Part shown: positions 1 through 64,000 of the stretch, piece after piece
Layout of the letters: every line of letters starts with the position of its first letter
Numbering within the stretch: position 1 is the stretch's first letter
The notes under the pieces: model-generated
Databases searched by the model: none
The model's input: only the letters and a program-made list of their open reading frames with translations
What the model was told of the DNA's origin: nothing
Position numbers and translations under genes: made by a program
Assembly (NCBI GenBank): GCA_041389445.1
Contig: JAWKRW010000002.1
Span: forward strand, 501,359-565,358
Direction: 5' to 3'
Length of the DNA: 64,000 nt
Source of the DNA: Myxococcota bacterium
GTDB taxonomy: Bacteria; Myxococcota_A; UBA9160; UBA4427

Positions 1-661
1 AGAAGCCCTGGGTCGCGTCGCGGTAGAGGGGATCGGTGTCCATCAGCTTCTGATCGATGCGCCGCAGCAGGCCGAGCGAGCCCGCCTGCGCCGCGAACGG
101 GGGCGGCTCCAGGACGAGGCGTCCGTCGACCAGCTGGAAGCGCGGCTTCGGCTTGCCCCAGCGAACGCGATGCACGTGGCGATGATCGCCGAAGTGCGCG
201 ACGTAGGCGATGACCAGATCGGGCGAATAGCGAAAGCCCTCTTCCTGCAGGAAGAGGAACGATTGGTCGATGCCGTAGCCGCTGACGCCGAGATTGATCA
301 CCTCGAGGTCCTCGAAGTAGCCCTCGAGCAGACGCGAGTAGTGCTGGCCGATCATCACGCCGTAGCCGAAGGTCCGCGAGTCGCCGATCACGGCGATCCG
401 GAAGGTCCCGGGCGGCTTCTCGTAGGTCGTCTCGTCGTCGCGGAGCCCCTTCGCGTTGACGCGGTACTCGACGAGATGGCCCGAGCGGGAAGACGTTCCG
501 ACGGCGTTCTTCTTCAGGCGCCAGCCCAGCGTCGGGCTGGGCTCGCCGATGCGGCTCGGGACGATCTCCTCGGGTTGCAGCGCGCGGTAGGCCAGGTCGA
601 AGAAGCCGACGACGTGGATCGACGACGCGAGGGCCTGGAGGTGCTGTCCGCGGGAGGGCAT
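1..661 (-). CDS. SGNH/GDSL-type hydrolase-like protein, partial (3' end runs off the window)
   Basis: Hand translation of the minus strand from the ATG at 661 gives MPSRGQHLQALASS...FRIAVIGDSRTFGYGV...INLGVSGYGIDQ. This shows a GDS block-I motif and a G-x-G/DQ block, and the frame stays open to position 1. It is absent from the ORF track only because it has no stop in the window. The antisense track ORF 170..679 has typical shadow composition. It is a paralog of the N-terminal half of 59353..61311. Confidence 0.7.
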   Translation of the reverse strand, partial: MPSRGQHLQALASSIHVVGFFDLAYRALQPEEIVPSRIGEPSPTLGWRLKKNAVGTSSRSGHLVEYRVNAKGLRDDETTYEKPPGTFRIAVIGDSRTFGYGVMIGQHYSRLLEGYFEDLEVINLGVSGYGIDQSFLFLQEEGFRYSPDLVIAYVAHFGDHRHVHRVRWGKPKPRFQLVDGRLVLEPPPFAAQAGSLGLLRRIDQKLMDTDPLYRDATQGF

Positions 662-1008
662 GCCGTGTCCATTCGCTGATGAGGTGGGCCCACCGCAACG
701 GCGATGCACCCCTGGCGACCGAGAGCGACCCGGGCCCGATCCTGGCAGGCCTTTCGTCCATTCGCGAGATCTCTTGACGAGATCGGCGGCGGTCGGGCCG
801 GGCGGCGGAACGCCGAGCCGGCCGCGATCCGCTCCGCACGACCGACGAGCGAGCCGATTCCTCGATGGCCAGTACCCGTCGCGACCGAAGAGGGAACCCA
901 CGCGGACCGGAGCCGTCGGAGATCAGCGGACTTGCCAGCGAGACGCATCCGCGCGATCGGTCGGCGATCGCGACGGGTACGAGCGGCGGGAACGGAGAGG
1001 AGACCGCG

Positions 1009-1899
1009 ATGGAGACCAGGACCCCGAGGGTGTCGATCGGCATTCCGGTCTACAACGCCGAGGCCTATCTGGAGCAGACGATCCGCTCGATCCTGGACCA
1101 GACCTACACGGACTTCGAGCTCATCCTCTCCGACAACGCCTCGACCGACCGCTCCCTCGAGATCTGCCGCGCCTTCGCCGGGCGCGACCCGCGCATCCGG
1201 CTGACCGCCCACCCGGTCAATCGGGGCGCCCAGTTCAACTTCCGCTACGTCTTCCAGACGGCCCGCGCGCCCTACTTCCGTTGGTGTGCCTCCGACGACT
1301 ACTTCGCCCCCGAATCGCTCGAGGCCTGCGTCGCGACCCTCGACGTCCATCCCGACGCCGTCCTCTGCTACCCCGGCACGATCCTCGTCGATGGCGAAGG
1401 GCGCTTCCTGCGCGAGTACGACGACGACCTCGACCTGCGCATGGACGATCCGGTCGAGCGCTACCGCCAGGTCGTGGCCCGGATCGTCCTCGTCAACGTC
1501 ATCTACGGCCTGATGCGCTCGGACGCCGTCCGGCGCACGGGCCTGATCAGCCACTTCTTCGGCGCCGATCAGGTCTTCGTGGCGGAGCTCGCGCTCCAGG
1601 GCCGATTCCTGGCGATCGACCGCCCCCTCTTCTACCGCCGAATGCACGAGGCCGCCTCGAGCAGCATGCACGCCGACCCCGAGCGGCTGCAGACCTACCT
1701 CGACCCGAAGCGCGCCGGCCGACCGAACCCGCTGCTCTGGTACACCCTCTTCGAACGCCTGAAGGCGCCGCTGCGCGCGCCGATCGCCCTGGCCGATCGG
1801 CTGCGCCTCGCGAAGTTCGTCCTGCGGGCGGCCATCATGCGACGCGACGAGTACGCGGCCCAGCTACCCGCTCTGCTCGGCCGCAGATCGCGGGCCTAG
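1009..1899 (+). CDS. Family 2 glycosyltransferase
   Basis: The N-terminus VSIGIPVYNAEAYLEQTIRSILDQTYTDFELILSDNASTD is a classic GT2 N-terminus with a DxD-type region (CASDD). The in-frame ATG at 1009 is preceded by a GGAGAGG Shine-Dalgarno. The track ORF 865..1899 has an implausible N-terminal extension. Confidence 0.9.
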   Translation: METRTPRVSIGIPVYNAEAYLEQTIRSILDQTYTDFELILSDNASTDRSLEICRAFAGRDPRIRLTAHPVNRGAQFNFRYVFQTARAPYFRWCASDDYFAPESLEACVATLDVHPDAVLCYPGTILVDGEGRFLREYDDDLDLRMDDPVERYRQVVARIVLVNVIYGLMRSDAVRRTGLISHFFGADQVFVAELALQGRFLAIDRPLFYRRMHEAASSSMHADPERLQTYLDPKRAGRPNPLLWYTLFERLKAPLRAPIALADRLRLAKFVLRAAIMRRDEYAAQLPALLGRRSRA

Positions 1900-1943
1900 C
1901 AGACCGATCTCACGGTCCAATGCCGGCACCGCCACGCGCCCCC

Positions 1944-2483
1944 TCAGCGCGCGGCGCCGACCGCCCCGCGACGGACGAGCGACTGCCCGTCCGGCTCGTC
2001 GCCGACCTCGACGCGAACGACCCTTCGCGACGGCGTGAGCAGGAAGAGCGGCCGCTCGCTCCGATCCACCAGGGCCCGCTCCGAGCGATTCGGCGCCTCG
2101 TTCGCGCGATCGACCTCGGGCCGACCGGAGCGCGGGTGGACGACGTAGACGGCGACGTCCTGGGATCCGAGGGCCAGCCGGACGCGCATGGGCGCGCTCG
2201 ACCAGACGGGCTCTCGCGACGCGATCGGCGCCGACCAGACGTAGCCCCCGCCGACCTGGCGGATCGTGCCGAGCCGAAGGCGCGCCTGGCCATCCGGCCC
2301 CTCGCTCTCGCGGGCGTCCAGGAAGGCCGCCTCGATGGCCGACTCGATGGTCGGGAACACGCGGGAGACCTCGCTCGACGCCTCCCGATCGAGCGGGGTC
2401 GACCCGGGGGGCGGCGGGCTCGCGCAGGCGATCGTACTCGCGAAGCCCAGGATCAGAATGAGGAGTGAAGCAGGACGAAACAC
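1944..2483 (-). CDS. Hypothetical lipoprotein
   Basis: GTG start. The N-terminus (M)FRPASLLILILGFASTIAC contains a lipobox (STIAC). The composition is ordinary and the frame is GC3-rich. Confidence 0.65.
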   Translation of the reverse strand: MFRPASLLILILGFASTIACASPPPPGSTPLDREASSEVSRVFPTIESAIEAAFLDARESEGPDGQARLRLGTIRQVGGGYVWSAPIASREPVWSSAPMRVRLALGSQDVAVYVVHPRSGRPEVDRANEAPNRSERALVDRSERPLFLLTPSRRVVRVEVGDEPDGQSLVRRGAVGAAR

Positions 2484-2531
2484 GGGTGCCCCTTTCAGGA
2501 GCGCGCAGTCGGAACATCGTGCGGCATGATT

Positions 2532-2549
2532 ATTCCGACAATAGAGAAT
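2532..2549. promoter_or_regulatory. ATTC-N10-GAAT dyad (LysR-type T-N11-A-like box) in a divergent promoter region
   Basis: The sequence attccgacaatagagaat sits in the only AT-rich patch between the divergent lipoprotein gene (start 2483) and the LysR gene (start 2570). Confidence 0.3.
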
Positions 2550-2569
2550 CCCGTATATGATCGTTCCTC

Positions 2570-3526
2570 ATGAGTAACAATCAGCATTTTCCCAGTGTGG
2601 CAGGTATGGTGATCTTCGCGCACCTCGTGGAGACCGGCAGCTTCACGGCGACCGCCCACCGCCTCGGCATCTCGAAGGCATCGATCAGTCGCGAGGTCGC
2701 GGCCCTCGAGGAGCGGCTCGCCGCACAGCTCCTGGTCCGCACGACCCGCCGCATGAGCCTGACCGAGGCCGGCAGCATCTTCTACGAGCGCTGCCGCCGG
2801 GTCGTCGAGGAGGCGGAAGACGCGGAGCGTTCGATCCACGAACTCCAGGCGGAGCCCCACGGCACGCTTCACATGACCGTGCCCATGTCCTTCGGCGTCC
2901 ACGAGATCGCCCCCCGGATCGCCCGTCTGCTCGCGCGCCACCCGAGGCTCAAGGTCGAGATCGAGGCGACGGATCGCGTCGTCGATCTGGTCTACGAGCG
3001 GATCGACCTCGCGATCCGCATCAAGCGCCCGCGCGAGCAGAGCTACGTCATCCGCCGCATTTGTCCGATCCGCGGACTCCTGCTCGCGTCCCCCGGCTAT
3101 CTCGAACGCCACGGCGCGCCCCGAACGCCCCTGGAGGTCGCCGAGCACTTCTGCCTGACCTATCGCGGAGAGAGCGAGCTCTGGCGATTCTCGACCGGTG
3201 AGGAGGTCGCGGTCCGCGGCCGGCTCACGCTCGACAACGGCGACGGCCTGCGCGCGGCCGCGCTCGCGGGACTCGGGCTCGTCACGCTCCCGACCTACCT
3301 CTGCGGAGACGACGTACGCGCGGGCCGACTCGTGCCGCTGCTCCTCGACCACATCCATCCCGGCACGTCGGTCTTCGCGGTCTATCCCGAGAACCGCCAC
3401 CTCTCGCCCAAGGTGCGCGCCGTCATCGACTGGCTGGTCGAGGAGCTCGGACCGGAGCCCGAGTGGGACCGCGACCTGCCCGTGGCCGGACGTCATCGGA
3501 CATGGCGGGGACCGACCTCGACCTAG
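2570..3526 (+). CDS. LysR-family transcriptional regulator
   Basis: An N-terminal wHTH is present: FAHLVETGSFTATAHRLGISKASISREVAALEERLAAQLLVRTTRRMSLTEAG. A typical LysR substrate-binding domain follows. Confidence 0.9.
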   Translation: MSNNQHFPSVAGMVIFAHLVETGSFTATAHRLGISKASISREVAALEERLAAQLLVRTTRRMSLTEAGSIFYERCRRVVEEAEDAERSIHELQAEPHGTLHMTVPMSFGVHEIAPRIARLLARHPRLKVEIEATDRVVDLVYERIDLAIRIKRPREQSYVIRRICPIRGLLLASPGYLERHGAPRTPLEVAEHFCLTYRGESELWRFSTGEEVAVRGRLTLDNGDGLRAAALAGLGLVTLPTYLCGDDVRAGRLVPLLLDHIHPGTSVFAVYPENRHLSPKVRAVIDWLVEELGPEPEWDRDLPVAGRHRTWRGPTST

Positions 3527-3571
3527 CCATCGGCCGCTCGTCGTCTTCCTGCCCGCCGTCGACGCCGCGCG

Positions 3572-4252
3572 TCAAGCCCAGCGGAACTCGCTCATGCCGC
3601 CGGTGATCGCGCTGGCGAAGTCGTAGAAGCTCGGCACGTGGCGGAAGATCTCCTTCACGACCGTCGGGTCCCCGAAATAGATCGACTCGTCCGTGAAGTC
3701 ATCGAGCGAAGGGAACCGCTCGAGCACGATCCCGAGGTAGGCGGGCGCGGCCGGCGTCAGGCGGCGCGCGACCGCGTTGCGAACGTAGGACTGGCGCCTC
3801 GGGTGGAGATCGAAGGAGAGCCGCGAGTGGACCGCCCACTCGCGGTAGAAGTCCTCGAGCCCGACGGACGCCGGCTTGTCGTTGATGCTCCACTGGGTCA
3901 CCCCCGGAACCCGCCCGCCCCCGTCGGCTCGATGCGGACAGGGGGCCATCGTCGACTCGGTGACGAGGTAGCCCCAGAGCGCCTTCGCATGCGGCGCGAG
4001 CGCGGCCTCGAGCGCGGCCCGCCCGTCGAGATGCGGCAGCCAACACTCGAAGACCGCGGCGATCGCGTCGAAGTCGCCCACGATCCGCGCGGGACACCGC
4101 CGCCGGATCTCGTCGGCCTGATCCGGCGCGAGAATCGCCATCCGCTCGCCCCCGAGCGCCCGGGCCGCCGGAATCGCGCTCGCCGCGACCCGATCGACGC
4201 GACCTGCCACGGCATCGACCGGACCGGTCAGGACGTAGATCAGCTTTTCCAC
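3572..4252 (-). CDS. Conserved-looking hypothetical protein (226 aa), function unknown
   Basis: This is the C-terminal part of track ORF 3572..5125. Composition becomes normal from VEKLIYVLTGP... onward. The GTG at 4252 lies 2 nt after the TAG (4257..4255) of the upstream gene, so the two are translationally coupled. The upstream part of the track ORF is R/A/G junk overlapping the real VanY-like gene in another frame. Confidence 0.7.
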   Translation of the reverse strand: MEKLIYVLTGPVDAVAGRVDRVAASAIPAARALGGERMAILAPDQADEIRRRCPARIVGDFDAIAAVFECWLPHLDGRAALEAALAPHAKALWGYLVTESTMAPCPHRADGGGRVPGVTQWSINDKPASVGLEDFYREWAVHSRLSFDLHPRRQSYVRNAVARRLTPAAPAYLGIVLERFPSLDDFTDESIYFGDPTVVKEIFRHVPSFYDFASAITGGMSEFRWA

Positions 4253-4254
4253 GA

Positions 4255-5115
4255 CTAGTCCTCCTCGACCTCGCTCGCGTTCGCCGTCTCCGCCGTCCCG
4301 ACGAAGCGCCAATGCCAGGGCGAGCCCGGCGTCGCGCCGTCGGGCCCGACCTCGGGCTCGAAGCCGAAGCGCGCGGCATTCGAGGCGAGCCAGCGATGCT
4401 CGGCCAGCGCGGCGAACGCATCCCGATCGCTCCACGCGAGGTCGACCCCGCGCTCGCTCACGAAGTCGAGGCCGAGGGTCTCGACCCGGTTGTGGTCGCT
4501 CGCGCCGGGAAGCGAGACGTGGGCGAGGGTCGCAGCGAGCGAGTAGTCGAAGCTCGGAAGCAGCGCGACGATCAGCTGCAGCTGATGCGCGGGCGAGCGA
4601 TAGGCGGAGCCGATCAGGAGCCCGCGGCCGATGTCGTCGCGCATCGCTAGATCCATCGCGCGGAAGGCATGCCAGACGGACTCGGTCACGAGCTGCAGCG
4701 GAATCGTCCGATCGCCGTCGGGCGTCCGCGCGACCTGGTTCGCGATCCGGACCCAGGCGACGTCGCCCGGGATGCCGAGGTTCGGATCCGCCCCCGGCTG
4801 GGATCGGATCGCGTCGAGCAGGGCTCGCCCTCCGGCATCGGTCCCCGCATCGAGGTCCTCGTGCTCGAGCAGCAGGACCGCCTCTGGACCGGACGCCTCG
4901 GCCCGCGCGACGACGACCGCGAGCTGATCGCGCAACGCATCGATCCGCGCGCGCTGGGCCGTCGACGAGCCCTGCGGATCGAACGGCTCGGCTTCGATCG
5001 TCGTCGGCCCCCGCCCGGCACACGCCGCGAGCAGCAGCGCGGCCAGAGACGCGACGACGACACGGCGCCACGCGCTTCCATGCGATCGATCGGACATTCC
5101 TCCCCCTTTCGTCAT
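4255..5115 (-). CDS. VanY/peptidase M15-family D-alanyl-D-alanine carboxypeptidase-like lipoprotein
   Basis: A signal peptide with lipobox is present (VVVASLAALLLAAC). The core motifs SAYRSPAHQ, SDHN and PWHWRF match the VanY/M15B zinc-peptidase pattern. A GAGGA Shine-Dalgarno precedes the ATG at 5115. Confidence 0.8.
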   Translation of the reverse strand: MTKGGGMSDRSHGSAWRRVVVASLAALLLAACAGRGPTTIEAEPFDPQGSSTAQRARIDALRDQLAVVVARAEASGPEAVLLLEHEDLDAGTDAGGRALLDAIRSQPGADPNLGIPGDVAWVRIANQVARTPDGDRTIPLQLVTESVWHAFRAMDLAMRDDIGRGLLIGSAYRSPAHQLQLIVALLPSFDYSLAATLAHVSLPGASDHNRVETLGLDFVSERGVDLAWSDRDAFAALAEHRWLASNAARFGFEPEVGPDGATPGSPWHWRFVGTAETANASEVEED

Positions 5116-5188
5116 GCGTCCTCATCCGCTCCGAGGACCGCCGGCCGACCGGGGCCCGACGGCGGCCCGAGCGGGTGCGGCCCGCCCG

Positions 5189-6184
5189 TCAGTCTTCCGC
5201 CGCGCCCGCCGCCGCGAAGCGCTTGCGTTGCGCGATGCGCGCCCGCGACGCGGCGAGTGACGCGCAAAGCGCGTCGTCCTGCGCGACCCGCGCTCGCAAG
5301 GCCTTCGCGATCTCGACGCATTCGCCGCTCTGCGCGAGCAGGTTGTTGCCGATGCAGAGCAGGTCGAGCCCGGCATGGAGCGCCGCGAAGACCGCATGCT
5401 CCGTCGTCGCCGCCCCCTGGAGTCCCTGCATCTGGAGGTCGTCCGTCACGAGCAGCGCCTCGGGCCGCCTCGCCCGGAAGCGCGCCACCGCGGCGGGCGA
5501 GATCGAGACGGGTCGCTCGGCATCCCACTCGCGCACGAAGCCGTGCGAGAAGAGCGCGGCCGAGCCGGGCAGCTCGGCGACCAGGTGATAGAAGAGATCC
5601 TCCTGCGCCCGCGAGACGAGGCCCGAGATGTCGGTGAGCGCGAGATGGCTGTCGGTCCGGGCGCCCCCGAGTCCGGGGAAATGCTTGACGCAGAGCCCGA
5701 GCCCCGCGCGTCGGGCCGCCTCGCCGAAGATCCGCGCGCAGCGCGCGACCTCCTCTGGATCGGCCGAGTAGGCGCGCTCGATCTTCCCGATGTTCGGATT
5801 GTCGGGGTTGGTGTCGAGGTCGATGACCGGCGCGAGGTCGAAGTCGATGCCGAGCCGCTTCATCTCGTCGCAGCTCGCGGCGGCGAGTCGCCGCGCCTCG
5901 TCGTCGGGCAATCCGGCGAACGCGCGCGCCGAAGGCAGCTCGCAGAAGCCCGCCGCCGGCTTCAGACGCCGGACCCGCCCTCCCTCCTGGTCGACGAAGA
6001 CGAGCGGGCGACCCGGAAGCGCATGGACCTCGGCGCAGAGCGCCTGGAGCTGCTCCGGCGACCCGACGTTGCGCAGCCCGCCCTGCTGTACGTCGCGATC
6101 GAAGAGCAGCACGCCCCCGAGCCCGTACGCCGCCGCGAAGTCCACCAGCCAGGACGGCAGCGTGAGCCCCCGGAAGCCCAGCAT
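5189..6184 (-). CDS. nagZ: Beta-N-acetylhexosaminidase (glycoside hydrolase family 3)
   Basis: Diagnostic strings are GGVLLFDRD, VFVDQEGGRVRRL, APVIDLDTNPDNPNIG and KHFPGLGGARTDSH (KH(F/I)PG(H/L)G). ATG at 6184. An alternative TTG at 6238 would overlap the upstream stop as TTGA. The 113 aa upstream in the track ORF are junk. Confidence 0.85.
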   Translation of the reverse strand: MLGFRGLTLPSWLVDFAAAYGLGGVLLFDRDVQQGGLRNVGSPEQLQALCAEVHALPGRPLVFVDQEGGRVRRLKPAAGFCELPSARAFAGLPDDEARRLAAASCDEMKRLGIDFDLAPVIDLDTNPDNPNIGKIERAYSADPEEVARCARIFGEAARRAGLGLCVKHFPGLGGARTDSHLALTDISGLVSRAQEDLFYHLVAELPGSAALFSHGFVREWDAERPVSISPAAVARFRARRPEALLVTDDLQMQGLQGAATTEHAVFAALHAGLDLLCIGNNLLAQSGECVEIAKALRARVAQDDALCASLAASRARIAQRKRFAAAGAAED

Positions 6185-6234
6185 GAAGTGCTCGCCGACT
6201 CGCGGCGCCCCGGTCGCCGCGCCGCCCGCTGCCG

Positions 6235-7677
6235 TCAATCGAGCGCTCCGACCGGTACCAGACCGACGGGGATCGACATGATGTTCCAGGTCAGGACGCT
6301 GCGATCGTCGGTGCGCTGATGGATGTCCTCCTTGACCAGCCGGCGCCCGTTCCAGACATAGCGTCGGATCGCCTTGCCGTTGTCGTTCGCGACGTAGAGC
6401 TCCTGCTGGCCGTCGTCGTCGAGGTCCGTGACGAGCGCGGCATGCTCGAAGCTCCGCGAGTCGCGGTCGATCACCCGCTTCGTCCACGGCTTCGCGGGAT
6501 CCTCTCCGGGCTTCAGCCACCAGACGCCCGCCTGGAAGAGCGAGGCGACGATCTCCTGCTTGCCGTCCCCGTCGAGATCGCCGGGCGTGAGGAAGCGGCC
6601 GAGTCGGTCGTCGAACTCGGCGATCGAGACGCCCTGGTCCGGCGGGGTGTCCGCCTCGTAGCGCCAGATCTCGCTGCGATGGATCAGCGCCGGGCTCTTC
6701 GGATCCTTCTGACCCTCGACGAAGACGTAGAGCTCGTCCCGACCGTCGCCGTCGACGTCGTGGACCAGGATCTCCTTCGCGTGGCGCTTGCCGAGGTCGG
6801 CGACGACCTTGCGCCCCTCGCCCTTCGCGGGGACGTAGCGAACGACGTGTCCCTCCTGCTCGGAGCCGTCGAGCCGATTCGGCTCCGACGGCGTCGCGTA
6901 GATCTCGACCACGCCGTCGCCGTCGACGTCACCGAGCTCGACCTCGTGGACGAAGGTGTCCTTCTCGTGGTCGAGCTCCTCGACGCGGTACCCGCCCTCC
7001 TTCGGACGCACGACGGCGACGACGCCCTGGTCGTGGGTCGCGACCACGATGGCGCGCGTTCCGTCCCCGTCCACGTCGCCGATCTCGATGTCGCGCATGC
7101 GCGAGAACTTCCCGCCGAAGTCCTTCTCCCAGATCGTCTCGGCCACGAGCCGTCCGTCCCGAGCGTGCCAGAGCTTGAGCAGCGCCTTCGTGCCGCCCCC
7201 GGTGAGGAGGGCCGACTCGCCCGACGGCGTCGTGTAGGCGAGGGCCTTGTGGAAGACGTTGCTCTCGGGATCGGTCATGCGCGTCGTGATCCAGCGCCCG
7301 TCGCGACGGACGATGAACTCGAGCTCGGCGGGAAGCGGGACGGGCGGTCCCTCGTCGCCGGGCTTGCGCGCGTCGAAGGCCGAGAGCGCGAGCACGAGCG
7401 CATTCGGCAGCGCGTCGGGGAGTGCCGGCGTCCGGGCGGGTGCGGGCGTCGCGGCCGGCTCGACCACCCCGGGCTTCGACGCGCTCGCGCTCGGGTCGGC
7501 CGGCTTGCCTTCGTCGCGACAGCCCACGAGCGCGATGACCAGGGCAACGACGAACGCGACCCGGGCGACCCGCCCGCGACGCCTGATATTATAAAGGTGC
7601 TCTACCCGCGGGGCAGAGCGCGAGCCCTGCAGCGCGGCAGAGCGGAACGACGTCGAACGATGCTCGAAGAGACGCAT
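6235..7677 (-). CDS. FG-GAP/VCBS-repeat lipoprotein
   Basis: A lipobox is present (VVALVIALVGC). Five D-x-D-G-D-G calcium-type repeats are visible: IGDVDGDGTRAIVV, LGDVDGDGVVEIY, VHDVDGDGRDELY, PGDLDGDGKQEIV and VTDLDDDGQQELY. ATG at 7677. Confidence 0.8.
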   Translation of the reverse strand: MRLFEHRSTSFRSAALQGSRSAPRVEHLYNIRRRGRVARVAFVVALVIALVGCRDEGKPADPSASASKPGVVEPAATPAPARTPALPDALPNALVLALSAFDARKPGDEGPPVPLPAELEFIVRRDGRWITTRMTDPESNVFHKALAYTTPSGESALLTGGGTKALLKLWHARDGRLVAETIWEKDFGGKFSRMRDIEIGDVDGDGTRAIVVATHDQGVVAVVRPKEGGYRVEELDHEKDTFVHEVELGDVDGDGVVEIYATPSEPNRLDGSEQEGHVVRYVPAKGEGRKVVADLGKRHAKEILVHDVDGDGRDELYVFVEGQKDPKSPALIHRSEIWRYEADTPPDQGVSIAEFDDRLGRFLTPGDLDGDGKQEIVASLFQAGVWWLKPGEDPAKPWTKRVIDRDSRSFEHAALVTDLDDDGQQELYVANDNGKAIRRYVWNGRRLVKEDIHQRTDDRSVLTWNIMSIPVGLVPVGALD

Positions 7678-8570
7678 GGAAGGGGATCCTCGCCTGGTGG
7701 GAACCGGAACGGGCGCGACGAGCGCCGCGTCAGCCGGCATCGGCCGGGTCTGTGTAGCAATCGTCCGTTTCGGTTTCTCGCCAGGGAACTCGAGTTCCGA
7801 CGTTCGAAGGAATCGATGACCCGGACGGGGGCTCCGACTCGGGGCAGGCGACGCACGGGAATCGGACCTGCCGCTCGCCATTCATGCGCACGGGCACCAC
7901 GAGACGGACCAGGCCGAAGACCCGGTCCTTCCGGCGGATCTCGAGATCGCCGCGGTCGTGAGCCGGCGCGGCAGGCGCGTCACGCCCCTCGCTTCCCGCG
8001 CGGAGGTCGACGGCGCCTGCCCTCGACCGGCGCGAACGCCACGAACGCGCACGCGACCTCGAACGACTCGCCCGGCCAGAACCATGTCGAGCGCTTCGGG
8101 ACGCGCGCCCCTTCGGCGGCCTGCCCCGCCTCGCCGAAGCAGCCTGCCCGCGAAGCGAGCGGCGACACCGCCGCCGCCAACACCGCCGCCGCCGCGAAGG
8201 GCCGACCGTCGGCAGGAGGCGGATCGAGCGACACGCGCCTAGCATCGCGATCGATCGGACCAGGAGGATGCGCCCGCCCGCCACGGCATCCCCTCCCGGT
8301 CCGCCAGCCCGACGCCTGTCCCGAGAGCGGAGGCATTCGGGCGGTCGGAACGCCCAAACCCAAGGAGCCCCTCGCCGAAACCGCCCCCGTCCGCCTGCGC
8401 GCGGGTCGGAGCTCGACCGCGGCGGCGTCTCCGGCGCGCGTGGTTCGGGGTCGCTCGGTCCCGCGAGGCGCGTGCGGCCGTTGGCAGCCGCGGGCGACGG
8501 CATTAACGTGACCGCGACCCCCGCCGTCGCCCGTTGCACGCACCGAACCACGCCCATCGCAGGAGGGAGC

Positions 8571-8960
8571 ATGTCCGCACACGTCGTCCAAGTCCACGAC
8601 CGACCCGACCTCGAAGCGCAGATCGACCGTCCGGGCGGCGTCCGCGGCGCCGGCGCCAAGACCACCCGCTTCCTCGGCCTGCCCGGCGAGGACTTCACCC
8701 ATCCGACCCGGCCGCCCTACGCCTACTTCATCGAGCGACCGAAGGGCGACGTCACGCCCGACCATGCCCACGACGCGAATCGGACCGAGTTCGTCGTCGA
8801 GGGAAGGATCGAATGGCGCGAGCGCGGCAAGCCGCCGGTCGAGTACGGCGCGGGAACGCTGACCTGGGTCGAGGCCGGGACGATCTACGGCTACACCGTG
8901 CTCGAGGACGCGAAGATCCTGATCCTCTTCGAGAAGTCGCCGGGCATGAACTACCGCTGA
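8571..8960 (+). CDS. Cupin-domain protein
   Basis: An AGGAGGGA Shine-Dalgarno lies 3 nt before the ATG at 8571. The sequence DHAHDANRTEFVVEGRIEW...GTLTWVEAGTIYGYTV resembles a cupin beta-barrel with metal-binding His residues. Confidence 0.75.
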   Translation: MSAHVVQVHDRPDLEAQIDRPGGVRGAGAKTTRFLGLPGEDFTHPTRPPYAYFIERPKGDVTPDHAHDANRTEFVVEGRIEWRERGKPPVEYGAGTLTWVEAGTIYGYTVLEDAKILILFEKSPGMNYR

Positions 8961-9136
8961 GCACGCGCCGCCTTCCTCGCGTGGGCCTCGCGCGGACCTC
9001 GCGCGGGCCTCGCGCGGGCCTCGCGCGGGCGATCCGAACGATCCGCCGGACCGTGGTGTCCTACGACACGGCCGGGATGCCCACGTCGCGTGGGTACCCC
9101 GCTGTGTGGTCCCCCGTCTGCGCAGAGGAGGTCGCC

Positions 9137-9892
9137 ATGCCTGCCTCGGCTCGTCGTCTTCCGATTCCCGTTCGCATGACGCCCCCCCGCCGAAGCCGCA
9201 CGATCGCGCTCGCCGCGATCGTGATCGCGACGACGGGCGCCTGGACGGTCACGCATGCCGCAGCGGCGGGCGCCGCGCCGAAGACGCCCGCGCAGGTGAT
9301 CGAGGAACGCGTCGCGGGCAGCATCGAGGATCGCGTACGGATCGGCCTGCAGACGGCGGGCGGCAACCTCGCCGACGCGGACATCGCGGTGGCCGCCGAT
9401 GCGCAGGGACACGTGACCCTGTCCGGTGAGGTGCCCTCGTCCGAAGCGAAGGCACGGGCCGAGCGGCTCGCGAGCTACGCCGTCGGTGTGAAGGAGATCG
9501 ACAATCAGCTCCAAGTGAATGCGCCCCCCGCGCCGCCGCCGGTCGCCGCCAATGCCGTCCAGAACGCGGTGGCTCCTCCCGTCGATCCGGCCGATCGACC
9601 TTCCGACGAGGCGCTCGCCCGCAGCGTCGCCCGATCCGTCGCGGACGGCCTGTCGATCGAAGCACGCGCCCGGCATCGCTGGTTGCGAGGGTGGTGGGTC
9701 GTCGGTGACGGCTGGTCGTTCGAGGTCGACGTCGACGATGGGCGCGTCCGACTCGACGGACGAATCAGCGATCGCGTCGACGTCGAGGCGGTGGTCGCGC
9801 GGGCGCGCACCGTACCGGCCGTGCGCTCCGTCGACGCCTCGCTCGAGCAGGTCGACGCGGATCGAAAGGGCTTCTTCGAGCGGATCTTCTAG
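9137..9892 (+). CDS. BON-domain protein (two BON-like modules), secreted or membrane-anchored
   Basis: A GAGGAGG Shine-Dalgarno precedes the ATG at 9137. A signal/anchor segment is present (TIALAAIVIATTGAWTVTHAAAA). BON-like strings include GHVTLSGEVPSSEAKARAERLASYAVGVKEIDNQLQV and VRLDGRISDRVDVEAVVARARTVPAVRSVD. Confidence 0.8.
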   Translation: MPASARRLPIPVRMTPPRRSRTIALAAIVIATTGAWTVTHAAAAGAAPKTPAQVIEERVAGSIEDRVRIGLQTAGGNLADADIAVAADAQGHVTLSGEVPSSEAKARAERLASYAVGVKEIDNQLQVNAPPAPPPVAANAVQNAVAPPVDPADRPSDEALARSVARSVADGLSIEARARHRWLRGWWVVGDGWSFEVDVDDGRVRLDGRISDRVDVEAVVARARTVPAVRSVDASLEQVDADRKGFFERIF

Positions 9893-9928
9893 ACTGCCAG
9901 AGCATTGCCGCCCTGCTCGAGGTCATCC

Positions 9929-10828
9929 ATGCCCAGTCCCGAACACGAGTCCCTCGTCGCCGCCCTGCTCGCGAGCGACTCGGGCCCCCCGCCGACCGAC
10001 GTCCATGCGATGCGCGCCGCGATGGCCAGTCTCGCCGGCGCCTTCGCGTCGACGCCGACCCCTGCGGACGTGAAGATCGACCCCGTCGACGCGGACGGCG
10101 TCCCGGCGTTCTGGTTCGTGCCTCCGGACGCCCGGGACGATCGGGCGATCCTCTACCTCCACGGCGGCGGCTACGTGATGGGCTCCGTCTCGACCCATCG
10201 ATCCCTGATCGCGCGGCTCGCGCGCGCGACCGGATGGCGCTGCCTCGCGCTCGACTACCGACTCGCGCCCGAGCATCCCTTCCCCGCGGCGATCGACGAT
10301 GTGATGGCCGCGCACCGTTGGCTGCAGCGGCGGGGCATCCCGCCCGCACGGATCGTCTTCGCGGGCGATTCGGCGGGCGGCGGTCTCGTCCTGGGCAGCC
10401 TCGTCGCTTTGCGCGATGCCGGCGAGGCGTTGCCGGCGGCCGCGATCGCGCTCTCGCCCCTCGCGGATCTCGAGCTGACCGGCGACTCGGTCGCGCGCGT
10501 GACGGACGATCCGCTGGTTCCGGTCGATGGGACCCGCCTGATGGCCGCGGCCTATCTCGGCGCTGGTGCCGATCCGCGGGATCCCCGGGCCTCGCCGATC
10601 CATGCCGACTATCGGGGCCTTCCGCCGCTCCTGCTCGAGGTCGGCACGCGCGAGGTCCTGCTCGACGACGCGCGGCGCGTCGCCGATCGCGCGCGCGCCG
10701 CCGGAATTCCGGTCGAGCTCTTCGTCGGCGAGGGACTGACCCACGTCTGGCCGCTCCATCCCCAGCTGCCCGAGGCGGCGGAATCCATCGAGCGGATGGC
10801 GCGCTTCGTCGCCCGACACGTCGGTTAG
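9929..10828 (+). CDS. Alpha/beta hydrolase, hormone-sensitive-lipase-like esterase family
   Basis: Motifs are an HGGGY oxyanion motif (LYLHGGGYVMG), a GDSAGG nucleophile elbow, and conserved Asp and His (LTHVW) downstream. I prefer the ATG at 9929 over the TTG at 9905. Confidence 0.9.
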   Translation: MPSPEHESLVAALLASDSGPPPTDVHAMRAAMASLAGAFASTPTPADVKIDPVDADGVPAFWFVPPDARDDRAILYLHGGGYVMGSVSTHRSLIARLARATGWRCLALDYRLAPEHPFPAAIDDVMAAHRWLQRRGIPPARIVFAGDSAGGGLVLGSLVALRDAGEALPAAAIALSPLADLELTGDSVARVTDDPLVPVDGTRLMAAAYLGAGADPRDPRASPIHADYRGLPPLLLEVGTREVLLDDARRVADRARAAGIPVELFVGEGLTHVWPLHPQLPEAAESIERMARFVARHVG

Positions 10829-10918
10829 TCGACGCGCGAACGAGGCCAAGGGCTCCGGCCTCGTCGAGGCGAGAGAGGGGTCCGACCGGCGCCGAGGCGA
10901 CTCGGCCCGGCGCCGGAC

Positions 10919-12487
10919 TCAGGCGAATCGACTCCGCAGCGCCTGCTTGAGGATCTTGCCCGTGGCGTTGCGCGGAATCGCATCGACCACCTCGAGGCGC
11001 TCGGGGATCTTCTGCGCCATGACGCGCGCGGCGCGGAAGTGCTCGACCATCTCGTCGAAGCCGATCGGCGCCTCGCCCGGCCGAGCCGTCACGATCGCGC
11101 AGACGAGCTCGCCGCGGCTCGCATCCGGCAGCCCGATGACGGCCACGTCGGCGACCCGGGGATGCGCATAGAGGATGTCCTCGATCTCGACCGCGGAGAC
11201 GTTCTCTCCCTTCCGGATGATCACGTCCTTGAGACGCCCCGTGATCGTCAGATAGCCGTCCGCATCGACGAAGCCGAGATCGCCCGTCCTGAACCAGCCC
11301 GCGTCGTCGAAGGCCGCGGCCGTCGCCGCGGGGTCGACGTATCCGCGACACAGCGCGGGACCGCGCAACTGGACCTCGCCCTCCTCGCGCGCACGCGCTG
11401 GCATGCCGTCGGAGCGCATCACGCGCAGCTCGATCCCCGGAATCGGCCGCCCCTCGGTCTCGGCGAGGCGCTCGTCGGCATCGTCGACGTCGTTCGCGCA
11501 GATGATGCCGCATTCGGTCATGCCGAAGCCGTGGAGACAGCCGCGCCCGCCCATCTCCCGCAGCACCTCGTAGTGGAGCTCGGCGTTCATCGGCGCGCCG
11601 CCGCCGCTGAAGGCTCGGAATCTCGGCAGCACGCGCCCGTCCGGCTGGCGGCGCTGCTCGTCGAGGATCGCGGCATAGAAGACGGGACCGCCGCCGACGA
11701 CGCTGACGTCGTGTCGCGTGAAGTGCTCGGTCGCCCGCTTCGCCTCGAAGGACTCGAGCAGGACGAGCGGGTGGCCCGCCAGGAAGGTTGCGAGCAGGTT
11801 GATCAGGCCGCCCACGTGCGTGAAGGGAAACGCCATGCCGAAGCGGTCGGCGGCGGTGATGCGGTGGCGCGCGACGAGACCGGCGGCCGTCAGCGCGACG
11901 GCACGGTCGGTCTGCAGCGCGCCCTTCGGACGGGAGGTGGTGCCCGACGTGTAGTAGATCCAGCGGACGGCGTCGGCGTCGTCCGGCGGCGCCGGCAGCG
12001 TCGCGTCGTCGATGCGCGTGGTACCGGTCGCGGCGGGCGCGTCGACGCCGGCGAGCGTGGGCTCGTCGACGGGAACCCGCAGCAGCCGGAACGTTCGCGC
12101 GGTCCGCGCGCGCAGCTCGGACGCGTCGAGCCGCCAGCCCGTCCGCGGGACGATCAGCCAATCGGCGCGGGTCTCGTCGAGGCAGAAGGCCGCCTCGTGT
12201 TCGCGGTACACGGGTACGATCGGATTCTGGATCGCCCCGAGCCGCGCGAGCGCGCCCATGAGCACGACCGTCGCGATGCGCGTCGGCAGCTGGAAGGAGA
12301 CCCGGCTTCCCGGCTCGATCCCCGTCCGGCAGAGCGCCGTCGCCAGGCGCTCGGCCGCGTCGCGATACCCCGCGAAGGAAATCGACGCGTCGTGTTCGTC
12401 GATCAGCATGAGGGCATCCGGCGTCGAAGCGACGCGGTCCTCGAGCAGCGCCCAGAAGGTCCTGGCCGCGGGGATCGCCATGTCCAT
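10919..12487 (-). CDS. AMP-dependent acyl-CoA synthetase/ligase
   Basis: An AMP-binding motif (YYTSGTTSRPKGAL) is present, plus GFGMTE, WFRTGDLG, ITGRLKDVIIRKGENV and a C-terminal NATGKILK. The ATG at 12487 lies 22 nt downstream of the upstream gene's stop. Confidence 0.9.
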   Translation of the reverse strand: MDMAIPAARTFWALLEDRVASTPDALMLIDEHDASISFAGYRDAAERLATALCRTGIEPGSRVSFQLPTRIATVVLMGALARLGAIQNPIVPVYREHEAAFCLDETRADWLIVPRTGWRLDASELRARTARTFRLLRVPVDEPTLAGVDAPAATGTTRIDDATLPAPPDDADAVRWIYYTSGTTSRPKGALQTDRAVALTAAGLVARHRITAADRFGMAFPFTHVGGLINLLATFLAGHPLVLLESFEAKRATEHFTRHDVSVVGGGPVFYAAILDEQRRQPDGRVLPRFRAFSGGGAPMNAELHYEVLREMGGRGCLHGFGMTECGIICANDVDDADERLAETEGRPIPGIELRVMRSDGMPARAREEGEVQLRGPALCRGYVDPAATAAAFDDAGWFRTGDLGFVDADGYLTITGRLKDVIIRKGENVSAVEIEDILYAHPRVADVAVIGLPDASRGELVCAIVTARPGEAPIGFDEMVEHFRAARVMAQKIPERLEVVDAIPRNATGKILKQALRSRFA

Positions 12488-12509
12488 GTCTTCCACCACT
12501 CGCCTCGTG

Positions 12510-13415
12510 CTAGTCACGCCGTCCGACACGCAACCGGTCGAGCGCCGTCGCGACCTCGCGCGCGCGCTCGGCCCCGCCCTCGAAGAGCTCGCGGACGACT
12601 TCCGCGACGCTCGGCACGTCGTGGATCAGGGCCGCGACCTGCCCCATCTGCGCGCGCTTGCGGGCGTCACCGACGACCCGCTCCGCGAACTCGGGCTTGC
12701 AGACCCGCGGTCGGGTCGGACCATCCGCCGACATGGTCGAGGTATCGTCGGCCGCGAGGACCATCCGCTCGACGTATTCGGGAAAGAACGCGCGCCCTTC
12801 CTGCGTGACCATCAGACGCGTTCCGAGCTGGACGCCCTCCGCGCCGAGCGCCAGGACCGCGACGAGCCCTGCGCGATCCGCGACGCTGCCCGCCGCGACG
12901 AGCGGGACGTCGGGTACGGCCCGGGCGATGGCCGGGACCAGCACCATCATCGCGATCTCGTTGGCCCCGCGGTAGCCGCCCGACTCCGTCGGCTCGGCGA
13001 TCAGCGCGTCGACGCCGGCCTCCGCCGCCTTCTCCGCATGCGCGATTCCGGCGACGACGTGAGCGACCTTGATGCCGGCGTCCTGGAACGCACGCGTATG
13101 GACCCGGGGACTCCCGGCCGAGGTCATCACGGCGGGGACCTGCTCCTCGATCGCGACCTTGACGCGCGCTTCGACGAGGGCGCGATCGCCGAACGCGAGC
13201 GGAAAGTTCACGCAGAAGGGCGCGTCGGTCAGCGTCCGCAGCTCGCGGACCTGCTGGCGGATCTTCTCCGGCGAGGAGATGCCCTCGATGCAGCCGAGAC
13301 CGCCGGCAGCGCAGACGGCGGCGGCGAGCTTCGGCCGCGGCGAGATCGCGCCCATGAGGAGGGGCAACCGGATCCCGAACGTGCCGCAGACCCGGTTCCC
13401 GACCGACGCGACCAT
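12510..13415 (-). CDS. Nitronate monooxygenase / 2-nitropropane dioxygenase (NMO) family flavoprotein
   Basis: Diagnostic strings are GIRLPLLMGAIS, AAGGLGCI, ESGGYRG and VAAGSVADRAG...LGAEGVQLGTR. A strong GGAGGAGGG Shine-Dalgarno is present. Confidence 0.9.
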   Translation of the reverse strand: MVASVGNRVCGTFGIRLPLLMGAISPRPKLAAAVCAAGGLGCIEGISSPEKIRQQVRELRTLTDAPFCVNFPLAFGDRALVEARVKVAIEEQVPAVMTSAGSPRVHTRAFQDAGIKVAHVVAGIAHAEKAAEAGVDALIAEPTESGGYRGANEIAMMVLVPAIARAVPDVPLVAAGSVADRAGLVAVLALGAEGVQLGTRLMVTQEGRAFFPEYVERMVLAADDTSTMSADGPTRPRVCKPEFAERVVGDARKRAQMGQVAALIHDVPSVAEVVRELFEGGAERAREVATALDRLRVGRRD

Positions 13416-13553
13416 CGTGTCCCTCCTCCGCGCTACGGGCCGACGCGCGCCGACCCGGCCAGTCTACGAAGATTCCGGTGGGCAGGTCAACGCGTTCGAC
13501 ATACGATGCGGAGCCGTGCGCATCGAGGGCGGCGAGCCCGATCGAGGAGGAAC

Positions 13554-14432
13554 ATGGCCCGCATCCAGCACTGGCAGGCGCTCGGCTATACGAAGCCCGA
13601 CGAGCTGATCGAGATCGCCCGGGTCGCGGAGGAATCGGGCTTCGAGGGCCTGCTCCTCTCCGACCACGTCTTCGTCCCGGTCGAGCGCAGGTCGAAGTAT
13701 CCCTACAGCGCCTCGGGCGACCCCGACTTCACGAGCGACTCCGCCTTTCCCGAGGCCTTCATCACGATGGCCGTGCTCGCCCAGCACACGCAGCGCCTGC
13801 GCTTCGCGACGAACGTCTACATCCTGCCGCTGCGCCATCCGGTCGAGGTCGCGAAGCTCCTCGGAACCGCCGCGGTCTACTCCAACGACCGCGTCGTGCT
13901 CGGGGTCGGCGCCGGCTGGATGAAGGACGAGTTCGACGTGCTCGGGCGCGTCTTCGAGCGGCGCGGCGAGCGCATCGACGAGCAGGTCGAGGTCCTGCGC
14001 AAGCTCCTCTCCGGCGAGGTCGTCGAGCACGCGGGATCCCACTACGCGTTCCCGCGCCTGGTGATGCAGCCCGCGCCGAAGAAGCCGGTTCCGATCTGGA
14101 TGGGCGGCCAGAACGCGGCGGCGCTGCGACGCGCCGGTCGCTATGCGGACGGCTGGTCGGGCTCGGGACAGCGCCATGCGGACGCGGTCGAAGTGCTCGA
14201 GACGATCGCCCGGCATCGACGCGAGGCGGGACGAAGCCGGACCCCCTTCGACGCGATCGTGCCCTTCGTCGAGGCTCCGACGCCGGACCAGCGCGCGCAT
14301 CTGATCGAGCTCGGCATGACGGGCACCGTCAGCTACCCGTTCCCCTACACGATCGGGCCGAGATCGACCCTCGCGCAGAAGCTCGACTACCTCAGGCGCT
14401 ACGGCGATACCGTGATCGCGAAGGAGACCTGA
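13554..14432 (+). CDS. Luciferase-like monooxygenase (LLM-class flavin/F420-dependent oxidoreductase)
   Basis: A GAGGAGG Shine-Dalgarno precedes the ATG at 13554. Diagnostic strings are AEESGFEGLLLSDH, RLRFATNVYILPLRHPVEVAK, GVGAGWMKDEF and PIWMGG. Confidence 0.9.
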   Translation: MARIQHWQALGYTKPDELIEIARVAEESGFEGLLLSDHVFVPVERRSKYPYSASGDPDFTSDSAFPEAFITMAVLAQHTQRLRFATNVYILPLRHPVEVAKLLGTAAVYSNDRVVLGVGAGWMKDEFDVLGRVFERRGERIDEQVEVLRKLLSGEVVEHAGSHYAFPRLVMQPAPKKPVPIWMGGQNAAALRRAGRYADGWSGSGQRHADAVEVLETIARHRREAGRSRTPFDAIVPFVEAPTPDQRAHLIELGMTGTVSYPFPYTIGPRSTLAQKLDYLRRYGDTVIAKET

Positions 14433-14515
14433 CGCACCGCCGAGCCTCGACCTCCCCATCCGACCCACGACCGGCCACGAAGCGGCCCGGACGGCCGAGA
14501 GCGCCTTCGCGACGC

Positions 14516-15442
14516 CTAACCCCGTTCGCGCGCCCGCGCGTACGCAGCGATCGTCTCCTCGGCGAAGCGCTCCATCGTCTGGCGCTTGCGCGAGAGGGTC
14601 GACGTCCGTTCGCCCTTGTAGAACCAGGCGTAGTCCTGCGTCATCGTGACGCCGAGGTCGGCGAGGCGCCGCAGCCCGTCGAGATCCGGGAAGCGCTTGA
14701 GCACGGCGAAGACCTCGAAGCCGAGCGGGTCGGCGCCGGCCGCCGCCGCAACCCGCCCTTCCGCCTCCGCTTCGCGCCGGTAGGCGAGGAGCTTCTCCAC
14801 GACCGGGACCAGATCGGCGAACTCGTAGTCGACCCCCAGCCACCCGTCGTGCCGCGCGGCACGGCGGAGCGCCGCGTCGCTGTGGCCTCCGACGAAGACG
14901 GGAACGCGCCGACGCGGCACGGGCCGCATCCGACAGAGGGGCAGCTCGTAGTGGCGTCCGTGGTATTCGACGTCGCGACCCTCGAGCAGCAATCCGATGA
15001 TCGCGAGCATCTCGTCGAGGCGCGCGCCCCGCGTCTTCCAGTCGGCACGCACGAGGGCGAACTCCTCCTCGAGCCAGCCCGCTCCGACGCCCATCACGAT
15101 CCGATCGTTCGAGAAGAAGGCCGCCGTCGCGACCTGCTTCGCGACCATGACCGGATCCCGCATGGGCAGCACGTAGACGTAGGGCATGAAGCGCAGCCGC
15201 TCGGTCGCCTGGGCCAGGACCGCGCCGAGGATCCAGGGATCCGCGTACGGGGGCGTCCAATCCGGTCCCGGATCCCAGGGCGGACGTCCGTCCTCCGAGT
15301 AGAGATACGCCGGCGCGTAGTCCGCCGGCTTCACCAGGTGATCTCCGCAGGTGATGCCCTCGTAGCCCAGCCGGTCCGCGATGCGGGCCACGTCGATCAG
15401 CTGCTCGGGCTCGACGCCGTGCACGCTCTGCCAGAATTTCAT
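14516..15442 (-). CDS. Luciferase-like monooxygenase (second LLM-class paralog)
   Basis: A GGAGGGAGG Shine-Dalgarno precedes the ATG at 15442. Diagnostic strings are GYEGITCGDH, RLRFMPYVYVLPMRDPVMVAK, GVGAGWLEEEF and PVFVGGHS. Confidence 0.9.
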   Translation of the reverse strand: MKFWQSVHGVEPEQLIDVARIADRLGYEGITCGDHLVKPADYAPAYLYSEDGRPPWDPGPDWTPPYADPWILGAVLAQATERLRFMPYVYVLPMRDPVMVAKQVATAAFFSNDRIVMGVGAGWLEEEFALVRADWKTRGARLDEMLAIIGLLLEGRDVEYHGRHYELPLCRMRPVPRRRVPVFVGGHSDAALRRAARHDGWLGVDYEFADLVPVVEKLLAYRREAEAEGRVAAAAGADPLGFEVFAVLKRFPDLDGLRRLADLGVTMTQDYAWFYKGERTSTLSRKRQTMERFAEETIAAYARARERG

Positions 15443-15503
15443 CGCGCCTCCCTCCGGACGAGGATGGTAACGTCGGGACGCCGTTCGCTCGCGAGGAATC
15501 GAC

Positions 15504-16385
15504 ATGACGCAACGCATCCGGATCCAGCCCCTCTCGAGCGTCCTCGGCGCACGCGTCGACGGACTCTCGCTCGCCGAGCCGCTCTCGGACGAGACGATGG
15601 CCGCCCTGCACGCCGCGGCGCTCGAGCATCTCGTGCTCGTCTTTCCCGACCAGGCGCTCGACGCCGAGCAGCAACGCCGCTTCGCATCGCGCCTCGGCCG
15701 CCCCGAGCCGCACCCCGTGACGCGTCATCTCGGCGGCGATGCGACGATCGTCCGGATCGACAACGAGCTGATCGCCCCGCCCGACCTCACGGCGCCTCCC
15801 CACCTCGATCATCTCGCGGCCCATGGCGCCTGGCATACCGACTACACGTTCCATCGCGAGATCCCGACCTTCGCGACCCTGCGCGCCGAGATCGTCCCCG
15901 ACGTCGGCGGCGACACGCTCTGGGCGAGTACCGTCGCGGCCTGGGACGCGCTCTCGCCGCGCATGCAGGCCTTCCTCGCGGACGTCCGAGCCATCCATTG
16001 GCATGGGCCCCATTTCGCGCGCAACTTCGGCATCGAGAGGCAGGGCCCCGACGCCGTTCGACGCTTCGAGGCGGCCTTCCCGCCCGTCGAGCATCCGGTC
16101 GTGATCCGTCATCCCGAGACGGGGCGGCGCGCGCTCTTCGTCAACCCGTCCTACACGGCGCGCCTGGTCGGATTCGAAGCGGCGGAGAGCGAAGCGCTGC
16201 TCGCATTCCTGTTCCGCCACGTGACCCAGCCGCGCTTCCACCTTCGCCACCACTGGTCACCGAACGATCTCGTCGTCTGGGACGAGCGCGCGACGATCCA
16301 TCTCGCACCGACCGACTTCCATCCCCACCGTCGACGCTTGATCCGCGTCGCGGTCGGCAGCGAGGCACCACGCCCCACGAGCTGA
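15504..16385 (+). CDS. TauD/TfdA-family Fe(II)/2-oxoglutarate dioxygenase
   Basis: Diagnostic strings are WHTDYTF (the HxD part of the facial triad), DTLWAST, a distal His region and WDERATIH. Confidence 0.9.
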   Translation: MTQRIRIQPLSSVLGARVDGLSLAEPLSDETMAALHAAALEHLVLVFPDQALDAEQQRRFASRLGRPEPHPVTRHLGGDATIVRIDNELIAPPDLTAPPHLDHLAAHGAWHTDYTFHREIPTFATLRAEIVPDVGGDTLWASTVAAWDALSPRMQAFLADVRAIHWHGPHFARNFGIERQGPDAVRRFEAAFPPVEHPVVIRHPETGRRALFVNPSYTARLVGFEAAESEALLAFLFRHVTQPRFHLRHHWSPNDLVVWDERATIHLAPTDFHPHRRRLIRVAVGSEAPRPTS

Positions 16386-16506
16386 ATTGATGGGCCGCGC
16401 GAGGTGGCACCCCTCCCCACGCGCTGAAATGATGGGCCGCATGAGGTGGCACCACGCCCCGCGAGCGGGAACGATGCGCCGCGTCAGCGGGCGGACCCGA
16501 TGGGGC
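16381..16506. repeat. 42-bp tandem repeat, about 3 copies of decaying identity
   Basis: Copy 1 is gctgaattgatgggccgcgcgaggtggcacccctccccacgc at 16381-16422. Copy 2 is gctgaaatgatgggccgcatgaggtggcaccacgccccgcga at 16423-16464. A degenerate third copy spans 16465-16506. The repeat fills the gap between two convergent genes, and the TauD stop codon lies inside copy 1. Confidence 0.6.
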
Positions 16507-16514
16507 GCGGCGCG

Positions 16515-17288
16515 CTACAGCGAGAGCGGCAGCTCGAGGTACGCCTGGTAGACGAAGTCGCGATGCTCGAGCAGGATCGGATCGACGGCCTTCGCGGTCG
16601 CGTCGTCCATCGCCTCGAGCGTCGGTCGGATGAGCTCCATCATCGGACACTGCTCCGGCGGGAGCGGCCGGAACATCGCCATCGCGGTCGCGCTGTAGAT
16701 GTCGACCGCCGTCAGGGCGTCGCCGACGTAGAACCGACTGCCGTTTCGGCGCTGCGCCTGCAGCACGCCGGCGAGCAGGCCGAGCAGCGCGATCACGCGC
16801 GCACCGTGCCGCTTCGCCTCGCTCGCGACGTAGCCGTACTTGCCGGCGAGATAGTCGGCGACCGGCGCCGGGAAGCCCCCCGACTGACCCGTCAGACCGG
16901 CATGGACCCCGGCGAGGCGGCGCTCCCAGACCAGGCCCTGCTCGCCGCAGATCTCGTGGGCGAGCCCGAAGACGCGGGCGCGGGCCTCGGGATCGGCGGG
17001 CAGCAGCGCCGGCTGCGGCGCGAGCCGCTCGGCCAGCAGCAGGATCTGCGGCCAGCGGCCGCGCGGCGCCTCTTCCTCCCAGAACGCGACGGGCGCGCTG
17101 CGCTCCTTGCTCCAGGCGGCCATCGCCTCGTTGCCGGCGTCGAGGCGCACCGCCTTCCACGACAGGCGCTTGACGTGGAAGATGCCCTTCGCCGCCTCGC
17201 TCCACGGCGACGGGATGCCCGGCACGACGGTCATCCGCAGGCCGGAGGCGTTGCGGGCCTGATCGAACTCGACGTACTCGAACGGCAT
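16515..17288 (-). CDS. Glutathione S-transferase-like protein
   Basis: A GAGGAG Shine-Dalgarno is present. The fold pattern is thioredoxin-like N-terminal plus helical C-terminal (SPWSEAAKGIF..., ILLLAERLAPQPALLPADPEARARVFGL). The family call is by resemblance only. Confidence 0.65.
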   Translation of the reverse strand: MPFEYVEFDQARNASGLRMTVVPGIPSPWSEAAKGIFHVKRLSWKAVRLDAGNEAMAAWSKERSAPVAFWEEEAPRGRWPQILLLAERLAPQPALLPADPEARARVFGLAHEICGEQGLVWERRLAGVHAGLTGQSGGFPAPVADYLAGKYGYVASEAKRHGARVIALLGLLAGVLQAQRRNGSRFYVGDALTAVDIYSATAMAMFRPLPPEQCPMMELIRPTLEAMDDATAKAVDPILLEHRDFVYQAYLELPLSL

Positions 17289-17315
17289 GCATGCTCCTCT
17301 CTCGCGCCTGGACGA

Positions 17316-18512
17316 TCAGATCCGATACAACGCCCGCGCATTGGCACCGGCGATCGCGCGCCGACCGTCGTCCTCGAGCTGCGCGACGCGCTCGGCGACC
17401 GCGCGGGTCACGCCCGGGTACACCGCATCCGCATGCGGATAGTCCGAGGCCCAGACGATGCGATCGGCCCCGCAGATCGGCGAGCGCGCCGTGAAGGCGA
17501 GCGTCGACTCGTCGGCGTCGAAGCTGATCCAGCACTGACGCCGGAAGTAGGCCGACGGCTCCTCGCGCAGCGCCGGCAGATCCCAGGGAAAGTGCTCGCG
17601 CTGATGGTCGAGGCGTTCGAGCCAGGGCACGATCCAGCCGCCGCTCGCCTCGAGAAAGACGAGCCGCAGCTCGGGGAAGCGCGCACAGACCCCACCGGCG
17701 ACGGTCGACGCGACGGTGTTCATCATGTCGAGGGGATTCGCGACGGCCTGGCTGAAGAAGATGTTGTCGACGCCGATGGCCTCGAGCGCCTCGTCGATCG
17801 GCATCGCCTCGTGGCGGCCGACCCGATCGAGACGCAGGCCTCGACAGGCCCCGGGCAGGTCGGCGGCCTGGTAGGGATGGAACCCGATGGCCAGCCCGGC
17901 GTCGCAGGCGGCCCGCCAGAGCGGGTCGTAGGCGGGATGGTGCATCGGCTTCCAGTCGAGGGTCGGGTTCGGGCGCAGCAGGACGCCGACGATGCCGGGA
18001 AGCCGTCCCGCACGCGCGATCTCGCGCGCCGCGCGCTCGACGTCCTGCTGGGGGACGATGGCGACGCCGAAGAGGCGATCGGGAACCTCTCCGACGTGGT
18101 CCGAGAGCCAGTCGTTGTACGCGCGACACTGCACCTCGGCGAACTCGGCATCGGGCAACGCCTGGATGCCGAGCAGCAGCGTCGGATAGAGCACGGATTG
18201 CGCGATTCCGTCCGCCTCCATGTCGGCGACGCGCGGCTTCGCGTTCCAGGCCGCGGGGCGGACCTGCGTGTAGGGGATCTCGCCGCGCCGAGCGCGCTCG
18301 CGGGCCTCGGCGCCGAGCCCCGCCACGCCCGCCATCGACATGCCCGCCGCGCGCATGCGCCGCCCGTCGAAGACGCACCACTCGACGCCCTCGCGATCGG
18401 CCTCGATGTGCCAGATGCGCTCGTGGAAGCGCTGCGGCGCGCGCTCGACCATCGCGCTCGGATGTTCGAGCACGTGTCCGTCGGCGTCGACGAACGAGAA
18501 GGCTTCGGTCAT
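17316..18512 (-). CDS. Amidohydrolase-2 (ACMSD-like metal-dependent hydrolase/decarboxylase) family
   Basis: Diagnostic strings are FVDADGHVLE (N-terminal metal His), YNDWL, GFHP and WASDYPH. A GGGAGGTG Shine-Dalgarno is present. Confidence 0.9.
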   Translation of the reverse strand: MTEAFSFVDADGHVLEHPSAMVERAPQRFHERIWHIEADREGVEWCVFDGRRMRAAGMSMAGVAGLGAEARERARRGEIPYTQVRPAAWNAKPRVADMEADGIAQSVLYPTLLLGIQALPDAEFAEVQCRAYNDWLSDHVGEVPDRLFGVAIVPQQDVERAAREIARAGRLPGIVGVLLRPNPTLDWKPMHHPAYDPLWRAACDAGLAIGFHPYQAADLPGACRGLRLDRVGRHEAMPIDEALEAIGVDNIFFSQAVANPLDMMNTVASTVAGGVCARFPELRLVFLEASGGWIVPWLERLDHQREHFPWDLPALREEPSAYFRRQCWISFDADESTLAFTARSPICGADRIVWASDYPHADAVYPGVTRAVAERVAQLEDDGRRAIAGANARALYRI

Positions 18513-18567
18513 GACGCACCTCCCAGGGAACCCGCTCCGCCCGCTCGGGCGGACGCGGCGCTCGAAC

Positions 18568-18915
18568 CTAACCGATCACGGCATGCTCGTCCTCGCAGAC
18601 GATCCAGACGTTGCGGGACGCGTCCGAGAGCCGATCCTCGTCGGGTCGGATCTTCTCGAGGTACTCGGGCTCCGCGAAGAGCGCCTCCATGGCCGCACGA
18701 CTGCGGTACCACGCGATCGCGACGCCGTCGAAGCCCGTGTCGCCGTCGCGTTCGTAGTCGGCGGCCGAGCGCGGGTTCTGCTCGTACCGCACGATGTGGC
18801 GTGCGACCGACGGCGTCCCGCCGACCAGCCGGGCGTGGACTTCCCGCCAATGGCGATGGAACGCCTCGACGCTGAGGCTCGGATGACGCTTCACGAAGAT
18901 GATGACCTTGATCAT
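18568..18915 (-). CDS. EthD-domain protein
   Basis: MIKVIIFVKRHPSLSVEAFHRHWREVHARLV is a typical EthD N-terminus. The protein is about 115 aa, the size of a dimeric alpha/beta barrel. Confidence 0.8.
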   Translation of the reverse strand: MIKVIIFVKRHPSLSVEAFHRHWREVHARLVGGTPSVARHIVRYEQNPRSAADYERDGDTGFDGVAIAWYRSRAAMEALFAEPEYLEKIRPDEDRLSDASRNVWIVCEDEHAVIG

Positions 18916-19123
18916 GACGGGACCCCCCGGCCCCAGGGTGGTGGGCCCGACCGCGGACGGCAACCCGCCGGCAGGAAGCGAATCGGCCCCGACCGCAGGG
19001 CGCCGCCGGGCGCCCGGACTTCCGGCGGGTCCGCCGAGGACCCACAATTGTCTTGCCTTTCGCCGGGGCCCTGTTCATGATCGCCGCCTCGCCAGCCTTC
19101 CTTCCCGTCGAGCCGGAGTCGCC

Positions 19124-20977
19124 ATGTCCGCCGATCCTGGACCCGTTCCGTCCGCCCCCGCGGCGCGTCGCGCGCCCCGACCTGTCCGGATCTCCGGGCC
19201 GGCTCCTCGGCCGAGCTTCGTCTTCGCCCTCGCCCTCGCTGCGCTCGCGACGAGCTCCCTGTCCTACGCGGCCCAGGAGATCGCGTGCGCGACGCTCTCG
19301 CCCGTCGTCGGCCAGGCCTGTGCCGTCACGCCAGGGACCGACGGCCAGCTGCTGCTGCAGGGCGACGTTCTGGCCGACGGTTCGATCTACCGCGGCGGCG
19401 ACGTCCTGGTCGACGCGAGCGGCGAGATCGCCTGCGCCGGCTGCGGCTGCGTCGCGCCGGAGGCGACCCGCATCCGATGCCCGCAGACGGTCATCTCGCC
19501 GGGCCTGATCAACGGCTACGACCACATCACCTTCGACCACAACGCGCCCGCCGCCGACACCGGCGAGCGCTACGAGCAGCGACACGACTGGCGCCTCGGC
19601 GCCCGCGGTCATTCCTCGATCAGCGCCTCCAGCAACACCAACGCGAACCAGCTGCGCTGGAACGAGCTGAGGCAGCTGCTCTCGGGCACGACGTCGGCCT
19701 CGACGAGCGGCGGTGCCGCCGGCCTGATCCGGAACCTCGACAACGCGACGAACCAGGGCCTCGGCCTTCCCCAACACCGCCGCGACACCTTCCCCCTCGG
19801 CGACTCCTCGGGCCTCCAGCTCGCCTCGGGCTGTGCCTATCCGAACATCCGCTCGAGCGACTCGGTCGCGAGCGATCCGGCCTATCTGCCCGTCGTCGGC
19901 GAAGGCATCGACGCCGTCGCCCGCAACGAGTTCCTCTGCACGAGCAGCTTCGCCGACGGCGGCGAGGACCTCCTCCAATCGATGACCGCGATCGGCAAGG
20001 GTCTCGTCTTCGCCGCCGCCGAGCTCCACGCGATGCACTGGAACGGCGCCGGCCTCGTCTGGTCCCCGCGCTCGAACCTCCGCCTCTACGGCGACACCGC
20101 CCGCGTCACGGCGGCGGCGACCGAAGGCGTCGAGATCGCGCTCGGGACGGACTGGTCCGTCAGCGGATCGATGAACATGCTGCGCGAGCTCACGTGCGCC
20201 GATGCCTTCAATCGCGACCACCTCGACGCGTACTTCACCCAGGAGCAGATCTGGGCGATGGCGACGCGCAACGCCGCCTCGCTGACCGCCACCGACTCGA
20301 AGATCGGGACGATCGCCGCCGGGCGCGTCGCCGACCTCGCGGTCTTCGACGCCTCGGTCCGGAGCGACTACGACGCCATCCTGAACGCGCAGCCGCAGGA
20401 CGTGATCCTCGTCGTGCGCGGCGGGCGGATCCTCTTCGGCGAGGCCGACACGCTCGCGGACGTCCCGGACGTCGGCAGCTGCGACGCCCTCGACGTCTGC
20501 GGCAGCGATCGCTCGGTCTGCCTGCTCGACGACATCGGGATGACGCTGGCGCAGCTCGAGCTGGCCGTCAGCGCGAACTTCCCGTACCCGCTCTTCTTCT
20601 GCGGCACGCCGGTCGACGAGCCGACCTGCGTGCCGACGCGTTCGGCCTCGGTCGCTGGCTCGACGATCTACGACGGCGTCCCGACCGCGACCGACGCCGA
20701 CGGCGACGGAATTCCGGACGCGAGCGACAGCTGTCCGACGGTCTTCAATCCGATCCGCCCGATCGACGCCGGGGTCCAGGCGGACTTCGACGGCGACCTG
20801 CTCGGCGACGAATGCGATGCGACGCCGGTCCCGGAGCCCTCCGTCGCCTGCGCGCTCGCCGGCGGAATCGGTCTCGGGGCCGCCTGCGCCGGTCGGCGCC
20901 GCTCCGCCGGTCGACTCAACCGTCTTCGCCGCGCACGTCGATCGCGCGAAGGCGGCGCCGGTCGATGCGGAGGCTGA
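19124..20977 (+). CDS. Secreted amidohydrolase-superfamily protein with thrombospondin-type-3-like Ca-binding repeat and PEP-CTERM tail
   Basis: A signal peptide is present (FVFALALAALATSSLSYAAQE). The strings PGLINGYDHITFDH and LGTDWSVSGS suggest an amidohydrolase-like fold. DADGDGIPDASDSCPTVFNP...DFDGDLLGDECD is TSP3-like. The C-terminus is PVPEP followed by a G/A-rich TM segment and RRR. Confidence 0.8.
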   Translation: MSADPGPVPSAPAARRAPRPVRISGPAPRPSFVFALALAALATSSLSYAAQEIACATLSPVVGQACAVTPGTDGQLLLQGDVLADGSIYRGGDVLVDASGEIACAGCGCVAPEATRIRCPQTVISPGLINGYDHITFDHNAPAADTGERYEQRHDWRLGARGHSSISASSNTNANQLRWNELRQLLSGTTSASTSGGAAGLIRNLDNATNQGLGLPQHRRDTFPLGDSSGLQLASGCAYPNIRSSDSVASDPAYLPVVGEGIDAVARNEFLCTSSFADGGEDLLQSMTAIGKGLVFAAAELHAMHWNGAGLVWSPRSNLRLYGDTARVTAAATEGVEIALGTDWSVSGSMNMLRELTCADAFNRDHLDAYFTQEQIWAMATRNAASLTATDSKIGTIAAGRVADLAVFDASVRSDYDAILNAQPQDVILVVRGGRILFGEADTLADVPDVGSCDALDVCGSDRSVCLLDDIGMTLAQLELAVSANFPYPLFFCGTPVDEPTCVPTRSASVAGSTIYDGVPTATDADGDGIPDASDSCPTVFNPIRPIDAGVQADFDGDLLGDECDATPVPEPSVACALAGGIGLGAACAGRRRSAGRLNRLRRARRSREGGAGRCGG

Positions 20978-21917
20978 AGAGGTCGGGGCGGTGGTAGTGG
21001 CCGCCCGGGTCGCGGAGCGCCCGCGCGGCGAGGGCGAGATCGCGGTCGAGCTCCGCGAACAAGATCTCTTCGGCATGCGGCTTCGCCTCGGCGATCACCC
21101 CGCCGTCCGGATCGACGACGAGCGTGCCGCCGTCGCCGAGCCCCGGGGCCGCGATCGCAGCGCGTAGCGCCCTCGCTTCCGGAAAGTCGTCGGGGACGAG
21201 CGCCGGCGCGAAGAGTCCGCAGACGGCGATGGCGAAGACGCCCCCTTCCATCGCGACGAGCCGCGTCGCGTCGCGCGCCATCGCTCGGCCGCCGGGCCAG
21301 GTCGCGACGTGGAGCTGCTCGCCCTCGGCGTAGAGCGCGAACTTCGGCAGCGGCAGCCAGTTCTCCCAGCAGTTGAGCCCCCCGATGCGCCAATCGGAAA
21401 AGGCGTGGACGTGCAGCCCATGGGCGTCGCCGTCGGCCCAGACGGCCCGCTCGGTGAAGGTCGGCTTGAGCTTGCGATGCACGCCGACGATGCCCCGCCC
21501 CGGATCGATCATCACGAGCGAGCAGTAGACGGAGCCGCCAGTCGGGGCGAGCTCGGCGACGCCGAGCACGACGAAGCAGCCCGTCCGACGCGCCGTCTCG
21601 ACGACCGGATCGAGGTCGCCGCGCGCGAGATCGACGCCGTTGCGGAGGTAGATCGCCTGCCGCTGCGTCACGACCTCGAGGCGCGCGAGATCGAGGCGGT
21701 CGACGCTCGCCCACCACGGGTAGCCGGGGACGAAGGTCTCCGAGAACGCGACGAGCGATGCCCCGCCCCGCGCCGCCTCCTCCACGAGGCGGCAGACCTT
21801 GGCGATCGTCGCATCACGCTCCATCCAGACGGGCGCCGCCTGGACGGCGGCGATGCGCAGGCGTTGCACGTCGAGCCCTCCCCCGCGTTCGTCGTGGCGG
21901 TCGACGTCGGCGATCAC
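20916..21917 (-). CDS. Nitrilase / carbon-nitrogen hydrolase family
   Basis: LRIAAVQAAPVW, FSETFVPGYP (catalytic Glu region), HRKLKPT (Lys) and GGLNCWEN (Cys nucleophile) are present. The GTG at 21917 is taken as the start; the exact start is uncertain. Confidence 0.85.
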   Translation of the reverse strand: MIADVDRHDERGGGLDVQRLRIAAVQAAPVWMERDATIAKVCRLVEEAARGGASLVAFSETFVPGYPWWASVDRLDLARLEVVTQRQAIYLRNGVDLARGDLDPVVETARRTGCFVVLGVAELAPTGGSVYCSLVMIDPGRGIVGVHRKLKPTFTERAVWADGDAHGLHVHAFSDWRIGGLNCWENWLPLPKFALYAEGEQLHVATWPGGRAMARDATRLVAMEGGVFAIAVCGLFAPALVPDDFPEARALRAAIAAPGLGDGGTLVVDPDGGVIAEAKPHAEEILFAELDRDLALAARALRDPGGHYHRPDLFSLRIDRRRLRAIDVRGEDG

Positions 21918-22023
21918 AGCGCATGCGCGCGCCCGCCGCCATCCCGATCGAGCGCGAGATCCGGCGCCATTGCGCCGGGCCGGCCCTTGTCGCATCCCCG
22001 GCTTCTGCGACCTTCGCGGCCGC

Positions 22024-22782
22024 ATGGCGGACGAGACGGATGCCTACACGGCGGCCTTGATCGAGCTCCACGCCCCGCTCGAACGCCAGGGCCCCGGAGA
22101 CGTCGCGCACGCGCGCCGCATCCTCGAGGCGCTCGCGCCCAGGCTCCCCGCGGTGCCCCGCGTCGCGGATCTCGGTTGCGGCGCGGGCGCGGGCGCGCTC
22201 CTGCTCGCGGGCTTCTTCGGGTGCACCATCCGCGCGGTCGACGCCTCCGCCGCGTTCGTCGAGCGACTGAAGGCACGGGCCCGTGCGGCCGGACTGGACC
22301 GTCTCGTCGACGCGACGGTGGAAGACATGGGGCGTCTCGCCTGGCCGGCTGCGTCGCTCGATCTGCTCTGGTCCGAAGCGGCCGCCTACTGCCTGGGCTT
22401 CGAGCAGGCGCTCGCGCTCTGGCATCCACTGCTCGTCCCCGGCGGCTTCGCCGTCGTCTCGGAGCTCAGCTGGTTCAGCGAGTCGCCTCCCGCGCCGGCG
22501 CGCGACGTCTGGAAGGCGGCCTATCCCGCGATGGGCAGCGAGCCCGAGAACCGCGAGCGCGCGGTCCGCGCGGGCTACTCGGTCTTCCGGACCGAGCGCC
22601 TGTCGAGCGAAGCCTGGTGGACGAGCTACTACGGACCGCTCCGGGCACGGCTCGACGCCCTGCGAGACCGGAACGATCCGGCGATGCGCCACGTCGTCCG
22701 CGAGACGGAGCAGGAGATCGCGCTCTTCGAGCGCTTCCACGCGCACTACGGCTACACGTTCTACGTGCTCGAGCGCGTCTGA
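22024..22782 (+). CDS. Class I SAM-dependent methyltransferase
   Basis: VADLGCGAGAGALLLA is motif I, and LDLLWSEAAAY follows. ATG at 22024. Confidence 0.85.
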   Translation: MADETDAYTAALIELHAPLERQGPGDVAHARRILEALAPRLPAVPRVADLGCGAGAGALLLAGFFGCTIRAVDASAAFVERLKARARAAGLDRLVDATVEDMGRLAWPAASLDLLWSEAAAYCLGFEQALALWHPLLVPGGFAVVSELSWFSESPPAPARDVWKAAYPAMGSEPENRERAVRAGYSVFRTERLSSEAWWTSYYGPLRARLDALRDRNDPAMRHVVRETEQEIALFERFHAHYGYTFYVLERV

Positions 22783-23201
22783 CCCATCGCCGAGACGTCC
22801 TGCCGATCGAGCTCGGGGATCGTCGCGAGTCGCGGGACCCAGGGCAGCCGCGAGCGGCACCACGCCTGGACGACCGGCTCGAGCGCCGCCTTCTGGCGCA
22901 CCGTCCCGCCCGAGATCGAGACGGGATGGGCTCCACCCGCGCTGACCGCACCGTAGAGCTGCGTCCCGCAGGTTCCGCAGAAGTGCATCGTCCGCCGCGC
23001 TCCGCTCTCGGCCGTCTTCTCGTAGGTCCGCGTCGTGCCACGCGTGATCCGGAAGCGATCGGCGGGGGCGAGGATCCGGGTCCGGAAGGGCGCGCCCGAG
23101 AAGACCTGACAGTCCTCGCAGTGGCAGAGGAAGACCTGGTCCGGCTCGACCTCGGCTTCGTACGCGATGGCCCCGCAATGACACCGACCGTCGATCCGCA
23201 C
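22761..23201 (-). CDS. GFA (glutathione-dependent formaldehyde-activating / CENP-V) family zinc protein
   Basis: The Cys pattern GRCHCGAIAY...LCHCEDCQ...HFCGTCG is diagnostic. GTG start with a GAGGAGGG Shine-Dalgarno. Confidence 0.85.
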   Translation of the reverse strand: MRIDGRCHCGAIAYEAEVEPDQVFLCHCEDCQVFSGAPFRTRILAPADRFRITRGTTRTYEKTAESGARRTMHFCGTCGTQLYGAVSAGGAHPVSISGGTVRQKAALEPVVQAWCRSRLPWVPRLATIPELDRQDVSAMGQTRSST

Positions 23202-23228
23202 GGCCGCCCTCCTCGTCCTCGACGGTCC

Positions 23229-23519
23229 TCAATCGTGGGCGAGCGACTTCTCCGTGAAGAGATAGTCCTTGAGCTCCTTGGAGAAGGCGGGATCCCGCCT
23301 TCGGATCCATTCGAGCACCATCGCCGCGTGCTCCTTCTCCTCGTCGCGATTGTGCTCGAGGATCGCCTTCAGCTCCGGGTCGCCACAGGCGTCGGCGCGC
23401 TGCTGGTACCAGTCGACCGCCTCGAGCTCCTCGATCAGCGAGACGATCGCGCGATGCATGTCGAGCGTCTTCGGACTCAGCTTCTCGGCGGGCTCGTGCA
23501 GTCCTTCGTGAGCGGCCAT
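23229..23519 (-). CDS. Encapsulated-ferritin-like (EncFtn/Flp) protein, 96 aa, without a recognisable targeting peptide
   Basis: An AGGAGGTG Shine-Dalgarno is present. MHRAIVSLIEELEAVDWYQQRADACGDPELKAILEHNRDEEKEHAAMVLEWIRRRDP carries the E...ExxH di-iron ligand pattern of EncFtn. It is about 60 percent identical by eye to 46667..47155. It ends ...DYLFTEKSLAHD. Confidence 0.85.
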   Translation of the reverse strand: MAAHEGLHEPAEKLSPKTLDMHRAIVSLIEELEAVDWYQQRADACGDPELKAILEHNRDEEKEHAAMVLEWIRRRDPAFSKELKDYLFTEKSLAHD

Positions 23520-23606
23520 GCGGGTCACACCTCCTGAATGATCGAGCCGGCGGGGCCGATCCGAGCATGCCATAGTCGACGGCAGGCGACACGTCGGAGG
23601 ATCGCG

Positions 23607-24530
23607 ATGCAGGGGATTTCCATCCGCGAGCTGGACGCCCCCCTCGGCGCCGAGATCGACGGGCTCGATCCGACGACGCTGCGTGCGCTCGACGCGGAGG
23701 GGCTCGAGTCGATTCGCAGCGCGCTGCACCGTCATCGACTGCTCCTGATCCGGGGGACGCCCCGCGCCGACGCGGACCTCGTCCGCTTCGCCGAGCGCTT
23801 CGGTCGACTCGTGACGCTCTACGATCACGAGACGACCGTTCCCGGCTTTCCCGCGATCGTCCGCGTCAGCAACATCGAGACGGATGGGCGACCGATCGGG
23901 CTCGCCGGGTCGCAGCCGCTCCCCTGGCACCACGACCATTCCTACCTGCCCTGCCCCGCCCGCGAGAGCTTCCTCGAGGCGAGCCTGCTCCCGAACGATC
24001 CGCCGAGGACGGTGTTCGCCGACATGGCGATGGGGCTCGCGGCGCTGCCCGCGAAGCTGCGCGAGCGGATTCGAGGCCTGCGCGCCGTACACCACATCGA
24101 CGAGCGACCCGACGCCGTCGGCGACGCCCGCCGGCCGACCGGCACGACGCCCGACTACGCGGACGCGACGAACGTCCTCGCCCAGGACCGCATCGCGTCC
24201 CAGCGCGCGATCCATCCCGTCGTCGTGCGCCATCCGGAGAGCGGCGTCGAGGCGCTCTACGTCAGTCCGCTCGCGACCCACTCGATCGTCGGAATGCCCG
24301 CACCCGAGGCGCACGCGCTCCTCGACGAGCTCTTCGAGCGCGCCATCCGACCCGATCACATGTACGCCCACGCCTGGTCGCCCGGCGATCTCGTCGTCTG
24401 GGATACGGTCGCCACGCTCCACCGACGGGACGGCTTCGACCCGGCAGCGCGACGTCTCATGAAACAGATGTCGACCGCCTGCGCCGAGCCGCTCGCGTCG
24501 ACCGAGCCGACCCGCGCGCAACGAAGGTGA
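23607..24530 (+). CDS. TauD/TfdA-family Fe(II)/2-oxoglutarate dioxygenase (second paralog)
   Basis: A GGAGGA Shine-Dalgarno precedes the ATG at 23607. Diagnostic strings are PWHHDHSY (HxD), HPVVVRHPESG and WDTVATLHRR. Confidence 0.9.
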   Translation: MQGISIRELDAPLGAEIDGLDPTTLRALDAEGLESIRSALHRHRLLLIRGTPRADADLVRFAERFGRLVTLYDHETTVPGFPAIVRVSNIETDGRPIGLAGSQPLPWHHDHSYLPCPARESFLEASLLPNDPPRTVFADMAMGLAALPAKLRERIRGLRAVHHIDERPDAVGDARRPTGTTPDYADATNVLAQDRIASQRAIHPVVVRHPESGVEALYVSPLATHSIVGMPAPEAHALLDELFERAIRPDHMYAHAWSPGDLVVWDTVATLHRRDGFDPAARRLMKQMSTACAEPLASTEPTRAQRR

Positions 24531-26328
24531 CCACGACGGCGAGGCCGGAGACGAGGGCGAGGATGCCTGCGCGGGAGAGCGCCGGGACCGCCGGACTGAT
24601 CGGGGCGGTCACGCAGTTCGAGAAGGGCGACCCGCTCAGGGGCACCTCGAGCGTCCCCCCGACGAAGTCGAGGGCGACCACCCAGTCCGCCGTCGCCGTC
24701 AGCTGCGGTCGAGCGGGGACATGCGCGAGCACGTGCTGGAACGAGGCAGGACAGCCCTCGAGCTCGATCGCCTCCAGGAAATCCCGCCCCTCCCCCGCTC
24801 CGCTCGAATCACATGCGTCGTTCGCGAACAGCTCGACCCGCGTCCGCAGACACGAGAAGGGCGGAGCGACCGGAAGCGGCAGATCCAACGTACCCAGCAG
24901 CACGACGCCCGCGGTCGACGGAGCCGATTCGAGCACGAGCCACGGAAGCGGATCCGCCCCCCCGACCTCGGCGAGGATTCCGAGGCCCTGGTTGTCCCAG
25001 ATCCGATTCTGCTCGAGCGTCTCCCGCTGGCTCGCGACGCGCACGCCCGCGCCTTCGTTCGCCCAGACGAGGTTCCGGGCGACCTGATCGAATTGACCGA
25101 GCGCGAGATCGATGCCGACCGCGCTCTGCGCGATCGCGTTCGACTCGATCCGATTGTTGCGGCTCGCCGACTCCATCGACGCGTCGCCCACCCGGATCCC
25201 TGCCCCTTCGTTGCGCAAGCTCGAGGCCAGGAAGGGCAGCGGGTCGTCGCCGCCGCGGCTCAGGAACGCGAGCGCGCTCGTCCCGACCCCGATCAGGTTG
25301 CCGGTGACGAGCGTATGGGCGGACGCCTGCTGCGTGTCGGGATCCGAAGGCGTGCCCAGGAGCGCGATGCCGTCGCCCAGGGTTCCGCCGATGACGTTCG
25401 CCACGATCCGATTGCCGAGCTCGTGATGCGCCGTGCTCGGGTCGGGATCCGGAACGAACGGATCCGCGCTCCGCCCCACGACCACGATGCCGTTGCCCGT
25501 GATGGGATCGGTGCCCGAGATCCCGCGACGCCCCGTCCCGTCCGTCCCCACGAAGTTGTTGACGATCGCGTTCTGCCAGGTCCGGAACGTCGGGCTCGAC
25601 GGGTCGGCGGACCCGCCGAGCGCGATGGCGTAGAGCTGCGCGCCCGCGACGACGTTCCGGTCGACGGGCGAGGGGCTTCCGATCTCGTTGGCCGCCGCAT
25701 CGAGGACCAGGATGCCGTAGCCGAGCGAACCGACGCCGTCGGACGATCCGTCGGCTCCGACGCCGACGTAGTTGCCGACGAATCGGACGCCATCGCAGCG
25801 TTGATTCAGGAATGCGTAGTTGGCGAAGTCGTTGAAGATCAGCCCCCGGATGACGTGCGCCGACGTCTCCCCATCCGAACACAGGGTGGCGAGCCCGTAC
25901 GGCGTCGAGCCGTTTCCCCGGAGCTCGACCATCGGTTGCGCATTGCCGGGCGTCAGCAGGGGCGCCGAGTTGGGGACCGAGCCGGGCTGCGTCCAGCCAT
26001 CGATGATCATCCGCGACCGGATCACGGGAAGCGCCGACTCGCCGAGCTGGATGAGGCGCGGTCCGCTGCCGGGCATGTCGAAGCGGATCGTTCCCGGTGC
26101 ACACGCCCGGGCGTTGAGCTCCTCGATGGCGGCGCGCAGGGTGCAGACGGAGGTCGAGGTTTGGCACACGCCGTTGCCGGGAACGGCGTCCGCGAGATCG
26201 GCGGCCGAGTCGACGGTGACCGTCAGCGGCACGCACTGGGCGCGCGCCTCGTCGGCCTGGAGCGCAGCGAAGACCAGGGCTGCCAGGAGGATCGGATTCG
26301 AGCTCCGTCGGGTGGAAGAATCGATCAT
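24457..26328 (-). CDS. Secreted right-handed parallel beta-helix repeat protein (CSLREA-like N-terminal motif) with PEP-CTERM-variant anchor
   Basis: A signal peptide is present (ILLAALVFAALQADEARAQ). GNGVCQTSTSVCTLRAAIEELN resembles the CSLREA motif. Many short G-N-x-I/V-G repeats (NRIESNAI, NLVWANEGAG, NRIWDNQGLG) are typical of beta-helix/NosD-like folds. The tail is VPALSRAGILALVSGLAVVVTFVARGS...RRRR. Confidence 0.8.
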   Translation of the reverse strand: MIDSSTRRSSNPILLAALVFAALQADEARAQCVPLTVTVDSAADLADAVPGNGVCQTSTSVCTLRAAIEELNARACAPGTIRFDMPGSGPRLIQLGESALPVIRSRMIIDGWTQPGSVPNSAPLLTPGNAQPMVELRGNGSTPYGLATLCSDGETSAHVIRGLIFNDFANYAFLNQRCDGVRFVGNYVGVGADGSSDGVGSLGYGILVLDAAANEIGSPSPVDRNVVAGAQLYAIALGGSADPSSPTFRTWQNAIVNNFVGTDGTGRRGISGTDPITGNGIVVVGRSADPFVPDPDPSTAHHELGNRIVANVIGGTLGDGIALLGTPSDPDTQQASAHTLVTGNLIGVGTSALAFLSRGGDDPLPFLASSLRNEGAGIRVGDASMESASRNNRIESNAIAQSAVGIDLALGQFDQVARNLVWANEGAGVRVASQRETLEQNRIWDNQGLGILAEVGGADPLPWLVLESAPSTAGVVLLGTLDLPLPVAPPFSCLRTRVELFANDACDSSGAGEGRDFLEAIELEGCPASFQHVLAHVPARPQLTATADWVVALDFVGGTLEVPLSGSPFSNCVTAPISPAVPALSRAGILALVSGLAVVVTFVARGSARSTRAARRRRSTSVS

Positions 26329-26707
26329 GGGCGCTCCGATTCCGATGCTCGGCCGATCCGCCGATCGACACCGTTTCGAGTATGCACCAGGGGAATCCCA
26401 TTGCGTTCGCCTCATCGCGAGGATTCCGACGAAGGCCTCGGGGTCGCGAGACGGCCGGCGCCCTCCGAATCGCGGCCCAGTCCGTCGGAATCCGCCGGGG
26501 ACGCCCTTGCGTCCGGCTGGCCGCGCGGCTCCGACGTCGCGTGGAAGGCCGGGATCTTCTGGGGCGTTTGTGTGAACCCCTTCATGGAGGCGGGGCCGCC
26601 CGCGCCCGAGACTCCTCCCATGGCCGACGACCCGCTGCGCCCACCGCGATCGGAATGGGCGAGCGAATCACGATCGCATCGGCCCGATGGATGGGAGGAT
26701 CGAGCGC

Positions 26708-29152
26708 ATGAGACCCTGGACCCGATCGAAAGCCTCAGGAGCCGGTCGCGACGCGACGACGCACACGCTGCGACGGACCCTTCACACCCTGCTGACCGCG
26801 GCCTGCCTGCCGCTCGCGGCCCAGGCCCAGCTGCTCGCGCCCGGCCCCAAGCTCGAGCTGGCGGCCGCGCCTTCCCCGACCGCGATCGCGCCCATCCAGG
26901 CGCCCGGGCAGGCGGTCGCCCAGCTCGACGCGCTCGATCGCGTGGCGCGCGATCGCCAGCTCGACCAGCTCGCGGCCGCTCCGACCAGCACGGGCCCGAC
27001 GCTCTTCATGTCGATCGCCGCCTCGAGCGCCCGCGCGGCCTGGCAGACGGCGGAGGCGGACGTCGATCGCGCGCGCGCGCTCGCCTGGGCCGGCATGCAG
27101 CCCGGCTACAGCCTCGCGACCTTGATCCACGCGCCCCTCGCGCTGGCGTTCCTCGACCTGCAGATCGAGCTGCGTCGCAACGTCGGCCCGACGCTCACGA
27201 CGGACGTCGAGGGGCTCGACGCGGAGCCGGCCTGCGCCGGGGACGTCGTCGGCGATCGGCTGATCGCCGCCTACGGCGAGGCGATCGTCCAGCCCCTCGG
27301 CGCCGATGCCGAGGCGACCGGCGCAGCGCTCGAGTCGCTCGCCGTCCAGGTCGCCTGCCTCGGCAGCGCGCAGCTGGCCCGGCTCGATCGCGGGCTCGCC
27401 AAGGGCTTCGTCGACGTCGCGGCGCGCATGGCGGACCACGGTCTCGGCCAGCTCGAGCCGAGCTTCGCCCAGCTCGTCGCGCCGCTCGAGGTCCTGCTGC
27501 TCGACGCGCGCAAGCATCGCGGCAAGCGCGCGAGCGCATGGCGCTGGTTCGATCTGCATGCCGAGCCGCTCCTCGCCGCGACCGCGAACGCGGGCTGGGC
27601 GACCGAGGAGCTCCTCGTCTGGGATCGCCGCCATGGCATGCTGCTCGGCTTCCCGGCCTGCAGCGGATCGACGTCCGCGGACTGCGTCGACCTCGAGATC
27701 CTGCTCGAATCCGTCGCCGACCCGCGCGCCCTCGGCCTCGGCGGATGCGGTCTCGCGGCCATGATCTCCCAGGGCGTCCAGGCGATCGACGGGGATCCGC
27801 GTTATGTCTGTCCGATGCAGGCCTGCTCGGCGCCGGGCGGTCCGGGCGGGGTCGGAGCGACGAGCCCGTTCGGGAATGCCTCGCTCGCGGGCGGCGCCAG
27901 CTTGGCGCTCGGCGGGCTCGCGACGTCGCCGCACCTGAGCGGCAGTGCCGGCACGGGCGGCCTCCCGGGCGACCTCGCGGCGATCTGGGGCAACGCCCTC
28001 GACGGCCAGGACGTCGCGGCCATGGGCGCGATCTGCGGCGCGGGCGGCGATTGGCAGGGTCCGCGCTTCGACGTGACCAGCTGCTTCGAGTCGCTTCCGA
28101 GCCCCGAGGCACAGAATCCCTTCGACCAGCACATGGCGTGCATGCAGGAGGTCCTCGACCCCGAACGGCCCGCACTCGGAGAGACCCTGCGCGGCGTGCC
28201 GAACGGGCCGGAATGCGGTCTCGCGGAGGGGGGCGCAGCAGGCGCGGATCCCGACAAGAAGGCCGAGGAGCCCAAGCCGAAGGAGCCGGAGGTCGCGAAG
28301 CCGGTCGACGGCGCCACGCCGAAGATCACGCCGACGCCCTACGCCCGTCCCCTCGCCGAAGGCAACAGCTACGAGATCACGTCCGGCCAGGGCTCGATTC
28401 GCGCCGTCGAGATCGTCGACGCCCAGACGGGCGAGCTCGTCCGCGTCGAGGTCTCGGTCGAAGGCATGTCGCCCGAGCAGGCGATCGCCGCCGTCGAGCG
28501 CGAGATCTACGCGAAGGACGGGACGATGCAGGACCTCCAGTTCAGCGATACGGCAGAGCTGATCGACATCGCGCTCTGGGACGCGGCCGACAAGCAGAGC
28601 GCCACGGATCCGAAGTGCGCGAAGGGCTGCTCGGGCCGCACCCAGACGCTGACGCCCCCCGCGGCCGGGAACCAGGGCTGCTTCGATCCGCTCTCCTGCA
28701 GCGACGACGGCTGCTCCGGCATCGGCGAGCAGATCTCGGCGGCGACCGACTGTGAAGAAGCGCTGCTCGACGATCTCGCCGAGGCGGCGGGCCTCGGCCG
28801 TCCGGGACCCGACGAAGTCGATCCGACGCAGCCCTCGGACCCGGTCTCGAACTGGGGCCCCGACAGCGACCACGGCGTCGACGGGAGCGGCGTCGGGCTC
28901 TGCCTGAGCGCGGGCTACCTGCCGCGACCGCCGGCCCACTGCGCCTTCATCCTCTGCGCAGGGGGTGGGATGGCGGTGCCGCTCGGCGACGGCTGTGGCT
29001 GCCCGTCGTCGCCGCGGATGACGGTCGAGGACGTCTGCATCGAGGCGATCTGCATGGACGGTACGGTCCCCGGTCCGAACTGCGAGTGCGGCGGCTTCGA
29101 CGGGGAGCTGCCCGACTGGCCGATCGGCCCCGATCCGGTGACGCAGCGCTAG
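26708..29152 (+). CDS. Large secreted hypothetical protein (814 aa), Cys-rich C-terminal third
   Basis: A GGGAGGA Shine-Dalgarno lies 8 nt before the ATG at 26708. A signal peptide is present (LHTLLTAACLPLAAQAQ). The frame is GC3-rich and continuous. I recognise no family. Confidence 0.7.
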   Translation: MRPWTRSKASGAGRDATTHTLRRTLHTLLTAACLPLAAQAQLLAPGPKLELAAAPSPTAIAPIQAPGQAVAQLDALDRVARDRQLDQLAAAPTSTGPTLFMSIAASSARAAWQTAEADVDRARALAWAGMQPGYSLATLIHAPLALAFLDLQIELRRNVGPTLTTDVEGLDAEPACAGDVVGDRLIAAYGEAIVQPLGADAEATGAALESLAVQVACLGSAQLARLDRGLAKGFVDVAARMADHGLGQLEPSFAQLVAPLEVLLLDARKHRGKRASAWRWFDLHAEPLLAATANAGWATEELLVWDRRHGMLLGFPACSGSTSADCVDLEILLESVADPRALGLGGCGLAAMISQGVQAIDGDPRYVCPMQACSAPGGPGGVGATSPFGNASLAGGASLALGGLATSPHLSGSAGTGGLPGDLAAIWGNALDGQDVAAMGAICGAGGDWQGPRFDVTSCFESLPSPEAQNPFDQHMACMQEVLDPERPALGETLRGVPNGPECGLAEGGAAGADPDKKAEEPKPKEPEVAKPVDGATPKITPTPYARPLAEGNSYEITSGQGSIRAVEIVDAQTGELVRVEVSVEGMSPEQAIAAVEREIYAKDGTMQDLQFSDTAELIDIALWDAADKQSATDPKCAKGCSGRTQTLTPPAAGNQGCFDPLSCSDDGCSGIGEQISAATDCEEALLDDLAEAAGLGRPGPDEVDPTQPSDPVSNWGPDSDHGVDGSGVGLCLSAGYLPRPPAHCAFILCAGGGMAVPLGDGCGCPSSPRMTVEDVCIEAICMDGTVPGPNCECGGFDGELPDWPIGPDPVTQR

Positions 29153-29185
29153 TCGGATCGGAAGGCGCGGGCTCGCGCACCGAAG

Positions 29186-29217
29186 GACGGCTCGTCGGGA
29201 TGACCCGGCGAGCCGTC
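29186..29217 (+). terminator. Strong GC hairpin between convergent genes (candidate terminator, no U-tract)
   Basis: The structure is gacggctcgtcggg-atga-cccggcgagccgtc: a 14-bp stem (one G-U pair on the plus transcript) with a 4-nt loop. It starts 34 nt after the stop at 29152. Confidence 0.35.
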
Positions 29218-29254
29218 CGCGCGTCGTGGATCGCGTCCGATGGGGCGTCGCGCT

Positions 29255-31537
29255 TCAGACCGGATTCCCGATCGAGCGCCATTCGCCCCGTCGGCGTCGC
29301 GCGAGACCCGCCGCCGCCAGCACCGCGGCGCCGCAGGCGGCCATGCCCTGCGGCTCCGGCAGGAAGACATAGGCCGCCCCCTGCTCGGGGTTGATCCCGG
29401 TCGTCGCGCCCGGCGCTCCGACCAGCACGACCGAGCCGTTGCTGCTCATCCCGATCGCCGACGTGCCCGGAAGCGTCGAGTAGCCGAACTGATCGCCGGG
29501 CGCCGCATCCGGCGCGCCGAAGCGCGCGCCCTCGGTCGCGTCGTCCCATCCCGTCGGCGGCCGCAGGAAGGCGTAGACGGAGCCGGGCGAGCCGAAGTCC
29601 GAGGCGATGATCCGCGTCCCGTCGGCGCTGATGCGCGGGCGCGCGATGCTGGCTCCGTCGGAGGTCGACAGCTCGGCGTAGTCGCTGCTGTCCACCCAGA
29701 GCGGGAGCGAGACGCAGCCGCGCGGCGTGCAGAGCTGGATCCGCGGCTGGGGAAAGACGAGGACGCGTCCGCTGGCGCCGACCGCCACGGTCGTGCCGCT
29801 CGCCGTCGTATCGACCGAGTTGCCGACGAAGCCGAGCCCGCTCCCCGGCGCAGCGGTGAGCTCCGCGCTCTGCGTCGCGCTCGTCCAGCTGCCGCTCTTC
29901 AGGAACAGGTCGACGACGCCGGCGTAGCCGTTCGCCTGGGGCGCGGTGGCGACGATCGTGCCGTCGTCCGCGCTGATCGCGACGGCCATGCCGAGCAGGT
30001 CGCGATGGCCACCACTCGCGCGCGTGAGCTTGACGGGGCTCGCGCTGTCGTTCCAGCCCCCGGCGGGTCGCACGAAGACGTAGGCCGCACCGCGGGACTC
30101 GCCGCCCACGAGCGCGCCGGTATAGCCGAGCACGATCGTGCTGCCGTCGCCGTTGACCGCGATGCTGCTCGTCGCGTCGGTCTGGCAATCCGTCGCGTTG
30201 CCGGAGAAGCCGCAGGGCGTCTCCGTGAGCGTCGTCAGCGAGAGGATCGCCGCGTGCTGGCCGGTCGAGGTCCAGCCGGAGGTCGGCTTGACGTAGACGT
30301 AGACGATGCCCGCGCTGGAGTCGACGCTGTCGAGCGTGTCGGTCAGCACCGCGATCGTGTTGCCGTCGCCGCTGATCGCGACCGAGGTCCCGAAGCCGTG
30401 CTGGTTCAGGCCCGGCGTGCTCGTCAGCTTGGCCACGGAGTCGAGACAGCCGATGGTGATGCAGCCGTTCCAGCCGCCGAAGGGGCCGCTCGGCTTGCGG
30501 AAGACGTAGACGGCGCCGGAGTCCAGGTTCGAGCCGAAGCCGTAGGGCGCCGCGACGGCGACGGTATTGCCGTCGCTGCTGATCGCCACGGATTGACCGA
30601 AGCGATCCCCAGGGCTGCCGGCCTGGCAGAGCTGGCCGATCGTGCAGACCGACTGGTTGTTGTTCAGGCGCGTCGCGCCGATCACGGGATCGATCGTCAG
30701 GGGATAGACCGCGCCCGCATCGTCGACCGAGAGGCGCAGCCCGCCCTCGGCGAGGACGAGCGCGGCGGGCAGCTCGCGCCCCGTGGCGTCGAAGGCGAGC
30801 AGACCCCCATAGCGGAGCGCGAGACGGCCCTCGTGCGCCAGCGCGAGGCCCCGACCGCCCGGCTCCACCGAGGCATCGAAGTTGCCCGCGAGCGCGAAGA
30901 CGAGGCTCAGGCGCCCGTCGTCCGGGCGCCCGGGCGAATGCGTGAGCGTGAACCCCTGCTCGAGCCCCAGCGGTCCGTTCGCATACCACTCCGTGACGGG
31001 TCCGCGCCGAAATTCGACGCGATTCGCGCCGGCCGTGGGGCTCGCGACGGAGACCGGCTCGAGCCGGTCTCCGCGTCCCATCCGAGCGAGCGCGAGCTGC
31101 AGGCGGGCGCCACCCTGGCGGAGCTCGAGTCCGGCGCGCGTGAAGTCGGCCGTGAAGCCGTTCGCTTCGTTCCGGAGACGGACGCGCTCCGGACTCTCCG
31201 TCGCATGGTAGTCGGGTCGTTCCGCTCCGAGCGTTCCGGAGAGCGCGGCCTGCAGGACCGGCGGCAGGGCTTCGAGGCCCGAGCGGGCGGGCGGGCCGGC
31301 GGCCTCGGCGGCGGGAAGGGCAACGGGTCGGGGGACACGGCGGGCGTCGGCCGCACCGGTCTTCGACGGGATGGCCCAGCCCGGATTCGCCAGCAGGACG
31401 AGCAGTGCGGTCCAGGCCGAGCCCAGGCGGCGGCGCCTTCGCGCGGGAGGCGTGCCTCGACCCGGCGCGCTGCATGGATCGCATGAAGGGAGGCGAGCCG
31501 GATCGATCGTCGAGGCAGAATGCGAGAGGCGTCGCAT
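29255..31537 (-). CDS. FG-GAP-like repeat protein with PEP-CTERM sorting tail (760 aa)
   Basis: ATG at 31537 with a GGAGAC Shine-Dalgarno. A signal region is present (AWTALLVLLANPGWA). Repeats include FGQSVAISSDGNTVAVAAP, FGTSVAISGDGNTIAV, SIAVNGDGSTIVLG, MAVAISADDGTIVATAP and AAYVFV. The C-terminus is LPEPQGMAACGAAVLAAAGLARRRR. Confidence 0.8.
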   Translation of the reverse strand: MRRLSHSASTIDPARLPSCDPCSAPGRGTPPARRRRRLGSAWTALLVLLANPGWAIPSKTGAADARRVPRPVALPAAEAAGPPARSGLEALPPVLQAALSGTLGAERPDYHATESPERVRLRNEANGFTADFTRAGLELRQGGARLQLALARMGRGDRLEPVSVASPTAGANRVEFRRGPVTEWYANGPLGLEQGFTLTHSPGRPDDGRLSLVFALAGNFDASVEPGGRGLALAHEGRLALRYGGLLAFDATGRELPAALVLAEGGLRLSVDDAGAVYPLTIDPVIGATRLNNNQSVCTIGQLCQAGSPGDRFGQSVAISSDGNTVAVAAPYGFGSNLDSGAVYVFRKPSGPFGGWNGCITIGCLDSVAKLTSTPGLNQHGFGTSVAISGDGNTIAVLTDTLDSVDSSAGIVYVYVKPTSGWTSTGQHAAILSLTTLTETPCGFSGNATDCQTDATSSIAVNGDGSTIVLGYTGALVGGESRGAAYVFVRPAGGWNDSASPVKLTRASGGHRDLLGMAVAISADDGTIVATAPQANGYAGVVDLFLKSGSWTSATQSAELTAAPGSGLGFVGNSVDTTASGTTVAVGASGRVLVFPQPRIQLCTPRGCVSLPLWVDSSDYAELSTSDGASIARPRISADGTRIIASDFGSPGSVYAFLRPPTGWDDATEGARFGAPDAAPGDQFGYSTLPGTSAIGMSSNGSVVLVGAPGATTGINPEQGAAYVFLPEPQGMAACGAAVLAAAGLARRRRGEWRSIGNPV

Positions 31538-31837
31538 GGCGGTGGTCTCCACGGTGCATCGGCGACCTCCGGCGACGCCGCGCCGTCTGCGCGGAGGCCT
31601 GCCGGAGGTCGGATGTCCATGGAGTCCGGGGAGCGGCTCGAATCCGTCCAGCACGCTCGAGGAAGGCTCGAATCAGGCGCCGCGCCGGAAGGCGGGCCCG
31701 AGCACGCCCGCGCCCGCCCCGCCCGCGCATCGACCCGGACGAACGCAGCGGTCGCGATCTCCGGCACGAGCGTCGCGTAGACCGCGTCCGAAGGGAGCCA
31801 AGCGAGCGCGACCGGTCCAGCGCCCCCGAACGCCCCT

Positions 31838-32598
31838 TCACGCGCGAAGCCGCCGGCGAGGAGCGCCGGCGAGGAGCACGATCGCGATCCGATCACGGCC
31901 GAGGTAGGCCTCGTCGAAGCCCGGCGGACCGGCGTCGAGCCGCGGGATCGCCGCCCGCGCGCCGGGCGGCGCCCCGGTGCGCGCGGCGTCGAAGACGGGG
32001 GCGAGCGGCGAGATGCCGGGCAGGATCCCGAACGTCTCGGCGCCGTCCGCGAGACCCGCGATCAGCGGCGTCTCGACGGTCGCATCCGTGATGAACGGGT
32101 TGCCGCGCGCGAGGCCGAGCAGGCTCTCGCTCCCCGCGCCCGAGATCCACGCGCCGGCGAGGGCCGTATTCCAACCGACGACATGACGTCCGTCGCCCTC
32201 CCCGCTGCTGCCCGCGCCGCCATAGCCAGCCATCACGAGCTCGCCGTCTTCGACCACCGAGGCCAGCAGGACCAGTGTCCCGCCGCGGCCCGGTCCGCCG
32301 GCGCCCCCGACCGCGCCCGGTTGACCGGACGCGCCGCTGGCGCCGTGGCCGCCCCGACCCTCCGTACCGCCGACGCCTGCGTCCGCCCCATCGCCGCCGG
32401 GCCCGCCGAAGCCGCCGAGACCACCCGCCGCGCACGCGATCTTGGCCGGGCCGCCGCCGATCCGCCGAGGAGGAGCGCCGCGGCGAGGGCGGAGGGCGCT
32501 GCGAACGCGCGCGTGACGCGCCTGCGACCCGCGAAGAGGCCGGTCGAGCGTCGGCCGACCGAGGGGCGCTGGTCCTCGAACGACCGTCGCTGCGCCAT
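31838..32598 (-). pseudogene. Gly-rich secreted protein gene interrupted by a 1-nt frameshift (pseudogene, programmed shift or assembly error)
   Basis: The ATG at 32598 lies 2 nt after the TAG of the upstream Cys-repeat gene and encodes a signal peptide (AFAAPSALAAALLLGGSAAA). That frame then turns to junk. The adjacent frame continues from about 32450 as GPAKIACAAGGLGGFGGPGGDGADAGVGGTEGRGGHGASG...VVEDGELVMAGYGGAGSSGEGDG... to the stop at 31838. The shift falls in the run tcggcggcggccc. Confidence 0.5.
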
Positions 32599-32600
32599 GA

Positions 32601-35078
32601 CTAACGACCTTCTTCCCTTCTCCTTCGTCCCGCGATCCAGGCCATGGCCAGCGTGCCGAGCATCGTCATCGTCGGTCCGTCCGGCTCCGGCACGATGAGG
32701 CCGTCGAGCCGGCTCGTGCTGCCGAGGCCGCTCGCGCCGTCCCGCTCCGCCGTGATCTCGACCGAGAGCGACTGCGCGTTCATCGGAGCGACGCCCCAGG
32801 CCTCGAAGCCGCGCCAGACGTCATCCGGGGGCGAGCTCGCCACGTCGTCCGTCCGCGCGATGGCGCCGTCACAGGCGAGGCCGCCATGCCAGTGGAGGCG
32901 GAGCGCACCCGGAAGCGTGCCCGAGGTCTTCGCCTGCGCGAGCACGGCGTAGAGCTCGCCCGGCAGTACGCTCGTGCACGGCGAGCCGAGCCGGCCGACC
33001 GTCTCGCCCGACAGCGCCGTCGGGCTTTCGACCTGGGCCGAGCCCGAGGCGAGCCGGCCCATGGCGTCATCGGCCGTCCAGGTACAGAGCGCCGGATCGC
33101 TGCACGACCAGCCCTCGAGATCGAACGCCGCGCCGGCATTCGCCACCGCCGCAGCCGGGCGCGACGGCGTCGCCGGCAGCGCCGCCGCAGGCGGATCGAC
33201 GACGACCGTGTCGAGCACGGACTCACAGAGATAGGAGCTCGCCGAGAAGGGCAGGATGTCCGGCCCGACGCCGAGGGCGAAGCTGTCCTCGGTCCCGATC
33301 AGGTTCGGCAGCGGGAGGACGCCGTCGCGCGGGAAGACCTGTGCCGTCGCGAAGTTGAGGACGCTGACGATCTGGATCTCCTGCGCGTTCATGAAGTCCG
33401 AGCCGTCGACGGCATCGAAGTCCTCGTAGAAGCCGATCGAGACGAAGGTCTCGATGGAGACGTCGGCGTTGAGACCGCCGCAGAGCGTCGTGAAGCAGCC
33501 GTACTCGCCCGTCTGGCCGTAGGCGACGCCGAACGACTGGGACTCGCCGACGAGGCCGGCGATCTCGTTGCCGATCGCATAGGTCATCGTCAGGCCGGTG
33601 TCGCGCGCGGCCGCCTGCAGATCCGCGCTGTAGAGCGAGCGGCAGACCGCCTCGCTGATCGCGCCCTGATTCGCGTTCAGGTTGCAGGTCAGCGGCGCTG
33701 CGCAGCCCTCGATCAGACAGGGATCGCAGGAGGCGCCGGCGATGCACGGGTTGAAGGCCGAGCAGCCCTCACCCGGCTTGCGCAGCTCGCGGCAGCGATT
33801 CGGGAAGCCCGCCTGGCAGTAGAGACCCGCGCCACACGGCGTTCCGACATCGCAGGTCTGCCCGAGCTGCGCCGGCGCATTCGAGCAGCGGAGGGACAGC
33901 GTGCACTGGAGCCCGTTCGAGCACGGCACGCCCGGACCGCAGGCCTCGTCGACGCCGGCGGCATCGACGCAGCGGAAGCCGGCGAAGGGATCGCAGAAGA
34001 GCCCCGGCTCGCACTGGTAGACCGGTCCGCAGGCCTGGCCGAGCGTCTGCGCCGGCTTGCAGACGCCGCTCGACTGGATCCCGAGCGGCAGGTTGCCGCA
34101 CTGGCCGGAGTTCGGCGCGGCATGCTCGTTCAGCCCCGGCTGACAGGCACCGAAGGGCGCCTCGAGCAGACAGCACGCGCGCTGATCGACTCCGCCGCAG
34201 GCCGTGACCACCTCGCAGACGCCGCTCGACTGGATGCCGGGCGGCAGGTTGCCGCACTGACCCGAGTTCGCCTGCGGCACCTCGACGAGCCCTGCCTCAC
34301 ACGCGCCGAAGCCCGCCTCGCCGAGACAGCAGGCGCGCTCGCCCGCGCCCCCGCACGATGTCACGACCTGACATACCCCGCTCGACTGGATCCCCGGCAG
34401 CGAGTTGCCGCACTGCCCCGAGTTCGGCTGCGGCACCTCGGCCAGGCCGGCCTGACACGCCCCGAACCCCGCCTCGCCGAGACAACACGCCCGCTGTCCC
34501 TCGCCGCCGCACGGCGTCACGACCTCGCACACGCCGCTCGACTGGATGCCCCACGCGAAGTTGCCGCACTGCCCCGAGTTGGCCTGCGGCACCTCCTGCA
34601 GCCCCGCCCGACACGCCCCGAACCCCGCCTCGCCGAGACAGCAGGCACGCTGTCCTTCGCCGCCGCAGGGCGCGACCGCGCGACAGATGCCGCTCGACTG
34701 GATGCCGAGCGAGGAGTTCGTGCAGTAGCCGGAGTTCGCCTGCGGCTGCTCGACCAGACCCGGCTGACAGGTCGCGCCCTCGCCCACGCAGCACGCGCGC
34801 TGGTTGACGCCGCCGCAGGGCGTCGCCGCGACGCAGATCGAGCTCGCCTGGATGCCGAGCGGATTGAAGCCCGAGCAGAGCCCGGCGTTGGCATGGGGCA
34901 CCTCGACGACGCCCGGGAAGCAGCCCCCGTTCGTCGGGGGCTCGAGCAGGCAGCACGCGCGCTGACCCGCGCTGCCGCAGGCGGCGGCGGAGGCCTCGCC
35001 CGCCGCGAAGGTCGTCGCGATCAGAACGAGAGCGAGCACGAGGAGGAGCGGAACGGGCCGGGCGACGGGACGCAGCAT
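32601..35078 (-). CDS. Cysteine-rich tandem-repeat secreted protein with PEP-CTERM tail (825 aa)
   Basis: ATG at 35078 with a signal peptide (PLLLVLALVLIATTFAAGEASA). Six repeats of about 52 aa follow, each with 6 Cys. Further CxC-rich modules and a roughly 350-aa C-terminal region come next. The protein ends IVPEPDGPTMTMLGTLAMAWIAGRRRR. The 307 aa upstream in the track ORF are junk. Confidence 0.85.
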   Translation of the reverse strand: MLRPVARPVPLLLVLALVLIATTFAAGEASAAACGSAGQRACCLLEPPTNGGCFPGVVEVPHANAGLCSGFNPLGIQASSICVAATPCGGVNQRACCVGEGATCQPGLVEQPQANSGYCTNSSLGIQSSGICRAVAPCGGEGQRACCLGEAGFGACRAGLQEVPQANSGQCGNFAWGIQSSGVCEVVTPCGGEGQRACCLGEAGFGACQAGLAEVPQPNSGQCGNSLPGIQSSGVCQVVTSCGGAGERACCLGEAGFGACEAGLVEVPQANSGQCGNLPPGIQSSGVCEVVTACGGVDQRACCLLEAPFGACQPGLNEHAAPNSGQCGNLPLGIQSSGVCKPAQTLGQACGPVYQCEPGLFCDPFAGFRCVDAAGVDEACGPGVPCSNGLQCTLSLRCSNAPAQLGQTCDVGTPCGAGLYCQAGFPNRCRELRKPGEGCSAFNPCIAGASCDPCLIEGCAAPLTCNLNANQGAISEAVCRSLYSADLQAAARDTGLTMTYAIGNEIAGLVGESQSFGVAYGQTGEYGCFTTLCGGLNADVSIETFVSIGFYEDFDAVDGSDFMNAQEIQIVSVLNFATAQVFPRDGVLPLPNLIGTEDSFALGVGPDILPFSASSYLCESVLDTVVVDPPAAALPATPSRPAAAVANAGAAFDLEGWSCSDPALCTWTADDAMGRLASGSAQVESPTALSGETVGRLGSPCTSVLPGELYAVLAQAKTSGTLPGALRLHWHGGLACDGAIARTDDVASSPPDDVWRGFEAWGVAPMNAQSLSVEITAERDGASGLGSTSRLDGLIVPEPDGPTMTMLGTLAMAWIAGRRRREEGR
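34059..34979 (-). repeat. Coding tandem repeat: 6 copies of a 150-162-bp unit (aa 34-340 of the Cys-repeat protein)
   Basis: Repeat starts are at residues C34, C88, C138, C190, C242 and C294. The consensus is CGGxGQRACCLGEAGFGACxAGLxEVPQANSGQCGNxxxGIQSSGVCxVVT. The three central copies (34200-34667) are visibly near-identical at the DNA level. Confidence 0.85.
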
Positions 35079-35305
35079 CGTGAGCAAGCGAGACCTCGGG
35101 CGGTGTCGATCCAGGAGCACGCCCGAATCGCCGTGCCGCGCGGGCCAGGGCGGGACCTGCTCCGTCGGGTGGGTGGTCCCCTCGACGGACTTCGTGTTCC
35201 CAGGTACCCCAGATCGCGCCGATCGGTCAGATGCCGCGTGCGTTTTTCGATCCGTACCGACGATGCGAGCAGGCCGCCGGCAGCGCGAGCGCAGGCCTCG
35301 CCGGA

Positions 35306-36040
35306 TCACGGCCCAGAGTCGCCCCCCGCGAACCCCGCGGCGGGGACCCGCCGCCCGGTCTTGCGCAGGATCCGGACCCGGACCTGCTGGTCGAAGGCGT
35401 ACTTCCCGTCGACGCGCTCGGCGAGCCGCTCGAAGGCCTCGACGAAGCGATCGTGCTGGTCCGCCATCCGCGCCGCGCGCTTCGGGTCGATGCCGACGAT
35501 GCGCTTCGCGAAGCCCTCGGCGGAGTCGAGCAGCATCGGGCTCGAATAACACGTCTCGTGGACTTGCTCGAAACCGACGGAGGGCGCGCGCTCGAGCGCG
35601 GCCTGGGCCAGGGCGCGGACCTCGGTCTCGTCGTCGATCAGGCTGACGACCTCGTGTCCCGCCCCTGCCGAGATCGGCTCGGCGACGTAGAGCAGGCCGC
35701 CGGGGCGCAATACGCGATGGGCCTCGCGCAGGGCGTCGAGCATCGCCTCGCGGGGGACGTGGTGGAGCGAGAACGACATCACGGCCGCATCGACGCTCGC
35801 GTCGGGCAGCGGCAGATCCTGACCGACGCCGTCGAGGTAGGCCTCGGCGTGCTCCGGATCCGCCTCCCGCGCGAGCCGCATCATGACCTCGCCGCACTCG
35901 ACGCCGACGGCATCCGCCCCGCGACTGCGCAGCCAGCGGACCAGCTCCCCGGAGCCGCAGCCGATGTCGACGACCCGGCGGCCCGTCGGTTCGATCCAAC
36001 GATCGAGCATCTCCTGCTGGGTCGAGCGTTCGAGCTGCAT
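35306..36040 (-). CDS. Class I SAM-dependent methyltransferase
   Basis: A GGAGGAGAGG Shine-Dalgarno precedes the ATG at 36040. VVDIGCGSGELV is motif I, and LRPGGLLYVAEP follows. Confidence 0.85.
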   Translation of the reverse strand: MQLERSTQQEMLDRWIEPTGRRVVDIGCGSGELVRWLRSRGADAVGVECGEVMMRLAREADPEHAEAYLDGVGQDLPLPDASVDAAVMSFSLHHVPREAMLDALREAHRVLRPGGLLYVAEPISAGAGHEVVSLIDDETEVRALAQAALERAPSVGFEQVHETCYSSPMLLDSAEGFAKRIVGIDPKRAARMADQHDRFVEAFERLAERVDGKYAFDQQVRVRILRKTGRRVPAAGFAGGDSGP

Positions 36041-36123
36041 CCTCTCCTCCCCGCGCCCGGCGCGCTTCGCGCGGCGCACTCCGCCCGTCGACCCGCGCAT
36101 CCGTCCGCCGGCCGGGACGCCGC

Positions 36124-37473
36124 TCAGCCCGCGGCTCGAGCCGCCGCGAGGTCGGACGCGATCGTCCGTCCCGCGCGCAGGGAATGGAAGACCGCGACCA
36201 GCGCGCCGACCGACGTGACCAGCAACGAATAGCGAACGGCCAGGATCCCGAAGCGCTCCGCCAGCACGTCGTTGAGCAGGCCGACGACGAGCGGCGCGAT
36301 CCCCAGCCCGATCAGGTTCATCGTGAAGAGCAGCAGCGCGGCGGCCTGCGCCCGCAGGCGCGGCGGCGCCAGGCTCTGTACGACGGCGAAGGACGGGCCG
36401 GTAAAGAAGAGCACGACGACCATCGCCGGGGCGTAGCCCAGGAGCGCGGCCATCGGCGTCGGCGCGAAGAGGAAGACGCAGAGCAGCGGAAGCGCGAGGA
36501 GTCCACCCAGAGCGGGGATCCAGACCAGCACGCGCGGATCGCGATCGGCGCCGCGATCGGCCAGCACCCCGCCCAGGAACGTGCCCAGCCCGCCGCCGAT
36601 CCCCTGGATCAGCCCCATCCAGAGGCCCGTCTCGCGCAGCGACAGCCCGTGGACGCGAATGAGGAAGCTCGAGCCCCAGACGGTGAACCCGTAGGCCGCG
36701 AAGACGTAGAAGGCGCTCGCGAGACTGACATGGACGAAGGTCCGGCGAGCGAGCAGGAACGAGACGACCTCCCGGAAGCGCGGCTCAGGCGCAGCAGCGC
36801 GCTCGGCCGCGGGTGCGGCGCGATCGGCATGAACGGGCTCCGTCGCGCCCCGCGGCGGCTCGTCGAGGGTGAAGCGGGCGAGCAGGGCCGCCGCGAGGCC
36901 GGGGAGACCGACGACCAGGAAGGCCGTGCGCCAGCCCAGCGTCTCGCCGATCCAGCCGCCGGCGATGAAGCCCAGCATGACGCCGACGTTGCCGCCGACG
37001 TTGAAGATGCCGAGGGCGGTCGCGCGCCGGTGGAGCGGGAATCCGTCGGCGATCAGGGAGTGGGCGGAGGGCGCGAGGGCGGCTTCGCCGATGCCCACGC
37101 CGAAGCGCGCGGCGGCGAGCTGCGCGAAGTTGCGCGCGAGGCCGCAGCACGCGGTCATGGCGCTCCAGACGACGACGCCCCAGACGATGACGCGCCGGCG
37201 GCTGCCGCGGTCCGCGACGCGCGCGATCGGAATGCCCGCCGTCGTGTAGAAGAGCGCGAAGGCGAGACCCGACAGGAAACCCATCGCCGTGTCGGAGGCA
37301 CCGAGCTCGCGCTTGATCGGCTCGATCAGGATCGCGAGGAGCTGGCGGTCGACGTAGTTGACGACGAAGAGCAGGGTCAACACGGCCAGCGACAGAACAG
37401 CGCGGCGACTCGTCGCGGGATCCGATCGATCGACGACGTCGGCCAGCGCCCTCGCGCTCGTGCTCATCGGCAT
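36124..37473 (-). CDS. MFS transporter
   Basis: There are about 12 hydrophobic segments. An MFS signature is present (GIPIARVADRGSRRRV, D-R-x-G-R-R). The ATG at 37473 overlaps the upstream HIT gene end by 10 nt. Confidence 0.9.
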   Translation of the reverse strand: MPMSTSARALADVVDRSDPATSRRAVLSLAVLTLLFVVNYVDRQLLAILIEPIKRELGASDTAMGFLSGLAFALFYTTAGIPIARVADRGSRRRVIVWGVVVWSAMTACCGLARNFAQLAAARFGVGIGEAALAPSAHSLIADGFPLHRRATALGIFNVGGNVGVMLGFIAGGWIGETLGWRTAFLVVGLPGLAAALLARFTLDEPPRGATEPVHADRAAPAAERAAAPEPRFREVVSFLLARRTFVHVSLASAFYVFAAYGFTVWGSSFLIRVHGLSLRETGLWMGLIQGIGGGLGTFLGGVLADRGADRDPRVLVWIPALGGLLALPLLCVFLFAPTPMAALLGYAPAMVVVLFFTGPSFAVVQSLAPPRLRAQAAALLLFTMNLIGLGIAPLVVGLLNDVLAERFGILAVRYSLLVTSVGALVAVFHSLRAGRTIASDLAAARAAG

Positions 37474-37904
37474 CGATCGCCCGCGCGCAGGGCCGACGCG
37501 ATCCCGTCGCGCAGACGTGCGGCCTCCTCGGGCGGTACGGGGAGCGTGGGCGGCGGGGGTCCCCAGGGCGTGTCGGTCCCGTTGCGATCCGTCGGCCCAC
37601 CGCGCGGGATCAGATGGACGTGGATGTGGGGCGCGGCATTGCCGAGCACCGCGTAGTTGATCCGCGGGGCACCGGTCGCCGCGCGGATCGCGAGCCCCGC
37701 GCGCTGCACGTCGAGGACGAGGCGGGTCAGCTCGGACGCAGAGAGCTCCTCGAGCTTCTCGGCGTGCGTGCCGAAGGCCAGCACGCAACGACCGGGAAAC
37801 GCGCGATCGCCGTAGTGGGCGAGCGCGCCGGAGGGCAGCATCGCGATGACCTCGTCGACCTCGAATCCGCAAGTCGCGCAGCGAAAGCGCTCGCTCCCCG
37901 CCAT
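37464..37904 (-). CDS. HIT (histidine triad) family protein
   Basis: A GGAGGAGGAG Shine-Dalgarno is present. The histidine triad is APHIHVHLIPR. Confidence 0.85.
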   Translation of the reverse strand: MAGSERFRCATCGFEVDEVIAMLPSGALAHYGDRAFPGRCVLAFGTHAEKLEELSASELTRLVLDVQRAGLAIRAATGAPRINYAVLGNAAPHIHVHLIPRGGPTDRNGTDTPWGPPPPTLPVPPEEAARLRDGIASALRAGDRCR

Positions 37905-38084
37905 GCTCCTCCTCCCCGCGCGGGTCGCGCCGGATCGCGCGCGGCGCACGCGCCCGACGATGGCACGCTCCTCGTCGCTTGCCGAGCCGCTTCGTGCGGG
38001 CGGAGCCTCGACGACGCGGGCGTGATCCACGGCGGCGCATGGGCGCCACGGGCCGTCCCTCGACACAGCCGCTAGCCTCGACCG

Positions 38085-39572
<1,488 letters not shown>

Positions 39573-39654
39573 CCCCGACCGCCTCCGGGCGCGGCTTCGC
39601 ACGCGGAGCGCGGTCCAGCGGCGTCAGCGCCGGCCGACCGCGCCGCCACACGAC

Positions 39655-39720
39655 CTCGATCATCCATAGTCCATGTCAATGATTCCAATCTGAACATTCC
39701 ATTTTACGGATACATCTCCC
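39655..39720. promoter_or_regulatory. Isolated AT-rich island upstream of the Prx-Grx gene (candidate promoter / OxyR operator region)
   Basis: The sequence is tcgatcatccatagtccatgtcaatgattccaatctgaacattccattttacggatacatc. It is the only strongly AT-rich stretch for several kb, lies about 130 nt upstream of the ATG at 39846, contains an ATAG element, and has oxyR two genes downstream. Confidence 0.3.
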
Positions 39721-39845
39721 GACCCGATCCTCCCGGCATCGCGGACGCGAGGAGCGCTGCGCCGATCCGGCACGGCGCTCGCGGCGACGCAGCGCAGGGC
39801 CGTGCCGCCGAGCTCGAATCGACCGCGATGACGAAGGAGGAATCC

Positions 39846-40595
39846 ATGGAGACGGCAAGACGGGGAACGATCGAGGTGGGCGCGCCGATCCCGAGTGCGC
39901 AGGTGAGCGTGCAGACGGAGGAGGGCTGGCAGTCGGTCGACGCCCGGACGCTCTTCGCGGGAAGGGACGCGGTCCTGTTCGCCCTTCCCGGCGCCTTCAC
40001 GCCGACCTGCTCCTCGAGCCACCTGCCGGGCTACGAAGAGCTCGCGCCGGCCTTCGAGGCCGCGGGCATCGACGCGATCTACTGCCTCTCGGTCAACGAC
40101 CCCTTCGTGATGGAGGCCTGGGGCCGCCAGCAGCGGGTCGAACGCGTGAAGCTCGTGGCCGACGGCAACGCGGCGCTGACCCGCGCGCTCGGCATGGACG
40201 TGTCGAAGGAGGATCTCTGCTTCGGCGTCCGCTCGTGGCGCTATGCGATGATCGTGCGCGACGGCGTCGTCGCGGCGCTCTTCGTCGAGCCGGACGTGCC
40301 GGGCGATCCCTTCGAGGTCTCCGACGCGGAGACGGTGCTGCGCAGCCTCGTGCCGGATGCGAAGCTCGCGCCGCCGGTCACGATCTTCACGCGGCCGGGC
40401 TGCCCGCATTGTCGCCGGGCGAAGGCGCTGCTCGACGAACGCGGCTACGCCTACGACGAGATCACGATCGGCCGCGAGGCGACCTCGCGGACGCTGGCGG
40501 CGGTCGCCGGGGCGACGACGGTGCCGCAGGTCTTCATCGGCGGGCGGCGCGTCGGTGGAGCGGACGCGCTCGAGGCGGAGCTCGGGGCGCGCTGA
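39846..40595 (+). CDS. Hybrid peroxiredoxin (Prx5-type) - glutaredoxin fusion protein
   Basis: An AAGGAGG Shine-Dalgarno lies 5 nt before the ATG at 39846. The Prx5 peroxidatic motif is LPGAFTPTCSSSHLPGY. The C-terminal Grx domain has a CPHC active site (TRPGCPHCRRAK) and TVPQVFIGG. Confidence 0.9.
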   Translation: METARRGTIEVGAPIPSAQVSVQTEEGWQSVDARTLFAGRDAVLFALPGAFTPTCSSSHLPGYEELAPAFEAAGIDAIYCLSVNDPFVMEAWGRQQRVERVKLVADGNAALTRALGMDVSKEDLCFGVRSWRYAMIVRDGVVAALFVEPDVPGDPFEVSDAETVLRSLVPDAKLAPPVTIFTRPGCPHCRRAKALLDERGYAYDEITIGREATSRTLAAVAGATTVPQVFIGGRRVGGADALEAELGAR

Positions 40596-40644
40596 GGTCG
40601 GGGCGCCAGGCGGCGCGAAGTGGAGCGTCGAGCGGAGGGATGCC

Positions 40645-41595
40645 ATGGAGTCGACCCTGCGGATACCGGCCGAGCCGGGCTTCACCCTGACCGAGCTGCG
40701 TTATGCGGTCGCGGTCGGGGAGACCCTCCACTTCGGGCGGGCGGCGGCTGCGTGCCACGTCAGCCAGCCGACGCTATCGGCCGGCCTCCGGAAGCTCGAG
40801 GAGACGCTCGGCGTCCAGCTCTTCGAGCGCTCGAGCAAGCAGGTCCGCGCGACGCAGGAGGGCGGGCTGCTGCTCGTGCGCGCGCGGGCGGTGCTCGAGG
40901 AGGCGCTGCGGCTCGTCGACCAGGCGGCGGGGGCGCTCGATCCGCTCGCGGGACCGCTTCGCATCGGAGTGATCCCGACACTCGCGCCCTACATGCTGCC
41001 CTGGCTGATTCCCGCCCTCGCGAAGCGTCTGCCCGCGCTCGAGCCGATCGTTCAGGAGGGCATGACGCATCGGATCCTCGACCAGCTCCGCGAGCACGCG
41101 CTCGACGCGATCGTGCTCGCGCGGCCCTTCGAGGAGAGCGGGCTCGTCGTGCATCCGCTCTTCCACGAGCCCTTCTTCCTGCTCTGTCCCGCGGACCATG
41201 CGCTCGCCCGGCGCAAGCGCGTCACGCAATCCGCGCTCGAGGGCGAGCGCGTCCTGCTCCTGACCGAGGGCCATTGCCTGCGGGACCAGGCGCTCGAGAT
41301 CTGCCGAACGACCCGCGCGCGCGGCCCGGCGCCCGAGGGCGACTACCGGGCGACCAGCCTCGAGACGATCCGCCAGATGGTGATCGCCGGCCTCGGCCTG
41401 ACGCTGATGCCCGCGATGGCCCTGACCGAAGCGGACCGGCGCCGCAAGACGACCGCCGTCCGCCCCTTCGCGGCGCCCGTCCCCGGTCGCGAGATCGTCC
41501 TCGCCCATCGGCGCGGGAGCCCGCGCGCGGAGGGATTCGTGCGGCTGGCACGGCTGGTCCGAAGGGAGCTGCCGGAGTCGGTGGAGCCGGTCTGA
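40645..41595 (+). CDS. oxyR: Hydrogen-peroxide-sensing LysR-type regulator OxyR
   Basis: A LysR HTH is present (LRYAVAVGETLHFGRAAAACHVSQPTLSAGLRKLEE). The OxyR redox-Cys region is LLTEGHCLRDQALEIC (spacing equivalent to C199/C208). Its genomic context is next to a peroxiredoxin. Confidence 0.85.
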   Translation: MESTLRIPAEPGFTLTELRYAVAVGETLHFGRAAAACHVSQPTLSAGLRKLEETLGVQLFERSSKQVRATQEGGLLLVRARAVLEEALRLVDQAAGALDPLAGPLRIGVIPTLAPYMLPWLIPALAKRLPALEPIVQEGMTHRILDQLREHALDAIVLARPFEESGLVVHPLFHEPFFLLCPADHALARRKRVTQSALEGERVLLLTEGHCLRDQALEICRTTRARGPAPEGDYRATSLETIRQMVIAGLGLTLMPAMALTEADRRRKTTAVRPFAAPVPGREIVLAHRRGSPRAEGFVRLARLVRRELPESVEPV

Positions 41596-41766
41596 GGGCG
41601 CCCGGACAGCGTCGTTGACTTCTTCGGGTCCTTGCGCGCATGCTGATCGGGGCGGCGGGGAGCGCGGACTCCGCCAGGAGGCGACGAGATGATCGACGGC
41701 CAGGGGCTCGCGAGGACAAGGGAGGAGGGACGCTCGAGATCGCGTGGAGGGCGACGCGACCGACGC

Positions 41767-42477
41767 ATGCGCCGGCTGGGCTCGTTGCTCTTCGCCGTCG
41801 CGATGGCGGGCGGCTCCATCGCCTCCGACCCCTCCGACGCCACCGCGCAGGCCGTCGTCGGCGACGGGGACTTTTCGACCTGGACCGAGGTGTTCTCCTT
41901 TTCGAGCGGTGTCTGGTCGCGCCTCGCGACGGGCGGACACCCGGATGCCCACCTCGCGCTGACGGGGACCAACGGGTTGAGCTCCGTCGTGCTCCGACAG
42001 GGCACGGCGGGCTGGGATCCCGCGGCCCAGGGACCGCTCGCGACGATCCGATTCGCGGCTGACGTGCAGGGAACGTCCGGGGGGCTCGTCTCGGGACAGC
42101 CGGCCTTCGCATTCGCGCTGCTCCAGGGGAGCGAGACCTACCTCGCGCCCACGAGCTTCGACGTCGGCGACTGGACGCGGATCGAGACGCTCGCACTCAC
42201 GCCGACCGACTTCGTCGACACGCTGAACCCCGGCCGGCATCCGGACTTCTCGTCCTCCGGTGCGCCGATGCAGCTCGGCGTGGCGACGGCGAGCAATCTC
42301 TCGGCGGGATTCGACTTCCGCGTCGACAACTTCGAAGCCACGCTGGCCGCGGCGCCGCCGACGGTCCCCGTGTCGGCGCCCATCGCGCGGCTGCTCCTGA
42401 CCTTCGGCCTCACGTTCGTCGGCCTCCTCGCCTCCCGCCCTCCGCGCTCCTCGCCGGCGGGACCGGCGTGCCGCTGA
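41767..42477 (+). CDS. Secreted hypothetical protein with PEP-CTERM-variant C-terminal anchor
   Basis: A signal peptide is present (MRRLGSLLFAVAMAGGSIAS). The tail is TVPVSAPIARLLLTFGLTFVGLLASR. Its stop overlaps the next gene's ATG (TGATG). Confidence 0.65.
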   Translation: MRRLGSLLFAVAMAGGSIASDPSDATAQAVVGDGDFSTWTEVFSFSSGVWSRLATGGHPDAHLALTGTNGLSSVVLRQGTAGWDPAAQGPLATIRFAADVQGTSGGLVSGQPAFAFALLQGSETYLAPTSFDVGDWTRIETLALTPTDFVDTLNPGRHPDFSSSGAPMQLGVATASNLSAGFDFRVDNFEATLAAAPPTVPVSAPIARLLLTFGLTFVGLLASRPPRSSPAGPACR

Positions 42478-43547
42478 TGGCGGATGCATCGACCGACCGG
42501 GCCCTTCGCCGCCGCCGGAGACGCATCGCCGGCGGCGTGGCCGTCCTCGTCCTGCTCCTCGGGACCTCGCTCTTCCTGTTCGCGACGCGCGCCGCGCCCC
42601 CCGTCGATCCCGCCTGGGCGATCGCCGGGAGCGAGGACATCGCGCCCGGCTCGCTGACGGTCCGCTTCACGGGGACCTCGACGCTGCTCTTCTCCGACGG
42701 CGAGACGCATTGGATGGTCGACGGCTGGTTCTCGCGCTTCGGCGCGAGTCAGCTGTTGCAGGGGAAGATCGCGCCGGACGTCGACGCCATCGCCCGGGGT
42801 CTCGCGCGCAACGCGGTCGGGTCCCTCGCCGTCGTGATCCCCGTCCACTCCCACTTCGACCATGCGATGGACGCGCCGGAGGTCGCGCGGCGGACGGGCG
42901 CGATCCTGCTCGGCTCGCCCTCGACCGCGAACATCGCGCGCGGCTGGGGCCTGCCCGAGTCGCAGATCCGCATCGCCCGGAGCGGCGAGCCCGTCTCCTT
43001 CGGCCGCTTCGAGATCACGCTCCTCGAGACGCGCCACTTCGAGTTCCCGGATCCCGAGGTGCGCAGGCGCGCGCTCGAAGATCCCGAGATCGACGCCCCG
43101 CTCGTGCCGCCCGTCGAGGCCTTCGACTACCGGCTCGGCACGCCCTACGCCATCCACGTCCGCCATCCCCTCGGCCGATTCCTGGTCCAGGGGAGCGCCG
43201 GCTTCGTCGAGGGCGGCCTCGACGGCTACGCGGCCGACGTCATCTTCCTGGGCATCGGCGGGCTCGGTACGGAGACGCCCGACTATCGGGAGACCTACTG
43301 GCGGGAGACGGTGACGACGACCGGGGCGGACCGGATCATCCCGATCCATTGGGACAGCCTCGTCGGCCCGATCGAGGGCCCCTTCACGGGCGAGATCCGC
43401 GCGGCGAGCCTGCTCTCGGGCGGCACCGACGAGACCCTGGCGTTCCTCCGCGAGAAGCGCGCGGCGACGCCGGGCCTGCGGATCGAGACGCTGCCGCGCT
43501 ACGACGAGGTCGTGCTCTTTCCGGCCGACGCCGTGCAGCAGCCCTGA
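42477..43547 (+). CDS. Membrane-anchored MBL-fold metallo-hydrolase
   Basis: An N-terminal anchor is present (RRRRRIAGGVAVLVLLLGTSLFLFA). The MBL motif context is VVIPVHSHFDHAMD (HxHxDH-like). Confidence 0.8.
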   Translation: MADASTDRALRRRRRRIAGGVAVLVLLLGTSLFLFATRAAPPVDPAWAIAGSEDIAPGSLTVRFTGTSTLLFSDGETHWMVDGWFSRFGASQLLQGKIAPDVDAIARGLARNAVGSLAVVIPVHSHFDHAMDAPEVARRTGAILLGSPSTANIARGWGLPESQIRIARSGEPVSFGRFEITLLETRHFEFPDPEVRRRALEDPEIDAPLVPPVEAFDYRLGTPYAIHVRHPLGRFLVQGSAGFVEGGLDGYAADVIFLGIGGLGTETPDYRETYWRETVTTTGADRIIPIHWDSLVGPIEGPFTGEIRAASLLSGGTDETLAFLREKRAATPGLRIETLPRYDEVVLFPADAVQQP

Positions 43548-43572
43548 CGCGGGAGCGGTCCGATCCGTTCGC

Positions 43573-45072
43573 TCAGCTCCCGGACGCCGCCTCGCTCGTA
43601 CCGCGCTCGTAGCCCCCGCCCAGCGCCTGGTAGGCGCGGACCAGGGCGCCGATCTGCCGCTGCTTGAGCTCGATCAGCTCGATCTTCGATTCGAGCGCGT
43701 CGCGCTGCGTGAGCAGGACCTCGGTGTAGTCGGCACGCGCGGAGCGGAAGAGCTTGGCCGCCACCTCGATGGCCTGCGAGAGCGCGTCGACCTGCTGGGA
43801 CTTGAGCGCATAGCTCTGGTTGACGTTCTCGATCTGCGCGAGCTGGTTCAGGACCTCGACGTAGGCGTTGAGGACCGTCTGCTGGTAGCGGTAGACCGCC
43901 TCGAGCTGCAGCGCGCTCGCCCCGTCGTAGGCGGCCCGGATCTGGGTCCGGTTGACCAGGGGGACCATCAGGTCCGCCGCGACGCTGTAGATCAGGGACT
44001 CGGGCGCCGTCAGCAGCGACGAGACCGAGAAGGACTGGAAGCCCACGGCCGCCGCCACGTCGAGCTGGGGATAGAAGCGTGCCCGCGCGGCCTTGACGTC
44101 GAGCTTCGCCGCGGCGAGCTCGAGCTCGGCCTGACGGACGTCGGGCCGGTTGGCGAGCAGATCGGACGGCGAGCCCGGGTGGATCGCCATCAGGGCGACG
44201 TGCTCGAAGTCCTGGGACGGTCGCTCGATCGAGCGCGGGTAGCGACCGGCGAGGAAGTTGAGACGGTTCTCGGTGACCGTGATCTGCTGCTCGATCTCGT
44301 AGAGCCGGCTCTGGTTCTTGGCCACCTCGGCCTCGAAGCGCTGCACGGCGAGCTCCGTCACGCGCGCCGCCTGCTTCTGCAGACGCACCGCCTCGAGCGC
44401 GTTCTGCTGGATCTCGAGCATCTGCTTCAGGATCGAGAGCTCGTTGTCGAGGGCCATGAGCTCGTAGTACGAGCCCGCGATCTCCGCGACGAGGTTGGTG
44501 ATCATGAAGTTCCGGCCCTCGCGCGTCGACAGGAAGCGCAAGACGGCCGCCCGCTTCTCGTTGCGCAGCTTCTTCCAGATGTCGATCTCCCAGGAGAACT
44601 CCGCGGCGAAGCGGAAGTCGGGCAACGGCTCGGGGAAGGACTTGCCGGGCTTGATCTCGAGCCCCTCCTCGACGGCGCCGCTGCGCGTGTACTGGCCGAC
44701 CTTGTCGACGCCGGCCCCGGCCCCGAGCGTCACGAAGGGCAGGAACGCGCCCTTCCGGCGCAGGACCTCGGCCTTCGAGACCTCGATCTCCTGCAGCAGG
44801 ACGTTGAGCTCCTGATTGTTCTCGAGCGCCGCTTCGATCAGGCCGACGAGCTGCGGATCCTCGAAGAACGACTGCCACTGGATGCCGGCCGAGCTGGCCC
44901 CCGCCTCGCCTCGAGGAAACCGATCGGGAAGGGGCGGCGGCGTCTCGGTCAGGCGCTTCGCGGCCGGATCCTCGGACGGCGCCACGAAGGGCAGGCTCGA
45001 GCAGCCCGCGACCGCGAGCGACAGACAGCCGAAGGAGAGGAGCAGCGCGACCTTACCCGAATGCTTCTTCAT
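43573..45072 (-). CDS. Efflux-system outer-membrane factor lipoprotein, NodT/TolC family
   Basis: A lipobox is present (LSLAVAGC). Two TolC-like coiled-coil repeats are visible (NNQELNVLLQEIEVSKAE, RPDVRQAELELAAAKLDVKAARA). The C-terminus LVRAYQALGGGY is typical of the NodT family. No RND or MFP partner gene lies adjacent. Confidence 0.9.
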   Translation of the reverse strand: MKKHSGKVALLLSFGCLSLAVAGCSSLPFVAPSEDPAAKRLTETPPPLPDRFPRGEAGASSAGIQWQSFFEDPQLVGLIEAALENNQELNVLLQEIEVSKAEVLRRKGAFLPFVTLGAGAGVDKVGQYTRSGAVEEGLEIKPGKSFPEPLPDFRFAAEFSWEIDIWKKLRNEKRAAVLRFLSTREGRNFMITNLVAEIAGSYYELMALDNELSILKQMLEIQQNALEAVRLQKQAARVTELAVQRFEAEVAKNQSRLYEIEQQITVTENRLNFLAGRYPRSIERPSQDFEHVALMAIHPGSPSDLLANRPDVRQAELELAAAKLDVKAARARFYPQLDVAAAVGFQSFSVSSLLTAPESLIYSVAADLMVPLVNRTQIRAAYDGASALQLEAVYRYQQTVLNAYVEVLNQLAQIENVNQSYALKSQQVDALSQAIEVAAKLFRSARADYTEVLLTQRDALESKIELIELKQRQIGALVRAYQALGGGYERGTSEAASGS

Positions 45073-45170
45073 CACCGATCACCGTCACCGTATTGCGCGA
45101 CATCCTGGCGGAGCGCGTCGTGTTCGTCAGTCAGCGGCGTACGCATGCCCGCGATGGGGCCCGCGTCGTC

Positions 45171-45246
45171 AGAGGGCGTCGTCGGCAGCGCGCCCGACCC
45201 GACGAGAGGGCGTCGTCGGCAGCGCGCCCGACCCGACGAGAGGGCC
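45171..45246. repeat. Perfect 34-bp tandem duplication (2.2 copies) in a long non-coding leader
   Basis: The unit agagggcgtcgtcggcagcgcgcccgacccgacg occurs at 45171-45204 and again at 45205-45238, followed by a partial agagggcc. The unit length is not a multiple of 3. Confidence 0.8.
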
Positions 45247-45634
45247 CCGACGGAGAAGGCGACCGTCGACCCGATCGGAAACCGGCGCGCGGCGAGGGAG
45301 ACCGTCTCGCACGGCAGGACCGGGACGAGCACGGCGCGGCGTGCGAGTCCTTCCGAACGGGCGTGACGGGCCATTGCGGTTCCTCGAGCTGGCGGATCGA
45401 CGACGGGCCCCGTCGCTCCTCATGGGTTCCGCCTGGGCACCGGGGAGCGCACTCGGCGACGACACGCCGCCGGGATCCCTTCCCTGCAGCCCTGCTCGAC
45501 CGCTGCGCCTCCGACACCCGCCCCCCCCGGAACGTTCCCTGATCGCACATCACAGGCGCCCGCCGCGCCGCCGGCGAAGCGCCGGCGCAGATTGGAGCGC
45601 AGTTCGGGGCGCCGAGCGACAAGGATTCGAGAAA

Positions 45635-45661
45635 GAATCGTTCGCTTTCCCGGAACGATTC
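45635..45661 (-). terminator. Hairpin plus T-rich tail downstream of gene 45770..46225 (candidate intrinsic terminator)
   Basis: The minus strand reads GAATCGTTC-cgggaaagc-GAACGATTC-TTTCTCG: a 9-bp stem with a 9-nt loop, about 110 nt after the stop. Confidence 0.3.
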
Positions 45662-45769
45662 GCCCGGTCGAGACGTTTTGGACCGATTCGGGCCGAACGA
45701 TGCCCGAGCGCCGGTCGGAGCCGGGACCCGCGGCCGCGACCTGCCTCGTCCCGCGGCGCTGGAGCCGGA

Positions 45770-46225
45770 TCAGCGCCCGGCCGAGCTGCAGATGTCCCGC
45801 TCGGTCGGCTCGGGCTCGTCCCGGACACCGGGGATCCGCGCGATGGGCAGGTTCCGCGCCATCTCCGCCATGCCCTTCGTGCATTCGCGCAGCTTCTGGA
45901 CGGTCGGATCCGCGCGCATCTCCCGCGCGACCGCGAGGGCGCGCGCGAGCGCCTCGTCTCGCTTCCCGGCCTCACAGAGGCGTTCGATCTCCTGGGAGGC
46001 CGTTCGGCCGCGCTGCTCGAGCGCGTCGAGCTTCGCGCGATCGATCTCCTTCATGCAGGTCTGGGCCGCCTGGGCTTCCGCTGCCATGCGCTGCATCGCG
46101 GCGGGATCCTGGAGCCGCCGCATCATCTCGGCCTGGTCGGCGCTGCCCGGCTGTTGGGCGGACGCGACGACCGGGGTCGCCATCAGGGCCAGGACCACGT
46201 TCACCAGGATCGCTCGTCGCTTCAT
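45770..46225 (-). CDS. Small secreted helical protein (151 aa, 4 Cys), function unknown
   Basis: A GAGAGGAG Shine-Dalgarno is present. A signal peptide is present (MKRRAILVNVVLALMATPVVASAQQ). The mature part is rich in A/E/R/M/Q and helical in character. It is divergent from the encapsulin operon. Confidence 0.7.
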   Translation of the reverse strand: MKRRAILVNVVLALMATPVVASAQQPGSADQAEMMRRLQDPAAMQRMAAEAQAAQTCMKEIDRAKLDALEQRGRTASQEIERLCEAGKRDEALARALAVAREMRADPTVQKLRECTKGMAEMARNLPIARIPGVRDEPEPTERDICSSAGR

Positions 46226-46629
46226 CGGATCACTCCTCTCCCGCGCATCCAGCGCATTTCTGTCGCACGGTCGTCGGGTCGCCGTCGCTCCGTCGTGCTG
46301 TCGCCCGGGCTCGTTCGCGCCCGATCGCGTGGCGTGTCGGCCGATCTCTCCCGATGACGACGGGTCTCGAGCCGTGGCCTGCCCGATCGATCCCCGCTCG
46401 CCCGGCGCGATGGCCCCAGCCTAGCGCCTCACACCGCGCATTCGACCGTCCTCGCGACACGGCGAACGCGCGACACGACGGCGTGAGCGCACGACGAGTC
46501 CGCTTCGACACGGACCGCGGCCCGCCTCCTGGCCGCCGCCCTGGCATGGGCCTTGCGTGAGCAGGCCTGCGATGGCGTCTCGCCTGGCCGGGACCCCGAG
46601 CATTCGCGATGCGACGCGGCGAAGACGTC

Positions 46630-46647
46630 GATTCTACAAAAGGAATC
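46630..46647. promoter_or_regulatory. GATTC-N8-GAATC inverted repeat immediately upstream of the EncFtn ribosome-binding site (possible operator)
   Basis: The sequence gattctacaaaaggaatc at 46630-46647 is the only AT-rich patch in the 441-bp intergenic region. It ends 2 nt before the GGGAGGA Shine-Dalgarno. Confidence 0.2.
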
Positions 46648-46666
46648 CGGGAGGACGATTCGAACG

Positions 46667-47155
46667 ATGACGCGATCGGCGCTCCACGAGGCGGCGGAGG
46701 ACCTGCGCGACGAAACGCGCGAGATGCATCGAGCGATCGTCTCGTTGATCGAAGAGCTCGAAGCCATCGACTGGTATGCGCAACGCATCGACGCCACGAG
46801 GGATCCCTCGCTCCGCGACGTCCTCGCCCACAGTCTCGGCGAGGAGAAGGAGCACGCGAGCATGACCCTCGAATGGATCCGACGACGCGATCCCGAGTTC
46901 GACGCCCTGCTGCGCCGCCTCTTGTTTCAGGCGGACGGCTCGATCGTCCACGCCGAGGCGGACGCGCCGGATGCAGGCACACGCGCCGGGCGCGGGTCGG
47001 TCCCGGGCGCTTCGTCGACGACGACCGGCGATCGGGGACTCGGCATCGGGAGCCTGCGCGCGAACAACGAGGCGGGAGGCGGAGCGGACATGGCGGGGGA
47101 CACGGCCCGGAGCGATCCGGGCGGAAGCGAGCGGCAAAAGGAGGGTTCGGAGTGA
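46667..47155 (+). CDS. Encapsulated ferritin (EncFtn) cargo protein with extended C-terminus (162 aa)
   Basis: A GGGAGGA Shine-Dalgarno is present. The ferritin-like core is MHRAIVSLIEELEAIDWYAQRIDATRDPSLRDVLAHSLGEEKEHASMTLEWIRRRDP. An encapsulin targeting-peptide-like motif, GDRGLGIGSLR, is encoded at 47030-47059. The stop overlaps the shell gene's start (GTGA). Confidence 0.9.
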   Translation: MTRSALHEAAEDLRDETREMHRAIVSLIEELEAIDWYAQRIDATRDPSLRDVLAHSLGEEKEHASMTLEWIRRRDPEFDALLRRLLFQADGSIVHAEADAPDAGTRAGRGSVPGASSTTTGDRGLGIGSLRANNEAGGGADMAGDTARSDPGGSERQKEGSE

Positions 47156-47961
47156 GCGTGTGGAACCGGAGGCTCGCGCCGCTGAGCGATGCGGCCTGGA
47201 AGCGGATCGACGACGAGGCGCGCAGCGTGCTCGTGGTCCACCTCGCGGCGCGGCGTTTGTTCGACTTCGACGGACCCCACGGCTGGGCGTTCTCGGCGAT
47301 CGACCTCGGCTTCGTCGAGCCGCTCGAAACGAGCGAGGACGGCGCCTGGCTGCGCCGCCGCCAGGTCCGGCCGCTGGTCGAGCTGCGCGTGGAGTTCGAG
47401 CTCGAGCGCGAGGAGCTCGAGAACGTCGATCGCGGTGCCGGCGACGTCGACCTCGATCCGCTGCGCGACGCGGCGCGGCGCTTCGCGAGCATCGAGGACA
47501 CGGCCCTCTTCGAAGGCCATGCCGATTCGGGGATCCCCGGCCTCGTCACGGACGCGGCCAACGAAGGCGTCGCGCTCCCCGAGGATCCGCTGCGCTTCCC
47601 GAACGCCGTGACCGAGGCGATCGTGCAGCTGCGCGAGGCGGGCGTCTCGGGTCCGTACGTCGCCGCCCTCGGGCTGAGGGAGCACGCCGCGCTCGATCGG
47701 ACCACGACCCCGGCGGGCTTTCCGGTCCTGCGCCACGTCCAGCGCCTGCTCGACCTCCCGATCATCTGGGCGCCGGCGCTCCGGGGCGGAGTCGTCGCGA
47801 GCGCGCGCGGCGGCGACTTCCGGCTCGTCTGCGGTCGCGACGCGACGATCGGCTATCGGACCCACGACGATCGCAGCGTGAAGCTCTACCTCGAGGAGAG
47901 CTTCAGCGCCGAGCTGACCGGGCCCGAAGCCGTGGTCCCGCTGCTGCCCGCGATCTCCTAG
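47152..47961 (+). CDS. Family 1 encapsulin shell protein (linocin M18-like, HK97 fold), 269 aa
   Basis: An AAAGGAGGG Shine-Dalgarno lies 7 nt before the GTG at 47152. The N-terminus (V)SVWNRRLAPLSDAAWKRIDDEA matches the conserved encapsulin N-terminus. RQVRPLVELRVEF, DTALFEG, GPYVAALG and FRLVCGRDATIGY are characteristic of the family. Confidence 0.9.
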   Translation: MSVWNRRLAPLSDAAWKRIDDEARSVLVVHLAARRLFDFDGPHGWAFSAIDLGFVEPLETSEDGAWLRRRQVRPLVELRVEFELEREELENVDRGAGDVDLDPLRDAARRFASIEDTALFEGHADSGIPGLVTDAANEGVALPEDPLRFPNAVTEAIVQLREAGVSGPYVAALGLREHAALDRTTTPAGFPVLRHVQRLLDLPIIWAPALRGGVVASARGGDFRLVCGRDATIGYRTHDDRSVKLYLEESFSAELTGPEAVVPLLPAIS

Positions 47962-49151
47962 AGGGCGCGCGCGCGCCGCAGCGCCCCGATCTCGTCCCAG
48001 TCGAGTCCGAGCTCGAGCAGGACCTCCTCGGTATGCTGCCCGAGCTCGGGCGCGAACCGGCCCGGACGTGCCGGCGTGTCGCTGAATCGGATCGGGCAGC
48101 CGATCGTCGTCATCGGCCCGAGATCGGGATCCTCGAAGCGCTGCAGATAACCGTTCTCGAACACGCCCTCGTCCGCCAGGACCTCGAGATAGTCGCGCAC
48201 GGGCGCGCAACGCACGTCGACGTCGCGGAGACGCTTCATCCAGTCTGCCGTGCTGCGCGTTCGGGACGCCTCGGCGAGCGCGTCGAAGAGCGCGTGGCGC
48301 ACCTCGGGCGGATGGTAGGCCGAGGCGAAGCGCGGATCCCGAAGCAGCTCCGGCCGTCCGATCGTCTCGAAGAACGCCTCCCGCTGCTCGGGCACGACGC
48401 CGATGATGCCGACGTGTCCGTCGGCGGTCGGGAGGATCCCGTAGAGGCCGTGGATCAGGGGATGACCGCGATCGGTCTCGCCCGGCTCGCGGCCGGTCAG
48501 CAGGGTGTAGGTGTACTCGGAGGCCTGCGCGAAGATCACGGCGCCGATCAGCGAGACGTCGACGCGCTGCCCGCGACCCGTCCGATCCCGCGAATAGAGC
48601 GCCGCGAGGATGCCGCTCACCATGTTCTGCGAGGCGAGATGATCGGCGATCGTCGCACCGACGGGACGCAGATCGCTCGGTCCGGTCCGCCGGATCAGAC
48701 CGCCGGCCGCCTGCCCGGCGAGGTCGGCGCCGCGTTGCGCCGCGTCGGGACCGACCGGGCCGAAGGTGCTCCCGGTCGCGAAGACGAGACGCGGGTTGAG
48801 ACGCGCGAGCACGTCGTAGCCGAGCCCCCATGCCTCGAGCGTTCCGGGCACGAAGTTCGAGAGCAAGACGTCGGCTCCTTCGACGAGTCGGAGGAAGACC
48901 GCGCGCCCCGCCTCGACGCGCAGGTCGAGGGTGATGCCGCGCTTGCCGCGATTGCAGGCGATGAAGAAGGGCGAGCGCAGGTCGTCGGGCGAGAGCACCG
49001 TCCAGCGACCGAGGTCGCCCCGCTCCGGCAGCTCGATCTTGATCACGTCGGCGCCGAGATCCGCGAGGAGCTGCGCCGCCTGCGGCCCCTGCACGATCTG
49101 CCCGAGATCGAGCACGCGCAGCCCGTCGAGCGCCCCCCGACCTTCCGCCAT
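47958..49151 (-). CDS. Family III CoA-transferase (CaiB/BaiF type)
   Basis: A GGAGGGGGGA Shine-Dalgarno is present. Diagnostic strings are LDGLRVLDLGQIVQGPQAAQLLADLGADVIKIE, LLSNFVPG and a catalytic Asp region (VGATIADH). Confidence 0.9.
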   Translation of the reverse strand: MAEGRGALDGLRVLDLGQIVQGPQAAQLLADLGADVIKIELPERGDLGRWTVLSPDDLRSPFFIACNRGKRGITLDLRVEAGRAVFLRLVEGADVLLSNFVPGTLEAWGLGYDVLARLNPRLVFATGSTFGPVGPDAAQRGADLAGQAAGGLIRRTGPSDLRPVGATIADHLASQNMVSGILAALYSRDRTGRGQRVDVSLIGAVIFAQASEYTYTLLTGREPGETDRGHPLIHGLYGILPTADGHVGIIGVVPEQREAFFETIGRPELLRDPRFASAYHPPEVRHALFDALAEASRTRSTADWMKRLRDVDVRCAPVRDYLEVLADEGVFENGYLQRFEDPDLGPMTTIGCPIRFSDTPARPGRFAPELGQHTEEVLLELGLDWDEIGALRRARAL

Positions 49152-49216
49152 CGTCCCCCCTCCGACGGGCCGCGCGTCGGCCCGCCCCGCGATCCCCCGT
49201 CGGGCGCGCGCCTCGA

Positions 49217-50041
49217 TCAGCCGCGCGCGACCGACGCGCGATGGCGGCTGCCGGGCCGAGGCGGATCCTCGGGCGGCCCCGCGAAGCATTGCGCGATCGA
49301 CAACCAACGCCGCGCGTTCTCGCCGACGACCCGCAGCCCCGTGTCTTCCCAGGCCCGGGTCTGCGCGACCACCTGGCAAAACTCCGTCGCGCTTCCTTCG
49401 ATGCGATCGGACTCGACCTCGGCGTTCCACTCCCAGCGCGCACCGGACGGCGCCTCGAGCAGGACGTGCGGCGCCGTCTCCGGAACCTCGAGCCCTCGAT
49501 TGCGAAACGTCCAGGCGAAGGTATTCACGCCCAGTACGGCGACGTTGCGGATGCGATCCGCGTCGACGCGGTCCGCGCCGAGCCGGTCGAAGACCGCCTG
49601 GCCATGGGCCCAGGTCTCCATCAGCCGCGCCGAGATGCTCGAGCGGGCGCTCATGTCCGGTCCGCCCCAGGCCACCCGCATCCGCGGATCGACGGCTTCG
49701 AACGCCTGCGCGATCGCGTCGCAGTCGCTGCGCCACTGATCGAGCAGCGCCCGACCGCGCAGCGGACCCAGATAGTCGAGCGTCACCTCGCGCAGGCTGC
49801 GCCCGCCTTCTCGCGCGCGTCGCAGGTCCGCGAAGAAGGTCCGCAGGCTCGACGCGTCGCGGAGCGACATCCCGGCGGCGAGATTGAAGAGGTGGAGATG
49901 CGCGAGCACGTCCTCGATCGTCCAGCCCTTGAACTGCGTCACGAGCAGGAGATCGGACTCCGGACGCGAGGCCAGGAGCGCATGGAGCGTCTCGCTCTCC
50001 TCGAGAAACGCGCGCGGCTGGGAGAAGGGCTCGGGCGGCAT
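49217..50041 (-). CDS. DinB/MDMPI-superfamily protein (maleylpyruvate-isomerase N-terminal-domain, TIGR03084-like)
   Basis: Diagnostic strings are WTIEDVLAHLHLFN and METWAHGQAVFDRLG. ATG at 50041. An alternative TTG at 50077 would overlap the upstream stop as TTGA. Confidence 0.7.
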   Translation of the reverse strand: MPPEPFSQPRAFLEESETLHALLASRPESDLLLVTQFKGWTIEDVLAHLHLFNLAAGMSLRDASSLRTFFADLRRAREGGRSLREVTLDYLGPLRGRALLDQWRSDCDAIAQAFEAVDPRMRVAWGGPDMSARSSISARLMETWAHGQAVFDRLGADRVDADRIRNVAVLGVNTFAWTFRNRGLEVPETAPHVLLEAPSGARWEWNAEVESDRIEGSATEFCQVVAQTRAWEDTGLRVVGENARRWLSIAQCFAGPPEDPPRPGSRHRASVARG

Positions 50042-50073
50042 CGGCGGAATTCGTCGTCCGGGGACGCTCGTGC

Positions 50074-50577
50074 TCAACGCGCTCGGCGCGCGCCGACGTC
50101 CTCCGAGGGCTCACGGTAGTCGGGAAAGTGGCGGCGCGGAAGACGGCTCTCGTCGAATTCGGCGACCGCGCGCAGGACGTCCCGGCGCGAGACCTGCCCG
50201 ACGAGCCGCCCGCCCTCGAGCACGGGCAGGCGCCGCACGCCGTGGGTCAGGAAGAACTGCGCGAGGGCGTAGATGTCCTGGTGGGGCTCGGCCGCGTGGA
50301 ACACGGTCGTCATGTAGTGGGCGACGACGCCTTCACTGCCGTGGTCGTCGGCGTAGAACGCGCCGGTACTCAAGACCCGCAGACAATCGAACTCCGAGCA
50401 GATGCCGACGAGGCATCCGTCCTCGTCGAGGACGGGCGCCCCTGAGATCTCGTGCTTCAACAGGAGTCGCGCCGCATCGAGAATCGGCATCGCCGGCGTC
50501 AGCACGACGAGCGCGCGGGTCATGATGTCGGAAGCGGTCGGAACCGCGGGCGCAGGGTACGGCTTGGTCGAGGCCAT
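50074..50577 (-). CDS. CBS-domain pair protein
   Basis: A GGAGGTG Shine-Dalgarno is present. Two CBS modules are visible (DIMTRALVVLTPAMPILDAARLLLKHEISGAPVLDEDGCLVGICSEFD and ...FFLTHGVRRLPVLEGGRLVGQVSRRDVL). Confidence 0.85.
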   Translation of the reverse strand: MASTKPYPAPAVPTASDIMTRALVVLTPAMPILDAARLLLKHEISGAPVLDEDGCLVGICSEFDCLRVLSTGAFYADDHGSEGVVAHYMTTVFHAAEPHQDIYALAQFFLTHGVRRLPVLEGGRLVGQVSRRDVLRAVAEFDESRLPRRHFPDYREPSEDVGARRAR

Positions 50578-51049
50578 GGGGCACCTCCGAGGCCGATCGA
50601 TTCCCCAGACTACCCGTCCGGATCGGATTTGAATAGCAGAATTGCCCGGGCCCCGCGGGCGGGCGACGCTTCGTCGCCGACCCGCTCGTCCTGCATCGCG
50701 CATGCACGGGCGCTGCACGTCGCAGGGCCCCGCCTCGACACAGAAAGGCGTCGAACGAAGCAGGAGCCGTCCGACTTCCGTCCCCCCATCCCCTCTTCGC
50801 GGGTCGCGTAGCGCGGGTCAGGGAACGCCGTTCGCGGGTCGAGTCGAAGCCGACCCGGTCCGCAGCGGACGGAGCGAAGGCGGAGGCCCGGGCGTTCGGA
50901 TAGGGTGTCTCGCCGGATGCGATCGACCGCGCGGGCGAGGGACGCGACGATCGCGCGACCCCCCACCCGGTCGTGCGATCCGCCGGCGCCCGACGGAACG
51001 GAACCGTCGGCGCGGTCGCGACCGCCCGCGATCGCCCTGGAGGCCTGCC

Positions 51050-52966
51050 TTGACGACCGGAACGACGAGTCCCGACCCGGCGAGCGACGATCGGATCGAA
51101 GCGGCGGTCGCCGAGGCGAGCCTGCCCGCGTTGATGATGTCGATGATCCATCTCTCCGGCGACGCGAGTCTGCTCGACGGCCCGATCCGCCCGCGCCATG
51201 CCGCCCTGTTCGACCGGACGGGCGGTATCGTGCCCGCGGATGGAGCCTCGATCCGGGCGCGGGCGGTCGCCCTGATCCGGGCGCATCTCGCGGAGGGCCG
51301 ACCGCCCTGCGCGCCGCTCCCGGACGCGCTCGTCTCCCGGATGCTCGCGTTCGCGCTCGCCGAGCGGGAGATCAGCGACAACGCGCGAGGCTTCCTGTTG
51401 GAGGAGCTCGCCCTCTCGGGCAGCGACCCGCGCCGCGTCGACATCGATCCGCGCGCGCTCGCCCGGCGTGGGCGCGATTTCCGCGTCGTCATCATCGGCG
51501 CCGGCATGTCGGGGATGTTGCTCGGCTACCGACTCGCCCAGCAGGGCGTCTCCTTCACGATCCTCGAGAAGAACCCGGCGGTCGGCGGAACCTGGTACGA
51601 GAATCGCTACCCGGGCTGCCGCGTCGACATCGCGAGCGACAGCTACTCCTACTCGTTCGCCCGAGGCGAGTGGGACCACCATTTCGGTTCGCAGCCCGAG
51701 GTCCAGCACTACTTCGAGCATTTCGCCGCCCAGTCCGGGCTGCTCGACCGCATCGAGTTCGGAGCGACCGTCGAATCGGCGCGCTGGGACGAGGCCGCCG
51801 GACGCTGGGTCGTCGGCTACCGCCAGAACGACGCGTACCGCGAGCTCGAGGCCTCCGCCCTCGTCAGCGCCGTCGGCCTCCTCAATCGCCCGCGGATCCC
51901 CGACGTCGACGGACGCGCGGCCTTCCGCGGCCCGCAGCTCCATACCGCGCGATGGGACGACTCCGTCGATCTCGCGGGCAAGCGCGTCGCGGTCGTCGGC
52001 ACCGGGGCGAGCGCCTTCCAGCTCGTTCCCGCGCTCGCGGACGTCGCGCAGCGCCTCTTCGTGTTCCAGCGCCGACCGTCCTGGATGTTCCCGAACCCCG
52101 AGTACCACGCAGCGATCTCCGAGGGACATCGCTGGTGCCTGCGCAACGTACCCGAGTACGCGCGCTGGTACCGCGTGCTCTCGATGTGGCCCCAGTTCGA
52201 CAAGGCGGCGGGCAGCCTGATCCTGGTCGACCCCGATTGGGACGACGGCGGTGCCTCCTGCAGCGCGGCGAACCGGCTCATGCGGGAGGAGCTCACGGCC
52301 TACATCGCGAGCCAGGTCGACGACCCGGCGCTGCTCGAGAAGGTCGTGCCCGACTATCCGCCCTTCGGAACCCGGATGCTGCAGGACGACGGGACCTGGC
52401 TCTCGACCCTCGCGCGCGAGGACGTCGAGCTGGTCGCGAGCGGGGTCGCGCGCGTGACCCGTACCGGCCTCGTCGCCGAAGACGGGACCGAGGTCGAGGT
52501 CGACGCGATCGTCTGGGCGACGGGCTTCGACACGGGCCGCCTGCCCGCGATCGACCTCGTCGGCCGAAGCGGGCGTCGGCTCTCCGAGGCGTGGGGCGAC
52601 GAGCCGAAGCTGCATCTCGGAATCACGGTCCCCGGGTTTCCCAACTACTTCATGATCGTCGGACCGAACACGGGCGTGCTCCATTCGGGCAACCTGATCA
52701 TCGTCTCCGAATGCCAGGTCAACTACATCATGGACGCGATCCGGGTCCTCGCCGAGGCCGCCGACGTCCTCGAATGTCGCGAAGAGGCGGCCAACGCCTA
52801 TCATACCCGTCTCGCCTCCGTGCTCGAGGGCTCCGTGTTCGCACGCGTCCCGAGCTATTTCAGCAACGCGGCCGGCAAGGTCGTCGTCTGCATGCCCTGG
52901 CCCCTCGCGGACTACTGGCGATGGACGCGCCGGATCGATCCGGGGGATTTCGCGACGCACGCCTGA
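51050..52966 (+). CDS. Flavin-dependent monooxygenase (FMO/Baeyer-Villiger-type, two Rossmann motifs)
   Basis: An FAD motif (VVIIGAGMSGM), GGTWYENRYPGCRVD and an NADPH motif (VAVVGTGASAF) are present. The TTG at 51050 with a CTGGAGG Shine-Dalgarno is chosen so as to include the conserved N-terminal LPALMMSMIHLSGD region. The start is uncertain. Confidence 0.85.
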   Translation: MTTGTTSPDPASDDRIEAAVAEASLPALMMSMIHLSGDASLLDGPIRPRHAALFDRTGGIVPADGASIRARAVALIRAHLAEGRPPCAPLPDALVSRMLAFALAEREISDNARGFLLEELALSGSDPRRVDIDPRALARRGRDFRVVIIGAGMSGMLLGYRLAQQGVSFTILEKNPAVGGTWYENRYPGCRVDIASDSYSYSFARGEWDHHFGSQPEVQHYFEHFAAQSGLLDRIEFGATVESARWDEAAGRWVVGYRQNDAYRELEASALVSAVGLLNRPRIPDVDGRAAFRGPQLHTARWDDSVDLAGKRVAVVGTGASAFQLVPALADVAQRLFVFQRRPSWMFPNPEYHAAISEGHRWCLRNVPEYARWYRVLSMWPQFDKAAGSLILVDPDWDDGGASCSAANRLMREELTAYIASQVDDPALLEKVVPDYPPFGTRMLQDDGTWLSTLAREDVELVASGVARVTRTGLVAEDGTEVEVDAIVWATGFDTGRLPAIDLVGRSGRRLSEAWGDEPKLHLGITVPGFPNYFMIVGPNTGVLHSGNLIIVSECQVNYIMDAIRVLAEAADVLECREEAANAYHTRLASVLEGSVFARVPSYFSNAAGKVVVCMPWPLADYWRWTRRIDPGDFATHA

Positions 52967-52980
52967 TCGGAGGGGCGGAG

Positions 52981-54276
52981 ATGATTCCCAGACTCCTCGC
53001 CATCGCCGAGCAGGTCCGGACGAGCCTCTGGTTCGTCCCGACGGTCATGGTGATCGGCGCGCTCTTCGTCGCCTGGGGTTCGCTCGAGGTCGACGTCCAG
53101 GTCGATACGACGGGCTCGGTCTGGTGGCTCAATCAGGGTACCGCCGAGGACGCCGGGCGACTGTTCTCGACGTTGCTCGGTTCGCTCATCACGATGGCGA
53201 CCCTCGTCATCTCGATCACGATGGTGGTCTTGACGCTCGCCGCCGGCCAGCTCGGTCCGCGCCTGATCCGCGCGTTCGTGGGCGATCGGCGTGCTCAGTT
53301 CGTGATCGGCTTCTTCCTCGCGACCGTCGCCTACCTGCTCGTCGTGTATCGACTGCTCGACGGGACGTTGCCCAAGGAAGCGGTACCGCACTTCGCGGTG
53401 ACGCTGGGGAGCGGCCTCGTCTTCGCCTGCCTCGGCGCGCTGATCTTCTACGTCCACCACCTGTCCCGTTCGATCGTGGCGGACACGATGGTCGATCGCG
53501 TCGGAACGGAGCTCGACCGTGCAATCGCAGCCAACCTCCCCGCGTCGGACGGCGACGGGCCGCGGCAGCTCGTACGAGGCGTCGGGCCGCCCGCCCGCCT
53601 GGGCTTCGAGCAGAGCGGCTACCTGCAGGCGATCGACCATGGCGCCATCGCCTCGGCGGCGAAGGGCCGCGACGCCCTCGTCGAGCTCGGCGTCCGACCC
53701 GGACATCACGTGCTCGCGGACCGCGACCACGTCTTCGTCTGGCCGGCGGCGGCGCTCGACGACGCGTTCGCGGCGGCGATCCGCGAGAGCGTCGCGATCG
53801 GCCCGGAACGCACTGCCTTCCAGGACCTCGAATTCTCGATCCGACAGCTCGTCGAGATCGCCCTGCGCGCCCTCTCGCCCGGCATCAACGATCCGTTCAC
53901 GGCGATCGCCGTGATCGACCGCATCGCGGCCTCGCTCGCCATGGCCATGACGCGCGCAGAGGTCCCGTCGAGCCATCCCGACGAAGACGGTCGGATCCGC
54001 GTTCTGGCCGATACGTCGACCTTCGAGGGACTCGTCGATCTCGGGTTCAATCAGATCCGACAGGCCGCATCGACCCACGTCGACGTCCTGATCGACATGA
54101 CGGACGCGCTCGGGGCCCTCGCGGAGCGACCGCGCAGCGAGAAGCAGCGAGCGGTGCTCCGGCGCCATCTCGACGCGGTCCGGGAGACCGGCCGCCTGTC
54201 CATCCGCCATGCGAGCGATCTCGCAGCGCTCGAGCATCGCTCCGCGCGCGCGATCGAAGCGGCCGATCGGGCCTGA
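52981..54276 (+). CDS. DUF2254-family membrane protein
   Basis: A GGAGGGG Shine-Dalgarno is present. The N-terminal TM helices and the soluble domain containing FQDLEFSIRQLVEIALRALSPGINDPFTA are characteristic of DUF2254. Confidence 0.85.
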   Translation: MIPRLLAIAEQVRTSLWFVPTVMVIGALFVAWGSLEVDVQVDTTGSVWWLNQGTAEDAGRLFSTLLGSLITMATLVISITMVVLTLAAGQLGPRLIRAFVGDRRAQFVIGFFLATVAYLLVVYRLLDGTLPKEAVPHFAVTLGSGLVFACLGALIFYVHHLSRSIVADTMVDRVGTELDRAIAANLPASDGDGPRQLVRGVGPPARLGFEQSGYLQAIDHGAIASAAKGRDALVELGVRPGHHVLADRDHVFVWPAAALDDAFAAAIRESVAIGPERTAFQDLEFSIRQLVEIALRALSPGINDPFTAIAVIDRIAASLAMAMTRAEVPSSHPDEDGRIRVLADTSTFEGLVDLGFNQIRQAASTHVDVLIDMTDALGALAERPRSEKQRAVLRRHLDAVRETGRLSIRHASDLAALEHRSARAIEAADRA

Positions 54277-54498
54277 CCTCGCGCGAGCCCGGGCGCGGCG
54301 CCGGAGCGCGACGGCAGCGACCGAGTCGCCGCCGCGGATCCCGTGCCGCAGACCGGGCGTCGCCCGCCCGGCCGGCCCGGTCGCTGTGGGAGAGGCTGGG
54401 ACGCGGCTCGCCCCCCTCCCATTCGACGCGATCGCGCCTCGATTCGCGCTTCCCTTTCGCCGGCGATGGGATCAGAATGACGGCGAGGAGATCCCGCC

Positions 54499-54786
54499 AT
54501 GACCCACTGCAGCGCCTTCCTGAAGCGACTCGCCTGCGCGATCGCCGTCGCCTCCCTCGTCCTGACGAGCGCCCCGATCGACGCCCGCGCCGACGATCAC
54601 GGCGAAGCGGGCCACGACGCGAGCCACGGCCCCATGCCCGTCGCCATCATCGGCGGCGTCGTCAGCAGCGCGTTCTGGCTGGTCTCCCTGCCCTTCTGCG
54701 CGCTGATCGCGCCGAAGCACATCGGCGATTCCTTCGACCTCATGGTCGCGGCGCCCTTCCGCGCGACGGTCGGCGCGGAGCGTTAG
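54499..54786 (+). CDS. Small secreted/membrane protein with His/Asp-rich segment (95 aa)
   Basis: A GAGGAG Shine-Dalgarno is present. It has a signal peptide (LACAIAVASLVLTSAPIDARA), a DDHGEAGHDASHG stretch and one TM helix. Confidence 0.55.
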   Translation: MTHCSAFLKRLACAIAVASLVLTSAPIDARADDHGEAGHDASHGPMPVAIIGGVVSSAFWLVSLPFCALIAPKHIGDSFDLMVAAPFRATVGAER

Positions 54787-54812
54787 GTCAGACGCCAGGC
54801 GTCAGGTGGAGC

Positions 54813-56063
54813 TCAGAGCCCCTCGAGCGCCTCGCGGTACTCCGCGAGCAGATCCCGCCAATCCTCGATGCCGATCGAGATGCGGACCAGACCGGGCGTC
54901 ACGCCGTGGCGCGCCTGCTGCTCCGGCGTGAGCTCCGAGTGGGTCGTCGTCGCCGGATGACAGGCGAGCGACTCCATGCCGCCGAGGCTGACGGCATTCT
55001 TCGTGATCGTGAGCCGTCGCAGGAACTCGAAGGCCGCCGGCTTGCCGCCGCGCAGCTCGAGCGAGAGGATCGATCCCGGATGGTCGCATTGCGCGCGGGC
55101 GATGCGCGCCTGCTCCGGGTCGCGGAAGAGCGACGGATGATGGATGCGATCGGTCGCGGCGTGGCCCGAGAGCGCCTCGGCAATGCGCGTCGCGTTCTTG
55201 CTCTGTTTGTTCATGCGCAGCGAAACCGTCGGGAGCCGGCTCTCGAGCAGCCAGCATTCGTCGGCCTGCAGGATGTTGCCCAGCATCACGCGCGTCGAGC
55301 GCAGGGCCGACGCGAGGGCGGGGTCGCGCGTGGTGATCACGCCGCCCAGCATGTCGCTGAAGCCCGCCAGGAACTTCGTCGCGGAGTAGACGCACGCGTC
55401 GGCGCCGAGCGCCAGCGGGTGCTGGAAGACGGGCCCGAGAAAGGTGTTGTCGACCGCGACGATCGGGCGCGTCGTGCATTCCCGCGCCGCGCGGACGGCC
55501 ACGCCGATCTCGGTCATCCGGAGCGTCGGGTTCGCCGGCGTCTCGATGAAGACCAGCGCGAGGCCCTCGGTCTCCGCGATGGCGCGCTCGAGCGCCGGTC
55601 CGTCCCCGGCCGCGACGCCGACGGCGCGGACGCCGAGGGGCTCGATCAGCTCGGAGATCAGCAGCTCCGTCCCGCCGTAGAGCGGCAGCGTATAGACGAA
55701 GGCGCTGCCCGGATGGCAGAGGGTCAGGAAGAGCGTGGAGATGGCCGCCATGCCCGAGTTGAAGACGGCCGCCGAGGTCGCGCCGGTCTCGAGGGGGACG
55801 AGCCGATCTTCGAGGATCTCGGCGTTGGGGTGCGACAGGCGCGCATAGATCAGCTCGACCTCTTCGTCCTCTCCGGCCCGCGCGTGGCCCAGAGCGATCG
55901 CGAAGGCCCGCTCGGCCGCCTCGGGGCTCGAGAAGACGTAGGTCGAGGAGCGGAAGACCGCCGGCCGGGCGGAGCCCACGGAGAGCCGCGGGTCGAAGCC
56001 GCGGGTCAGGACCGCGGTCTCGGGCCGAACGAAGAGTCGTTGTCTCGTCTTCCTGCTCGTCAT
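54813..56063 (-). CDS. PLP-dependent Cys/Met-metabolism enzyme (cystathionine gamma-synthase / methionine gamma-lyase family)
   Basis: Diagnostic strings are YARLSHPN, FNSGMAAI, VDNTFLGP, the PLP-lysine context YSATKFLAGFSD and a C-terminal VRISIGIED. Confidence 0.9.
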   Translation of the reverse strand: MTSRKTRQRLFVRPETAVLTRGFDPRLSVGSARPAVFRSSTYVFSSPEAAERAFAIALGHARAGEDEEVELIYARLSHPNAEILEDRLVPLETGATSAAVFNSGMAAISTLFLTLCHPGSAFVYTLPLYGGTELLISELIEPLGVRAVGVAAGDGPALERAIAETEGLALVFIETPANPTLRMTEIGVAVRAARECTTRPIVAVDNTFLGPVFQHPLALGADACVYSATKFLAGFSDMLGGVITTRDPALASALRSTRVMLGNILQADECWLLESRLPTVSLRMNKQSKNATRIAEALSGHAATDRIHHPSLFRDPEQARIARAQCDHPGSILSLELRGGKPAAFEFLRRLTITKNAVSLGGMESLACHPATTTHSELTPEQQARHGVTPGLVRISIGIEDWRDLLAEYREALEGL

Positions 56064-56105
56064 CGCATCCCCTCTCTGGACACGACGAGAGCGTAGCGGT
56101 CGGCT

Positions 56106-56909
56106 TCAGCCCAGGGGCGGGCGACGCGCCGGCTCCCCGCGACGCTTGCCACGCCCGAGCCCGGCGAGACCGATCCCGCCGGCAGCGAGCGCCATGGCCA
56201 CGCCCGGCTCCGGTACCGCGAAGACGGCCGCGCTCATCTCGAGCCGGAGATGGTAGGTCTCGGGCGAGCCCGTCGCGTTCTGGAAGCTCCAGCTCAGCGT
56301 CGGCGACTCGTCGACGATCGCCCCGCCCGCCGCCAGCGCGTAGGCGTCCAGCGCGAGCGGCATGTTCGAGCCCCCCGGATCGTTGATGTCGACGTCGGGC
56401 AGGTAGAGTCGGGAGCTCGCGAAGGCGTTCCCGACGTCGCCGGGCTCCGACTCGAGATAGACGTAGGTCTCACCCGAGTCGAGGACGAGATCGCCGGTGG
56501 TGAAGGGCTGCACGACGAACTCGAAGTCGTACGCGACCCCTGCCCCAACGGCGTCGCCCGATGCGACGGGGCCGAACACGAATGCCTCGGCGGAGCTCCA
56601 GAACTCGTTCGTCGGATCGTCGTTGTAGAGACTCGCCTGGGTGATGCCCTCGGAGACCGTGAGGTCCGCCTGCGGCCACTCGCCCGCCAGGCCGTCCCAG
56701 CTCTGCGTCGTCCAGACGATCGGCACCGTCGGCCCCGGCTGGTCCGACGCCCGAATGCGCTCGTCGAGCGTCGTCCAATCGAAGCCGGGCCCCGACCACG
56801 ACTCGACGTAGAGCCCGTTCTCGAGAAAGTTCATGCCGATCGAGACGTCCCAGGCCGCGGCGGGCGAGGCCATCGCGATGCCTGCGAGGGCGAGCAACGG
56901 GGCGGCCAT
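56106..56909 (-). CDS. Secreted hypothetical protein with canonical PEP-CTERM tail (267 aa)
   Basis: ATG at 56909 with a signal peptide (MAAPLLALAGIAMASPAAAWD). The C-terminus is FAVPEPGVAMALAAGGIGLAGLGRGKRR. The 63-aa extension in the track ORF merely reads through the 21-bp repeat. Confidence 0.75.
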   Translation of the reverse strand: MAAPLLALAGIAMASPAAAWDVSIGMNFLENGLYVESWSGPGFDWTTLDERIRASDQPGPTVPIVWTTQSWDGLAGEWPQADLTVSEGITQASLYNDDPTNEFWSSAEAFVFGPVASGDAVGAGVAYDFEFVVQPFTTGDLVLDSGETYVYLESEPGDVGNAFASSRLYLPDVDINDPGGSNMPLALDAYALAAGGAIVDESPTLSWSFQNATGSPETYHLRLEMSAAVFAVPEPGVAMALAAGGIGLAGLGRGKRRGEPARRPPLG

Positions 56910-57002
56910 CCGCGAGCCCGTCCGATCGGACCTCGCAGCCCGCCCGTCCCTGGTGCCCACCCGCCTCGAAATCCCGCGCTCCATTCCCGTGGTTCGTCGC
57001 AG

Positions 57003-57107
57003 CCCGCTCGCCATCTTCCGCATCTCGCTCTCCATCTTCCGCATGCCGCTCTTCCTCTTCCGCATGCCGCTCGCCCTTGTCCGCATGCCGCTCGCCATTC
57101 TCGGCTC
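57003..57107. repeat. 21-bp tandem repeat, about 5 copies, upstream of the PEP-CTERM gene
   Basis: The core CCGCAT recurs at 57018, 57039, 57060 and 57081, an exact 21-bp period. The units are cccgctcgccatcttccgcat, ctcgctctccatcttccgcat, gccgctcttcctcttccgcat, gccgctcgcccttgtccgcat and a partial gccgctcgccattctc. Confidence 0.8.
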
Positions 57108-57506
57108 CCGCTCGCCAGACTTCGTCTCTCACCACCCCGTCCAGCGAATCCGGCCCGAGCCGGGCCACGGCTGCGTCCGTCCGCCGAGCGCGGCGCCTCC
57201 GTCCATGATCGCGTGGGCGTTCGGTGACCATCCCCGATCGGGCGCGGCATGGCAAGCGGCGATCGCGAGGCCGACTAGCATCCCGACCCGAACATGCTCC
57301 GACGCCGTTCCGAGGATCAGAAAAACCCTCCGGCGACGAAGACTTGCTCGACCTTCTGCATCCCTTCGACGCGACGCCCCTGCGTCGTCCCGAGCACGGT
57401 GCATCCGAAGCCCGGGGCGGAGCCGATGGCCCGGGCCTGCCCGCTGTGTCCGACGAGCGGACGCGCCACAATCCGGAGCGGCTCCGAATCATGAAAGGAG
57501 GCGTCG

Positions 57507-58190
57507 ATGCCCCATCCCTCGATGCGCCTCGCATCGACGTCGATCTGCCAGCCGCTGCTGCTCCTGCTGCTCCTCGCGGGCTGCGGCGCGAGCCCGGGAC
57601 CGAAGCATCCGGGCGCGCATCGAACCTTCGACGACCCGGCCGCCTGCGTGCGCCGGTGGGAGGATCCGGCCCGGGATACCTGGCAGCGCCCCGCGGATCT
57701 GGTCGCGGCGCTGGGCGTCGAGGCCGGCATGACGGTGGCCGACATCGGGACGGGGACGGGCTACCTGCTGCCCTGGTTGAGCCGCGCCGTCGGTCCGGAC
57801 GGTCGGGTCGAGGCCGTCGACGTCTCCCCGCCGATGCTCGAGTGGGTCGCGGAGCGCGCGGACCGGGAGGGACTCGACAACGTAACGACCGTTCAGGCGA
57901 GCGGCCATGCGACCGGGCTGGCGCCCGGATCCGTCGACCGCGCGATCCTGATCAACGTCTGGCATCACGTCGAGGACCCGGCCGCCTACGCGCGCAGCCT
58001 GTATGCATCGCTGCGGGCGGGCGGGACGCTCTTCATCGTCGAGACGAAGCTCGACGCGCCGGAAGGTCCGCCGCGTCGGTTCCGGCTCGCGCCGTCTCGG
58101 GTCGTCGAGGCGCTCGAGCAGGCCGGCTTCGAGGCCTCCGTCGATCCCTTCGAGATCGACCGGCAATACGTGGTGCGCGGGCACAGATGA
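57507..58190 (+). CDS. Lipoprotein-type class I SAM-dependent methyltransferase
   Basis: An AAAGGAGG Shine-Dalgarno is present. A lipobox is present (LLLLLLLAGC). Motif I is VADIGTGTGYL. Confidence 0.85.
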   Translation: MPHPSMRLASTSICQPLLLLLLLAGCGASPGPKHPGAHRTFDDPAACVRRWEDPARDTWQRPADLVAALGVEAGMTVADIGTGTGYLLPWLSRAVGPDGRVEAVDVSPPMLEWVAERADREGLDNVTTVQASGHATGLAPGSVDRAILINVWHHVEDPAAYARSLYASLRAGGTLFIVETKLDAPEGPPRRFRLAPSRVVEALEQAGFEASVDPFEIDRQYVVRGHR

Positions 58191-58275
58191 GCCCGGCGCC
58201 GCGCGCGCGGCGTGCAGCGCCCGCGAAGGCTGGCAGAATCCCGGAACCCGACGAGCGCTCCCTCCCGGAGGCGAC

Positions 58276-59046
58276 GTGTTCCCGATTCGCGACGACAACC
58301 CCCATTTCCTGACGCCCTGGGCGACCTGGGCGCTCGTGGCGGCGAACGCGCTCAGCTGGGCGTTCGTCCAGGGCTTCGGCAGCGAGACCGCGCTCGTGCG
58401 TTCGGTCTGCGATCACGGGCTCATCGCCGGCGAGCTGCTGCAGACGGCCGCCGTCGGCACCCGCTTCGAGCTCGGCCCGAACGCGGCCTGCGTCGTGACG
58501 GACGTGCCCCATCCGCTCACGCTGCTGAGCCACATGTTCCTCCACGGCGGCTGGATGCATCTCCTCGGCAACCTCTGGTTCCTCTGGATCTTCGGCAACA
58601 ACGTCGAGGATTCGATGGGGCATCTCCGCTTCGCGGTCTTCTACCTGATCTGCGGGCTCACCGCCGCGGCGGCGCAGATCCTCTCCGCGCCGAGCTCGGC
58701 CGTCCCGATGATCGGCGCGTCCGGCGCGATCGGCGGCGTGATGGGCGCCTACCTGATGCTCTACCCGCGCGTCCACGTCCACATGCTCGTCTGGTTCGGC
58801 TTCTACGTCACGACGATCGCGGTCCCCGCGATCTGGATGCTGGCCTACTGGTTCCTGGTGCAGGTCGTCGGCGGCGTCGGCTCGCTCGGGGTCGAGACGG
58901 GTGGCGTCGCGTTCTGGGCCCACGTCGGGGGATTCCTCGCGGGCGTCGTCCTGGTCTTCCCGTTCCGCAACGAGGCGCTGGTCGATCGCCATCCGCAGCA
59001 CGGCTGGCGCGCCGCACACGAACGGGACCTGCCCCGCGCACTCTGA
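58276..59046 (+). CDS. Rhomboid-family intramembrane serine protease
   Basis: GTG at 58276 with a GGAGG Shine-Dalgarno. Diagnostic strings are HMFLHGGWMHLLGNLWFLWIFG, the catalytic Ser context GASGAIGGVMGAY and the His context AHVGGFLAG. Confidence 0.9.
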   Translation: MFPIRDDNPHFLTPWATWALVAANALSWAFVQGFGSETALVRSVCDHGLIAGELLQTAAVGTRFELGPNAACVVTDVPHPLTLLSHMFLHGGWMHLLGNLWFLWIFGNNVEDSMGHLRFAVFYLICGLTAAAAQILSAPSSAVPMIGASGAIGGVMGAYLMLYPRVHVHMLVWFGFYVTTIAVPAIWMLAYWFLVQVVGGVGSLGVETGGVAFWAHVGGFLAGVVLVFPFRNEALVDRHPQHGWRAAHERDLPRAL

Positions 59047-59144
59047 ACCGCTCGCGCTTCCGCCCGGCTCACGGCGTACGTTAGGCCTCGGGTCGACGCG
59101 TCGCGCGTGCGGCCTCGGCTGCCGGCGCGGATGCGAATGGCGAC

Positions 59145-59166
59145 GGGGATGGGGATGGGGATGGGG
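59145..59166 (+). other. Canonical G-quadruplex-forming motif (GGGGAT)3GGGG
   Basis: The sequence is ggggatggggatggggatgggg. Four G4 tracts at 59145-48, 59151-54, 59157-60 and 59163-66 are separated by 2-nt loops. It sits on the coding-sense strand in the 306-bp gap upstream of gene 59353. Confidence 0.7.
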
Positions 59167-59352
59167 ACGCGGACACGGATGACGGGCGTGCGAACCGAAG
59201 CGCGGTTCGATGCCGATTCGGACGGCACTTCGGCGACTTGATCCGCCGCATCGGGTCCGCGAAGCTCCGATGGCTCGGCCTCGATTCGATGACCTGCTCG
59301 GACTCCGGTGGATCGACGCTTGAAGGACGCCCCGCAGCGCAGCCAGCCCTCG

Positions 59353-61311
59353 ATGCGCGCCCGGATCATGCTCGCGCTCGCCGGAACGATCCTCGGGCTC
59401 GGGCTGGTCGAGGGGATCTGTCGCCTCGCCGTGGTCGACGACGAGCGGGAGCCGGAATCGCTGTGGGGCTCGGCGCTGCTTCCGAAGGACGTAGAGGATC
59501 TCCGCATCGCCGGCCGCTCCGAGGGGGAGTACCGCTATCTGCGGGTCGATCCGCGCCTCGGCTGGACCATCGCGCCGGGCACTTCGACGGACAACGGCGT
59601 CCTCTACTCGGCCGACGGAGCCGGCCTGCGCGTCCTGCCGGAGGGGGGCGACTCCGGCTCGCGCCCGCCGTCGCCGGCCGAAGACGGCGCGGCGCGCACC
59701 CGGGCCGCGAACGACGCGTCCGGCGCCCGGGCCGCGCCGATCCGCATCGCGGCCTTCGGCGACTCGTTCACGCACTGCGACGAGGTGCCCTATGAGGACT
59801 GCTGGACGTACGACGTCGAGCGCGCGTCGGGCATGCCGGTCTTCAACGCCGGCGTCCCGGGATACGGCACCGACCAGGCCTACCTCCGCTATCTCGAGAT
59901 GCGATCGACGCTGCGACCCGACGTCGTCGTGCTCGGGCTGATGATCGCCGACGTCAAGCGCAACGTGAACGTGTTCCGGACCTTCCTGAGCGGCTGGACG
60001 GCCTGGAGCAAGCCCCGATTCGTGGTCGCCGGCGACGGGCTCGAGCTGATCAATCGCCCCGCCGCATCGCCCGCCGAGGTGCCCGATCTGATCGCCCGCG
60101 GCGATCCGCTGCTCGCCCTCGACTGGTGGTACGAGCCGGCGGAATGGCGGAGCCGGCCGTTCGACTTCAGCGTCGCCTACCGCTTCGCCCGGGCCCGCCT
60201 CTTCCGACCCCGCCCCCGACCGAGCGTCTTCGAGCCGGGCAGCGAGCCGATCCTCGTCACCGCGCGGATCGTCGAGGCCTTCGCGCGGGACGTCGAGCGC
60301 GAAGGGGGACGCTTCCTCTGCCTCGTCATTCCGAGCCAGCCCGATCTGCGGTACGGCGATCCGGTCCCGTGGCAGCCGCTGCTCACCCTCCTTCGCCGCG
60401 CCGACGTGACCGTCGTCGACCCGACGAACGACCTGCGCGCGCTCGCGGACTCGCCGGAGCTGTTCCGTCCTTTCGGCCACTACGGCCCCGCCGGCAACGA
60501 CGTGCTCGCCCGCTTCGTCCTGCGCGCGATCCGCGAGGGCTGGGCCCGCGCGACCAGGCCGCAGGAGCCGAAGGAGCGGGACACGATCGGAGTCTTCGAT
60601 CCGGTCGGACGAATCTTCGCCCTGCGCAACGCCAATGCGGCGGGCGACGCGGATCGATCCTTGCGCTTCGGTCCCGAAGGCGCCGTGCCGATCGCCGGGG
60701 ACTTCGACGGAGACGGCGTCGATTCGATCGGCGTGTACGCGCCGGCGCGCGGCGAGTTCCTGCAGCGGGATTCGAATTCGGAGGGGCCTGCCGCGCGGGT
60801 CTTCCGCTTCGGCGGAACCCGGCAGAGCTTCCTCCCGATCGCGGGCGATTGGGACGGTCGGGGCGGCGATTCCGTCGGCGTCTACAGCCCGAAGCTCGGC
60901 CGCTTCTTCCTCCGCAACGCGAACGACGCGGGGCCGCCCGACGTGCAGACCCCCTTCGGACCGACCGACGCGAGCCCGACCTGGCACCCGATCGCCGGAG
61001 ATTGGTCCGGTCGCCATCGGGGCGACGGCATCGGACTCTACGATTCGTCGACCGGACGATTCGCCCTGAAGCACGATCCGACCACCGGCGGACCCGCCGA
61101 CATCGAGTTCCGGTTCGGGGCCGCCGGTCGCGGTCTGATTCCGATCGTCGGCGATTGGGACGGGGACGGCATCGATACGATCGGACTCTACGACCCGGTC
61201 GAGCGGACCTTCTTCCTCCACAATGCGAACGCCGACGGCCCGGCGGAGCGGGTCTTCCGCTTCGATTCGCCGCAACGATTGCCCATCGCGGGCAACTTCG
61301 ACGGGCTCTGA
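59353..61311 (+). CDS. SGNH-hydrolase-like domain fused to 4-5 FG-GAP/VCBS-like repeats
   Basis: An N-terminal anchor is present (IMLALAGTILGLGLVEG). IRIAAFGDSFTHC is GDS block I, followed by FNAGVPGYGTDQ. The repeats are IAGDFDGDGVDSIGVY, IAGDWDGRGGDSVGVY, IAGDWSGRHRGDGIGLY, IVGDWDGDGIDTIGLY and IAGNFDG. The start may be GTG 59308 or ATG 59353. Confidence 0.8.
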   Translation: MRARIMLALAGTILGLGLVEGICRLAVVDDEREPESLWGSALLPKDVEDLRIAGRSEGEYRYLRVDPRLGWTIAPGTSTDNGVLYSADGAGLRVLPEGGDSGSRPPSPAEDGAARTRAANDASGARAAPIRIAAFGDSFTHCDEVPYEDCWTYDVERASGMPVFNAGVPGYGTDQAYLRYLEMRSTLRPDVVVLGLMIADVKRNVNVFRTFLSGWTAWSKPRFVVAGDGLELINRPAASPAEVPDLIARGDPLLALDWWYEPAEWRSRPFDFSVAYRFARARLFRPRPRPSVFEPGSEPILVTARIVEAFARDVEREGGRFLCLVIPSQPDLRYGDPVPWQPLLTLLRRADVTVVDPTNDLRALADSPELFRPFGHYGPAGNDVLARFVLRAIREGWARATRPQEPKERDTIGVFDPVGRIFALRNANAAGDADRSLRFGPEGAVPIAGDFDGDGVDSIGVYAPARGEFLQRDSNSEGPAARVFRFGGTRQSFLPIAGDWDGRGGDSVGVYSPKLGRFFLRNANDAGPPDVQTPFGPTDASPTWHPIAGDWSGRHRGDGIGLYDSSTGRFALKHDPTTGGPADIEFRFGAAGRGLIPIVGDWDGDGIDTIGLYDPVERTFFLHNANADGPAERVFRFDSPQRLPIAGNFDGL

Positions 61312-61477
61312 ACCGCCCGCGTGCCGATCCCGTCGACGGAAGGGGTCGAGCGCATCGACCGGGACGGGACTATCTGTACCCGTCACGCCGCGCCCCTGGC
61401 ACGGGCCGTGCGCGACGGCGCGACCGCTGGACCGCGAGTCGATCCGGGCCAAGCCCGTCGACGGTCGGGAGGGAAAC

Positions 61478-62596
61478 TTGACGAATGCAGCCAGGCCGAA
61501 GCGCACGAAGGTCGCGCGGCGCGCGGCGACCGCCTCGAGCGCGGACCCGTCGGGCCGCGGAGGGGCGACGAAGCGGCCGCGCCGGTCCACGCCACCGCCG
61601 CACGCGCAGATGCTCGCCCTCCTGACGGGCCACTGGGTCGCGCAGATGCTCTTCGCCTTCGTGAAGCTCGGCCTCCCCGATCGGCTCGGGACGAAGGCCC
61701 TGGCCCCCGACGACCTCGCCGATGCGCTCGGCGCGAACGCCGGACATCTGCGACGTTTGCTGCGGGCGCTCGCGAGCTGTGGCGTCGTCGAGGAAGGCGC
61801 ACGCGGGCGCTTCCGGCTGACGCCCCTCGGCCGCACCCTCCGCAGCGGTCCGGGGAGCCTGCGCGACTTCGCGCTCATGATCGTGGCGCCCTACAACACG
61901 CGGGCCTGGGAGAAGCTCGCGGACGCGGTCACCCTCGGACGTCCGGGGTTCGACCTCGCTTTCGGCCGCCCGGTCTTCGAGTATCTCGCCGCGCATCCCG
62001 ACGACGACCGACAGTTCTCGGCCTCGATGGCGTCCATCTCGGCAGGCGAGAGCGACGCGATCGCACGCGCCTATCCCTGGCGACGCCACGCGCGCATCGT
62101 CGACGTCGGCGGCGCGCATGGCCATCTGCTCGCGGCGATCCTGCGTCGCCATCCGCGCGTGCGCGGCGTGCTCTACGACCAGCCGCAGGTCGTGGCGGGC
62201 GCCGAAGCGAGCGGATTCCTGGGCGAACCGCGGCTGCGGGAGCGCAGCGAGATCCGGGGCGGGAGCTTCTTCGAGGCGGTCCCGACCGGCGCCGACGCCT
62301 ACTTCATGAAGTACATCCTCCACGACTGGGACGATCCGCGCGCGGAGCGGATCCTCGCGCTCTGTCGCGACGCGATGGCTCCGGGCGGTCGCGTGCTCGT
62401 CATCGACCGCGTGATCGCCGCCGGCAATGCACCCGATTGGAGCAAATGGCTCGACATCAACATGATGGTCGGGCCGGGCGGGCTCGAGCGGACGCGTGCC
62501 GAGTTCCAGGCGCTCTTCGCGCGAACGGGGCTGCGGCTCGTGAAGGTCCATGCGACGAAGAGCCCGCTGTCGATCCTCGAGGCGGAGCGCGGGTGA
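61478..62596 (+). CDS. SAM-dependent O-methyltransferase (COMT/dimerisation-domain family)
   Basis: Diagnostic strings are an N-terminal dimerisation-like helix region (GHWVAQMLFAFVKLGLPDRL), IVDVGGAHGHL (motif I) and YFMKYILHDWDD. The TTG at 61478 with a GGGAGGG Shine-Dalgarno is preferred; an alternative ATG lies at 61610. Confidence 0.8.
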   Translation: MTNAARPKRTKVARRAATASSADPSGRGGATKRPRRSTPPPHAQMLALLTGHWVAQMLFAFVKLGLPDRLGTKALAPDDLADALGANAGHLRRLLRALASCGVVEEGARGRFRLTPLGRTLRSGPGSLRDFALMIVAPYNTRAWEKLADAVTLGRPGFDLAFGRPVFEYLAAHPDDDRQFSASMASISAGESDAIARAYPWRRHARIVDVGGAHGHLLAAILRRHPRVRGVLYDQPQVVAGAEASGFLGEPRLRERSEIRGGSFFEAVPTGADAYFMKYILHDWDDPRAERILALCRDAMAPGGRVLVIDRVIAAGNAPDWSKWLDINMMVGPGGLERTRAEFQALFARTGLRLVKVHATKSPLSILEAERG

Positions 62597-63909
62597 GCCG
62601 CCTCTTCTACGGCTGGCGGATCGTCGGCGTCGCGGCGCTCGCCCAGACCGTGTCGGTCGGTACGACCTTCTACGCCTACGGCGTCTTCGTCAAGCCGCTG
62701 ATCGCCGAGTTCGACGTCTCGCGCCTCGCCGTGACGATGGGCCTCACGCTCACGATGATCGTGCAGGGCCTGATCGCGCCCTTCCTCGGGCGGGCGCTCG
62801 ACCGCCATTCGCCGCGCACGATCCTGGTCTGTGGCGTCCTGCTCGAGGCGGTCGGGATGCTGCTCCTCGCGCGGGCGGCCGCCTTCTGGCAGCTCGGCCT
62901 CCTCTTCGTCGGCGCGATCGGCATCGGGTCCTACCTCTTCAGTCCGCTCGCGACCTCGGCCGTCGTGGGTCGCTGGTTCGATCGCCAGCGCGGCCGGGCG
63001 CTCGGGATCACCGCGCTCGGCTCCGCCGCCGGCGGCATCTTCGCGCCGCCTCTCGTGACGGCTGCCATCGCCGCGCTCGGCTGGCGCGGGGCCGCGGGCG
63101 CGATGGGCGGCGTGCTCCTGCTGCTCGTCGCGCCGATCGCGCTCGTCGTCGTCCGCCAGCCCGAGGATCTCGGCCTGACACCGGACGGCGACGCCCGAGC
63201 GCCCCGCCCTCGGCCGATCGCGGACGTTAGCAGCGCCGTCGCGACGCCGGCGCCCACGACGGCCGCGCTGCTGCGGCAGCGCAACTTCTGGGCGATCACG
63301 ATCGCGATCGGCCTCACCTACAGCCCCGTCAGCGTCTTGCTGGCGCATCTCGTCCCCTACGGCACCGACCTCGGTCTCGAGCCCGCGCGCGCCGCGATCG
63401 TGATGTCGGGATTCGGATTCGGTGCAGCGGCCGGACGGCTGCCCTTCGGCTGGCTGGCGGACCGGGTCGATCGACGCATCGCCGTCTGGATCATGCTCGG
63501 ATGGATGGCCCTCGCGTTCTGGTCGCTGCTCGGCGAGCCCGCCTTCCCCCGTCTGCTCGCCGCCGCGACCGCCGTCGGCTTCGCGGTCGGCGGCACCATC
63601 CCGCTCTGGGGCGCGCTCGCCGGCGCCGCCTTCGGCCGCCACGCCATCGGCAGCGCGATGGGCCTGATGAACCTGCTGATGCTGCCCTTCAGCATCTCCG
63701 GAGCGCCGCTCGCCGCCTGGGTCTTCGACCGGACCGGGAGCTATGCGATCGCCTTCGCGAGCTTCCTGGCCTGCTTCCCCCTCGGCGCGGTGGCGATCGC
63801 GTTCCTCCGGATCGACGCGCGCGATCCGCAGGGCGTCTCGAGCGATGGCGCGCTCGATGACACGGCCTCGAGCGTCCGCCTCGAGGGCGCGGACGGAGGA
63901 CCGGGATGA
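62593..63909 (+). CDS. MFS transporter
   Basis: The GTG at 62593 overlaps the upstream stop (GTGA). There are about 12 hydrophobic helices. GRALDRHSPRT and GWLADRVDRR are MFS loop motifs. Confidence 0.9.
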   Translation: MSRLFYGWRIVGVAALAQTVSVGTTFYAYGVFVKPLIAEFDVSRLAVTMGLTLTMIVQGLIAPFLGRALDRHSPRTILVCGVLLEAVGMLLLARAAAFWQLGLLFVGAIGIGSYLFSPLATSAVVGRWFDRQRGRALGITALGSAAGGIFAPPLVTAAIAALGWRGAAGAMGGVLLLLVAPIALVVVRQPEDLGLTPDGDARAPRPRPIADVSSAVATPAPTTAALLRQRNFWAITIAIGLTYSPVSVLLAHLVPYGTDLGLEPARAAIVMSGFGFGAAAGRLPFGWLADRVDRRIAVWIMLGWMALAFWSLLGEPAFPRLLAAATAVGFAVGGTIPLWGALAGAAFGRHAIGSAMGLMNLLMLPFSISGAPLAAWVFDRTGSYAIAFASFLACFPLGAVAIAFLRIDARDPQGVSSDGALDDTASSVRLEGADGGPG

Positions 63910-64000
63910 AGAGCATCGGACTCAACCGCGTCGAGCTGATCGTGCGCGAGGACCAGATCGACGAAGCGGTCGAGCGGTTCAACGCCCTGCTCGGCACGCG
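63906..64000 (+). CDS. Hypothetical protein, 5' fragment (possibly VOC/glyoxalase-like); continues past the window end
   Basis: The ATG at 63906 overlaps the MFS stop (ATGA). The translation MKSIGLNRVELIVREDQIDEAVERFNALLGT resembles the first beta-alpha unit of VOC-family proteins. Only 31 codons are visible. Confidence 0.45.
   Translation, partial: MKSIGLNRVELIVREDQIDEAVERFNALLGT

Follow-up and report, generated by a model that had tools for sequence, protein, structure and literature searches.

A tag-less EncFtn of the s-FLP class encoded on the same contig as a tagged EncFtn-encapsulin operon

A 2024 review divided the encapsulated ferritin-like proteins into four classes, FLP-TP, fusion-FLP, IMEF and s-FLP (Biomolecules 2024;14:624, PMC11202242), and raised the question of whether s-FLPs are encapsulated at all (PMC11202242). 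The short class has a structural representative in NE0167 of Nitrosomonas europaea (PDB 3K6C), a protein of 95 amino acids whose unpublished apo structure contains ten chains and is described as a decamer (PMC11202242). This entry served as the molecular-replacement model with which the first EncFtn structure was solved. In R. rubrum EncFtn, the ferroxidase centre consists of Glu32, Glu62, His65 and Tyr39 (PMC5012862), and it is flanked by an entry metal site (Glu31/Glu34) and an outer metal site (His57/Glu61/Glu64; PMC5012862). The C-termini of the EncFtn ring sit on its outer circumference, as does the outer metal site (PMC5012862). R. rubrum EncFtn, when truncated so that it lacks the tag, forms an active decameric ferroxidase that binds only about 48 Fe, with excess iron precipitating, and storage needs the shell (PMC5012862). 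Our literature search on orphan or stand-alone EncFtn found nothing relevant.

Here we analysed a 64-kb stretch of DNA (the window) from a Myxococcota metagenome-assembled genome. An earlier note on this DNA had described a 96-amino-acid open reading frame with a strong Shine-Dalgarno sequence, and both its coordinates and its sequence were found to be correct. The gene occupies 23229..23519 on the minus strand, with its ATG at 23519 and its stop codon at 23229-23231. It encodes MAAHEGLHEPAEKLSPKTLDMHRAIVSLIEELEAVDWYQQRADACGDPELKAILEHNRDEEKEHAAMVLEWIRRRDPAFSKELKDYLFTEKSLAHD, an EncFtn-like protein that has neither linker nor targeting peptide and ends in LFTEKSLAHD. The Shine-Dalgarno sequence GGAGGTG, read off the sequence, lies at 23528..23534 (minus strand), 8 nt before the ATG. 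An upstream-extended frame of 430 amino acids can be regarded as a high-GC artefact, because homologs share the N-terminus of the 96-residue protein. The gene has a GC content of 63.6% compared to 71.4% for the window, while its GC3 of 0.88 is like that of nearby genes; because this value is normal for genes in this genome, the low GC is attributed to amino-acid composition. Horizontal transfer of the gene was considered and rejected, as the GC3 is ordinary for the genome and plasmid matches were just seven and weak.

The short gene is separated by an 87-nt divergent intergenic region (23520..23606) from a TauD/TfdA-family Fe(II)/2-oxoglutarate dioxygenase gene (23607..24530, plus strand; Pfam PF02668, E=3e-53). 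A scan of this intergenic region for a sigma-70-like promoter, a Fur box or a terminator detected none. On the other side lies a GFA-family gene (22761..23201, minus strand; Pfam match to PF04828), on the same strand as the short gene, with a GTG start 27 nt past its stop codon and its own Shine-Dalgarno sequence, GAGGAGGG. The two genes are probably co-transcribed, in a pairing that is peculiar to this genome. Farther neighbours in the window encode a methyltransferase, a nitrilase-type hydrolase, an EthD protein, an amidohydrolase and a secreted beta-helix protein. The divergent TauD gene and the adjacent GFA gene had both been pointed out before, and their positions are as described. The arrangement does not recur: among 85 other loci of related short genes, a TauD homolog was found near none, and GFA occurred in four and was adjacent in none. 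For want of such conservation the TauD/GFA pairing says little about function, and it was dropped as a clue.

The product is a member of the EncFtn family, with scores of 149 bits against Pfam EncFtn-like PF22277 (E=3e-44; cutoff 27) and 135 bits against NCBIfam TIGR04535 (cutoff 125). Together with 61% identity over 90 amino acids to the tagged EncFtn of the same contig, this agrees with the earlier proposal that the two share the ferritin-like core. The closest solved structure is 3K6C, which aligns end to end with 72% identity (E=3e-41). The AlphaFold2 model (pLDDT 91.8) places helices at residues 16-44, 48-75 and 77-88, with a coil of eight residues at the end, and so adopts the EncFtn fold of two long antiparallel helices and a short third helix. 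Foldseek TM scores of 0.80-0.85 were obtained against 3K6C, 5N5F (H. ochraceum EncFtn) and 5DA5 (R. rubrum EncFtn). In the alignment, R. rubrum residues E32, E62, H65 and Y39 correspond to E31, E61, H64 and Y38 of the short protein, the entry site E31/E34 to E30/E33, and the outer site H57/E61/E64 to H56/E60/E63. None of the ferroxidase and accessory metal-site columns varies in an alignment of 42 sequences that spans the short and tagged classes. With these columns invariant and all ligands kept, the catalytic machinery is intact.

The protein search matched at least 8,000 clusters, tagged EncFtns among them, and its top hits belonged to the short class without exception. Of the best 120 homologs, almost all are 95-99 amino acids long, apart from two longer gene calls, and 112 have 95-96 residues. 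They are 81-100% identical to the query, except for one 112-residue call with an internal duplication (66%), and nearly all carry the C-terminal signature LFTxK[PS][LI]AHx. Relatives of the tagged copy are 111-162 amino acids long and 51-79% identical, and all but one of the 45 whose C-termini were read contain a motif of the ..LGIGSLR.. type. On average, sequences of the short class are 83% identical to one another, as against 67% both within the tagged class and between the two classes. The window protein itself is only 61% identical to the tagged copy of its own genome, compared to 74-84% for s-FLPs of Beta- and Gammaproteobacteria.

A neighbour-joining tree was built from core residues 7-88 only (about 82 columns) of 100 short and 129 tagged sequences. 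One side of a split in this tree held 99 of the 100 short sequences, the window protein and 3K6C, and none of the 129 tagged sequences. Bootstrap support for this split is just moderate, owing to the short alignment, and strict reciprocal monophyly of the two classes failed on a 75-sequence subsample (6/200 bootstraps). This phylogeny of both copies therefore places the window protein with the short class and 3K6C, apart from the tagged class of the operon copy. The term paralog used in the earlier note is thus apt in a deep sense, but not as a description of a tail-less derivative of the operon copy. Judged by its sequence, the product of 23229..23519 is a member of the s-FLP class, whose structure was solved in 2009 and whose name dates from the 2024 review, and is not a new protein type. 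The same alignments and tree indicate that its subfamily is distinct, highly conserved and found very widely, and that the protein does not stem from a recent loss of the tail of the operon copy. NE0167 is the closest described counterpart (95 compared to 96 residues, LFTNKPIAHE compared to LFTEKSLAHD, the same fold and the same group in the tree). While NE0167 comes from a betaproteobacterium, the window s-FLP comes from a myxococcotal genome with a tagged EncFtn and an encapsulin on the contig.

We propose, with a probability of roughly 0.65, that the window s-FLP is a cytosolic di-iron enzyme that consumes Fe(II) and/or peroxide and works independently of the encapsulin shell. By analogy with 3K6C and truncated R. 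rubrum EncFtn, it would assemble as a ring-shaped decamer, a pentamer of dimers, and this cytosolic ring would use O2 or H2O2 to oxidise Fe(II). Because such a ring would have no cavity, its product could not be stored, which suggests a soluble role in iron or peroxide detoxification. The s-FLP gene and the EncFtn-encapsulin operon 23 kb away would then represent two different systems residing in one genome and not one split system. The nearest tested functional analogue is EncFtn-sH, the truncated form of R. rubrum EncFtn (He et al. 2016, PMC5012862), which is likewise a tag-less core. EncFtn-sH is an artificial construct, whereas the window s-FLP belongs to a natural, separately evolving lineage with a conserved C-terminal AHx.

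The C-terminus of the window s-FLP was compared to those of tagged homologs. The protein ends three residues past the point at which the tagged homologs begin their linker, and the earlier reading that it has neither linker nor GSL-type motif is borne out by this alignment. The disordered linker of about 10-40 residues found in tagged EncFtns is not present. A search of the protein for GSL-type, SLGIGSLK or LxVGSL-type motifs found none, while almost every top-ranking tagged homolog examined has one; the cryptic targeting motif that could have overturned the tag-less reading was likewise not found in the sequence. H. ochraceum EncFtn (5N5F, 7OE2) and R. rubrum EncFtn (5DA5), to which the window s-FLP is 64-66% identical over structurally aligned residues, share with it the metal ligands and the YLFT..PI end of the core. 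Unlike them, it lacks the 10-40-residue linker, the SLGIGSLK-type tag and the operon with a shell gene.

The last residues are nevertheless conserved in the short class. The penultimate histidine is present in 113/115 and 75/80 short sequences, depending on the set, and alanine at position -3 in about 85-90%. Position -5 is serine in the window s-FLP, where proline is the commoner residue (serine in 20/115 relatives), and the exact ending LFTEKSLAHD recurs in 4 of the best 120 relatives. The near-invariant histidine and the alanine at -3 imply that the short C-terminus is under selection. One explanation, raised in the review, is that this C-terminus serves as a short targeting peptide of a non-canonical kind and binds to the inside of the encapsulin; the review lists LFTD(E/N)KPIAHE as a 'putative, uncharacterised' tag of s-FLP (PMC11202242). 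The strong conservation of the last ten residues fits this idea, as does the link of just 8 residues between fusion-type EncFtns and the shell (PMC11202242). However, YLFT..[PS][IL] is common to both classes, and in tagged EncFtns it closes the folded core before the linker (H. ochraceum YLFTERPILELEEEDT..., R. rubrum YLFTEGPITAIEA...), so that the part peculiar to the short class shrinks to its three terminal residues, A-H-x. In addition, 90-92 of the 95 residues are ordered in the 3K6C model, so that almost no stretch remains that could serve as a flexible peptide, and the ending bears no likeness to the SLGIGSLK consensus. The neighbourhoods of 80 other s-FLP genes, described below, also contain no shell gene within 10 kb. 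Taken together, these data make a cryptic tag highly improbable. A metal-related role for the penultimate histidine is a matter of speculation.

The tagged EncFtn of the contig is encoded at 46667..47155 (plus strand). This protein of 162 amino acids belongs to the FLP-TP class (PF22277, E=4e-35), and its best PDB match is H. ochraceum EncFtn, with an alignment that runs through the localisation sequence. The targeting-peptide motif GLGIGSLR occupies residues 124-131 (47036..47059, plus strand) and is followed by 31 more residues. A family 1 encapsulin shell gene (47152..47961, plus strand; Linocin_M18, E=5e-80; NF041155, 272 bits) comes next, its GTG start overlapping the stop of the EncFtn gene. 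The starts of the two EncFtn genes are 23.1 kb apart, in line with the 23 kb reported before, and their neighbourhoods are unrelated. A second shell gene, the other finding that could have changed the picture, was not found in the 64-kb window: both tblastn and a profile built from 120 encapsulins, run against the six-frame translation, matched just 47152..47961, and no shell gene turned up among 33 other predicted genes of the window that were compared to Pfam. The explicit shell models represent family 1 only, with shells of families 2-4 covered indirectly by the Pfam scans of neighbours.

The presence of both genes in one genome raises the alternative that s-FLP subunits mix with tagged EncFtn in a single decamer and are carried into the shell by their partners. 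Both genes look intact and translatable, the residues of the ferroxidase interface are identical in the two window proteins, helix 1 is identical at 22/29 positions, and EncFtn decamers build up from dimers in an iron-dependent manner. Against such mixing, helix 3, which forms part of the larger non-ferroxidase interface, is identical at just 5/12 positions. The window s-FLP also resembles s-FLPs of other genomes far more closely than it does the tagged copy of its own, the two genes lie 23 kb apart in unrelated surroundings, and the class is common without a tagged copy or a shell gene nearby, as at the 80 loci described below. We consider co-loading of this kind very unlikely. If it did occur, it would provide a loading route without a targeting peptide on the loaded protein, and the cell could adjust how many tags each ring bears, how much cargo is loaded or which catalytic subunits the cargo contains.

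GTDB was scanned with a single genome for each species, which recovered at least 587 loci with relatives; the best 80, all s-FLP, were analysed. Most of these belong to Beta- and Gammaproteobacteria, and some to Alphaproteobacteria, Nitrospirales and Thermoanaerobaculia. At none of these 80 best loci (1.2 Mb searched by tblastn and HMM) was an encapsulin or second EncFtn gene found within 10 kb of s-FLP. Conservation of neighbours was assessed by BLAST clustering of open reading frames of at least 80 amino acids within ±6 kb of the gene at the 80 loci, and by a Pfam census of 150 immediate neighbours. The neighbours proved to vary widely from locus to locus. The census revealed no Linocin_M18 domain among these 150 neighbours, and it identified 137 Pfam families, none of which occurred in more than 8/150. 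The closest relatives of the window s-FLP, 95% and 89% identical and encoded on GC-rich contigs, lie in unrelated contexts. A Fur-box scan of 79 regions upstream of s-FLP genes gave no excess over shuffled controls, and a k-mer search for a shared upstream motif found the ribosome-binding site alone.

One recurrent arrangement was observed at 7 of the 80 loci, where the s-FLP gene lies between genes for RFO (a CCG-domain Fe-S oxidoreductase) and DUF3501, downstream of an aerobic-type rubrerythrin gene. All are on one strand at these loci, with spacings of 26-33 nt upstream and 19-85 nt downstream. The 89%-identical relative also has a DUF3501 gene, 63 nt upstream. A gene for a metallo-beta-lactamase-fold protein adjoins s-FLP about as often as the rubrerythrin-cluster context occurs, and both recurrences are weak. 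The aerobic-type rubrerythrin-RFO-DUF3501 cluster is a proposed oxidative-stress and peroxide-defence module (Cardenas et al. 2016, PMC5114695). Its rubrerythrin shares di-iron, ferritin-superfamily chemistry with s-FLP, but is a four-helix bundle, whereas s-FLP is a two-helix subunit with a di-iron site formed across the dimer.

The rubrerythrin-cluster context suggests, for some organisms, a different mechanism, in which a dedicated Fe-S or other redox partner re-reduces the di-iron site so that H2O2 is removed in a rubrerythrin-like manner and the protein is a partner-dependent peroxidase, not an O2-driven ferroxidase. The tight packing of s-FLP between RFO and DUF3501 genes and the DUF3501 gene beside the 89%-identical relative, within a proposed peroxide-defence module, are what this mechanism would lead one to expect. 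However, the context occurs at only about 9% of loci, and a search of the 64-kb window for rubrerythrin, RFO and DUF3501 genes found none of the three. On balance this mechanism is unlikely for the window s-FLP. It competes with the shell-independent enzyme on mechanism alone and is compatible with shell independence.

The earlier note had also allowed for a decoy, and a related view is that the gene is a decayed, truncated relic that once encoded a cargo and no longer has a function of its own. The s-FLP is indeed shorter than the operon copy and has no adjacent shell gene. This view is barely credible given the intact frame, the strong Shine-Dalgarno sequence, the GC3 of 0.88 and the retention of all catalytic residues, and a decoy role finds no support. 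Moreover, length is fixed at 95-96 residues and identity averages 83% in a class that extends across several phyla, and a full-length member of that class has a solved structure in 3K6C.

Among the three roles first proposed for the tag-less protein, the sequence comparisons suggest that a free ferroxidase fits best. In vitro, a free ferroxidase without a store yields insoluble Fe(III) (PMC5012862), an observation that counts against the shell-independent reading. The lack of an adjacent shell gene does not by itself prove independence, because the M. xanthus EncC and EncD proteins are encoded away from the shell gene, yet are tagged. These ferritin-like or accessory cargos resemble the window s-FLP in their distance from the shell gene and differ from it in carrying a tag. 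Archaeal non-targeted Flp proteins, which occur beside Flp-fusion encapsulins (Giessen & Silver 2017; 10.1101/085266), are like the window s-FLP in being tag-less in a genome with an encapsulin. They are encoded close to the shell operon, whereas the s-FLP class is bacterial and not shell-adjacent.

The s-FLP class itself was already described, and the novelty of this locus lies in the contig that it shares with a tagged EncFtn-encapsulin operon. With an s-FLP and a canonical operon on one contig, the genome offers a natural system well suited to asking whether s-FLPs ever enter a shell. Comparative data argue against encapsulation, and the absence of shell genes around the 80 s-FLP loci, together with the minority located in rubrerythrin/RFO/DUF3501 clusters, points toward a cytosolic oxidative-stress function. 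EncFtn is said to need a shell for iron storage, yet a tag-less form ranks among the small ferritin-like proteins that are most conserved and most abundant in environmental bacteria.

At a minority of loci, short, tag-less EncFtn-like proteins (s-FLPs) are encoded within a recurring oxidative-stress gene cluster. In 7/80 GTDB genomes (loci L009, L011, L021, L027, L043, L056 and L059; s-FLP at ~10001-10282 in most), the s-FLP gene was found tightly packed and in the same direction between the genes for RFO, a CCG-domain Fe-S oxidoreductase, and DUF3501, with an aerobic-type rubrerythrin gene upstream of this arrangement. At the locus of a close relative of the window s-FLP (L084, 9321-10291), a DUF3501 gene lies 63 nt upstream. 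No mention of a link between s-FLPs and the rubrerythrin peroxide-defence cluster was found in the literature examined. Of the 150 ORFs immediately flanking s-FLP genes, 8 were metallo-beta-lactamase-fold genes, the commonest type of neighbour (for example L068, 10312-11064, with similar genes at other loci). Judged by sequence, some of these resemble persulfide dioxygenases, a type of mononuclear Fe(II) enzyme. This association is weak and may be explained by chance.

In the window itself, 27 nt separate the s-FLP stop codon from the GTG at which the GFA-family gene begins on the same strand (22761-23519), and no terminator pattern was found within this gap. The spacing and the lack of such a pattern suggest that the two genes form a two-gene transcript specific to this genome. 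While the overall GC content of the s-FLP gene (23229-23519) is 63.6%, compared to 71.4% for the window, its third-position GC of 0.88 is like that of neighbouring genes. Recent transfer was rejected as the source of the low GC, and the dip is an effect of the Glu/Lys/Leu-rich protein encoded. A second TauD/TfdA-family dioxygenase gene (15504-16385), located 7 kb from the TauD gene paired with the s-FLP gene, adjoins genes for a luciferase-like monooxygenase, a nitronate monooxygenase and an AMP-ligase.

The last four s-FLP codons, including the stop, occupy 23229-23240. Histidine was observed at the penultimate position in 113 of 115 metagenomic and 75 of 80 genomic sequences, alanine at position -3 is nearly as constant, and the final residue is variable (D/E/K/G). 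A C-terminal A-H-x is thus a conserved feature across the s-FLP class.

In the operon-encoded EncFtn the targeting motif GLGIGSLR is not C-terminal, being followed by 31 Gly/Ala/acidic-rich residues (47036-47155). Because its relatives are also extended past the motif, by 19-23 residues in close and 2-19 in more distant sequences, an annotation error was rejected and the extension is regarded as a lineage trait. The EncFtn-encapsulin operon is flanked by CoA-transferase family III and CBS-domain genes (47958-50577), and the same two gene types flank the operon of the nearest NCBI relative, GCA_964457385.1 (L086, 3489-9515), whose encapsulin is 71% identical; the surroundings of the operon are thus partially syntenic. 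Approximately 5-8 kb upstream of the operon in the window, genes encoding the protein adenylyltransferase SelO, a fusion of peroxiredoxin with glutaredoxin, and a regulator of the LysR type (38085-41595) may constitute a redox-stress neighbourhood.

The NCBIfam model TIGR04535, named 'encapsulin-associated ferritin-like protein' (cutoff 125 bits), was passed by the orphan short s-FLP (135 bits) but failed by the encapsulin-associated operon copy (46667-47155; 115.6 bits), and s-FLPs elsewhere carry the label 'encapsulin-associated' although no shell gene is nearby. The opposite outcomes for the orphan and the operon copy indicate that automatic names in the EncFtn family are misleading.

Follow-up and report, generated by a model that had tools for sequence, protein, structure and literature searches.

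Five consecutive genes in a Myxococcota MAG deposited at NCBI encode proteins with signal-like N-termini, and the question arises whether these genes work together or simply lie side by side. According to the original prediction, they form one co-functional and co-regulated module at the surface or in the matrix, be it an adhesin complex, a biofilm matrix or an S-layer-like assembly. We analyzed a window of 64 kb (the whole stretch of 64,000 nucleotides) around the block and found such a module quite unlikely. The probable explanation is a gathering, specific to the lineage and not conserved, of accessory genes for envelope or surface proteins that are transcribed independently.

Table 1. Positions of the genes and gene parts discussed in the text, counted from the first nucleotide of the window. 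G1 to G5 are MEZ4331796 to MEZ4331800 of the source record.
Feature	Position	Strand	Description	Basis
G1	24457-26328	-	623 aa; MEZ4331796.1 (identical); NCBI 'NosD domain-containing protein'	GC3 frame analysis and exact look-up
G1 tail	24460-24588	-	membrane helix and Arg cluster without PEP; ...AGILALVSGLAVVVTFVARGSARSTRAARRRR	
G2	26708-29152	+	814 aa; MEZ4331797.1	GC3 frame analysis and exact look-up
G3	29255-31537	-	760 aa; MEZ4331798.1; NCBI 'FG-GAP repeat protein'	GC3 frames and look-up
G3 tail	29258-29362	-	LPEP, hydrophobic 17-mer MAACGAAVLAAAGLA, RRRR; end ...LPEPQGMAACGAAVLAAAGLARRRRG	
G4 region	31838-32598	-	small ORF region, status uncertain; NCBI MEZ4331799.1 is 31838-32233, 131 aa	
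G5	32601-35078	-	825 aa; MEZ4331800.1 is 828 aa, NCBI start TTG at 35087, 9 nt upstream	
G5 six tandem 52-54-aa units (aa 34-345)	34044-34979	-	six Cys each, C-x7-CC-x8/9-C-x14-C-x12-C	
G5 four short Cys-rich units, about 30 aa (aa 346-470)	33669-34043	-	pLDDT 74-92	
G5 all-beta domain (aa 480-625)	33204-33641	-	eight long antiparallel strands; pLDDT 77-90	AF2
G5 CBM-like beta jelly roll (aa 652-797)	32688-33125	-		AF2 and Foldseek
G5 tail	32604-32687	-	VPEP, TMTMLGTLAMAWIAG, RRRREEGR; end ...VPEPDGPTMTMLGTLAMAWIAGRRRRE	
Methyltransferase	35306-36040	-	class-I SAM	Methyltransf_11, E=1e-23
MFS transporter gene	36124-37383			
Tail-bearing gene	19124-20977		ends in Cys, helix and RRR	
Tail-bearing gene	41767-42477			
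Tail-bearing gene	56106-57098		PEP-CTERM tail, 21 kb from the block	TIGR02595, 19.1 bits (cut-off 16)

Gene content and transcription units

The predicted genes are real and their coordinates correct, as both the GC3 frame analysis and the exact look-ups agreed with them; for G3 the start codon is uncertain (ATG at 31537, GTG at 31552 or GTG at 31654). Reading the five N-termini, we found in each basic residues followed by a hydrophobic stretch and then by small residues. The characterization of the products as large secreted repeat proteins is only partly accurate: there are four large proteins and one small ORF with signal-peptide-like N-termini, but G2 is devoid of repeats. The gene content also supports the view that no enzyme, transporter or regulator is encoded among the five. 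Judging by sequence, each product taken singly resembles an exported binding protein anchored in the envelope or at the surface, and it would leave the cytoplasm via Sec by means of its N-terminal signal peptide. All five are singletons at 90% identity, as expected of fast-evolving accessory surface proteins.

From G1 to G5 the strand order is -, +, -, -, -, with three direction changes across the block; G2 points away from G1 and toward G3. These changes argue against a co-regulated module, since they necessitate at least four promoters (transcription units). Intergenic gaps are 100-380 nt except between G5 and G4, and the 3' end of G1 shares 74 nt with the convergent TauD gene. Thus, with mixed strands and a single closely spaced pair, the block does not resemble an operon defined by common direction and short gaps or by shared signals. 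The upstream regions of the genes contain neither a common motif nor a sigma-54 site, which also speaks against the module, and sigma-70-like sites and terminators are not more frequent than in shuffled sequences.

The closely spaced pair deserves separate consideration. The junction reads cgt TAG tc ATG, so that the G5 stop (32603-32601) is separated by 2 nt from the ATG at 32598. This is exactly the spacing from which translational coupling was proposed, but NCBI has no G4 ORF starting at this ATG. The frame that begins at the ATG encodes a signal-like peptide. A different frame holds the Gly-rich body and the C-terminal part, which has a strong coding signal (GC3 0.83-1.0); this frame ends at 31838, is open from 32668 (830 nt) and has no start codon in its first 410 nt, before the GTG at 32257. 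To restore one G4 frame, 1 nt has to be inserted at some point between about 32470 and 32300. From the frames, the predicted frameshift in a Gly-rich gene is plausible, and G4 would be either a decaying gene or a product of an assembly indel.

It might be argued that G5 and G4 are the only real unit, a translationally coupled two-gene operon in which the frameshift is a MAG assembly error and the partner of the Cys-repeat protein is an intact Gly-rich G4, made up of a signal peptide, a Gly-rich region and a short hydrophobic, Arg-rich end. Consistent with this are the spacing of the junction, the signal-peptide-like N-terminus encoded from the ATG, the long open Gly-rich frame, even though its first half lacks a start codon, and the strong coding signal in the 3' part of G4 (GC3 up to 1.0). 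However, the reconstructed G4 protein has no homolog among the matches listed, a negative of little weight, NCBI annotates just the unshifted 131-aa ORF, and GC3 does not distinguish between the frames within the Gly-rich stretch. Moreover, no G4-like gene follows the G5 orthologs in six loci (L001, L002, L007, L013, L014 and L015). We therefore consider a G5-G4 operon conceivable but unlikely.

Domain architectures of the products

G1 is a right-handed beta-helix protein according to its matches to Beta_helix (6.6e-7) and NosD (8.2e-7). In this respect it is similar to NosD/CSLREA beta-helix proteins, and the beta-helix part of its predicted description stands. The CSLREA-like part is less secure: a related motif (CTLRAAIEE) is present near the N-terminus, but the CSLREA_Nterm model (TIGR04214) covers residues 38-72 with 23.2 bits, below the cut-off of 25. 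For G3, the FG-GAP assignment was confirmed by three FG-GAP_2 (PF14312) stretches (2.2e-19, 69.8 bits versus the cut-off of 23), a strong match that makes the protein akin to bacterial FG-GAP (integrin-alpha-like) beta-propeller surface proteins. The DNA of G3 shows 207-219 nt repeats. Neither G1 nor G3 has a sequence relative in PDB. Secreted bacterial proteins with a binding role commonly use FG-GAP propellers and right-handed beta-helices as scaffolds. The exposed domains of the two proteins may likewise be generic binding scaffolds, a right-handed beta-helix in G1 and an integrin-like FG-GAP propeller in G3.

G5 is indeed a Cys-repeat protein. It contains 62 Cys in total (7.5%), and its gene includes a 156-nt tandem repeat (5.2 copies with 77% matches; 5-6 copies) coding for a 52-aa unit with six Cys. 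Other bacteria carry this unit in secreted membrane dipeptidases, ceramidases and AbfB proteins; as an unnamed extracellular module common to many secreted hydrolases, it has modest value for family curation. In the short units that follow, the Cys residues are invariant across 20 family members. The AF2 model of G5 has helices at residues 9-28 and 801-824. Foldseek matches of the model include CBM16, CBM4-2, CBM22, CBM70 and C-terminal domains of phage tailspikes (about 155 aligned columns, target TM 0.52-0.71, E down to 3e-5, probability 1.0 for CBMs); by length and strand pattern, they were assigned to the jelly roll. In the predicted model, this domain of about 155 residues superposes with the CBM4/9/16/22 jelly-roll class, although sequence identity is only 10-16% and no Pfam CBM family matches. 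Going by the model, the jelly roll probably binds a glycan. The six 52-aa repeats could constitute a disulfide-rich stalk holding out the beta domain and the jelly roll.

G2, previously considered an orphan, turned out to have numerous relatives: an exhaustive profile search revealed a family of 264 cluster representatives at E<=1e-3 (116 at E<=1e-30). In the protein, a low-complexity linker joins a helical N-terminal domain (about aa 70-510) to a Cys-rich C-terminal domain. Internal repeats and a sorting tail are absent, no Pfam or NCBIfam model matches the protein, and its AF2 model has a pLDDT of 40. The family features 16 invariant Cys, a MauE fusion in 6 of 46 members and a glutaredoxin-domain fusion in some, which hints at a role outside the cytoplasm that depends on disulfides. 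This separate, unnamed Cys-rich family, of which G2 is a soluble or periplasmic member, is likewise of modest interest for protein-family curation. Very likely, both G2 and the G5 repeat represent unnamed, fairly widespread extracytoplasmic families.

C-terminal sorting tails

G1, G3 and G5 end in tripartite tails, in partial agreement with the claim that three of the products carry PEP-CTERM or variant anchors. At the extreme C-terminus, PEP is present in G3 (...FLPEPQG..., beginning 33 residues from the end) and in G5 (...IVPEPDG..., 29 residues from the end), but not in G1. In both G3 and G5, the hydrophobic stretch comes directly after PEP and is followed by a basic cluster (RRRR). Their assignment to PEP-CTERM is nevertheless below the TIGR02595 cut-off of 16 bits, the G5 tail scoring 9.6 bits and the G3 tail giving no match; PF07589 produced no match at E<=0.01. 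With the MYXO-CTERM model (TIGR03901), G5 scores 18.2 bits versus the cut-off of 20, and G3 and G1 do not match. The G1 tail matches no sorting model at all.

The G5 family shows how variable such tails can be. Fourteen of its 20 aligned members (the window protein and 13 others) have a VPEP-type tail, and a single one of the 20 matches TIGR02595, weakly (E=0.044). The four closest orthologs of G5 have a Cys-type tail, GGGCGL[IV]G[LIA]EP...RRR, instead. Swapping between PEP-type and Cys-type tails among close orthologs shows that sorting signals are freely exchanged.

PEP-CTERM proteins, processed in the exosortase system (EpsH, XrtA), are numerous per genome, lineage-specific and poor in recognized domains (Haft et al. 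2006, PMC1569441). G3 and G5 share with them the tail layout (P-E-P, helix without a spacer, Arg cluster), and the window proteins are similarly lineage-specific, with signal-like N-termini and few recognized domains. In addition, one protein in the same window passes the model (Table 1). The differences, besides the low model scores in G3, G5 and the G5 family and the lack of PEP in G1, include the Cys content of G5, which far exceeds the roughly 0.4% typical of PEP-CTERM proteins (PMC1569441), and the lack of an exosortase or EPS locus in the window. The other comparable system, MYXO-CTERM/myxosortase together with Cys-containing signals such as JDVT-CTERM (10.1101/2023.06.07.544157; PMC11980579), comes from the same phylum as the host and has the same tripartite tail design. 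Here, the likeness is seen in the tails of the four closest G5 orthologs and of gene 19124-20977. However, the G5 tail has no Cys at the motif position, the Cys of G3 is located inside the helix, after the PEP motif, and no model cut-off is reached.

Among roughly 50 genes scanned in the window, which is part of an 807,682-bp contig, we found no exosortase (EpsH/Xrt) or polysaccharide gene, and near the five genes there is no glycosyltransferase cluster or regulator, which is another argument against the module. The window has no Rce1-like protease either. We infer that an exosortase system is encoded elsewhere in the genome, because gene 56106-57098 specifies a bona fide PEP-CTERM tail and the window contains further tail-bearing genes. 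G3 and G5 would first be tethered in the inner membrane by the PEP motif, the helix and the Arg cluster, and G1 probably likewise by its related tail. An exosortase-type enzyme might then cut the tail off, a step suggested by the PEP-CTERM/EpsH model of Haft et al. (2006) and by the model-passing protein 21 kb away, so that the mature proteins would end up exposed at the cell surface or in the matrix. This sorting step is one that we infer, since neither the G3 nor the G5 tail reaches the cut-off and the exosortase gene was not seen.

Gene neighborhoods and origin of the block

We compared 15 loci (14 distinct, 186 kb) containing homologs of G2 (3), G3 (4) or G5 (8). The closest homologs reside on short contigs (4-11 kb), so that only immediate neighbors were compared. 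The best identities were 75% for G2 (L008) and 66% for G5 (L007). Every locus has exactly one homolog of a block gene, and in none of the 15 is there a second one (tblastn, E<=1e-3) or a homolog of a flanking gene. At L008, both immediate neighbors differ, and the G5 relatives in L001, L013, L014 and L015 are found amid housekeeping genes. Homologs of these three genes are thus scattered without a conserved neighborhood, the very outcome that the original prediction named as refuting a functional module, and the synteny comparison disfavors the module. Furthermore, the G2 and G5 families have independent distributions and contexts. What speaks for a functional module is that the genes are adjacent, that all their products appear to be exported, that three of these have anchor tails, and that such a run is somewhat unusual within the window.

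The last point can be expressed in numbers. With 13-16 of the approximately 54 window genes having export signals, a run of at least five exported genes has P = 0.02-0.05 within the window, and four large exported proteins (>600 aa) within five genes have P = 0.009. A genome would be expected to have 0.3-14 such runs, the figure varying with the secreted fraction. Clustering beyond chance is therefore marginal.

Could the block have been acquired horizontally, as one mobile set of surface genes, with TauD on one side of the insertion and the methyltransferase/MFS genes on the other? It does break a run of metabolic genes, ordinary ones on both flanks, and the singleton status of all its products fits such an origin. 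However, GC is flat across the borders (0.70-0.73) and, like GC3, indistinguishable from that of the flanks. There is no tRNA, no direct or inverted repeats border the block, and no integrase or transposase was detected among the scanned window genes. The best homologs of different genes also come from different samples and contexts. A genomic island is thus highly improbable. We also give little credence to a reading in which the cluster would be a young surface or matrix locus of this lineage, too recent for synteny elsewhere and built of undescribed families, namely the roughly 800-aa G2 family and the 52-aa six-Cys repeat that is also present in secreted dipeptidases and ceramidases.

We thus return to a gathering of accessory genes. 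The genes would work individually, forming neither an operon nor a co-inherited system, and their adjacency might be due to plain chance or to dispensable surface-protein genes having accumulated by accretion in a stretch that tolerates them, between metabolic genes. The products would be ordinary surface proteins of the exosortase type. In Myxococcota-like genomes, it is routine to find exported, tail-anchored proteins in clusters. Since such clusters are routine and this one does not pass the test of conservation, the finding as originally stated matters little.

The methyltransferase gene, as predicted, lies immediately upstream of G5 on the same strand, at a distance of 227 nt. The window encodes at least three class-I methyltransferases, this one included. 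The gene has no tblastn match at any of the 8 loci with G5 homologs and probably belongs to one unit with the MFS transporter gene. It is without a link to the surface proteins.

In two foreign loci, L007 and L005, unrelated PEP-CTERM genes adjoin the homolog, an observation that can also be counted in favor of a module. The residual clustering signal is only at the level of the protein class, and there is possibly some non-random, perhaps regulatory, clustering of PEP-CTERM genes as a class.

Gene models and export signals

Because GC content is 69-73% across the whole window, raw ORF lists consist mostly of spurious frames. Genes were called by third-position GC (GC3), and the resulting layout of the island (genes G1-G5) is given in the table. 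In the NCBI records (locus tags R3F35_08570-08590, proteins MEZ4331796.1 to MEZ4331800.1), G1, G2 and G3 are identical to the originally predicted models, G5 starts 9 nt further upstream, and G4 is represented only by a 131-aa ORF (31838-32233). The strand order is -,+,-,-,-, and intergenic gaps are 100-380 nt except at G5/G4, where exactly 2 nt separate the G5 stop from the next ATG, as originally described. Since G2 lies on the + strand, the island is not one directional unit. It is flanked by ordinary metabolic genes.

Island genes and the genes upstream of G5 (window coordinates)
Feature	Position	Strand	Remark
G1 (623-aa beta-helix protein)	24457-26328	-	GC3 model
G2 (814-aa protein)	26708-29152	+	GC3 model
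G3 (760-aa FG-GAP protein)	29255-31537	-	GC3 model
G4 (Gly-rich), small ORF region	31838-32598	-	
G5 (825-aa Cys-repeat protein)	32601-35078	-	GC3 model
Methyltransferase	35306-36040	-	upstream of G5
MFS transporter	36124-37383	-	upstream of methyltransferase

G4 had been described as a frameshifted Gly-rich gene. Its Gly-rich frame is indeed open from 32668, with no ATG, GTG or TTG before 32257, and a signal-like peptide begins at ATG 32598 in a different frame. The frameshift itself is something we only infer from these two frames: within the Gly-rich part GC3 does not distinguish one frame from the other, and a homolog search with the reconstructed protein gave no match, its candidate list being filled up by Gly-rich words.

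The N-termini of the island proteins look like Sec signal peptides, in agreement with their initial description. G1 matches Beta_helix and NosD but scores just under the cut-off of the CSLREA N-terminal model. The FG-GAP assignment of G3 is borne out by a strong FG-GAP_2 match. Neither G1 nor G3 has sequence relatives in PDB. As for the PEP-CTERM anchors, both G3 and G5 end with PEP, a hydrophobic helix and RRRR, but the curated cut-off is not reached: G5 scores 9.6 bits against 16 and G3 does not match the model. The G5 tail is nearer to MYXO-CTERM (18.2 versus a cut-off of 20). The G1 tail (24460-24588, -) resembles that of an unrelated 236-aa exported protein (41767-42477, +). Neither contains PEP; the shared tail reads ...P[AT]VP..S..., then a hydrophobic helix and an R/S-rich end. 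It has a single, faint model match, to midcut-by-XrtH (E=0.003, 17 bits versus 45), and may represent a third, undescribed sorting signal of the genome. Under the established PEP-CTERM/EpsH model (PMC1569441), the island proteins would be exported by Sec; the tail would hold its protein transiently in the inner membrane until an exosortase encoded elsewhere cleaves it, and the products would end up displayed on the cell surface or in the matrix. Judging by fold class, the beta-helix, propeller and CBM-like domain would bind glycans or matrix, and the disulfide-rich repeats of G5 would form a rigid stalk.

Genomic context of island homologs

The original prediction viewed the five genes as a cell-surface or matrix module expected to co-occur and stay syntenic in related genomes. 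We retrieved 186 kb of DNA around homologs, comprising eight G5 loci (52-66% identity; L001-L004, L007, L013-L015), three G2 loci (35-75%; L005, L006, L008) and four G3 loci (32-39%; L009-L012). As L003 and L004 are near-duplicate contigs, there are seven distinct G5 contexts. The tblastn queries run against all loci were the full set of island proteins, the G4 reconstruction, and the TauD, methyltransferase and MFS proteins from the flanks; in the reverse direction, neighbours in L002 and L005-L008 were searched against the window. Each of the 15 loci contains exactly one island homolog and no other match. For G3, the genome-collection scan yielded only one distant Solirubrobacterales locus and the metagenome scan three loci (32-38% identity), all without synteny. 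The two closest homologs are the most informative: at L008 (G2 at 75% identity) both flanking genes are unlike those of the window, and at L007 G5 (66% identity) is followed by two unrelated genes. Other G5 relatives lie amid housekeeping genes (pyrimidine biosynthesis and RecG, acyl-CoA metabolism, arginine catabolism, penicillin-binding protein). With homologs scattered in this way the module claim fails the refutation test originally set for it; the description as surface proteins is supported. We consider a real, lineage-specific module hidden at this island very improbable. The island genes are of a known kind, and the two unnamed protein families described below are minor side results.

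The methyltransferase does adjoin G5 upstream on the same strand, as noted originally, but a functional link was rejected: none of the G5-homolog loci gives a tblastn match to it, and the window encodes at least three similar methyltransferases, the G5 neighbour included. In two G5 orthologs from different metagenomes, L002 and L007, the gene directly upstream is instead a divergent NarL/GerE response regulator (9128-9751 and 399-1058, respectively). In L002 the regulator is accompanied by a hybrid histidine kinase, and an Rce1-like protease is encoded 4.4 kb away.

Could the run of five exported proteins have arisen by chance? Export signals occur in ~13-16 of ~54 window genes, and permutation within the window, which was picked after the fact, gives P = 0.02-0.05 for such a run. 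For 5,000-8,000 genes and a secreted fraction of 15-30%, 0.3-14 such runs are expected per genome. Tail-bearing genes are frequent in the window. A 330-aa protein (56106-57098, -) with a repetitive N-terminus (MASGMRTRASGMRKRKSGMRKMESEMRKMASG...) passes the PEP-CTERM model TIGR02595 at 19.1 bits, the product of 19124-20977 has a Cys-type tail, and that of 41767-42477 the tail resembling G1's. Among the homolog loci, two unrelated PEP-CTERM genes come after the G5 ortholog in L007, and another lies 2.3 kb from the G2 homolog of L005. A weak clustering tendency of this gene class is possible. A rhomboid-family intramembrane protease gene (58276-59046, +) lies 1.2 kb from the PEP-CTERM gene 56106-57098.

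Two other explanations of the grouping were considered and dropped. A sigma-54/PrsR-type regulon, as in classical PEP-CTERM genes, has no sites upstream of the island genes, and the window overall has fewer sigma-54 sites than the shuffled expectation. A mobile island is not indicated by any tRNA, integrase among the scanned genes, bordering repeats or compositional shift. No shared motif was found upstream of the island genes, and no promoter or terminator pattern in the window exceeded the shuffled expectation. None of the ~50 scanned window genes encodes an exosortase or a dedicated regulator, or belongs to a cluster for polysaccharide synthesis.

The G2 and G5 families

G2 had been regarded as a repetitive orphan. 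It has no repeats and is no orphan. A word-indexed search revealed six relatives; in an exhaustive profile search the family numbered 264 cluster representatives at E<=1e-3 and still 116 when the limit was E<=1e-30, with lengths mostly of 750-1000 aa. Sixteen cysteines are invariant across the family. Among 46 members sampled from a deeper alignment (A3), six (P0187, P0197, P0198, P0201, P0222, P0246) carry a MauE membrane domain (PF07291) at the N-terminus and one has a glutaredoxin domain. Together, these fusions and the invariant cysteines hint that the family acts outside the cytoplasm, in a role linked to disulfides or redox chemistry. The AF2 model of G2 (7 sequences) has a pLDDT of 40, too low for a fold search. 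Profiles of both the G2 and G5 families gave nothing meaningful against PDB sequences; the only hit, a 49-residue SnoaL-like match of G2 (E=5e-4), was dropped as a functional lead.

G5 is a Cys-repeat protein, as predicted: it contains 62 cysteines, and its gene has a tandem repeat with a 156-nt period. Its Cys share is 7.5%, atypical compared with the ~0.4% typical of PEP-CTERM proteins (PMC1569441). Its AF2 model has a mean pLDDT of 70 (74-94 over residues 340-625 and 655-800). The order is signal peptide, six 52-54-aa six-Cys units, four short Cys units, an eight-stranded all-beta domain, a jelly roll and the tail helix. Foldseek against PDB matched a ~155-residue domain to CBM16, CBM4-2, CBM22 and the CBM70 hyaluronan-binding module, and also to lectin-like C-terminal domains of phage tailspikes. 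As the Foldseek output has no query range, the CBM-like match was placed at residues 652-797 on the basis of its length and strand pattern. The 52-aa repeat, for which Pfam has no model, is also found across many phyla, in secreted proteins of the "membrane dipeptidase" (PF01244), neutral ceramidase and AbfB-domain types. Within the G5 family, the C-terminal half forms the conserved core.

A [VIL]PEP-type tail is present in the window G5 and 13 of its 19 aligned relatives, with IPAP in one more. The window tail (32604-32687) consists of VPEP, a helix and RRRR, as in more distant relatives, whereas the four closest orthologs (P0002-P0005; L003, L004, L007; 64-66% identity) have GGGCGL[IV]G[LIA]EP, a helix and RRR. 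With Cys-type tails in the closest orthologs and VPEP-type tails in the distant ones, the sorting signal has been swapped inside one orthologous family, and the tail is exchangeable. The Cys-type tail matches none of the current NCBIfam models; it recalls JDVT/MYXO-CTERM, being similar to JDVT-CTERM, in which Cys is followed by a D/E-P motif inside the helix.

Other genes of the window

The gene with the Cys-type tail, 19124-20977 (+), encodes an Amidohydro_1 amidohydrolase fused to thrombospondin type-3 repeats and ending with Cys, a helix and RRR. It weakly matches the cell-cohesion MYXO-CTERM protein MtsC, and its tail is below the cut-off of every model tried; the protein appears to be an enzyme surface-displayed via a MYXO-CTERM-like signal. 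Two TauD/TfdA-family dioxygenase paralogs (15504-16385 and 23538-24530, both +), two luciferase-like monooxygenases (13554-14432, 14516-15442) and several amidohydrolases suggest a catabolic neighbourhood left of the island. An encapsulin operon (46667-47961, +) pairs a Linocin_M18 shell gene (4.8e-80) with an overlapping EncFtn-like cargo gene (PF22277, 3.8e-35). Another EncFtn-like gene (23229-23519, -; 3.1e-44), overlooked by GC3 calling, stands alone 23 kb from this operon; it is flanked by the GFA and TauD genes and lies close to the left side of the island.

Follow-up and report, generated by a model that had tools for sequence, protein, structure and literature searches.

The closest solved structure to the cargo protein described here is the H. 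ochraceum EncFtn (PDB 7oe2; E 3.7e-34), which is part of an encapsulin:EncFtn system (PDB 7oe2/7odw) that also comes from the Myxococcota and follows the same two-gene logic; the corresponding shell matches ours with E 3.5e-60. In that system the shell contains four EncFtn decamers (Ross et al. 2022, PMC8791618). The R. rubrum EncFtn (PDB 5da5; E 1.2e-27) belongs to the same fold family, and it has a GSLK-type localisation sequence comparable to the targeting peptide (TP) of the present cargo. This sequence is appended at the C-terminus, with no long tail described after it, and the ferroxidase ligands of this protein are Glu32, Glu62, His65 and Tyr39 (He et al. 2016, PMC5012862). In the archaeal Flp-fusion encapsulins (e.g. 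Pyrococcus furiosus) EncFtn domain and shell are contiguous, as they are here, but these are single polypeptides without a TP, whereas at our locus the two ORFs occupy different frames, a TP is present and there is no slippery site. In reviews and primary papers the TP is located at the C-terminal end of cargo proteins.

We report on a two-gene operon within a 64-kb stretch of Myxococcota DNA (64,000 nucleotides, referred to as the window), in which the TP of the EncFtn cargo is followed by a long tail. The features of the two genes are as follows:

46667..47155, + strand, EncFtn cargo gene (162 aa; PF22277 and TIGR04535 matches)
47027..47059, + strand, targeting peptide GDRGLGIGSLR, residues 121-131, which aligns with the shell-bound H. 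ochraceum peptide
47060..47137, + strand, variable part of the tail, ANNEAGGGADMAGDTARSDPGGSERQ, residues 132-157, predicted to be disordered and apparently without sequence constraint
47138..47144, + strand, AAGGAGG, Shine-Dalgarno (SD) sequence of the shell gene, 7 nt before the GTG and within the codons that end the tail (QKEGSE)
47152..47961, + strand, Family-1 encapsulin shell gene (269 aa, GTG start; Linocin_M18, encap_f1)

The cargo carries an EncFtn-like domain (PF22277, residues 6-88, E 3.8e-35 with Pfam) and scores 115.6 bits against the NCBIfam encapsulin-associated ferritin profile TIGR04535, slightly below its 125-bit cut-off. The TIGR04535 alignment stops at residue 130, the L of GSL, and everything beyond R131 therefore lies outside the usual C-terminus of the family. 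An identical 162-aa protein, from an 808-kb contig of a Myxococcota metagenome-assembled genome, is annotated as ferritin in NCBI. The shell protein matches Linocin_M18 (PF04454, residues 1-251, E 4.8e-80 with Pfam) and the encap_f1 equivalog NF041155 (NCBIfam, 272 bits with a cut-off of 100). Its best PDB matches, ~265-280 aa long and with E-values down to 8.8e-72, include those of K. pneumoniae, M. tuberculosis (Cfp29), H. ochraceum and T. maritima, and since known T = 1 shells are among them a T = 1 architecture is suggested. Inspection of the sequence shows that cargo stop and shell start overlap by 4 nt, GTGA at 47152-47155, and that the GTG at 47152 is the earliest start codon in the shell frame downstream of the TP region. 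We also find the hallmark of Family 1, i.e. a cargo gene that adjoins the shell gene and encodes an LGIGSL (GxLGIxxL-type) TP. Judged from these matches the operon is a standard two-gene Family-1 EncFtn encapsulin, a predicted iron-storage nanocompartment, in a high-GC Myxococcota genome (71% GC). The initial annotation, which rested on the letters of the sequence and had described a Family-1 operon with an EncFtn cargo, a 269-aa shell and a GTGA overlap, is borne out in these respects by the profile matches on both ORFs and by the sequence and its translation.

Cargo residues E30, E60, H63 and Y37 correspond to E32, E62, H65 and Y39 of the R. rubrum protein (residue-number offset from the PDB alignment, ligand identities from PMC5012862) and are invariant across 112 homologs. 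With all ferroxidase ligands invariant the cargo looks functional. The helical domain spans approximately residues 6-88 and is followed by a disordered linker (residues 96-120); a disordered linker between the helical domain and the TP is also present in the H. ochraceum cargo. Using a 112-sequence alignment, AlphaFold2 predicts helices at residues 15-43, 47-74 and 76-86 (pLDDT ~97-98) and no secondary structure past residue 86. The linker, the TP and the tail have pLDDT values of ~48-68, and the variable part of the tail ~48-61.

The TP that had been annotated is present, at residues 121-131, except that its coding sequence starts at 47027 and not at 47030, a difference of 3 nt. L125, G128, S129 and L130 are invariant or nearly so among the 112 homologs, and residues 123-131 align with 117-GSLGIGSLR-125, the shell-bound segment in H. 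ochraceum. Translation of 46667-47155 agrees with the reading of an internal TP with 31 residues after it, ANNEAGGGADMAGDTARSDPGGSERQKEGSE (residues 132-162, encoded by 47060-47152). The tail is 31 aa long if counted after the TP (R131) and 32 aa if counted after GSL. The H. ochraceum cargo (131 aa) ends 6 residues past the TP arginine, whereas the window cargo adds 31. The location of the TP thus departs from the Family-1 norm of a TP at the cargo terminus, a norm that is descriptive and not a proven requirement, given natural tails of 2-37 aa; a literature search on internal TPs found nothing relevant. The tail is net acidic, with seven D/E vs three K/R and a net charge of about -4. It is neither a second TP nor a known domain, with no Pfam or NCBIfam match past residue 130. 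Tandem Repeats Finder (TRF) and a direct-repeat search found no tandem or direct repeats in the tail, and tandem duplication was rejected as its source.

The expectation that cargos finish a few residues past the TP holds for the family as a whole. Among 42 EncFtn+shell operons, from genomes and metagenome contigs with both a TP and an adjoining shell gene, the post-GSL tail has a median length of 5 aa (IQR 5-7) and a maximum of 32 aa, the latter being the window. In the best 120 of 6,773 homologs this length ranges from 2 to 32 aa; the window is again the longest, followed by its closest relatives with 25, 21 and 11 aa. A pool of 137 TP-bearing proteins, cluster representatives at 50% identity among them, has a median of 6 aa, with at least 15 aa in nine proteins and at least 20 aa in six. 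Fitch parsimony on a neighbour-joining tree of the 137 proteins gives ~7 independent gains of tails of at least 15 aa. The nearest neighbours of the long-tail proteins mostly have short tails, which argues for independent expansions, and the compositions of the long tails are unrelated. Specifically, the metagenomic cargos P0122 (37 aa, 13 contigs), P0174 (31 aa) and P0073 (20 aa) combine, like the window, an EncFtn domain, an LGIGSL TP and a long tail, and each of their genes is located directly upstream of a Linocin_M18 shell gene. Neither the sequences nor the compositions of these tails are related. Tail length is not correlated with GC content (Spearman rho 0.08). A long post-TP tail is hence rare (roughly 5% of the cargos) yet recurrent, and the window is the extreme of a continuum.

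The history of the tail was followed in the closest relatives, L001/L002, L003 and L004/L005, which come from samples and assemblers separate from one another. Compared with the full-length window protein L001/L002 and L003 are 69-79% identical and L004 65%. A scan of metagenome contigs for closer relatives gave none with >60% identity over a full-length match, so that four lineages underlie the clade analysis. The tail lengthens stepwise within the clade, with 11 aa in L004, 21 aa in L001/L002, 25 aa in L003 and 32 aa in the window, and the tails of the relatives extend to the shell start or to within at most 18 nt of it. Rather than ending right after GSLR, the relatives thus keep tails of 11-25 aa. 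When the DNA of the window is aligned with that of L002, L003 and L004, all indels between TP and shell start prove to be multiples of three; in-frame indels of 1-21 codons separate the window tail from those of the other three. After the TP all three frames of the window are open for more than 60 codons. With no stop near the TP in any frame, no single indel could generate a canonical short C-terminus. The suggestion that the true stop differs is consequently contradicted both by the layout shared among independent assemblies and by the open frames.

Relative to L003, the EncFtn domain is 0.90 identical at the nucleotide level, 0.89 at the amino-acid level and 0.79 at third positions. The corresponding values are 0.88, 1.00 and 0.64 for the TP, 0.61, 0.33 and 0.62 for the variable tail, and 0.90, 0.86 and 1.00 for the last seven codons. 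The variable tail accordingly diverges more rapidly than the synonymous sites of its gene. When aligned with its homologs the tail is not conserved except for its last six codons, and these are conserved at the DNA level, where they hold the shell SD and start codon. The block AAGGAGGGTTCGGAGTGAG, which contains the shell SD, does not vary between the window, L002 and L003, and in L003 it lies beyond the cargo stop: the window has CGG CAA AAG GAG at the position of CGA TGA AAG GAG in L003, such that the L003 stop corresponds to Gln157 here (CAA, 47135-47137). With the downstream block identical, QKEGSE is a translated ribosome binding site (RBS). The end of the tail is thus constrained as DNA and not as protein.

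This feature extends to the family. The overlap of cargo stop and shell start amounts to 4 nt in 21 of the 42 operons and to 1 nt in a further 11; it reads ATGA, GTGA or TGATG, and the short tails carry GGAG-type codons. The independent long tails likewise end in SD-like codons at or overlapping the shell start, as illustrated by L166, L169 and L170 (37, 31 and 20 aa), which finish in such codons beside it. A short tail that encodes an RBS is the norm in EncFtn operons, a point that the initial annotation had missed together with the RBS in the last six tail codons of the window, and the arrangement of cargo and shell suggests translational coupling. Because the cargo frame stops where the shell gene begins, the residues that follow the TP are largely the shell RBS read as protein, which explains both the look and the drift of cargo C-termini.

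Taken together, our data suggest that the tail is probably a tolerated, translated spacer between the TP and a coupled shell start. The cargo would dock to the shell interior by its LGIGSL TP, while the DNA between the TP and the SD/start would have expanded through in-frame, GC-rich, low-complexity insertions, and the upstream stop, still present in L003, would have been lost here through change to a Gln codon. From base composition we estimate that a stop-free run of 31 codons at 71% GC is found by chance in ~6 of 10 cases (~60%), so that nothing would end translation earlier; the ribosome would make a disordered peptide of 31 residues and then terminate at the shell start. Maintenance of the frame probably serves to keep termination at this position, since with the other frames open a frameshift would carry ribosomes through the shell start. 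The peptide would be without selection on its sequence and would hang in the lumen. Its tolerance may stem from the TP groove, which at its C-terminal end appears to open into the lumen, and by a rough estimate 40 extra tails of ~3 kDa each would take up a few percent of a T = 1 lumen. We infer coupling, neutrality and tolerance inside the shell from these comparisons, with tolerance of a 31-aa extension based on natural variation. Of the three options offered initially, i.e. that the tail is tolerated inside the shell, adds a function or reflects a different stop, the first fits best.

The tail is a curiosity and not a new system, an extreme value of a variable trait. Its biological weight seems small, given what reads as a textbook EncFtn encapsulin with a tail that behaves as unconstrained sequence. 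Since long-tail cargos with intact ferroxidase sites adjoin their cognate shells, natural operons imply that a Family-1 TP tolerates up to ~37 following residues. If true, designs would no longer be bound to a strictly terminal tag.

An alternative is that the tail is a functional module, for example an acidic, flexible bristle by which Fe2+ is attracted or mineral nucleated, or an entropic spacer through which the cargo is packed less densely or the ratio of cargo to shell is adjusted. Within the clade three diverged members retain long tails (at least 21 aa), and weak selection for length or disorder could account for this; long tails have arisen repeatedly in EncFtn operons, and the acidity of the window tail could matter in an iron-handling lumen. 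However, no residue, motif, length or charge is conserved (net charge about -2 in L003, about -1 in L002, and about 0 in P0122 as well as in the highly charged P0174), divergence goes beyond that of synonymous sites, and most members, the H. ochraceum cargo included, do with 4-8 residues. We therefore regard a functional module as unlikely. The earlier idea that the tail adds a function likewise finds no backing in a sequence that outpaces synonymous sites and differs in length and composition between lineages. A more specific version, quite unlikely in our view, holds that the tail is selected independently of its sequence as a disordered bristle tuning the number of decamers per shell or mineral nucleation, with lengths of 2-37 aa setting the loading of the different lineages; if true, Family-1 TPs would work as internal motifs.

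It is also conceivable, albeit very unlikely, that the tail DNA acts as RNA, as a spacer or structure that sets access to the shell RBS and thereby the cargo-to-shell translation ratio. The 3' end of the tail carries the shell SD and start and is conserved as DNA, and the overlap of stop and start is a rule of the family. Against this, the folding of the tail/junction is no more stable than that of shuffled sequences (z = 0.77 for the window, 0.11 for L002 and -0.29 for L003), the relatives have different predicted structures, Rfam gives no match even at E <= 1, and the variable 26 codons are not conserved. A role at the RNA level is supported only for the last ~20 nt of the tail DNA. Finally, that the tail is an artefact, due to an assembly indel, a miscalled stop or a programmed frameshift that fuses cargo to shell, is extremely improbable: the source is a metagenome-assembled genome and the shell frame is open over the whole tail, but the independent assemblies share the layout with all frames open, alternative frames are commonly open over long distances at 71% GC, and the lack of any X XXY YYZ slippery heptamer between TP and stop speaks against a programmed -1 frameshift fusion. 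The tolerated spacer is thus the reading that we retain.

Upstream of the operon three elements were considered:

46542..46556, + strand, putative sigma-54-type -24/-12 promoter TGGCATGGGCCTTGC (GG at 46543-46544, GC at 46555-46556)
46630..46647, + strand, dyad GATTC-TACAAAAG-GAATC, of which only the core TTCTACAAA (46632-46640) is conserved
46649..46655, + strand, SD-like GGGAGGA of the EncFtn gene, read from the sequence

The GATTC-N8-GAATC dyad, which had been proposed as a possible operator, is present, but its role as an operator does not hold up, as the arms are absent or altered in the closest relatives. These read GTTTCTACAAAG at this position followed by unrelated sequence; the left arm is GTTTC in L002 and L003 and the right arm is missing. 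Moreover, inverted repeats of 5 bp are at chance level in the intergenic region (10 vs 8.3 in shuffles), and RNA folding of 46600-46680 is no more stable than that of shuffles (z = +0.34). The dyad was therefore rejected as an operator. Its core TTCTACAAA is unique within the 64-kb window. As noted in the initial annotation, there is no Fur-box-like sequence in the promoter region: the best match to the 19-bp consensus is 10/19, which 36% of the shuffles equal. A consensus scan of 46200-48100 detected no sigma-70 promoter and no intrinsic terminator. At the SD/start of the EncFtn gene the block GGA(A/G)GGACG(A/G)TTCGA(A/G)CGATG is kept in L002 and L003.

A strongly conserved upstream element, CCCTGGCA..GCCTTGCGT, represents a putative sigma-54-type promoter, and the TGGCATGGGCCTTGC match is positioned ~110 nt upstream of the EncFtn ATG. 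It has the -24 GG and -12 GC with TGGCAC-N5-TTGC spacing, and TGGCAY-N5-TTGC has this one match in the 64-kb window vs 0.07 expected. Relatives L002 and L003 retain both elements, TGGCA and TTGC, at the same spacing within divergent flanks. No enhancer-binding protein with a GAFTGA-type signature is encoded in the window, and a literature search found no paper linking encapsulin to sigma-54 or RpoN. Of the shell-linked loci, 14 of 64 carry a looser form of the motif (background 0.012 per 300 nt) upstream of EncFtn, vs 0 of 102 stand-alone EncFtn-like loci. These 14 loci represent at least 10 independent lineages, with all the long-tail ones included. A clade of these operons may be under the control of sigma-54 and an enhancer-binding protein rather than Fur, and the conserved sigma-54-type promoter provides a lead on the regulation of some encapsulin operons.

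The EncFtn ATG is preceded, at a distance of about 110 nt, by a conserved sigma-54-type -24/-12 promoter element that occurs only once within the window. The sequence features in and around the operon discussed here are (window coordinates):

46453-46461 and 46469-46477, + strand: direct repeat CGCGACACG, two copies, spotted by eye only
46542-46556, + strand: sigma-54-type -24/-12 promoter TGGCATGGGCCTTGC
46632-46640, + strand: AT-rich block TTCTACAAA
46956-46993, + strand: imperfect 19-nt tandem direct repeat (79% identity) in the linker-coding region of the cargo gene
ORF end 47958, - strand: CoA-transferase-like gene, convergent with the shell gene

A sigma-54-type element is also present upstream of EncFtn in the close relatives L002, L003 and L004, in the loci of the long-tail cargos L166, L169 and L170, and in three further EncFtn loci (L006, L087 and L115). 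Most EncFtn-domain matches in genomes and metagenomes are ≈95-aa proteins lacking both a targeting peptide and an adjoining shell gene; these represent the known "s-FLP" class (cf. PDB 3k6c), which in this sample is commoner than encapsulin-linked EncFtn. The stand-alone set (L007-L085 and L094-L165) comprises about 100 loci, mainly from Gammaproteobacteria and Betaproteobacteria. A looser form of the sigma-54-type element was found in 14 of the 64 shell-linked EncFtn loci and in none of the stand-alone loci (0/102). Together, the conservation of the promoter, its uniqueness in the window and this distribution suggest that the encapsulin operons of this clade are under RpoN/enhancer-binding-protein control, and no report of such control was found in the literature searched.

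The two CGCGACACG copies, spaced 16 nt, precede the -24 element by roughly 65-90 nt and could constitute an enhancer-binding-protein site; CGACAC is partially conserved among the relatives. The block TTCTACAAA, present in one copy in this 71%-GC window and kept in L002 and L003, follows the putative sigma-54 promoter and precedes the EncFtn RBS, and would thus fall in the 5' leader. The linker-coding repeat is probably due to chance since its period is not a multiple of three.

In the relative with 79% identity, L003 (region 704-724), the substitution responsible for the earlier cargo stop gives rise to an ATG as well (CGATGA). The gene caller picked this ATG as the shell start (MKGGFGVSVW...); the true start there may be either this ATG or the conserved GTG.

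Downstream, the shell stop TAG (47959-47961, + strand) overlaps the stop of the CoA-transferase-like gene within CTAG (47958-47961), with no terminator-like hairpin between the two genes. CoA_transf_3 and CBS-domain genes also adjoin the EncFtn operon in L004, in an orientation different from that in the window.
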